This document shows positions 1-22,409 of a stretch of DNA of 22,409 bases, one piece after another (the stretch's first letter is position 1; the number at the start of each line of letters is the position of its first letter). The notes below the pieces were generated by a model. It was not told the origin of the DNA and did not search any database. It was given only the letters and a program-made list of their open reading frames with translations. This stretch comes from an uncultured Candidatus Rokubacteria bacterium (GTDB lineage Bacteria; Methylomirabilota; Methylomirabilia; Rokubacteriales; CSP1-6). The position numbers were made by a program, and so were the translations under genes. The stretch is from assembly GCA_963747235.1 (NCBI GenBank), contig CAVVEU010000042.1, forward strand, positions 1 to 22,409, written 5' to 3'.

Positions 1-72
1 CCAGGCCGCGCGGAAGCGCTGAGCCGCCCCGGCGACGTGGGATCTCACGCGAACAGGAGGAGGATGAAGACC

Positions 73-587
73 ATGAGCGCGCGCAAGGGGGAAGACTCAA
101 TGAATGTCGACAGGTCACGGCTCAGATTCATGGTGGAGGGCGGCGGCGTTCGCGGTCACCCTCGCGATGGGCCGCCGCGCCGGCGCGCAGGCCGGGCCAT
201 GCCGGGAAGATCACGGTCTACAAGGAGCCGACCTGAGGGTGCTGCAACGAGTGGGTGGGGCACCTACAGCGATCGGGGTTCGCCGTGGCGGTGGAGAACC
301 GGGCCGACCTCCGGCCGATCAAGAGCCGGTATCGCGTGCCGGCCGATCTCGAGGTCCTGTCATACGGCAGTGATCGAGGGGTACGCGATCGAGGGCCACG
401 TCCCCGCTGATGTGATCAGCCGGCTTCTCCGCGAGCGCCCGAAGGTCCTCGGCCTGGCCGTGCCGGGGATGCCGGCCGGCTCCCCAGGCATGGAGGTGCC
501 GGGCTCACCGGCCGGAGCCTGTACCGCGTCTTCATGTTCGATAGGGGGCGCACCGTGGGCGTCTTCGCGACCCGCTCGGGTGGTTGA
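73..587 (+). CDS. DUF411/CopG-like periplasmic metal-binding protein; frameshifted in this sequence; in-frame TGA at a conserved Cys (possible Sec)
   Basis: Stitching frames gives a signal-like N-terminus (AAAFAVTLAM), KITVYKEPT*GCCNEWVGHL (207-266), SCHTAVIEGYAIEGHVPA, GLAVPGMPAGSPGME and YRVFMFDRGRTVGVFA, ending at TGA 585-587. These are DUF411 hallmark motifs. At least 4 frame changes. Start is ATG 73 (GGAGG at 59-63) or ATG 100. Confidence 0.85.
240..271 (+). promoter_or_regulatory. Candidate bacterial SECIS hairpin
   Basis: Follows TGA 234-236. Upper stem GUGGGUG (251-257) / CACCUAC (261-267) with a GGG loop; lower stem UGCU (240-243) / AGCG (268-271). The apical loop is 21 nt from the UGA. 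Confidence 0.5.
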
Positions 588-736
588 TCGAGAGACGTGA
601 AGAAACGCGGAGGGGCACACGCCAAGTAGTATATTTGCGCCATTGTTCCCTGTCGGGGCCGTGGACTAACATCGGGAATCGCCGATGGTATTGACGGCCA
701 TTGTCCCAATCCCAATGGGAACCGAAAGGGTCGCCA

Positions 737-1930
737 ATGATGCGAAGTGTGAGGTGGATCGTCCTCACTGTCGCCGTACTCGTCGCACCGCTCGGCGCGG
801 TCTCGGCCCAGCCTGTGATGAGCCCGAGCCAGGACCCGCTCGCGGGGTCGCAGGTGTTCGGCTCAAAGGGTTGCGTCAAGTGCCACTCGGTGAACGGGGT
901 CGGCGGCAAGGTGGCGCCCGATCTCGCCCGCACGATGAGGCCGCGCTCGTTCGTCGATCTGGCGACCGCGATGTGGAACCACCTTCCGCGCATGACGGAC
1001 CGGATGAAGCAGCTCGGCATTGCCCGGCCGCAGCTCGACTCCAAGGAGGCCGGCGACCTGGTCGGCTTCCTCTACACGTTGAACTACTTCGACGCCCCGG
1101 GTAATGCCGACGCCGGGAAGCGCGTCTTCTCCGAGAAGCACTGCATCACCTGCCATACCGTGCGCGGCACGGGCGGGGTGGTGGGGCCGAACCTGGATCA
1201 CCTCCGGCAATTCGGCTCACCCATCTTCGTGGCGTCGGCGATGTGGAACCACGGGCCCCAGATGGCGGAGAAGATGAAGGAGCGGGGGATCGACCGCCCC
1301 ACCTTCACGGCGAAGGAGCTGCGCGATCTCAGCGCATATCTGGCCCCCGCCACCGGGGGGCCCGAGGAAGGGCCGCTCTACGTGCTGCCGGGGCGGCCCG
1401 AGTCCGGGCGGCAGCTCTTCGCGGAGAAGCGCTGCATCGAGTGCCACGCGGTGGGTGGTGCGGGTGGCCGCGTGGGACCGGATCTGGTCGAGCGCGGTCT
1501 ACGGGAGAGCCCGATGGAGTTCGCGGCGACGATCTGGAACAAGGCGCCCGCCATGGCCGCGGTCATGCAATCCAAGGGAATCAGCGTCCCCCAGCTGGCC
1601 CCCGAGCAGATGGCCGACATCGTCGCCTACCTGTATTCGGTCCGCTACTTCGCGAGCGGCAACGTGCAGCAGGGATACAGCGTGGCGAGCCAGAAGGGCT
1701 GCTTGAACTGCCACGTGCTTCGCGGCGAGCGCGGCAAGCCCGCCAGTGACTTGACGAAGGTGAAAGGGCTGGACTCACCGGCCGCGGCGCTGGCCGCCCT
1801 GTGGAACCACGCGCTGGTGACGCCCACCGTTGCCGGGAAGAAGCTGGACTGGCCGGTCTTCGCATCTCGAGAGATGGCCGACCTCCTCGCGATGCTCCAG
1901 TCCGTCAGCCAGTCGCAAAAAGCCCGCTGA
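737..1930 (+). CDS. Periplasmic tetraheme cytochrome c made of four tandem class I-like domains
   Basis: GAAAGGG RBS before ATG 737; signal peptide ending AVSA-Q; CVKCH, CITCH, CIECH, CLNCH; each domain repeats GxxxFxxKxCxxCH...GPDL...WN(H/K)xPxM. Confidence 0.92.
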   Translation: MMRSVRWIVLTVAVLVAPLGAVSAQPVMSPSQDPLAGSQVFGSKGCVKCHSVNGVGGKVAPDLARTMRPRSFVDLATAMWNHLPRMTDRMKQLGIARPQLDSKEAGDLVGFLYTLNYFDAPGNADAGKRVFSEKHCITCHTVRGTGGVVGPNLDHLRQFGSPIFVASAMWNHGPQMAEKMKERGIDRPTFTAKELRDLSAYLAPATGGPEEGPLYVLPGRPESGRQLFAEKRCIECHAVGGAGGRVGPDLVERGLRESPMEFAATIWNKAPAMAAVMQSKGISVPQLAPEQMADIVAYLYSVRYFASGNVQQGYSVASQKGCLNCHVLRGERGKPASDLTKVKGLDSPAAALAALWNHALVTPTVAGKKLDWPVFASREMADLLAMLQSVSQSQKAR

Positions 1931-1938
1931 TCCGTGAG

Positions 1939-3206
1939 ATGACCGGACTCGGTCTCGCGGGAGCGCTGCTCCTTGCGGTCGTGCTGTGGCCTTCCCAGGT
2001 GGGGGCCCAGGCGCGCGGACGCGTGCGCCGCCTGTCACCTCGAGACCGGGGACGAGCGGCTGGCCGCTCCCGCCAGGAATTTCGACGGGGACATCCACAA
2101 GGCGAAAGGCTTCGGCTGCGTGGACTGCCACGGCGGTGACAGCCGGGCGACCGGCATGGAGGCCATGGATCCCCGCAAGGGCTTCATCGGCAAGATCTCG
2201 CGCCCGCAGATGACCCAGGTCTGCGGCCGGTGCCACTCCGACGCCGGCTTCATGAAGCGCTACAATCCCTCGCTGCGCGTGGACCAGGTGGCCGAATACG
2301 CGACCTCGGTCCACGGCCGGCGGCTCAGAGAGCTGGGCGATCCGAAGGTGGCGACCTGCGCGAGCTGCCACCCGCCCCATGCGATTCGACCGCGGTCCGA
2401 TCCGAAGTCGAGCGTTCATCCGGTCCGCGTCGCCGACACCTGCGCCCGCTGCCACGCCGACGCGAAGTACATGGCGAGCTACAAGATCCCGACCGATCAG
2501 CTCGAGAAGTACAAGAGCAGCGTCCACTGGGCCGCGATGACGGCCAAGGGCGACCTCTCCGCGCCCACGTGCAACAGCTGCCACGGCAATCACGGCGCCG
2601 TGCCACCCGGGGTGAACTGGGTGGGCAACGTGTGCGGGCAATGCCACAGCCGTGCAGGCCGACCTGTTCAAGTCGAGCGTCCACGCCAAGGCGTTCACCG
2701 AGATGGGGACACCGGGCTGCGCGACGTGCCACGAGAACCACGCGATCCGCGCGCCCGGCGACTTCATGCTGGGGCTCGGAGACAAGGCGGTCTGCGGCAC
2801 CTGCCACGGTCCCGACGACAAGGGGGGCAAGAGTGCCGTCGAGATGCAGGCGCGGATCAGTTCGCTCCGGACCGAGCTGGAGAAGGCCGACGCCCTCCTG
2901 CTGCGGGCCGAGCGGGCGGGCATGGAGGTCAGCCAGGCCCAGTTCGATCTGAACGGAGCCCGGGACGACCTGATCAAGGCGCGCGCGGCCGTCCACGCCT
3001 TCAAGGTCGACGCGGTGAAGCAGGCGGTCGAGCCCGGGCTTGCGGTGAGCGCCAAGGCCCACGCCCGCGGGCTGCGCGCGCTGGAAGAGCTCGGGTTCCG
3101 GCGCAAGGGGCTCGCGGTGTCGCTGGTCGTGATCTTCGCCCTGATCGCGGGCCTGGTGGTGAAGATCCGGCAGCTCGATCGCCCCAGGGAGGCTTCCCAT
3201 GACTGA
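1939..3206 (+). CDS. Nonaheme cytochrome c with C-terminal membrane anchor (2 apparent frameshifts)
   Basis: Signal peptide MTGLGLAGALLLAVVLWPSQVGA; +1 shifts near 2015 and 2651; CAACH, CVDCH, CGRCH, CASCH, CARCH, CNSCH, CGQCH, CATCH, CGTCH; repeated (Y/F)xxSVH; helical stalk then TM GLAVSLVVIFALIAGLVV. Confidence 0.88.
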
Positions 3207-3655
3207 GCACGTGCTGGAGCCCGACGAGAGCCGCCGGGGATTCATCAACTGGTTCCTCGGGACCAGTGCGGTGGCGTTCGTCCTCTCCGTCTTCTATCCG
3301 GTGGCCAGCTACCTGGTGCCGCCCACGGTCGGGGAGTCCACCGCGGGCACCGTGACGCTGCCCATCAAGCCCGACGACGTGAAGCCCAATACGGGACAGA
3401 TCTTCAAGTTCGGAAGCCGCCCCGGCGATCCTGATCCGGACCTCGGCCGGTGATCTCCGGGCATTCTCCGCCGTCTGCACCCATCTCAACTGCACCGTGC
3501 AGTACCGGTCGGATCTCAGCGAGATCTGGTGCGCCTGCCACAACGGCCACTACGACCTGAACGGCAAGAATGTCGCGGGCCCGCCGCCCCGGCCGCTGGA
3601 CACGTTCGTGGTCAATGTCCGGGGGACCCAGATCGTGGTCAGCAAGAGCGCGTGA
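3199..3655 (+). CDS. qcrA: Rieske [2Fe-2S] subunit of a Rieske/cytochrome b complex (1 apparent frameshift)
   Basis: Tat motif SRRGFI plus TM helix; +1 shift near 3427, then CTHLNC and [10 protein letters not shown] boxes and GPPPRPL; stop TGA 3653-3655. Confidence 0.92.
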
Positions 3656-3657
3656 CG

Positions 3658-4755
3658 ATGGAGGCCGGCGAGCCGCGACACGGCAGGCTCTGGATGTGGC
3701 TCGACCAGCGGGTCGGGCTCAAGGACCTGGAGAAGCTCGCCCGGAAGAAGGAGATCCCGGTCCATCGGCACAGCATCTGGTACTACCTGGGCGGCATGAC
3801 CCTCTTCCTCTTCATCATCCAGGTGTCGACCGGCATCCTGCTGCTGCTCTACTACCGCCCGAGCGCGGAGGAGGCCTTCGAGTCGATCCAGTTCCTGATG
3901 GCCGAGGTCCAGTTCGGCTGGCTCATCCGCTCGATCCACTCCTGGGCGGCCAACCTCATGATCCTCACCCTCTTCGTGCATCTCTTCAGCGTGCTGCTGC
4001 TCAAGGCGTACCGGCCGCCGCGGGAGATCACGTGGTTCTCCGGCATGGCGCTGCTGGGCCTGGCCCTCGGCTTCGGGTTCACGGGCTACCTGCTGCCGTG
4101 GAACGAGCTCGCGTACTTCGCGACCAAGGTGGGCACCGAGATCACGAGCGCCGTTCCCGGGATCGGAGGGTTCGCGGGCCGGCTGCTCCGCGGCGGCGAC
4201 GAGGTGACCGGGGCGACGCTGACGCGCTTCTACGGGATCCACGTCGCGATCCTGCCCGCGACCGCGGTCGCCCTCCTGGGGCTGCACCTGTACCTGGTGC
4301 AGCGACACGGGATGAGCGTGCCGCCCGGCGTCGAGCGGAAGGGCGGGGCGGCGCGCGTGATGCCGTTCGTCCCGAACTTCCTGCTGCGCGACATCGTGGG
4401 CTGGCTCTCGGCGCTCGCGGTCCTGGCCGCGCTCGCCGCGTACTTCCCGGCGGAGCTCGGCCGGAAGGCGGATCCGTTCCTGCCCGCCCCGGCCGGGATC
4501 AAGCCCGAGTGGTACTTCATGTTCATGTTCCAGACGCTGAAGTACCTGCCGAGCCACATCCTCGGCATCGAGGGGGAGATCGTGGGCATTCTCGGCTTCG
4601 GACTGGGCGGCCTCTTCCTCCTGCTCATCCCCCTCCTCGACCGCCGGACCGCGCGGGGCCAGCCGAGCCGTCTGTTCACCTGGATCGGGATCGCGATCAT
4701 CCTGTACATGGTGCTGTTCACCGTTCTCGGCTACATGGCGAGCGCGACCAAGTGA
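3658..4755 (+). CDS. qcrB: Cytochrome b of a Rieske/cytochrome b complex (b6-like N-half fused to subunit IV-like C-half)
   Basis: [40 protein letters not shown]...LH, and the Qo motif PEWY; ATG 3658 lies directly after the Rieske stop. Confidence 0.95.
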
Positions 4756-5383
4756 TCCACCGGCGCCCGGGTCCGTTCCTGCTCGGGATCGGCGCTCGTC
4801 CTCGCCGGGATCGGCGCGGGGATCGGGACCGCGGCGGAGGCTCCCGGGGACGCGGAGCGCGGGCAGGCGGTCTTCGCGGCCAAGCAGTGCGTGCGCTGCC
4901 ATGCTTCCCGGGGCCAGCCGAGCGTGGGGCCGGCCATCGAGGAGCTGAGACGGCCGCAGGGCGCCTACGAGCTGGCGGGCCGCTTCTGGAACCACGCCCC
5001 CGCCATGTTCACGACCTTGATGCGGGAGGGGATCGCGTGGCCGGAGATCAGTCCCGCGGAGATGGCCGATCTGATGGCGTATCTCCAGGCGGATGCGTCG
5101 CGGGACCCGGCCCCCGACCTCTCCCAGGGGCACATCCTCCTCGTCAGGAAAGGATGTCTCAAGTGCCATCGCTATCGAGGTGAAGGCGGCAAGATCGCCG
5201 AGGAGCTGACGCAGTACCATCCCGGTTACCAGTCTGCCGTGACCGTGGGCGGGCGCGGTCTGGAAGCACGCCCCTCGCATGGCCGAGGAGGCCCGGCGGA
5301 TGGGGGTGTCATACCCTCGCTTCACGGGCGAGGAGATGGGGAACCTGGTCGGGCTCCTTCGGAGCACCGCCAAGGCGCCGTGA
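4752..5383 (+). CDS. Periplasmic diheme cytochrome c, same domain type as the tetraheme (2 apparent frameshifts)
   Basis: GTG overlaps the cytochrome b stop; +1 shifts near 4790 and 5245; CVRCH...FWNHAPAM and CLKCH...VWKHAPRM; ends RSTAKAP-TGA at 5381-5383. Confidence 0.85.
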
Positions 5384-5408
5384 CCAACGAAGCCAGGAGG
5401 AACCTACG

Positions 5409-5775
5409 ATGTCCTATCGACCATGGATGTTCGCGCTCGTGATCGCGGCCACGCTCGGCGTCGTGGCGGTCTCGTCAGGGACCGCGTCGGCGCAGGTCAA
5501 GCCGCCCGCCGACTTCAAGTTCGAGAGCCGGCAAGGACAGCCCCGGGCCGGTGACCTTCAGCCACGAGGAGCACAAGGAGAAGGTCGGCGGGTGCACGGC
5601 GTGCCACGTCAAGATCTTCAAGATGAAGAAGGGGGCGGACGCGCCGTTCACGATGGAGAGGATGAAGAACGGGCAGCTGTGCGGGACCTGCCACAACGGC
5701 ACGACCGAGGTCAAGGGGAAGGTGGTTTTCGCCGCGACCGACAAGGCCAACTGCGAGAAGTGTCACAGGAAGTGA
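5409..5775 (+). CDS. Small c7-type triheme periplasmic cytochrome (1 apparent frameshift)
   Basis: AGGAGG RBS; signal peptide ending ASA-Q; +1 shift near 5530; VTFSHEEH, CTACH, MERMKNGQLCGTCH, CEKCH match the c(7)-type triheme domain pattern. Confidence 0.87.
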
Positions 5776-6707
5776 CCGACCCCGAGGAGTCCCCGGCCAC
5801 GCGCCGGCGGGTCTACCGCTGGCGCGCGGTCTGGATCGTCCTCGCGATCGCGGCGGTCGTCGGCGGCGGCGTGCTGACGAGCCTCTGGCACGTCAGCGCG
5901 AGCCCGCAGTTCTGCAACTCGTGCCACATCATGCGCCCCTACGTCGAGGCCTGGAAGGTGTCCAAGCACAGCCAGGTCGCCTGCGTGCAGTGTCACTATC
6001 CCCCCGGTCTGCGCGACACGCTCTGGGTGAAGTTCCAGGCCATCAGCCAGGTCGCCAAGTGGGCGACGCAGACCTACAACTCGAAGCCGTTTGCGGTCGT
6101 GGAAGACGCCAGCTGCTTCCGCTCGGGCTGTCACTCCGGGGCCCAGCTCGAGAGCCGGGGCGTGCTCACCTTCGGGCGGGGCGTGCGCTTCGATCACCGC
6201 CCCCACCTCCAATCGGCGATGATGGGCCGGCAGTTGCGCTGCACGAGCTGTCATTCGCAGATCGTCGTGGGAAAGCACTTCGAGGTCACGACGTCCACCT
6301 GTTTCACCTGCCACTTCAAGGGGACGAAGGACGGCCGGGACCTCGCTCCGGTCGCGGGTTGCACCGGTTGCCACGAGCTCCCCAAGGGGGACATCGCCGT
6401 GAGCTCGATCCGGTTCAACCACGCCCAGATCGTGCAGCGGGGCGTGTCGTGCGAGAAGTGTCACCTCAACGTGGTCGAGGGAAGCGGGGAGGTGCCGCGG
6501 GAGCGTTGTTTCACCTGCCACAACCAGCAGGAGAAGCTCGACCGGTATACCGACCGGGCGCTGCTGCACTCGGTTCACGTCACCGAGCGCACCATCACCT
6601 GCACCCGGTGTCACACCGAGATCAAGCACCGGCTGCCACCGCCGGTCGGCGCGCCAACGGCGCAAGGCGAGCGCGGGGCGCTCCTGGCCACGCCGGGACG
6701 CCGATGA
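5772..6707 (+). CDS. Membrane-anchored multiheme cytochrome c with NapC/NirT/NrfH-like N-terminus (9 heme motifs)
   Basis: GTG overlaps the previous stop; N-terminal TM helix; FCNSCHIM (CxxCHxM), CVQCH, CFRSGCH (CX4CH), CTSCH, CFTCH, CTGCH, CEKCH, CFTCH, CTRCH. Confidence 0.9.
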   Translation: MTDPEESPATRRRVYRWRAVWIVLAIAAVVGGGVLTSLWHVSASPQFCNSCHIMRPYVEAWKVSKHSQVACVQCHYPPGLRDTLWVKFQAISQVAKWATQTYNSKPFAVVEDASCFRSGCHSGAQLESRGVLTFGRGVRFDHRPHLQSAMMGRQLRCTSCHSQIVVGKHFEVTTSTCFTCHFKGTKDGRDLAPVAGCTGCHELPKGDIAVSSIRFNHAQIVQRGVSCEKCHLNVVEGSGEVPRERCFTCHNQQEKLDRYTDRALLHSVHVTERTITCTRCHTEIKHRLPPPVGAPTAQGERGALLATPGRR

Positions 6708-8011
6708 TCCGGGCGGCGCTGCTTCTGGCACTACTGGGGCTCACCCTCGCGGGGCCGGGCCCCGCACGGGCGCAGGGGCCCGGCACGCCGCCCGCGCCTC
6801 CGGCATCGCAGCACACCGGCGAGCTCGATTGCCGTCAGTGCCACCAGGGCAACCACCAGGGCGTGGTCGGCATGTACCTCGGGATGGGTGGGCGGGGCAC
6901 CCCCATGATCCCCAGCCACATGTTCCAGGTGCGGGTGCAGTGCGTCGCCTGCCACATCGTGCCCAAGGAGGACCAGGGGTCGGCGGCGCTCGTCGGGCGG
7001 ACCTTCAGGCCCACCGAGCAGGCCTGCGTGAATTGCCACGGCGAGAAGTATCGCGGCATGCTCCAGCGGTGGGTGGACACCCTCGCCAAGATGCGCGAGA
7101 TCCTCTCCCCGAAGCTGTCCGCGGCGCGGGCCGCCCTGACCGGGGCGGGCGGCCCGACCCCGAAGCAGGCGCGCGCCCAGCGGCTGACGAACGACGCCGA
7201 GTACAACATGCAGTTCGTCGCGCTCGGCAAGGGAGTCCACAACGTCTTCTACGCGGCGGACCTGCTCAAGCTCTCCAACGGCTGGCTCGATGAGGCGCTG
7301 CCGCTCCTGGGGAAGCCACCCCTCAAGAGCGACGACGCCCTGGTCCGGGGTGGCTACTGTGCCGTGCTCTGCCACTCGACCGCCGGGGTGAGGCAGTCGG
7401 AGATCGTGACCTACGGCAAGCAGCGGATCCCTCACATCCGGCACGTCACCGAGTTCGGCGCCGTGTGCACCGCCTGCCACTCGGCCGAGGTGCACAAGGC
7501 GGTCACCGCGAAGCCGGCCACGTGCTCCGGCTGTCACCACAGCGCCCAGAACGAGCGCTGCGAGTCGTGCCACCGCGCCCAGAGCGCGTTCTACCGGGGG
7601 CAGGTGAGCTCGCTGGGAGTCAAGGTCGAGGCCAACGCCATGGCCGAGGCCGTGGGCTGCACCGGGTGCCACGACTGGTCGCAGAAGCACTCGCGTCAGG
7701 CGGTGGGGCAGAAGTGCGTCGGCTGCCACGACGCCGCGTACACCAGCTTCGTGGGCGAGTGGACGACCGGGCTCGACAAGAAGGCGGCGGGGGCCCGGGA
7801 GGCGCTCCGGACCGCGGAGACCGCGCTGGCCCGCGAGCGGCGGGCCGGGCGCCGGGTCCCCGACGCCGAGGCGCTCGTGCGGCAGGCCCGGGAGGCTCTA
7901 GCCCTGGTGCAGAAGGCGCGCGGCGCCCACAATCCGGCCGGCGCCGAGTCGATCCTCGAGGGGGTCCGGGCGAAAGCCGACGCGGCCGCCGCCCAGGCCC
8001 GCCAGAAGTAG
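6704..8011 (+). CDS. Periplasmic multiheme cytochrome c (9 heme motifs)
   Basis: ATGA overlap; signal peptide ending ARA-Q; CRQCH, CVACH, CVNCH, CAVLCH (CX3CH), CTACH, CSGCH, CESCH, CTGCH, CVGCH; two helical segments ending GVHN and GAHN. Confidence 0.9.
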   Translation: MIRAALLLALLGLTLAGPGPARAQGPGTPPAPPASQHTGELDCRQCHQGNHQGVVGMYLGMGGRGTPMIPSHMFQVRVQCVACHIVPKEDQGSAALVGRTFRPTEQACVNCHGEKYRGMLQRWVDTLAKMREILSPKLSAARAALTGAGGPTPKQARAQRLTNDAEYNMQFVALGKGVHNVFYAADLLKLSNGWLDEALPLLGKPPLKSDDALVRGGYCAVLCHSTAGVRQSEIVTYGKQRIPHIRHVTEFGAVCTACHSAEVHKAVTAKPATCSGCHHSAQNERCESCHRAQSAFYRGQVSSLGVKVEANAMAEAVGCTGCHDWSQKHSRQAVGQKCVGCHDAAYTSFVGEWTTGLDKKAAGAREALRTAETALARERRAGRRVPDAEALVRQAREALALVQKARGAHNPAGAESILEGVRAKADAAAAQARQK

Positions 8012-8042
8012 CTCGGCCCGGGCAGGAGGGCCCCGGTCGAGC
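8011..8042 (+). other. Intergenic hairpin (possible attenuator or mRNA processing/stability element)
   Basis: GCTCGGCC-C-GGGC / GCCC-C-GGTCGAGC stem with an AGGAGG loop immediately after the stop; no U-tract. Confidence 0.4.
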
Positions 8043-8172
8043 AGTATGGTCCAAACGGACTATTGCCACCGTGGGGCGGATCGGCTTAGACTCCGGCGCG
8101 ATTCGGGTTGTTTCGCCCTGCGTTGTCGCGACGGGCGCCGATTGCTTTCGCCGGACCGATAGGAGCGATGCT

Positions 8173-9144
8173 ATGACCCGGAGGCTGTGGCGGCTGCTCG
8201 GAGTGATCGGTGGTGGCGCCGTCGTCCTGTCCGTCGGCTTCGTCCTGGGCCTTCCCTTCTCTTCCCGGGCCCAGCAACCCGCTCAGCCCGCCACAACGGC
8301 GGCGATGCCGCCCGGCGACAACTACGTTGGCGCGGAGACCTGCAAGGGCTGCCACGAGGAAGCGTTCAACAAGTTCTCCCATACCAGGATGGGGCGTCTC
8401 TTCCTCAGGCAGCCGCGCAGTGCGAAGGAAGCCAATGCCTGCGAGAGCTGCCACGGGCCCGGCAAGGACCACGTGGATGCGGGCGGCGGCAAGGGCAAGG
8501 GGGGCATGATCACCTTCGCGAAGAACGACCCCACGCCGGTGGAGAAGCGGAACGCGGTGTGCCTGTCGTGCCACACCAAGGGCGCCCGCCTCTTCTGGCA
8601 GGGGAGCGCGCACGAGTCGCGGGATGTGGCCTGCACGAGCTGCCACAAGGTCATGGACAATGTCTCCCCGCGCCACCAGCTCGCCAAGGAGACCGTGATC
8701 GAGACCTGCGGCAGCTGCCACATCCAGAAGCGGGCCCAGACGATGCGAACCTCGCACATGCCGCTCCGCGAGGGCAAGATGACCTGCACCTCGTGCCACA
8801 ACCCGCACGGGACGGTGACGCCGGCGCTCCTCAAGGAGCCGTCGCTCAACGATACCTGCTTCACGTGCCACGCCGAGAAGCGTGGCCCCTTCCTGTGGAA
8901 TCACCCGCCGCAGATCGAGAGCTGCGCCAACTGCCACGATCCCCACGGCTCCAATCACGAGAACATGCTGAAGACGGCCAAGCCGCGGCTCTGCCAGCAG
9001 TGTCACGTCCCGACGTCGCACCCGACGAGGCCCTACGGCCGGGACACGTCATCGCTGAAGTTCGTGCTGGGGCAATCGTGCCTGACCTGTCACGTCAACA
9101 TCCACGGCTCGAATCACCCGGCCGGCTTCGCCTTCACACGGTAA
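8173..9144 (+). CDS. mtrA: MtrA/DmsE/PioA/MtoA-family decaheme cytochrome c
   Basis: AGGAG RBS at 8161; signal peptide; exactly 10 CxxCH; family motifs CESCHGPG, CHAEKRGPFLWNHPP, CHDPHGS and C-terminal IHGSNHPAG. Confidence 0.95.
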   Translation: MTRRLWRLLGVIGGGAVVLSVGFVLGLPFSSRAQQPAQPATTAAMPPGDNYVGAETCKGCHEEAFNKFSHTRMGRLFLRQPRSAKEANACESCHGPGKDHVDAGGGKGKGGMITFAKNDPTPVEKRNAVCLSCHTKGARLFWQGSAHESRDVACTSCHKVMDNVSPRHQLAKETVIETCGSCHIQKRAQTMRTSHMPLREGKMTCTSCHNPHGTVTPALLKEPSLNDTCFTCHAEKRGPFLWNHPPQIESCANCHDPHGSNHENMLKTAKPRLCQQCHVPTSHPTRPYGRDTSSLKFVLGQSCLTCHVNIHGSNHPAGFAFTR

Positions 9145-9154
9145 GGGGGCCGCC

Positions 9155-11434
9155 ATGCGAACGACGCGAACGGTACGATCCGTTCTCGCGGGGCTGCTGG
9201 TGCTCGCGGCCGCGGGAGCCGCCGCTGCCCAGACGGCCGCTCCCACCGAGACGGCCCCTCCCATCGAGATCGGCGGCTTCAGGCTCGAGGGATACGGGGA
9301 GGCCGGAGTTCGCTTCTTCCGCGAGCGCCCGACGCAGAAAGAGAGCGCCAAGTTCGAGGAGTACCGAGACATCAACCAGGGGCTCTACCTCCAGGGCCTG
9401 TGGCTGCGATTCTTCACGCCCGATGAGAAGTACTCGGGCGTGATCGGCGGCCGGCAGTGGGGGCTGCAGGACCAGGAGTACCACCTGAGCTTCGAGCGGC
9501 TGGGTCGGTGGGAGGCCGGCTTCGAGTGGGACCAGATGCGGCACATCTTCTCGACCAATGCCCGGACGCTCATGAACGAGACCAGTCGCGGGGTCTTCGC
9601 GCTGCCGAACCCGCGCCCCCCGCTCATCAATTACAACAACGGGCGGAGCATCGACGAGATCAGCGTGCGCTGGGATACGGCGCGCACGTTCCTCAAGCTC
9701 AGCTTGTCCGAGAACGCGGACCTGTTCGCCGAGTACACGCGCATCCACAAGGACGGCGAGCGGCCCTTCGGCATGGCGTTCGGCAGCCCCGGCGGCAGTG
9801 CCTTCGAGGTCCTGCAGCCCATCGAGCACACCATCCACGATTTCCGGCTGCGCGGGACCTGGGCCACCGAGCGATGGCAGCTCCAGGCCGGCTACACGAT
9901 GTCGATCTTCGTGAACGACCTCGCCTACGTACGGGCCGACAACCCCTGCAATCCCGCACCGGCCCCCGCTGCCCCGTGCCCGGCGGTGGGAAACACAGGG
10001 CAGTTCGGCACCGTCTCGCTGCCGCCGAACAACATGGCCCACACCTTCAGCCTGCAGGGCGGGGTGAACCTGCCCATGCGCACCCGCATCAGCAGCAACT
10101 TCACGTATAGCCTGAGGCTCCAGAACGACGACTTCCTGCCCCAGACGAGCACCAACAGCCTGGTCCTGTCGAACCCCAGTCTGGCTCTGCCCCAGAAGAG
10201 CCTGCACGGCAACGTCCAGACCATCCTGTTCAACCTAAACGCGACGAGCCGGCCGCTGCCGATTCCCGTCACCTTCGGGGCCAAGTACCGCCTGTACGAC
10301 CTCATCGACAACAGCGATGTCGTGAGGTTCTCCGACTTCAACATCAACGATCAGAACACCATCGCGCGCGGGCCCCATTTCTCCCAGCGGTTCAGCTACA
10401 TGCGCCAGAACGCGGACCTGGATGCCCGCTGGCAGATCGCGCGGCCCGTGGCCCTCACGCTGGGCACGGGATGGGAGCGGTGGGACCGGCCCGAGACTCG
10501 CGAGGTGCGGGTCAGCGACGAGTTCTTCGCCAAGGCCGCCCTGGACGTGACGCCCGCCGACTGGCTGATGATCCGGGCCACGTATCAGCCTTCCATCCGT
10601 CGGATCGACGAGTACAAGACGTTTGCCCTGGCCGCGGTGGAGCAGAACGCGGCCCCCGGGGAGCCGGGCCAGTCATACCTCCTGCGCAAGTACGACGAGA
10701 GCGACCGGGACCGGCAGCGCGTGGACCTCATGATGCAGATCACGCCGACCGAGACGTTGACAATCACGCCGTCGGCCAGCTACCGGTTCGACAACTACAT
10801 CGCGACGGGCCTGAAGCACGACGCCAACGGCCTTGGCCAGAATGGAGCCATGCTCGGCCTCCAGCAGGCGGTCAGCTGGTCGGCCGGGATGGACGTGAAC
10901 TGGACCCCGGTGGAGCGACTCTCCTTCGCCGCCGGGTACATGCACGAGTCCAACTTCCAGAAGCAGCGCTCTCGCAACCGGAACCCCGACGATCCGGCCC
11001 TCGACTGGATCTCGGACAATACCGACACCGTCGACACCTACCACGCCTCCGTGACGGCTCGGCTGATCCCGGGCAAGCTCGATCTCAAGTTCGCCGGCAA
11101 CTATTCCTATGCCCTGGGCCGCGTCGAGACCTGGAACCCCAACGCCAACGGCAGCACCGTCTACAACGCGGTCGCGAACACCAACCAAGTTGCCAGGCCC
11201 TGGCCGGCCTTCGAGGACAGCCTCCTGCGGCTCGAGGCCTCCCTCAGGTACCACTTCGGGCAGGTCTGGACCGCGAGCCTGAATTACGCCTACGAGTCGT
11301 TCCGCAAGCACGACTGGCGGACGGACACCATCAATCCGTTCGTCCCGGGCAACTCCGCCGTCTACCTCGGCAACGACCTGAAGAACTACGAGGCCCACAT
11401 CTTCGGCGTGACGCTCGGCTACCACTTCAAGTAG
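9155..11434 (+). CDS. mtrB: MtrB/PioB-family outer-membrane beta-barrel
   Basis: 759 aa; signal peptide; KFEEYRD near the N-terminus, LPPNNMAH, alternating beta-strand pattern, C-terminal LGYHFK; directly follows the decaheme gene. Confidence 0.93.
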   Translation: MRTTRTVRSVLAGLLVLAAAGAAAAQTAAPTETAPPIEIGGFRLEGYGEAGVRFFRERPTQKESAKFEEYRDINQGLYLQGLWLRFFTPDEKYSGVIGGRQWGLQDQEYHLSFERLGRWEAGFEWDQMRHIFSTNARTLMNETSRGVFALPNPRPPLINYNNGRSIDEISVRWDTARTFLKLSLSENADLFAEYTRIHKDGERPFGMAFGSPGGSAFEVLQPIEHTIHDFRLRGTWATERWQLQAGYTMSIFVNDLAYVRADNPCNPAPAPAAPCPAVGNTGQFGTVSLPPNNMAHTFSLQGGVNLPMRTRISSNFTYSLRLQNDDFLPQTSTNSLVLSNPSLALPQKSLHGNVQTILFNLNATSRPLPIPVTFGAKYRLYDLIDNSDVVRFSDFNINDQNTIARGPHFSQRFSYMRQNADLDARWQIARPVALTLGTGWERWDRPETREVRVSDEFFAKAALDVTPADWLMIRATYQPSIRRIDEYKTFALAAVEQNAAPGEPGQSYLLRKYDESDRDRQRVDLMMQITPTETLTITPSASYRFDNYIATGLKHDANGLGQNGAMLGLQQAVSWSAGMDVNWTPVERLSFAAGYMHESNFQKQRSRNRNPDDPALDWISDNTDTVDTYHASVTARLIPGKLDLKFAGNYSYALGRVETWNPNANGSTVYNAVANTNQVARPWPAFEDSLLRLEASLRYHFGQVWTASLNYAYESFRKHDWRTDTINPFVPGNSAVYLGNDLKNYEAHIFGVTLGYHFK

Positions 11435-11456
11435 CGGAAGCTGCGGTCTCGATCTC

Positions 11457-11493
11457 CTCGCCGCCGGATGGCTTCCGGCGGCGAGCGTGTTTC
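11457..11493 (+). terminator. Strong hairpin after mtrB, probable intrinsic terminator or stabiliser
   Basis: Perfect 12-bp stem CTCGCCGCCGGA (11457-11468) / TCCGGCGGCGAG (11474-11485), loop TGGCT, followed by a weak CGTGTTTC tail. Confidence 0.6.
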
Positions 11494-11524
11494 GCATGGC
11501 CTTCGCGTCACCACGGGGCGAGCG

Positions 11525-12370
11525 ATGAGTCGCATCAAGGAGATCAAGCGCGGCCTGGAAGCGACCGCGGAGGCGATCGAGGTCCTGGACGCGGACCTGG
11601 CGGCCGGGAGGCTCGACGGCGATGAGCACCGCCGGCGGCGGGCAGAGCACGAGCGCGAGGGGGGTCGGCTCTTCGTGAGTCTCCGCCGAGCCCAGCGCGA
11701 AGGCGAGGGGCGCCGGACCGGGCAACCGGCGGTGCCGGCGGAGCGACGGGCAGGGTGGCTCTGGAGTCCGCCGGCGATCGTCGCGCTCGGCTTGCTCTTG
11801 CTCGTTGTCGGCGTCGGCGCCGGCGTGCTGGGCGTTCGATGGCTCGGCGGGCGCCCGGGGGCCGGCGCGCCCGCCGCGGCTCCGCCGGCCCCATCCGGAA
11901 GCGGTCCGTCTGCGCTCATGAGCGACATCGAGCTCGGGGCGCTCCGGCTGGCGGCCGCGCGTGAGGACACGCCGATCCCGAGCCTGCTCCAGCTCGCGCA
12001 CGGCGCCCTGGACCAGGGTCACCTCGACGAGGCGCGCCGCGTCTACGGGCGTGTGCTCGCCCGGGAGGCCCGAAACGTGGAGGCGATCACCCACCTGGGA
12101 GCCGTTCTCAACCAGGAAGGTCGTGTCGACGAGGCTCTGGCGAAGGTGGAGGAGGCGCTCCGCATCGATCCCTCCTACATCCACGCCCACTGGGACCGCA
12201 CGCAGTACCTCTTCTATGGCAAGCGGGATTTTCCCGCGGCTGTCAAGGCCGCGGAGGCGTTCCTGCAGGTTGTGCCCAATGGGTCGGACGCCGAGAGCGT
12301 CCGCAAGCTCATGGGAGAGGCGCGGGAGCAGGCTGGCAAGCCTGGCCGCCGTCCGGGCGCCGGAGGCTGA
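11525..12370 (+). CDS. Membrane-anchored TPR protein, CcmI/CycH-like cytochrome c maturation factor
   Basis: N-terminal IEVLDADLAAGRLDGDEH resembles the CcmI cytoplasmic segment; one TM helix; Pro/Ala linker; TPR repeats (GHLDEARRVYGRVL, GRVDEALAKVEEALRIDP). Confidence 0.72.
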   Translation: MSRIKEIKRGLEATAEAIEVLDADLAAGRLDGDEHRRRRAEHEREGGRLFVSLRRAQREGEGRRTGQPAVPAERRAGWLWSPPAIVALGLLLLVVGVGAGVLGVRWLGGRPGAGAPAAAPPAPSGSGPSALMSDIELGALRLAAAREDTPIPSLLQLAHGALDQGHLDEARRVYGRVLAREARNVEAITHLGAVLNQEGRVDEALAKVEEALRIDPSYIHAHWDRTQYLFYGKRDFPAAVKAAEAFLQVVPNGSDAESVRKLMGEAREQAGKPGRRPGAGG

Positions 12371-12477
12371 GGCGCGGCAGCCTCACTGTGGCGTCAGGGC
12401 ATCACCGCTATCGGGGCTTCGTTCGCCGGCAAACCCAGTAATGTCACGAGCTTCCATCGCTTTCCACCCAGGTCACA

Positions 12478-12493
12478 CGGCATTCGGTTTGCA
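12478..12493 (+). promoter_or_regulatory. Sigma-54 (-24/-12) promoter
   Basis: CGGCATTCGGTTTGCA has GG-N10-GC with TTGCA, and ends 26 nt before ATG 12520. Confidence 0.65.
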
Positions 12494-12519
12494 TCGACCT
12501 GTTGCAAGAGGTGAGGCTC

Positions 12520-12858
12520 ATGGACTGGCCAATGGGATATGACGGCGCGGATATCCAGGCGTGGGCCGAGAGTGCGGCGAGTATATATTGGTGGCCATTG
12601 TTCGCCTGGGTTGCCGGCGCCGTGATCCTGTTCTTCTTTGCCGTCTTGGTCACCAGCTTCCCAGCGCGCCGCCGTTTCTGGTGCGAGCAGGCCGGGCGCG
12701 AGGTCGAGGTGCAGTTCGAGGAGGACGGACCGCCCGGTCTCCGGCGATTCATCGCCGTGGTGAGTTGCACTGCCTTCGAGTCCCCGACGCATGTGCAGTG
12801 CCATCGCACCTGCCTCGATCGCGACGTCCACAGTCTCGAGGCTCGGTGCCGGGCGTGA
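12520..12858 (+). CDS. Small membrane-anchored Cys-rich hypothetical protein
   Basis: GAGG RBS; TM helix WWPLFAWVAGAVILFFFAVLV; RFWC...VSCTAF...CHRTC; GTGA overlap with the next gene. Confidence 0.72.
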   Translation: MDWPMGYDGADIQAWAESAASIYWWPLFAWVAGAVILFFFAVLVTSFPARRRFWCEQAGREVEVQFEEDGPPGLRRFIAVVSCTAFESPTHVQCHRTCLDRDVHSLEARCRA

Positions 12859-13490
12859 GGAGAGCCGGCCTCTGGGTGCTGGGCGTTCTCCTCGTCCTGG
12901 TCGTGTCTTCCGGCTTTCTGGTCGGGAGTTACGCACAGACAACGCCGCTGCCGCCGGGCCATCCCCCGGTGGGCAAGGGTGAACAGGCTCCCCCGATCCC
13001 CGGACCCCCGCCTGGTAGTGGCAATGGCAGCCGGGAGCTCACGTGGATGGTGCCCTCGGGCTGGACCAAGGAGACCCCGTCGTCTCCGATGCGTCGCGCC
13101 CAGTATCGCATCCCGGGACCGGGTGGCCCCGGGGAGTGCGTGGTGTTCTATTTCGGGCCCGGGCAGGGGGGCGACGCGAAGGCGAACGCGGCTCGCTGGA
13201 CAAGTCAATTTCGGCGGCCGGACGGAAGTCCGGTGGGCGATGGCTACAAGATGCAGGAGACGAAGGTGGGCGAGCTCGCCGTCGTCTTGGTGGAGGTCGC
13301 CGGCACCTATGTGGGCGGGATGGGCGGTGGACCCGGCGGCCCTGAGCGCCCGAAGTACATGCTGCTGGGTGCGATCGCCGACGGACCCGACGCCAAGTGG
13401 TTCTTCCGGGCCACCGGCCCTCAGGCCACGCTCGAAGCGCAGCGCGCGGCCTTCAACCGCATGATCCGCTCGCTCAAGCGGTCCCCGTAG
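12855..13490 (+). CDS. Exported conserved hypothetical protein with LPPGHPP motif
   Basis: Signal peptide ending SYA-Q; LPPGHPP; WMVPSGW, SSPMRRAQY, VFYFGPGQGG, ANAARWTSQF, WFFRATGP. Confidence 0.78.
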   Translation: MRRAGLWVLGVLLVLVVSSGFLVGSYAQTTPLPPGHPPVGKGEQAPPIPGPPPGSGNGSRELTWMVPSGWTKETPSSPMRRAQYRIPGPGGPGECVVFYFGPGQGGDAKANAARWTSQFRRPDGSPVGDGYKMQETKVGELAVVLVEVAGTYVGGMGGGPGGPERPKYMLLGAIADGPDAKWFFRATGPQATLEAQRAAFNRMIRSLKRSP

Positions 13491-13512
13491 CACAGTCTCC
13501 AGTTGGTTGTCT

Positions 13513-13528
13513 CGGCACCCGGTTTGCG
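13513..13528 (+). promoter_or_regulatory. Sigma-54 (-24/-12) promoter-like motif with no clear downstream CDS
   Basis: CGGCACCCGGTTTGCG has GG-N10-GC. Confidence 0.5.
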
Positions 13529-13538
13529 CGTTGCTCCG

Positions 13539-13655
13539 ACGATGACGGAGCTGGAAAAGCAGCGGCCCGGTGGACAGGCGCGATGGCCGTCCGCCGGGCC
13601 GATGTGCGGTAGGCCTGCTTGGCCCGCTCGCGTCCCGGCAGTAGCCGGGACCTTG
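13539..13655 (+). ncRNA. Candidate structured small RNA or leader
   Basis: Starts at the position expected from the sigma-54 motif; 13-bp stem 13563-13575 / 13589-13601; perfect 8-bp stem 13632-13639 / 13644-13651. Confidence 0.3.
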
Positions 13656-13912
13656 GTACAGCGTGCCGCTCGACGAGCCCTATCGGTTGACCAAGCCCCG
13701 ATGTGTTCGTCGCGACCAGTAAACTCCGCGCGCCCTCCGCGAGCAATGAGCCTGCTGCATCAATTCCTTGGTCATGTCGGCTCATGCTCCTGACTCGCCC
13801 CCTGAGGCGGCGCCTCCCCATCTGGGGCCCCATCGCACCACGCCCCTGGTGCTCGCGGTCACGGCCCGATGGAAACCGGATGCGAATCAGCTGGTTGGAC
13901 AGCACGCTCGGT

Positions 13913-13928
13913 CGGTACCTTGCTTGCA
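13913..13928 (+). promoter_or_regulatory. Sigma-54 (-24/-12) promoter
   Basis: CGGTACCTTGCTTGCA has GG-N10-GC with TTGCA, upstream of ATG 13971. Confidence 0.55.
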
Positions 13929-13970
13929 CATTCTCCAGGCCGACCGGGTCAAACACAGGGAGACCATGGA

Positions 13971-14633
13971 ATGCCAGCAAGGAGCCGCAGGAAGGTGTCC
14001 GAGACGACGGAGCTGGCGGAGATGCTCGCCGCGACCGCCGACGGCGGCTTCGCCATCGACGCGGAGGGCCGGATCGTCCTGTGGAACCGCGCGGCGGAGC
14101 GCATGCTCGGCTACACCGTGCGCGAGACGGTTGGCCGGCGGTGCTGCGATCTGCTCATGGGTGATGACGAGAATGGCAACCGCCTCTGCTGCCGGGGCTG
14201 TCATATCGTGGACCTCGTCAAGATGCGCACCCCGGTGCACAGCTTCGACATGCGCACTCGCACGAAGACCGGGTCTGCCATCTGGGTGAACGTCAGCACG
14301 CTCCGGGTCTCGAGGGACGGAGCCGGCGACAGGACGGTTCATCTGCTTCGCGACGTGACCGCGACCCGGGAGATCCTGGCGCTCATCCGGGAGCGCCTGG
14401 CAGTCCCCGCCGCGCCCGTGCCCGCGGCTCCGGACGGCACCGGCGCGCTCACTCGCCGCGAGTTCGAGATCCTGCGCGTCATCGCGACCGGCGTCAACAC
14501 CAAGGACGCCGCCGAGCGCCTCCACGTGAGCCCGGCCACCATCCGCAACCACGTCCAAAACATCCTGGGCAAGCTCGGCGCTCACAGCCGGCTCGAGGCG
14601 GTGGCCTACGCGACCCGCAACCGCCTGATCTGA
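13971..14633 (+). CDS. PAS domain plus LuxR-type HTH transcriptional regulator
   Basis: GGGAG RBS; PAS pattern IDAEGRIVLWNRAAERMLGY; LuxR HTH LTRREFEIL...AERLHVSPATIRNHVQNILGKLGAHSRLEAV. Confidence 0.92.
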   Translation: MPARSRRKVSETTELAEMLAATADGGFAIDAEGRIVLWNRAAERMLGYTVRETVGRRCCDLLMGDDENGNRLCCRGCHIVDLVKMRTPVHSFDMRTRTKTGSAIWVNVSTLRVSRDGAGDRTVHLLRDVTATREILALIRERLAVPAAPVPAAPDGTGALTRREFEILRVIATGVNTKDAAERLHVSPATIRNHVQNILGKLGAHSRLEAVAYATRNRLI

Positions 14634-14891
14634 GCCCTCGCGGCGTTGTCACCCTCCGGAGCCGAGCGACCGCCTCCCCGTTCCGCCTCGCCGGTCCAGC
14701 GGTCGCCCTCATGTGGGTCGCGCTCGGCCAGCAGCGGCCACTTGTCAATAGCCACGACTTGGCCGGCTGCGACCATCGTGAGGCGGCCGCCGACGCCCGA
14801 GTACCCCAGTGGGGCGGAGCGTCCCCACCACCGTCCCTGCCCGGCAGCGCGAAAGTCTCCGGGAACATTGGATAACCGGCGGTCGGGCGCC

Positions 14892-14907
14892 CGGCACGCA
14901 GTTTGCC
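14892..14907 (+). promoter_or_regulatory. Sigma-54 (-24/-12) promoter of the CBS-gltA-radical SAM-nifJ operon
   Basis: CGGCACGCAGTTTGCC is a near-consensus GGCACG-N4-TTGC about 60 nt before ATG 14969. Confidence 0.65.
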
Positions 14908-14968
14908 CCGTGCCTTCTTAGTAAGTTGGTGCTCGGCGGAGTGGGACGAGATCGACGGAGGAAGGCCA

Positions 14969-21412
<6,444 letters not shown>

Positions 21413-21416
<4 letters not shown>

Positions 21417-22409
21417 TCGACCTCGTCGACGCGTACCTGGGGCTGTCCCTGCCGAACCCGCTGGTGGCCTCGGCGGGGCCCCTGTGCGAGAGCCTCGACA
21501 ACATCCGCCGATGGAGGACGCGGGGGCGGCGGCGGTGGTGCTGCACTCGCTCTTCGAGGAGCAGATCACGGTGGAGAGCTCCCACCTCGACCGCGTATCT
21601 CTCCCACGGCGCGGAGAGCTACGCGGAGGCGCGTGACCTACTTCCCGGACATGCAGAGCTACAAGATCGGCCCGGACGCGTATCTCGAGCACATCCGCCG
21701 GGCCAAGGCCGCCGTCCGGATCCCGATCATCGGCAGCCTCAACGGGATCTCCACCGGCGGCTGGACCGGCTACGCGCGCAAGATCGAGGAAGCCGGCGCC
21801 GATGCGCTCGAGCTGAACGTCTACTACATCCCCACCGACCCGGACATGACCGCCGAGGAGGTGGAGCGGCGGTACGTGGACCTGGTGCGGGATGTCAAGG
21901 CGAGCGTCCGCATCCCGGTCGCGGTCAAGCTCGGCCACAGCTTCAGCGCCCCCGCCAACCTCGCGCGCCGCCTCGACCGGGCGGGCGCCGACGCGCTGGT
22001 GCTCTTCAACCGCTTCTACCTGCCGGACTTCGATCTGGACAACCTCGAGGTCGTGCCGCACCTCACGCTGTCGAGCTCGTACGAGCTGCTGGTGCGGCTG
22101 CACTGGGTCGCCATCCTCTACGGTCACGTCCGGGCCGATCTCGCGGTCACCGGGGGCGTGCACACCGCCGCGGGACGTCCTGAAGGCCATGATGGCGGGC
22201 GCGCGGGTCGCGATGATGACCTCGGCGCTGCTCCAGCACGGCATCGAGCACCTCACGGCCGTGCGGGAAGGGCTCCTCGCCTGGATGGAAGCCCATGAGT
22301 ACGAGTCCATCCGGCAGATGCAGGGCAGCATGAGCTACCGGTCGGTTCGCGAGCCGGCCGCGTTCGAGCGGGCCAACTACATGAAGGTGCTGAGCTCCTA
22401 TGCGCTCCG
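21413..22409 (+). CDS. Dihydroorotate dehydrogenase-like flavoprotein (4 apparent frameshifts; runs off the window end)
   Basis: [72 protein letters not shown]; ATGA overlap with nifJ. Confidence 0.88.

Follow-up and report, generated by a model that had tools for sequence, protein, structure and literature searches.

CopG of Pseudomonas aeruginosa is outlined in PMC7558416 as a protein of thioredoxin-like fold, which binds a Cu4 cluster through a CxCC motif and two methionine residues, and for which roles as Cu(I) oxidase and as copper donor have both been proposed. Bacterial selenoproteins with a thioredoxin fold and a UxxC motif (U represents selenocysteine, Sec) comprise thioredoxin, glutaredoxin, DsbA-like and TlpA-like proteins and SaoT (Table 1 of PMC13188914). 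Selenoproteins linked to metals include the SO_0444 family Cu/Zn efflux transporter (UxC), a cation-transporting ATPase (UxxC), CopZ-family 2Fe-2S proteins, a YHS-domain protein and a mercuric transport protein (PMC13188914).

The window, which is the whole stretch of 22,409 nucleotides analysed here (contig C42 of the uncultured Candidatus Rokubacteria assembly GCA_963747235.1), contains a gene of the DUF411/CopG family (Table 1). In the reading that we prefer, with a probability of roughly 85%, this gene specifies an exported CopG-type copper protein with Sec as the first residue of CxCC, the UGA codon being recoded, and the copy in the window is an error-laden duplicate. Frame 3 of the window translates as ...AGKITVYKEPT-TGA-GCCNEWVGHLQRSGFAVAVENRADLRPIKSRYRVPADLE, as described in the initial annotation, which had noticed homology on both sides of the TGA at 234–236 and had proposed that this codon replaces the first cysteine of CGCC; CopG in PDB 6wis indeed has CGCC at this place. 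The frame-1 piece matches PF04214 with 93.3 bits (cut-off 27) and an E-value of 7.2e-27, in a Pfam model that spans just the 48-residue core of the domain. The N-terminal region is predicted from its sequence to be an export signal, so that the protein would be exported.

Table 1. Features of the DUF411/CopG gene, in window coordinates.
Feature	Position	Strand	Basis or remark
DUF411/CopG gene	100..587	+	Translations and homology; frames 1>2>3>1>3 as written in the window
Likely start ATG (MNVDRSRLRF...)	100	+	Homologues L019 and L050 begin at the corresponding position
N-terminal region: Arg-rich n-region, hydrophobic core, ...AQA motif, then mature KITVYK	100..206	+	Intact copy and homologues
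Extra base relative to intact copy, frame 1>2	142	+	Contigs of three public runs omit a base at 141
Extra base relative to intact copy, frame 2>3	202	+	Public contigs omit a base at 200 or 202
In-frame TGA, read as selenocysteine codon	234..236	+	Aligned to first Cys of CGCC in Cys homologues and PDB 6wis
U-G-C-C, CopG's copper/redox motif CxCC with Sec in first place (UxxC equivalent)	234..245	+	
SECIS-like hairpin: stem 251-257 (GUGGGUG) with 261-267 (CACCUAC), loop GGG 258-260	251..267	+	RNAalifold, 19 Sec forms
Rare CTA Leu codon in 3' arm	264..266	+	Third base A pairs with U252
Pfam DUF411 core (SCHTA...EGHVPA...GLAVPGMPAGSPGME)	352..492	+	Frame 1, residues 118-164 of the frame-1 translation
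Extra base relative to intact copy, frame 3>1	353	+	Public contigs omit a base at 353, 354 or 356
Two extra bases, frame 1>3	515, 521	+	Public contigs omit bases at 514/515 and 520/521
Gene stop TGA	585-587	+	

Positions 1–8689 of the window duplicate C39:67203–75878 with 96.2% identity, and an intact gene lies at C39:67265–67780 (L048:3266–3781, 172 residues from an upstream ATG), while a second locus is found on contig C8. A single uninterrupted frame is absent from the window copy, which has five one-base insertions relative to the C39 copy and a sixth at position 55, upstream of the gene; all detectable breaks are of this kind, in agreement with the earlier caution that the region is rich in indel errors. 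The contigs in which the extra bases are missing stem from three DNA runs of three studies and are 88–99% alike to the window, so they represent related organisms, not the source sample, and leave the errors in C42 unproven; nor do the differences listed for them establish by themselves an unchanged base 236. None of the public sequencing runs contains above 29% of the words sampled from window positions 1–1500. Contigs from one RNA run (X15) match parts of 201–450 and then continue into unlike sequence, and derive from homologues.

The window copy could alternatively be a real, decaying pseudogene in a duplicated segment of 8.7 kb, with the family elsewhere being a genuine selenoprotein. This is unlikely, if far from negligible. 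In its favour, the gene has five insertions within 490 bp, and the neighbouring cytochrome c gene differs between C42 and C39 by 22 synonymous and 18 nonsynonymous codons (14/5/23 differences by codon position), substitutions which look biological and thus point to a truly diverged C42 rather than a merely noisy copy. However, the overlap contains 47 gap columns over 8.7 kb with indels in every one of its genes, and genes beyond it are also split over frames (the PFOR gene at 16608–22183 and the selD copies), which together indicate an indel-prone assembly. Moreover, the overlap ends in ~700 identical bases, as would be seen at a junction of an assembly graph, and each extra base is missing from independent assemblies of related organisms. 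The five insertions are thus most likely consensus errors, and the working gene is the intact C39 copy. It is the gene family, together with the copies on C39 and C8, that we assign to DUF411. The proposal of a selenoprotein at this locus holds for the family and for these two copies, but not for the window copy itself, which is untranslatable as written, and the case for a selenoprotein therefore rests on the family.

In 61 related genomes, 27 of the 38 homologous matches (from 25 genomes) hold exactly one in-frame TGA and 11 hold none. The motif site was found in 29 loci, with xPT-TGA-GCC in 19 and TGC at the same column in 10; the motif pattern left out L025 (G049), a match with one TGA. 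Frames of the TGA form in these relatives are open as far as the usual end of the gene. A scan with the pattern TGA-GGN-TGY-TGY-N6-TGG...EGHVP, for which a rough estimate predicts a handful of chance matches, returned at least 120 loci, so that an in-frame TGA-GGN-TGY-TGY occurs in at least 120 further species genomes from at least 10 phyla. The gap measures 135, 141 or 144 nt in all 80 spans among the matches listed, which are thus in frame. According to the record titles, the TGA loci belong to Acidobacteriota, Gemmatimonadota, Chloroflexota, Actinomycetota, Betaproteobacteria, Binatia, Rokubacteria/Methylomirabilota and others, and the family is common in Rokubacteria/Methylomirabilota, Acidobacteriota, Gemmatimonadota, Chloroflexota and Acidimicrobiia. 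The homologues with TGA at the column of the first cysteine, for which the initial annotation had advised a search, are therefore numerous, and every non-TGA homologue seen has Cys there. In an alignment of 40 rows, position 57 (C/U), G58, C59 and C60 are invariant, as are M135 and M142. The stretch GCCxxWVxHLxxxGF after the TGA is kept as protein across phyla, while its GGN and TGY codons vary synonymously. The TGA in the DUF411/CopG gene almost certainly encodes selenocysteine, which would be inserted by the cell's own Sec pathway.

The downstream hairpin with a G-containing loop that had been described from the window is present. Its loop begins 22 nt past A236 and the hairpin itself ~15 nt past the UGA, and the stem may alternatively pair over 6 bp around a loop of 5 nt. 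The CTA codon of the stem is rare, as had been supposed, since 191 of the 23,235 Leu codons (0.82%) in 566 long high-GC3 frames of the source genome are CTA. Taken alone, the window hairpin is not beyond chance, because its energy of -9 kcal/mol corresponds to a z-score of -0.94 and 32 of 200 shuffles fold equally well; the fold over 67 nt has a z-score of -0.61. Its significance comes from family comparison only, for which 120 Sec forms from genomes were set against 123 Cys forms from metagenomes, two sets that are not phylogenetically matched and contain non-independent kin. The 33 nt past the CC codons average -10.6 kcal/mol in Sec forms versus -7.3 kcal/mol in Cys forms, and the z-scores against synonymous recoding of the same 33 nt are -1.08 and -0.14, respectively (Mann-Whitney p 7e-10). 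An unbroken stem of at least 6, 7 or 8 bp is formed by 85, 68 and 41% of Sec forms, whereas the corresponding values for Cys forms are 35, 15 and 2%. The loop starts 18–22 nt past the UGA in 85 of 102 Sec forms (the bacterial SECIS model allows 16–37 nt), and a G lies within its first two bases in 83 of 89. Sec forms favour a purine at the third base of the Leu codon in the stem (101 of 120, versus 69 of 123 Cys forms, in which C is common at this base with 41). The minimum free energy of the entire 60 nt past the codon separates the two forms only weakly (z -0.52 versus -0.21, p 0.03), so that the 33-nt stretch proved the informative one.

RNAalifold found compensatory changes in none of six pairs among 19 relatives, and conservation of the hairpin in close relatives is confounded since the W-V-G-H-L peptide is itself conserved; in some clades the register of the hairpin differs. 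An Rfam scan of positions 150–400 returned no SECIS family and only two chance-level matches. Two other stems were considered. The longer GGGUGCU/GGCACCU stem, which begins 1 nt past the UGA and appears in the minimum free energy fold of the window sequence, is not kept in relatives and was rejected because the third base of the Gly codon varies there, and a stem between CCCACC before the UGA and GGUGGG does not discriminate, as judged by eye, between Sec and Cys forms, as CCC/CCG-ACC occurs in both. The SECIS-like hairpin is thus real as a feature of the family, in which it is enriched in Sec over Cys forms, and the initial claim is supported at that level.

The genes for Sec insertion that the initial annotation had proposed to look for are all found in the source genome, where tRNA-Sec (selC), selA (578 bits) and selB (365 bits) are neighbours on contig C14; selD is detected with 228 bits, both of its copies being split over frames. 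In the relatives, selB scores above the cut-off in 51 of 61 genomes; no selB match was found in the TGA-form genomes G005, G017, G018 and G029 (78–95% complete), and two more TGA-form relatives have it as fragments only. Co-occurrence of the TGA form with selB was considered as evidence inside the order and is uninformative there, because selB is nearly universal. Among five TGA-form genomes of other groups, selA is present in five and selB in four.

Other systems are known to incorporate Cys at Sec codons, and the UGA might be read as another residue, either as Cys through the Sec pathway under selenium scarcity, or as Trp or Gly by near-cognate or recoded decoding. This is very improbable, as the column is Cys in all non-TGA homologues seen, TGA forms and Sec machinery are found together, the spacing from the UGA to the SelB-type hairpin is right, and TGA is the main stop of these organisms; in the source genome it is the commonest one (329 of 566 long frames) and also terminates the DUF411 gene.

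Slightly less credible again is that the UGA is a true stop, which would split the locus into a short leader peptide and an independent, N-truncated DUF411 protein without CxCC. The listed public proteins at least 77% identical to the intact copy (~34 of 120) are all of 97–107 residues and cover 56–62% of it, and three of them start after the motif, with VVVENRADL... or MVHLQKAGF... Such short proteins are, however, automatic calls, which are blind to UGA decoding, and the truncated product would lose the metal motif along with strand 1 and helix 1. From the TGA to the short start, the protein sequence is conserved across phyla, holds invariant residues of the family and forms helix 1, and the hairpin enrichment is confined to TGA forms. 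An error at base 236 for TGC or TGT, conceivable in a region rich in errors, is excluded in practice because the same TGA occurs in the intact C39 copy and the C8 locus, as well as in 24 other related genomes and at least 120 elsewhere, while the detectable errors are indels.

With the UGA read as Sec, the product can be compared with CopG in structure. PDB 6wis matches residues 49–168 of the intact copy with an E-value of 1.6e-29, and identity to the solved CopG is 43–44%. The AlphaFold2 model of the intact copy has a pLDDT of at least 95 in the domain and low confidence for residues 1–47, and places U57 between a strand (48–53) and a helix (58–69); the best Foldseek matches are the CopG structures 6wje and 6wis (TM-score 0.91–0.93, rmsd 1.4 Å). 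The model thus fits Sec at the N-terminus of helix 1, right after strand 1, in a thioredoxin-like fold of CopG type, and this predicted position at the strand 1/helix 1 junction agrees with the earlier interpretation of UGCC as a metal or redox site. Of the cluster ligands, the conserved methionines are present, and CxCC is present provided that the UGA is read as Sec (or Cys).

The gene neighbourhood links the family to copper inconsistently. Copper or metal genes adjoin four of the 16 loci scanned in relatives, these being CusB with MerR, a multicopper oxidase with RND, RND with TlpA, and SCO1 with TlpA, while no copper gene lies within ~1.5 kb at the other 12, nor at any of four loci from other phyla.

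The UGA would be recoded by the SelB/tRNA-Sec system of the cell, and the short G-loop hairpin, formed by the codons for x-W-V-G-H-L-R/Q, may aid the recoding as a putative target of SelB. Helix 1 of the product would have U-G-C-C at its N-terminus, with Sec at the nucleophilic position of a thioredoxin CxxC motif, and the selenolate could either coordinate the copper cluster or act as the attacking residue in extracytoplasmic redox handling of Cu(I)/Cu(II). Copper binding by Sec-CopG and a chemical role of its selenium are inferred, as are the insertion of Sec and the export of the protein. That there is an uncatalogued Sec-CopG family in at least 10 phyla of soils, sediments and groundwater, in which the selenolate directly ligates a tetranuclear copper cluster, is proposed here tentatively, and we judge it somewhat less than an even chance.

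As to whether the family had already been catalogued, a DUF411 selenoprotein is absent from the 119 families and subfamilies of the 2026 list (Table 1 of PMC13188914), and was found neither in NCBIfam, no model of which matches either intact copy, nor in the BSepDB supplement. Among the papers listed, judged by titles and the openings of abstracts, none links DUF411, CopG or COG3019 with selenocysteine or selenoproteins. Sec-DUF411 is therefore probably a new selenoprotein family, and the prokaryotic selenoproteome would gain a family that automatic annotation systematically loses. A simple DNA pattern detects Sec-CopG genes, and a family model would enable their calling by pipelines. If the selenoprotein reading is correct, a protein with a copper cluster and a debated mechanism would have selenium in its active site. 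Under the more tentative proposal of a selenolate ligand, there would be a natural copper-selenium centre for periplasmic Cu(I)/Cu(II) handling, and the gene would also be a marker of coupled selenium and copper homeostasis in selenoprotein-rich lineages. The trace-element ecology of soils and sediments would be touched as well, given the groups in which the family is common. The natural Sec/Cys pairs provide a ready experiment on the role of the first Cys of CxCC.

Compared with known systems, the DUF411 hairpin resembles the SECIS of the Escherichia coli fdhF type in being an in-frame stem-loop at a short fixed distance past the UGA with a G in the apical loop, but shares no sequence similarity with it, shows no evident bulged U, and has a short stem of 6–9 bp in relatives (up to 12 bp in betaproteobacterial forms) with a loop of 3–5 nt. 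Like the listed metal-linked selenoproteins, Sec-CopG has Sec within or next to a Cys motif that binds soft metals in a protein of metal homeostasis, whereas the folds and families are unrelated and none of the listed proteins is a soluble periplasmic copper-cluster protein. With the UxxC selenoproteins of thioredoxin fold it shares Sec as the first residue of an xxC redox motif that opens helix 1, a SECIS hairpin inside the coding region just past the UGA, abundant Cys homologues and occurrence in Sec-rich lineages; it differs from them in belonging to DUF411, in its UxCC motif with a third thiol, and in its presumed partner, which would be a metal cluster and not a disulfide substrate. The closest relative is CopG of P. 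aeruginosa (PF04214; 6wis and 6wje), with homology over the full-length domain and invariant xGCC, W, CH(T), EGHVP and GMPxGSPGM. Unlike CopG, the gene of the Sec form lies outside a cop/cus operon in most loci examined, its coding sequence contains the hairpin, and UGA, read as Sec, takes the place of the first Cys codon of CxCC.

The window is the entire contig C42 of a source genome of 5.57 Mb in 42 contigs, and near its start lies a DUF411/CopG gene in which TGA (234–236) replaces the first Cys of the motif CGCC, exactly as the initial annotation had read it. Frame 3 translates as ...AGKITVYKEPT-TGA-GCCNEWVGHLQRSGFAVAVENRADLRPIKSRYRVPADLE, frame 1 continues the gene with SCHTAVIEGYAIEGHVPADVISRLLRERPKVLGLAVPGMPAGSPGMEVPGSPAG and matches Pfam PF04214 (E 7.2e-27; 93.3 bits, cut-off 27), the tail LYRVFMFDRGRTVGVFATRSGG-stop returns to frame 3, and the N-terminal signal region is split between frames 1 and 2. 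The homology said to continue on either side of the TGA is borne out by these translations and by the PF04214 match, as is the error-rich character ascribed to the gene, which is full of frameshifts.

Positions of the main features in the window (C42) and of the selenocysteine genes on contig C14 of the source genome
Feature	Location	Strand	Remarks
DUF411/CopG gene	C42 about 100–587	+	frame translations, Pfam PF04214
SECIS-like hairpin	C42 GUGGGUG 251–257 / CACCUAC 261–267	+	loop GGG; -9 kcal/mol
Four-domain cytochrome c	C42 701–1930		downstream of the DUF411 gene
Multihaem cytochromes	C42 1973–3202 and 5409–9144		downstream
Cytochrome b	C42 3529–4755		downstream
MtrB/PioB outer-membrane barrel porin	C42 9155–11434		E 5e-100
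selB	C14 40679–42565	-	365 bits, cut-off 242
selA	C14 42603–43955	-	578 bits, cut-off 268
tRNA-Sec	C14 45384–45481	-	ARAGORN, anticodon tca

C42:1–8689 aligns to the final 8.7 kb of contig C39 of the same genome (67203–75878) at 96.2% identity (284 mismatches; 47 columns with gaps), and over the last ~700 bases of the overlap the two contigs are identical. The C39 copy of the gene is one open frame of 172 codons from an upstream ATG, and its sole interruption is the in-frame TGA. Relative to it, the window copy has single extra bases at 142, 202, 353, 515 and 521, and one more upstream at 55; public metagenome contigs on window positions 1–1500 (three runs, three studies), which come from related organisms 88–99% alike and not from the source sample, each omit one base per site (141, 200/202, 353–356, 514/515 and 520/521). 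As the gene for pyruvate:ferredoxin oxidoreductase (PFOR) and both selD copies are also frame-split, the assembly looks indel-prone, and the extra bases are quite probably errors; that they instead mark a real pseudogene is unlikely, and the TGA is common to both copies on either account. PFOR (16608–22183) lies in pieces in several frames (POR_N, POR, EKR and 4Fe-4S), with a radical SAM domain sharing the open frame of POR_N, and its fragmentation suggests that indel errors also reach beyond the duplicated segment. In the gene next to DUF411, C42 and C39 differ at 22 synonymous and 18 nonsynonymous codons (14, 5 and 23 differences by codon position); these substitutions look biological, thus C42 probably belongs to a second strain, or is a second copy, with a poor consensus, and C42:1–8689 is probably either an unmerged overlap or a second strain or haplotype. 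The gene as written in the window is a defective version of the one that is intact on C39, and genes within C42:1–8689 are better read from C39.

Homologues with TGA in the same column were found both among relatives and elsewhere. A query of 54 residues spanning the site matched 33 of 61 genomes (the source genome and 60 relatives) and gave 38 matches; 27 of them, spread over 25 genomes, contain exactly one TGA and the other 11 contain none. A motif search missed the site in one locus of 30, L025; of the other 29, 19 read xPT-TGA-GG-TGY-TGY and 10 have TGC in that column; the TGA row L021 is from genome G029, flagged unpublished, and nothing rests on L021 alone. The TGA-form frames of relatives are open through to the usual protein end. 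Contig C8 of the source genome carries a second TGA locus, intact and differently placed; this paralogue (C8:425200–425660; 3202–3654 of locus L049) is an intact Sec-DUF411 of the HKSPT-U-GCCAAWVGHLRASGY type.

The pattern TGA GGN TGY TGY N6 TGG, 120–150 nt, GAR GGN CAY GTN CC, scanned in one genome per prokaryotic species, gave at least 120 loci, where rough arithmetic leads to a chance expectation of a handful. Among the matches listed, the gaps are 135, 141 or 144 nt in all 80 spans, which are therefore all in frame, and 120 of 120 fragments translate in frame through the site, L138 losing family sequence soon after. By record titles and taxonomic look-up, the de-duplicated rows among the matches listed belong to Chloroflexota (25), Acidobacteriota (23), Gemmatimonadota (19), Actinomycetota (14) and Betaproteobacteria (9), with further ones in Binatia, Rokubacteria/Methylomirabilota, Myxococcota, Tectimicrobiota and Thermodesulfobacteriota. 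For Sec/Cys counts, fragments too close to the locus end or with a stop within 100 codons after the site were excluded, as were rows at least 90% identical over an 84-nt region, which reduced the Sec forms from 142 to 120 and the Cys forms from 125 to 123. In a FastTree phylogeny of both sets with the Sec/Cys column masked, at least 18 state changes are required, against a mean of 81 and a minimum of 68 in 200 label shuffles; the Sec forms thus appear to cluster, yet not as one clean clade, a pattern that is only indicative in a tree as short as about 110 columns. Contigs of a soil metatranscriptome (RNA run X15) cover conserved parts of the gene (window 201–450), the TGA and its flanks among them, before they pass into unlike sequence; they are homologues from other organisms and say nothing firm on expression here.

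The source genome contains selA, selB, selC and selD, with selB, selA and the single tRNA-Sec in a row. The selD match (228 bits; cut-off 125) is split over frames, its copies at C27:46033–46945 and C8:303114–303868 each lying in 2–3 pieces in different frames, a split that is due to frameshift error or, in the N-terminal part, to the Sec codon of selD itself. Of 61 relatives, 51 have a selB match above the cut-off; within the 25 TGA-form genomes, 19 pass, two have fragments and four, 78–95% complete, are without a match. Five TGA-form genomes of other groups (Vicinamibacterales, Gemmatimonadota, Ardenticatenaceae, Microthrixaceae and a betaproteobacterium) encode selA in all five and selB in four. 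A general reassignment of TGA is excluded, as TGA is the commonest stop of the source genome (329 of 566 long high-GC3 frames) and also terminates the DUF411 gene itself.

The SECIS-like hairpin proposed from the window is present and folds identically in the C39 copy, but taken alone the window hairpin is not significant against shuffles (z -0.94; 32 of 200 fold equally well). RNAalifold recovers the helix in an alignment of 19 Sec forms from relatives, with compensatory change in 0 of 6 pairs, and its arms encode the conserved W-V-G-H-L. Support comes from comparing the 120 Sec forms with the 123 Cys forms (10 belonging to relatives and the remainder retrieved from metagenomes by the same pattern with TGC in place of TGA), sets that derive from different collections and include non-independent kin: over 33 nt from the second Cys codon, fold energy is -10.6 against -7.3 kcal/mol, and z against 100 synonymous recodings at matched GC3 is -1.08 against -0.14 (Mann-Whitney p 7e-10). 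Unbroken stems of at least 6, 7 and 8 bp occur in 85%, 68% and 41% of Sec forms against 35%, 15% and 2% of Cys forms, and column pairs 27-43, 28-42 and 30-40 are paired in 76%, 84% and 86% against 36%, 56% and 56%, pair 27-43 being seen as G-C (70) and C-G (12). Among the 102 Sec forms that have such a stem, the loop of 85 starts 18–22 nt past the UGA, and in 83 of 89 hairpins at least one of the first two loop positions is G. Of the 120 Sec forms, 101 have a purine as the third base of the Leu codon, and C stands there in 41 of 123 Cys forms; the CTA used in the hairpin is indeed rare, as the initial annotation held (0.82% of Leu codons in the source genome). The register is shifted in some clades, and no Rfam model matches the hairpin region. 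In betaproteobacterial loci (L059, L061, L063, L071, L072 and others), the GAWM(D/E)HLRA codons form a perfect helix of 11–12 bp (GGCGCGUGGAUG / CAUCUGCGCGCC), much longer than in the window's lineage; these forms would be well suited to a SECIS reporter test.

The intact copy matches the solved CopG structures 6wis/6wje (E 1.6e-29), whose deposition names are 'DUF411 domain-containing protein' and 'Copper resistance protein copG', with CGCC aligned to U-G-C-C. Its AlphaFold2 model (40-row alignment) has pLDDT of at least 95 over residues 48–170 and shows a strand (48–53, KITVYK), the loop EPT-U and a helix (58–69); the best Foldseek matches are again 6wje/6wis (target-normalised TM 0.91–0.93, rmsd 1.4–1.6 A), followed by thioredoxins and glutaredoxins with weak scores. 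In this model Sec therefore takes the N-terminal position of a thioredoxin-type xxC, where it caps the helix, and U-G-C-C equals UxxC. Residues P55, U/C57, G58, C59, C60, W63, C98, H99, Y106, E109, G110, H111, V112, P113, G129, M135, P140, G141 and M142 are invariant in the 40 rows. By established chemistry, selenium is softer, more nucleophilic and lower in pKa as a ligand or redox centre, and we infer that this extends to Sec-CopG. Passages of a review describe CopG as a periplasmic, thioredoxin-like protein that binds a tetranuclear copper cluster through CxCC and two Met, contributes to anaerobic copper resistance, and is proposed to oxidize Cu(I) and transfer copper to a multicopper oxidase (PMC7558416).

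The C39/C42 gene sits among respiratory genes, which upstream on C39 are a haem-copper oxidase subunit I (COX1) fragment, a CBS protein, a NapC/NirT-type (NrfH-like) cytochrome and cytochrome c552 (NrfA-like). Window 701–11434, whose porin-cytochrome set also includes a NapC/NirT-type cytochrome, is a putative porin-cytochrome electron conduit; a PAS-LuxR (GerE) regulator (13869–14633) separates the cytochrome cluster from citrate synthase (14809–16734). Copper or metal genes adjoin four of 16 relatives' loci scanned, namely a CusB-type fusion protein and MerR regulator (L019), a multicopper oxidase and RND pump (L021, unpublished G029), an RND pump and TlpA-like redoxin (L050), and SCO1/SenC and a redoxin (L025), and none was found within about 1.5 kb at four loci from other phyla; the context thus supports a copper role only in part. 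The C8 paralogue has an alpha/beta hydrolase on one side and a family III CoA-transferase on the other, an arrangement recurring in four related genomes, and C8-type paralogues adjoin the CoA-transferase in four loci.

DUF411, PF04214 and CopG are absent from the 119 prokaryotic selenoprotein families/subfamilies, given with domain ids, in Table 1 of a May 2026 review that describes itself as the most comprehensive inventory (PMC13188914), and the BSepDB paper with one supplement is without these terms or copper. Passages of the deep-Sep and GOS papers hold no such term, NCBIfam release 20 has no matching model, a full-text literature search gave no paper joining DUF411 with selenocysteine, and papers on CopG with selenoprotein or selenocysteine were, by title, unrelated. 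The family may be listed on the BSepDB web site or by Deng et al. 2026, whom the review credits with the prediction of 63 selenoprotein genes for a Methylomirabilota MAG (PMC13188914). Among the matches listed, public proteins near the intact copy are only truncated calls of 97–107 aa named 'hypothetical protein', and full-length entries are Cys forms. Sec-CopG, with its UxCC motif, is considered a real selenoprotein family (probability about 0.9), widespread and apparently uncatalogued, and the balance leans towards its not having been described before. It is like familiar selenoproteins in that Sec stands in place of the attacking Cys of a thioredoxin-fold motif.

Follow-up and report, generated by a model that had tools for sequence, protein, structure and literature searches.

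The 22,409-nt stretch of DNA analysed here (the window), a soil-type Rokubacteria contig, carries ten co-directional genes that form one tight cluster on the + strand (737-11434), running from the g1 ATG at 737 to the mtrB stop at 11432-11434. In order, they encode a tetrahaem cytochrome (g1), a nonahaem cytochrome (g2), a Rieske protein, cytochrome b, a dihaem cytochrome (g5), a c7 trihaem cytochrome (g6), an NrfH-like octahaem cytochrome (g7), another octahaem cytochrome (g8), an MtrA-family decahaem and an MtrB/PioB porin. The original prediction was right about which genes are present, their order and strand, and the coordinates at both ends. The junctions from g1 to g8 ranged from -8 to +25 nt, with 25 nt between g5 and g6 and overlaps of 4 nt at both g6/g7 and g7/g8. 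The mtrA-mtrB spacing was 10 nt and the only sizeable gap, of 161 nt, separated g8 from mtrA (8012-8172). The single tight cluster that had been proposed was borne out, and the packing of g1-g8, which either overlap or lie at most 25 nt apart, is operon-like. GC content was even (0.655-0.724) over 1-12 kb of the window. Canonical CxxCH motifs in the cluster numbered 44 (4+9+2+3+8+8+10), and the predicted total of 46 holds if two atypical motifs kept in relatives, CFRSGCH (g7) and CAVLCH (g8), are counted. Chance occurrence of CxxCH, from 200 shuffles of 737-9144 read in the three + frames, had a mean of 0.13 and a maximum of 2, and one CxxCH was found in the six frames of 9145-22409.

The secreted tetrahaem g1 (737..1930, +; 397 aa) contains four class-I cytochrome c domains (PF00034, 1.5e-30; 4 CxxCH). 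Its ORF is intact with a signal-peptide-like N-terminus, and a paralogue or orthologue (64% identity) occurs 8 kb downstream of mtrB in the related locus L001. The nonahaem g2 (1939..3206, +), with two frame changes, combines an N-terminal signal peptide (frame 0) with seven CxxCH in frame 1, two in frame 2, a C-terminal coiled coil and a TM anchor; Pfam c3/c7 matches were found in both pieces and no PDB relative at E<0.05. The Rieske 2Fe-2S subunit (3199..3655, +; ~151 aa) has its two domains in two frames of the window, frame 0 holding PF25471 (TM_PetC) and frame 1 PF00355 (Rieske), and the two pieces correspond to positions 7-55 and 88-164 of the NCBIfam PetC profile. Both Rieske boxes (CTHLNC and CACH) are present, and we take SRRGF to be a twin-arginine motif. 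All 120 relatives among the matches listed were 138-160 aa, most with both domains. Cytochrome b (3658..4755, +; 365 aa; PF00033 4e-50, PF00032 5e-11) is a fusion of a b6-like N-terminal half and a subunit-IV-like C-terminal half, and in the PDB matched cytochrome b6 (7e-59) and, along its full length, bc1 cytochrome b. It retains the histidine pairs H94-x13-H108 and H195-x14-H210 and PEWY at 283, and its relatives (>120 clusters, 83-98% identity) are named cytochrome b6 or bc complex. The dihaem class-I cytochrome c g5 (4752..5383, +; PF00034 3.9e-10; 2 CxxCH), whose start, inferred to be a GTG, shares bases with the stop of cytochrome b (GTGA), is our candidate for the c1-equivalent subunit of the Rieske/cytochrome b complex, a role it probably fills.

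The PpcA-like, periplasmic c7-type trihaem g6 (5409..5775, +; PF14522 1.9e-15; TIGR04257 59 bits, cutoff 40) has its signal peptide in frame 2 and its c7 domain in frame 0, and is read in a single frame throughout in two related loci (L003 and L005). This is followed by g7 (5772..6707, +), a membrane-anchored NapC/NirT/NrfH-like cytochrome (PF03264 54.6 bits, cutoff 24.1) with a predicted TM helix. It has eight CxxCH plus the conserved CFRSGCH; the first is CNSCHIM (CxxCHxM), and the motifs are kept in L003 and L005. On the NrfH profile TIGR03153, g7 scored 52 bits, under the cutoff of 134, and its PDB matches were NrfH (2j7a_C, 1.7e-6), 6f0k_A (1e-4) and 6lod_A (2e-4), the last two being ACIII ActA chains. 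We take the NapC/NirT/NrfH family to be that of CymA, and the sequence makes g7 a second candidate for interaction with quinone in this cluster, which the original prediction missed. With g7 present, the quinone link need not run via the Rieske/cytochrome b (Q-cycle) complex. The catalytic motifs (the four haem-b histidines, PEWY, the Rieske boxes and the g7 CxxCHxM) are all intact. The secreted cytochrome g8 (6704..8011, +), with a helical C-terminus, eight CxxCH plus the conserved CAVLCH and c7/c3 Pfam matches, had no named family and no PDB relative at E<0.03. Its nearest Atlas clusters were mostly Rokubacteria/Methylomirabilota, and orthologues lie upstream of mtrA in L001, L003 and L005.

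At the outer-membrane end, mtrA (8173..9144, +; 323 aa) encodes a periplasmic decahaem (TIGR03508 268 bits, cutoff 192.2; 10 CxxCH) that aligned with 6r2q_A over residues 52-320 (E=4.2e-70), and mtrB (9155..11434, +; 759 aa) an MtrB/PioB-type outer-membrane beta-barrel (PF11854 5.3e-100; TIGR03509 282.9 bits, cutoff 240.05). The 518 homologues of the latter belong, where named, to the MtrB/PioB family, with about 50 clusters above 72% identity. Among the readings submitted to the NCBIfam profile search, none matched the MtrC/OmcA profile TIGR03507 at E<=0.001; the sole trace of this family was a weak PF22113 match on g2 (33 bits, cutoff 30). None of the cluster proteins carries a lipobox cysteine in its signal peptide. 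Since no MtrC/OmcA-type surface cytochrome accompanies it, the conduit is of the MtoAB/PioAB kind. Inside the 8012-8172 gap, a conserved palindrome (ATGGTCC-N4-GGACTAT; 8046-8063, +) abuts a sigma-70-like sequence (TTGCCA-18-TAGACT; 8063-8092, +) ahead of mtrA. The promoter scan gave 2 matches in 13.5 kb versus 0.7 expected. The motif is unique in the window (0/100 shuffles match). L001 and L003 conserve it, L005 does so in part, and it also occurs at 1142-1159 of L001. The gap showed no significant RNA fold (z = -0.23) and no Rfam match. Judged by its sequence, the 8046-8092 element is a probable regulated promoter for mtrAB, which could therefore be expressed apart from g1-g8.

Four of the ten predicted proteins lack a single ORF in the window: seven +1 frame changes (f to f+1), unmentioned in the original prediction, break the genes for the nonahaem g2 (~2012 and ~2650, +), the Rieske protein (3422-3426, +), the dihaem g5 (~4766-4795 and ~5222-5253, +) and the trihaem g6 (~5527-5543, +). 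All of them share one direction, which might reflect something besides random error. The GC3 frame plot changed frame at the break sites. An intact 151-aa Rieske relative (P0247) aligned to two window frames, as did, in two or three frames, the intact g5 and g6 orthologues of L005 and L003 (three for g5 of L005). We consider these breaks to be, most likely, sequencing or assembly indels in this contig, because the ORFs of relatives are intact, because nifJ in the same window is broken likewise (five segments in different frames, at least four breaks), and because the frame pieces lack stops and stay high in GC3 (0.79-0.97, the exception being a 10-codon g5 piece read from 4751, one base off the start). 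A decaying cluster in which real mutations had turned four of the ten genes into pseudogenes would fit the occurrence of seven frameshifts within 1.9-5.6 kb and their common direction. Damage of the same sort to nifJ, a central metabolic gene, the stop-free, GC3-rich pieces and the 70-97% identity that the proteins keep with intact relatives either side of each break make this very unlikely.

Gene order was compared with related loci. The prediction of conserved synteny between the Rieske/cytochrome b block and mtrAB held in part. Locus L005, the sole one besides the window to reach cytochrome b (last 33 residues only), runs from there through g5-g6-g7-g8 to mtrA-mtrB, with an extra quinone module (Fe-S protein + NrfD) inserted ahead of mtrA, which indicates that modules get swapped. 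L003 carries g6-g7-g8-mtrA-mtrB, an order thus shared by the window with two related loci, and L001 carries g8-mtrA-mtrB-TPR. The synteny failed in L004, a more distant locus labelled Rokubacteria (MtrB 46% identity), where mtrAB comes after a NapC/NirT tetrahaem and the 9.1 kb upstream contain no cytochrome b; the cytochrome b link to mtrAB is not universal. Homologues of cytochrome b and of MtrB each had a single 319,706-nt contig, from the same sources, and each a longest contig of 9,482 nt, which is circumstantial evidence of synteny. An assembler might have joined a Rieske/cytochrome b block and an mtrAB block from different genomes, given the low quality of the contig, with its many indels, and the conflicting bin labels of the related loci (Verrucomicrobiia, Chloroflexota, Deferrimicrobiaceae). 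This is extremely unlikely, as the cytochrome b to mtrB order recurs independently in L005 and the g6 to mtrB order in L003, GC is even across 1-12 kb, and the sole sizeable gap is itself conserved in L001 and L003.

According to the original prediction, Mtr-, Pio- and Mto-type operons do not include a Rieske/cytochrome b complex. This is contradicted by the MtrAB-PetAB cluster of the uncultured Zixibacteria RBG-1 (PMC3903129) and by porin-cytochrome clusters with petB/petC (PMC13264449), both as given in the available parts of these sources, with the Geobacter ext cluster as an analogous case. The architecture has been seen earlier in other uncultured bacteria, and the Rokubacteria cluster adds a member. 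The portion of Castelle et al. (2013) available (PMC3903129) places MtrA, MtrB, monohaem/class-I and periplasmic or inner-membrane multihaem cytochromes and PetAB in one RBG-1 cluster, and describes no extracellular cytochrome. RBG-1 belongs to another phylum and, compared by gene content as described in that portion, has no NrfH-like member mentioned. The karst MAGs reported in 2026, compared by gene presence in the text and legend available (PMC13264449), contain several porin-cytochrome clusters with petB/petC, the genes for the cytochrome b and Fe-S subunits of a bc complex, which that text likens to PCC4 of He et al. PCC4 itself has, in place of a Rieske/cytochrome b pair, a five-helix dihaem-b protein at the inner membrane (PMC5566968).

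Among characterised systems, MtoAB of Sideroxydans lithotrophicus and PioAB of R. palustris likewise pair a decahaem with an MtrB/PioB barrel in the absence of a surface cytochrome, and the Sideroxydans MtoAB-MtoD-CymA cluster, in which cymA adjoins mtoAB (PMC6295460), also includes a small periplasmic carrier and a NapC/NirT-type cytochrome. Relative to MtoAB/PioABC, the window adds Rieske/cytochrome b and 26 canonical haem sites (23 in g1, g2, g5 and g8; 3 in g6); its carrier is a c7 trihaem in place of MtoD or the HiPIP PioC, and the NapC/NirT-like g7 has 8-9 haems rather than four. The likeness to Shewanella CymA-MtrCAB (6R2Q) consists in a homologous MtrA (E=4e-70 over 269 residues), an MtrB of the same family and the NapC/NirT membership of g7. 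However, the window has no MtrC/OmcA, the Shewanella pathway has no Rieske/cytochrome b, and cymA lies outside the mtr cluster there (PMC6295460). The extHIJKLMNOPQS cluster of Geobacter sulfurreducens, linked to selenite and tellurite reduction, combines a porin with 4-, 5-, 10- and 12-haem cytochromes, a Rieske protein (ExtO) and cytochrome b (ExtP); its ExtI porin is phosphate-porin-like, not MtrB, and ExtP and ExtQ are separate proteins whose equivalents are fused in the window (all from the part of PMC5877670 available). ExtP and ExtS were the second- and third-best NCBIfam matches of the window cytochrome b and g1, respectively, with both scores under their cutoffs (212.9 vs 290 and 59.9 vs 100 bits). 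Finally, the petI operon of Acidithiobacillus ferrooxidans (cycA1-sdrA1-petA1B1C1) also sets a class-I multihaem c (dihaem c4) beside Rieske/cytochrome b (PMC10654088), and its complex runs uphill in Fe(II) oxidation, a model for the uptake direction (PMC10654088, PMC13741234). This acidophile differs in lacking MtrAB and multihaem wires, its outer-membrane oxidase Cyc2 being encoded elsewhere.

These parts are most naturally read as a chain that takes electrons across the entire cell envelope, in support of the original prediction; the protein contacts, direction of flow and coupling to proton-motive force are those that we infer. Our preferred model, itself evenly balanced, is a respiratory trans-envelope cluster of a Methylomirabilota/Rokubacteria-type bacterium, most likely serving electron uptake. 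Electrons from a donor outside the cell, for instance Fe(II), or possibly Mn(II) or humics in reduced form, would enter at the MtrA-family decahaem inside the MtrB/PioB barrel, and the c7 trihaem g6, the octahaem g8 and the tetrahaem g1 of class-I domains would act as periplasmic carriers. Two quinone-interacting modules of the inner membrane would receive them: the Rieske/cytochrome b complex, with g5 probably in the c1 role, perhaps together with the anchored nonahaem g2, and the NrfH/CymA-like anchored cytochrome g7. Driven backwards by proton-motive force, the Rieske/cytochrome b complex would reduce quinone, and the electrons left over would travel through class-I cytochromes to a high-potential terminal oxidase whose genes lie elsewhere. 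Points against this model are that the window carries neither terminal oxidase nor carbon-fixation genes and that MtrAB-type conduits work in both directions. We lean towards uptake because of the literature: in RBG-1, a lack of surface cytochromes led the authors to interpret this architecture as Fe(II) oxidation (PMC3903129, part available), R. palustris PioA and PioB have Rokubacteria proteins as first neighbours (~43% identity; PMC10654088), and uphill bc1 is the standard model for A. ferrooxidans petI, with electron delivery to bc1 also proposed for R. palustris (PMC13741234).

The original prediction offered extra energy conservation during outward flow as well as uphill flow, and either may be envisaged. 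In the outward case, the Rieske/cytochrome b complex would oxidise quinol at its Qo site, and electrons would pass via g5, g1, g2, g6 and g8 to MtrAB and a high-potential extracellular acceptor, e.g. Mn(III/IV) oxide or chelated Fe(III). Per electron, 2 H+ would be gained from the Q cycle and fewer from a CymA-type dehydrogenase. The parts list is identical to that of the uptake model, and the tight gene packing would suit either. The Rieske centre has a higher potential than typical MtrA-type haems, so this route would be downhill only to unusually oxidising acceptors; the cluster also offers no surface cytochrome for mineral contact, and we know of no experiment in any organism showing a Q-cycle complex feeding an outer-membrane conduit. 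The metal reducer Geobacter does cluster ExtO/ExtP with a porin and multihaem cytochromes (PMC5877670, part available), and soluble or chelated acceptors would still be reducible without a surface cytochrome according to the RBG-1 authors (PMC3903129, part available). However, the 212.9 bits of the window cytochrome b on the ExtP model fall under the cutoff of 290 and place it outside the ext system. On balance, outward flow is unlikely. It is somewhat unlikely that the cluster instead comprises two independent neighbouring systems, g1-g2-Rieske-cytochrome b-g5 being the ordinary complex III of the cell, equipped with cytochromes of its own and supplying oxidases or reductases, and g6-g7-g8-mtrAB a complete chain of CymA-like, PpcA-like and MtrAB parts that needs no Q-cycle complex. 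The NapC/NirT domain and NrfH-type CxxCHxM motif of g7, the L004 mtrAB paired with a NapC/NirT tetrahaem only, and the module swapping seen in L005 all point this way. The greater number of cytochrome b clusters (>120 at 83-98%) than MtrB clusters (~50 above 72%) would fit a housekeeping role, but these counts are not comparable because cytochrome b evolves more slowly than the porin. Against a division, g5 and g6 are 25 nt apart, g6/g7 and g7/g8 overlap, the cytochrome b to g8 order is kept in L005, and the only clear break in packing follows g8 rather than falling between g5 and g6.

Two further genes lie downstream of the cluster. The membrane-anchored TPR protein g11 (11468..12370, +; TPR Pfam matches) has an orthologue (73% identity) immediately behind mtrB in L001, whereas L002 and L003 have none in that position; it is a possible assembly factor whose association with the cluster is weak. 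A PAS-LuxR protein (13869..14633, +; PF00196 and PAS domains) is a candidate regulator of the cluster, with orthologues (49-55% identity) directly downstream of mtrB in L002 and L003.

Mechanical ORF lists were full of false frames because of the high G+C content of the window (66–76%), and genes were therefore located by third-position G+C (GC3) together with family searches. A GC3 threshold of 0.8 misses most genes in this window, and a GC3 frame plot was used in its place. Family searches and the frame plot bore out the original prediction of ten plus-strand genes between 737 and 11434. In order, these encode a protein with four class-I cytochrome c domains and four CxxCH motifs (g1, 737–1930), a nonahaem cytochrome with a signal peptide, a C-terminal coiled coil and a transmembrane (TM) anchor (g2, 1939–3206), a Rieske protein (3199–3655), cytochrome b (3658–4755), a dihaem class-I cytochrome with a putative GTG start at 4752 (g5, 4752–5383), a c7-type trihaem cytochrome (g6, 5409–5775), an anchored NapC/NirT/NrfH-like cytochrome (g7, 5772–6707), a secreted cytochrome with eight CxxCH motifs (g8, 6704–8011), an MtrA-type decahaem cytochrome with ten (8173–9144) and an MtrB/PioB-family barrel (9155–11434). 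With each piece translated in its own frame, the cluster carries 4+9+2+3+8+8+10 = 44 CxxCH motifs. The atypical motifs CFRSGCH (g7) and CAVLCH (g8), both kept in orthologues from related mtrB-bearing loci (L003, L005 and L001), bring the total to the 46 first counted. In 200 shuffles of 737–9144 the mean number of CxxCH motifs was 0.13 (maximum 2), and the remaining 13.3 kb of the window held one in six frames.

Within the cluster the coding frame stepped from f to f+1 seven times, always in the same direction, with breaks near 2012, 2650, 3422–3426, 4780, 5240 and 5535, and four of the ten proteins (g2, Rieske, g5 and g6) had no single ORF in the window. In the Rieske gene the break, at 3422–3426, puts the anchor (PF25471) in one frame and the Rieske domain (PF00355) in another. 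All 120 Rieske relatives among the matches listed, from a search covering proteins of at least 136 aa, were 138–160 aa long, and most carried both domains. Residues 1–109 of a 97% identical Rieske protein (P0247) map to frame +1 of the window and residues 75–151 to frame +2; the window segments match residues 1–76 and 75–151 of another relative (P0263). Intact g5 and g6 orthologues (L005, L003) likewise map to three and two window frames, and g2 has its signal peptide in frame 0, seven haems in frame 1 and the last two in frame 2. None of the pieces contained an internal stop, and their GC3 was 0.79–0.97 (a 10-codon g5 piece aside). Such breaks might be read as a cluster decaying in its host. 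However, nifJ (pyruvate:ferredoxin oxidoreductase, 16608–22409) was broken likewise into at least five consecutive segments in different frames (POR_N 2–104, POR_N 96–230, POR, EKR + Fer4, and a second Fer4), so the indels are window-wide and not confined to the cytochrome genes. Our conclusion is that indel errors are numerous in the contig, and this speaks against decay. Elsewhere, a radical-SAM domain lies just upstream of nifJ in the 16608–18878 reading. The coding frame also wanders in a gene upstream of the cluster (1–600) for a DUF411 protein (PF04214), a family with members described as metal-binding. A CBS-pair ORF (14876–15397) overlaps the start of a long citrate synthase ORF in a different frame (region 14876–16734); this may be a fused gene interrupted by an indel, or a pair of separate genes.

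Both components of an MtrAB/MtoAB/PioAB conduit, an MtrA-family decahaem cytochrome and an MtrB/PioB-family barrel, were present. The decahaem protein scored 268 bits on TIGR03508 (DmsE/MtrA family; cutoff 192.2) and matched PDB 6r2q_A (E = 4.2e-70); 6R2Q is described as MtrAB of Shewanella baltica in the available text of PMC10654088, and the chain label in the PDB file is odd. The barrel gene follows directly after a 10-nt gap, and its product matched PF11854 (5.3e-100) and TIGR03509 (282.9 bits, cutoff 240.05). No MtrC/OmcA match (TIGR03507) was found at E <= 0.001 among the cluster readings searched, the best value against the correct ORFs of g7, g8 and MtrA being only 0.019 (g7). No cluster protein carried a lipobox cysteine or lipoprotein signal, and the only trace was a weak PF22113 match of g2 (33.1 bits). 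The Shewanella MtrCAB subtype, whose cluster encodes MtrC/OmcA as an extracellular decahaem lipoprotein, was accordingly rejected. As both an MtrC/OmcA match and a lipoprotein signal were missing, the conduit is predicted to be of the MtoAB/PioAB kind.

The inner-membrane partner has the components of a bc1/b6f-type complex, that is, a cytochrome b with bis-His haem sites and PEWY and an anchored Rieske protein with both cluster boxes. Cytochrome b (PF00033 and PF00032, with PDB matches to b6 and bc1) has the haem sites H94/H108 and H195/H210, spaced by 13 and 14 residues as in the b6 pattern, and the Qo-site PEWY at 283. The Rieske protein combines TM_PetC (PF25471) and Rieske (PF00355) domains with the boxes CTHLNC and CACH. 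Its N-terminal SRRGF was read as a putative twin-arginine motif. With its bis-His pairs, PEWY and Rieske boxes intact, the complex looks functional as judged from its residues. A candidate for the c-type cytochrome subunit of the complex is g5, whose gene overlaps the cytochrome b stop and whose product resembles dihaem QcrC-type domains; g1 matches NF050122 (dihaem QcrC-type). The third domain of g1 (residues 244–313) scored 78.1 bits on the SoxX equivalog TIGR04485 (cutoff 61); there is no soxA nearby, so this was taken as domain resemblance only. PDB sequence searches with g2, g8 and g1 gave no useful match.

A second candidate for contact with the quinone pool is g7, which has an N-terminal TM helix and scored 54.6 bits on PF03264 (NapC/NirT; cutoff 24.1). 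It did not reach the cutoffs set for the NrfH, NapC and TorC equivalogs, and is assigned by these matches to the NapC/NirT/NrfH (CymA-type) family and to none of the named enzymes. Its first haem motif, CNSCHIM (CxxCHxM), is conserved in L003 and L005; the CxxCHxM form marks the quinol-site haem (haem 1) of NrfH. Given this motif and the NapC/NirT domain, the cluster may hold two quinone entry points, the Rieske/cytochrome b complex and g7.

The architecture is already in print. In Zixibacteria RBG-1 it is described, in the available text of Castelle et al. (2013, PMC3903129), as a cluster of MtrA, MtrB, two monohaem cytochromes, several multihaem cytochromes and a PetAB complex. The window cluster matches this published description in its Mtr–PetAB composition, with no surface cytochrome. 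Several porin–cytochrome clusters with petB and petC are likewise reported in the portion of PMC13264449 available. These two sources contradict the original prediction that such operons lack a Q-cycle complex. The Geobacter ext cluster (selenite/tellurite) also combines a porin and multihaem cytochromes with a Rieske protein (ExtO) and cytochrome b (ExtP), according to the accessible part of PMC5877670. In comparison to that system, however, the window cytochrome b scored only 212.9 bits on ExtP (cutoff 290) and ExtS reached 59.9 (cutoff 100), while ExtN (E = 1.7e-4) and ExtO (8e-4) matched only g7, at ~20 bits (cutoff 200). The porin is ExtI in Geobacter whereas that of the window is of the MtrB family, and these differences in score and porin rule out membership. 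PCC4 of He et al. was rejected as the same system because it has a five-helix dihaem-b protein in the membrane. Zhong and Shi, in the text of PMC6295460 at hand, describe cymA or mtoC adjoining mtrAB/mtoAB; for Rokubacteria they list a single ImcH homologue. Our literature search returned no description of such a cluster in Rokubacteria, and nothing on one was found in PMC6662431, PMC10386581 or PMC13425722. The feature is real and belongs to a known but uncharacterised kind rather than a new one. With the same architecture in print since 2013 and an error-ridden copy in the window, its value is limited.

We further compared the window with related loci, using two MtrB peptide patterns over species-representative genomes. 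MtrB alignment confirmed five of the 58 stretches (L001–L005), too few for a frequency of cytochrome b–mtrAB linkage. An MtrA homologue preceded mtrB in all five. The g8 gene preceded mtrA in L001, L003 and L005 and not in L004, L002 having no upstream sequence, and g6-g7-g8 were found in L003 and L005. Of the five loci, L005 and L004 alone extend far enough to show cytochrome b. Synteny expected from the original prediction held in L005, where the last 33 residues of cytochrome b are followed by g5-g6-g7-g8, but not in L004, a Rokubacteria-labelled 463-kb contig (MtrB 46% identical) with no cytochrome b within 9.1 kb upstream of mtrAB. Instead, L004 has a NapC/NirT tetrahaem gene directly upstream of mtrA (7513–12274). 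Between g8 and mtrA, L005 has four additional genes (3530–7013), for a dihaem and an octahaem cytochrome, a 4Fe-4S dicluster protein (PF13247) and an NrfD-type membrane protein; the last two are predicted to form another type of quinone-interacting module within this cluster. As L004, L005 and the window show, mtrAB is combined with different quinone modules in these MAGs, the Rieske/cytochrome b version being one of them. On the other strand of L004, ~4–6 kb downstream (16136–18017), lie an NrfA-like cytochrome c552 fragment and an NrfH-like gene. The mtrB gene of L004 occupies three frames, suggestive of a long-read-type assembly. Contigs of equal size carrying cytochrome b and MtrB homologues (319,706, 9,482 and 3,334 nt) were rejected as linkage evidence; 3,334 nt cannot hold both genes, and matching by size is unreliable for short contigs.

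Named near-relatives among the matches listed were mostly Methylomirabilota or Candidatus Rokubacteria, and the Atlas clusters nearest to g8 commonly carried the same labels. Identities reached 90% for MtrB (P0124), 84–85% (P0064 and P0108) and 85% (P0102) for cytochrome b and 90% for the Rieske protein (P0254). Two discordant labels, Actinomycetota for an MtrB relative (P0143, 89%) and Verrucomicrobiia for L001 (85%), were taken as probable binning errors. Close relatives at 58–89% MtrB identity (L001, L002, L005 and P0143) are labelled Verrucomicrobiia, Chloroflexota, Deferrimicrobiaceae and Actinomycetota, which means that the MAGs are mis-binned or that the cluster has spread laterally.

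Rokubacteria are an abundant, uncultured soil and subsurface group. Of the steps in extracellular electron transfer, the passage of electrons from an outer-membrane conduit to the quinone pool is the most poorly understood, and in Fe(II) oxidisers the split between uphill and downhill routes is thought to occur there. We prefer inward flow, in which extracellular Fe(II) or a similar donor would be oxidised through the conduit, the bc complex would run uphill and the class-I cytochromes would feed an oxidase. This preference follows the same reading, on the same grounds, by the RBG-1 authors (Castelle et al. 2013), the neighbourhood of Rokubacteria proteins to PioA and PioB reported in the available text of PMC10654088, and the uphill bc1, which the accessible part of PMC13741234 gives as the accepted model in A. 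ferrooxidans alongside proposed electron delivery to bc1 in R. palustris. Outward flow to a high-potential acceptor is a possible alternative to inward flow, as is a bc block that merely serves ordinary respiration. A further reading, to which we give a rather low probability, is that in Rokubacteria the Q-cycle complex is the dedicated inner-membrane partner of the MtoAB/PioAB-type conduit; a ~30-haem wire (g5, g1, g2, g6–g8) would take the cytochrome c1 role, mineral electron exchange would be coupled directly to proton-motive force, and NrfH-like g7 would be an uncoupled bypass. Were this so, energy could be conserved when high-potential Mn(IV) or Fe(III) is reduced, uptake from Fe(II) would be force-driven, and the g7 bypass would let the cell choose its route by the potential of the outside partner. 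With its conduit, carriers and two quinone modules, the cluster names candidate partners in a very common uncultured soil lineage, and it offers a defined gene set for expression and testing.

The genes are tightly packed from g1 to g8 (junctions of +8, −8, +2, −4, +25, −4 and −4 nt), followed by a 161-nt gap (8012–8172), by mtrA and mtrB 10 nt apart and, 33 nt further on, by a TPR gene. The 161-nt gap contains the palindrome ATGGTCC-N4-GGACTAT (8046–8063), which occurs once in the window and is a perfect palindrome in L001 (1142–1159). Abutting it is a sigma-70-like TTGCCA-18-TAGACT, the whole block (8046–8092) lying ~80–125 nt ahead of mtrA and forming the most conserved part of the gap in an alignment with L001, L003 and L005. 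The promoter-pattern scan gave two matches in 13.5 kb against 0.7 expected. A structured RNA was ruled out, as the gap had no significant fold (z = −0.23) and no Rfam family was found anywhere in the window. The block is probably an operator with a regulated internal promoter, and mtrAB may thus be transcribed with g1–g8, alone, or both. Candidate regulators lie nearby: the window has a PAS-LuxR gene 2.4 kb downstream of mtrB, and L001 has one of the Crp family. In L002 and L003 a PAS-LuxR gene comes immediately after mtrB. After the TPR gene, two ORFs of no known family (window 12442–13487; L001 5463–6484) share 59% and 72% identity between the two loci. One encodes a small membrane protein and the other a secreted Pro/Gly-rich protein, and in the window there is a frame change between them.
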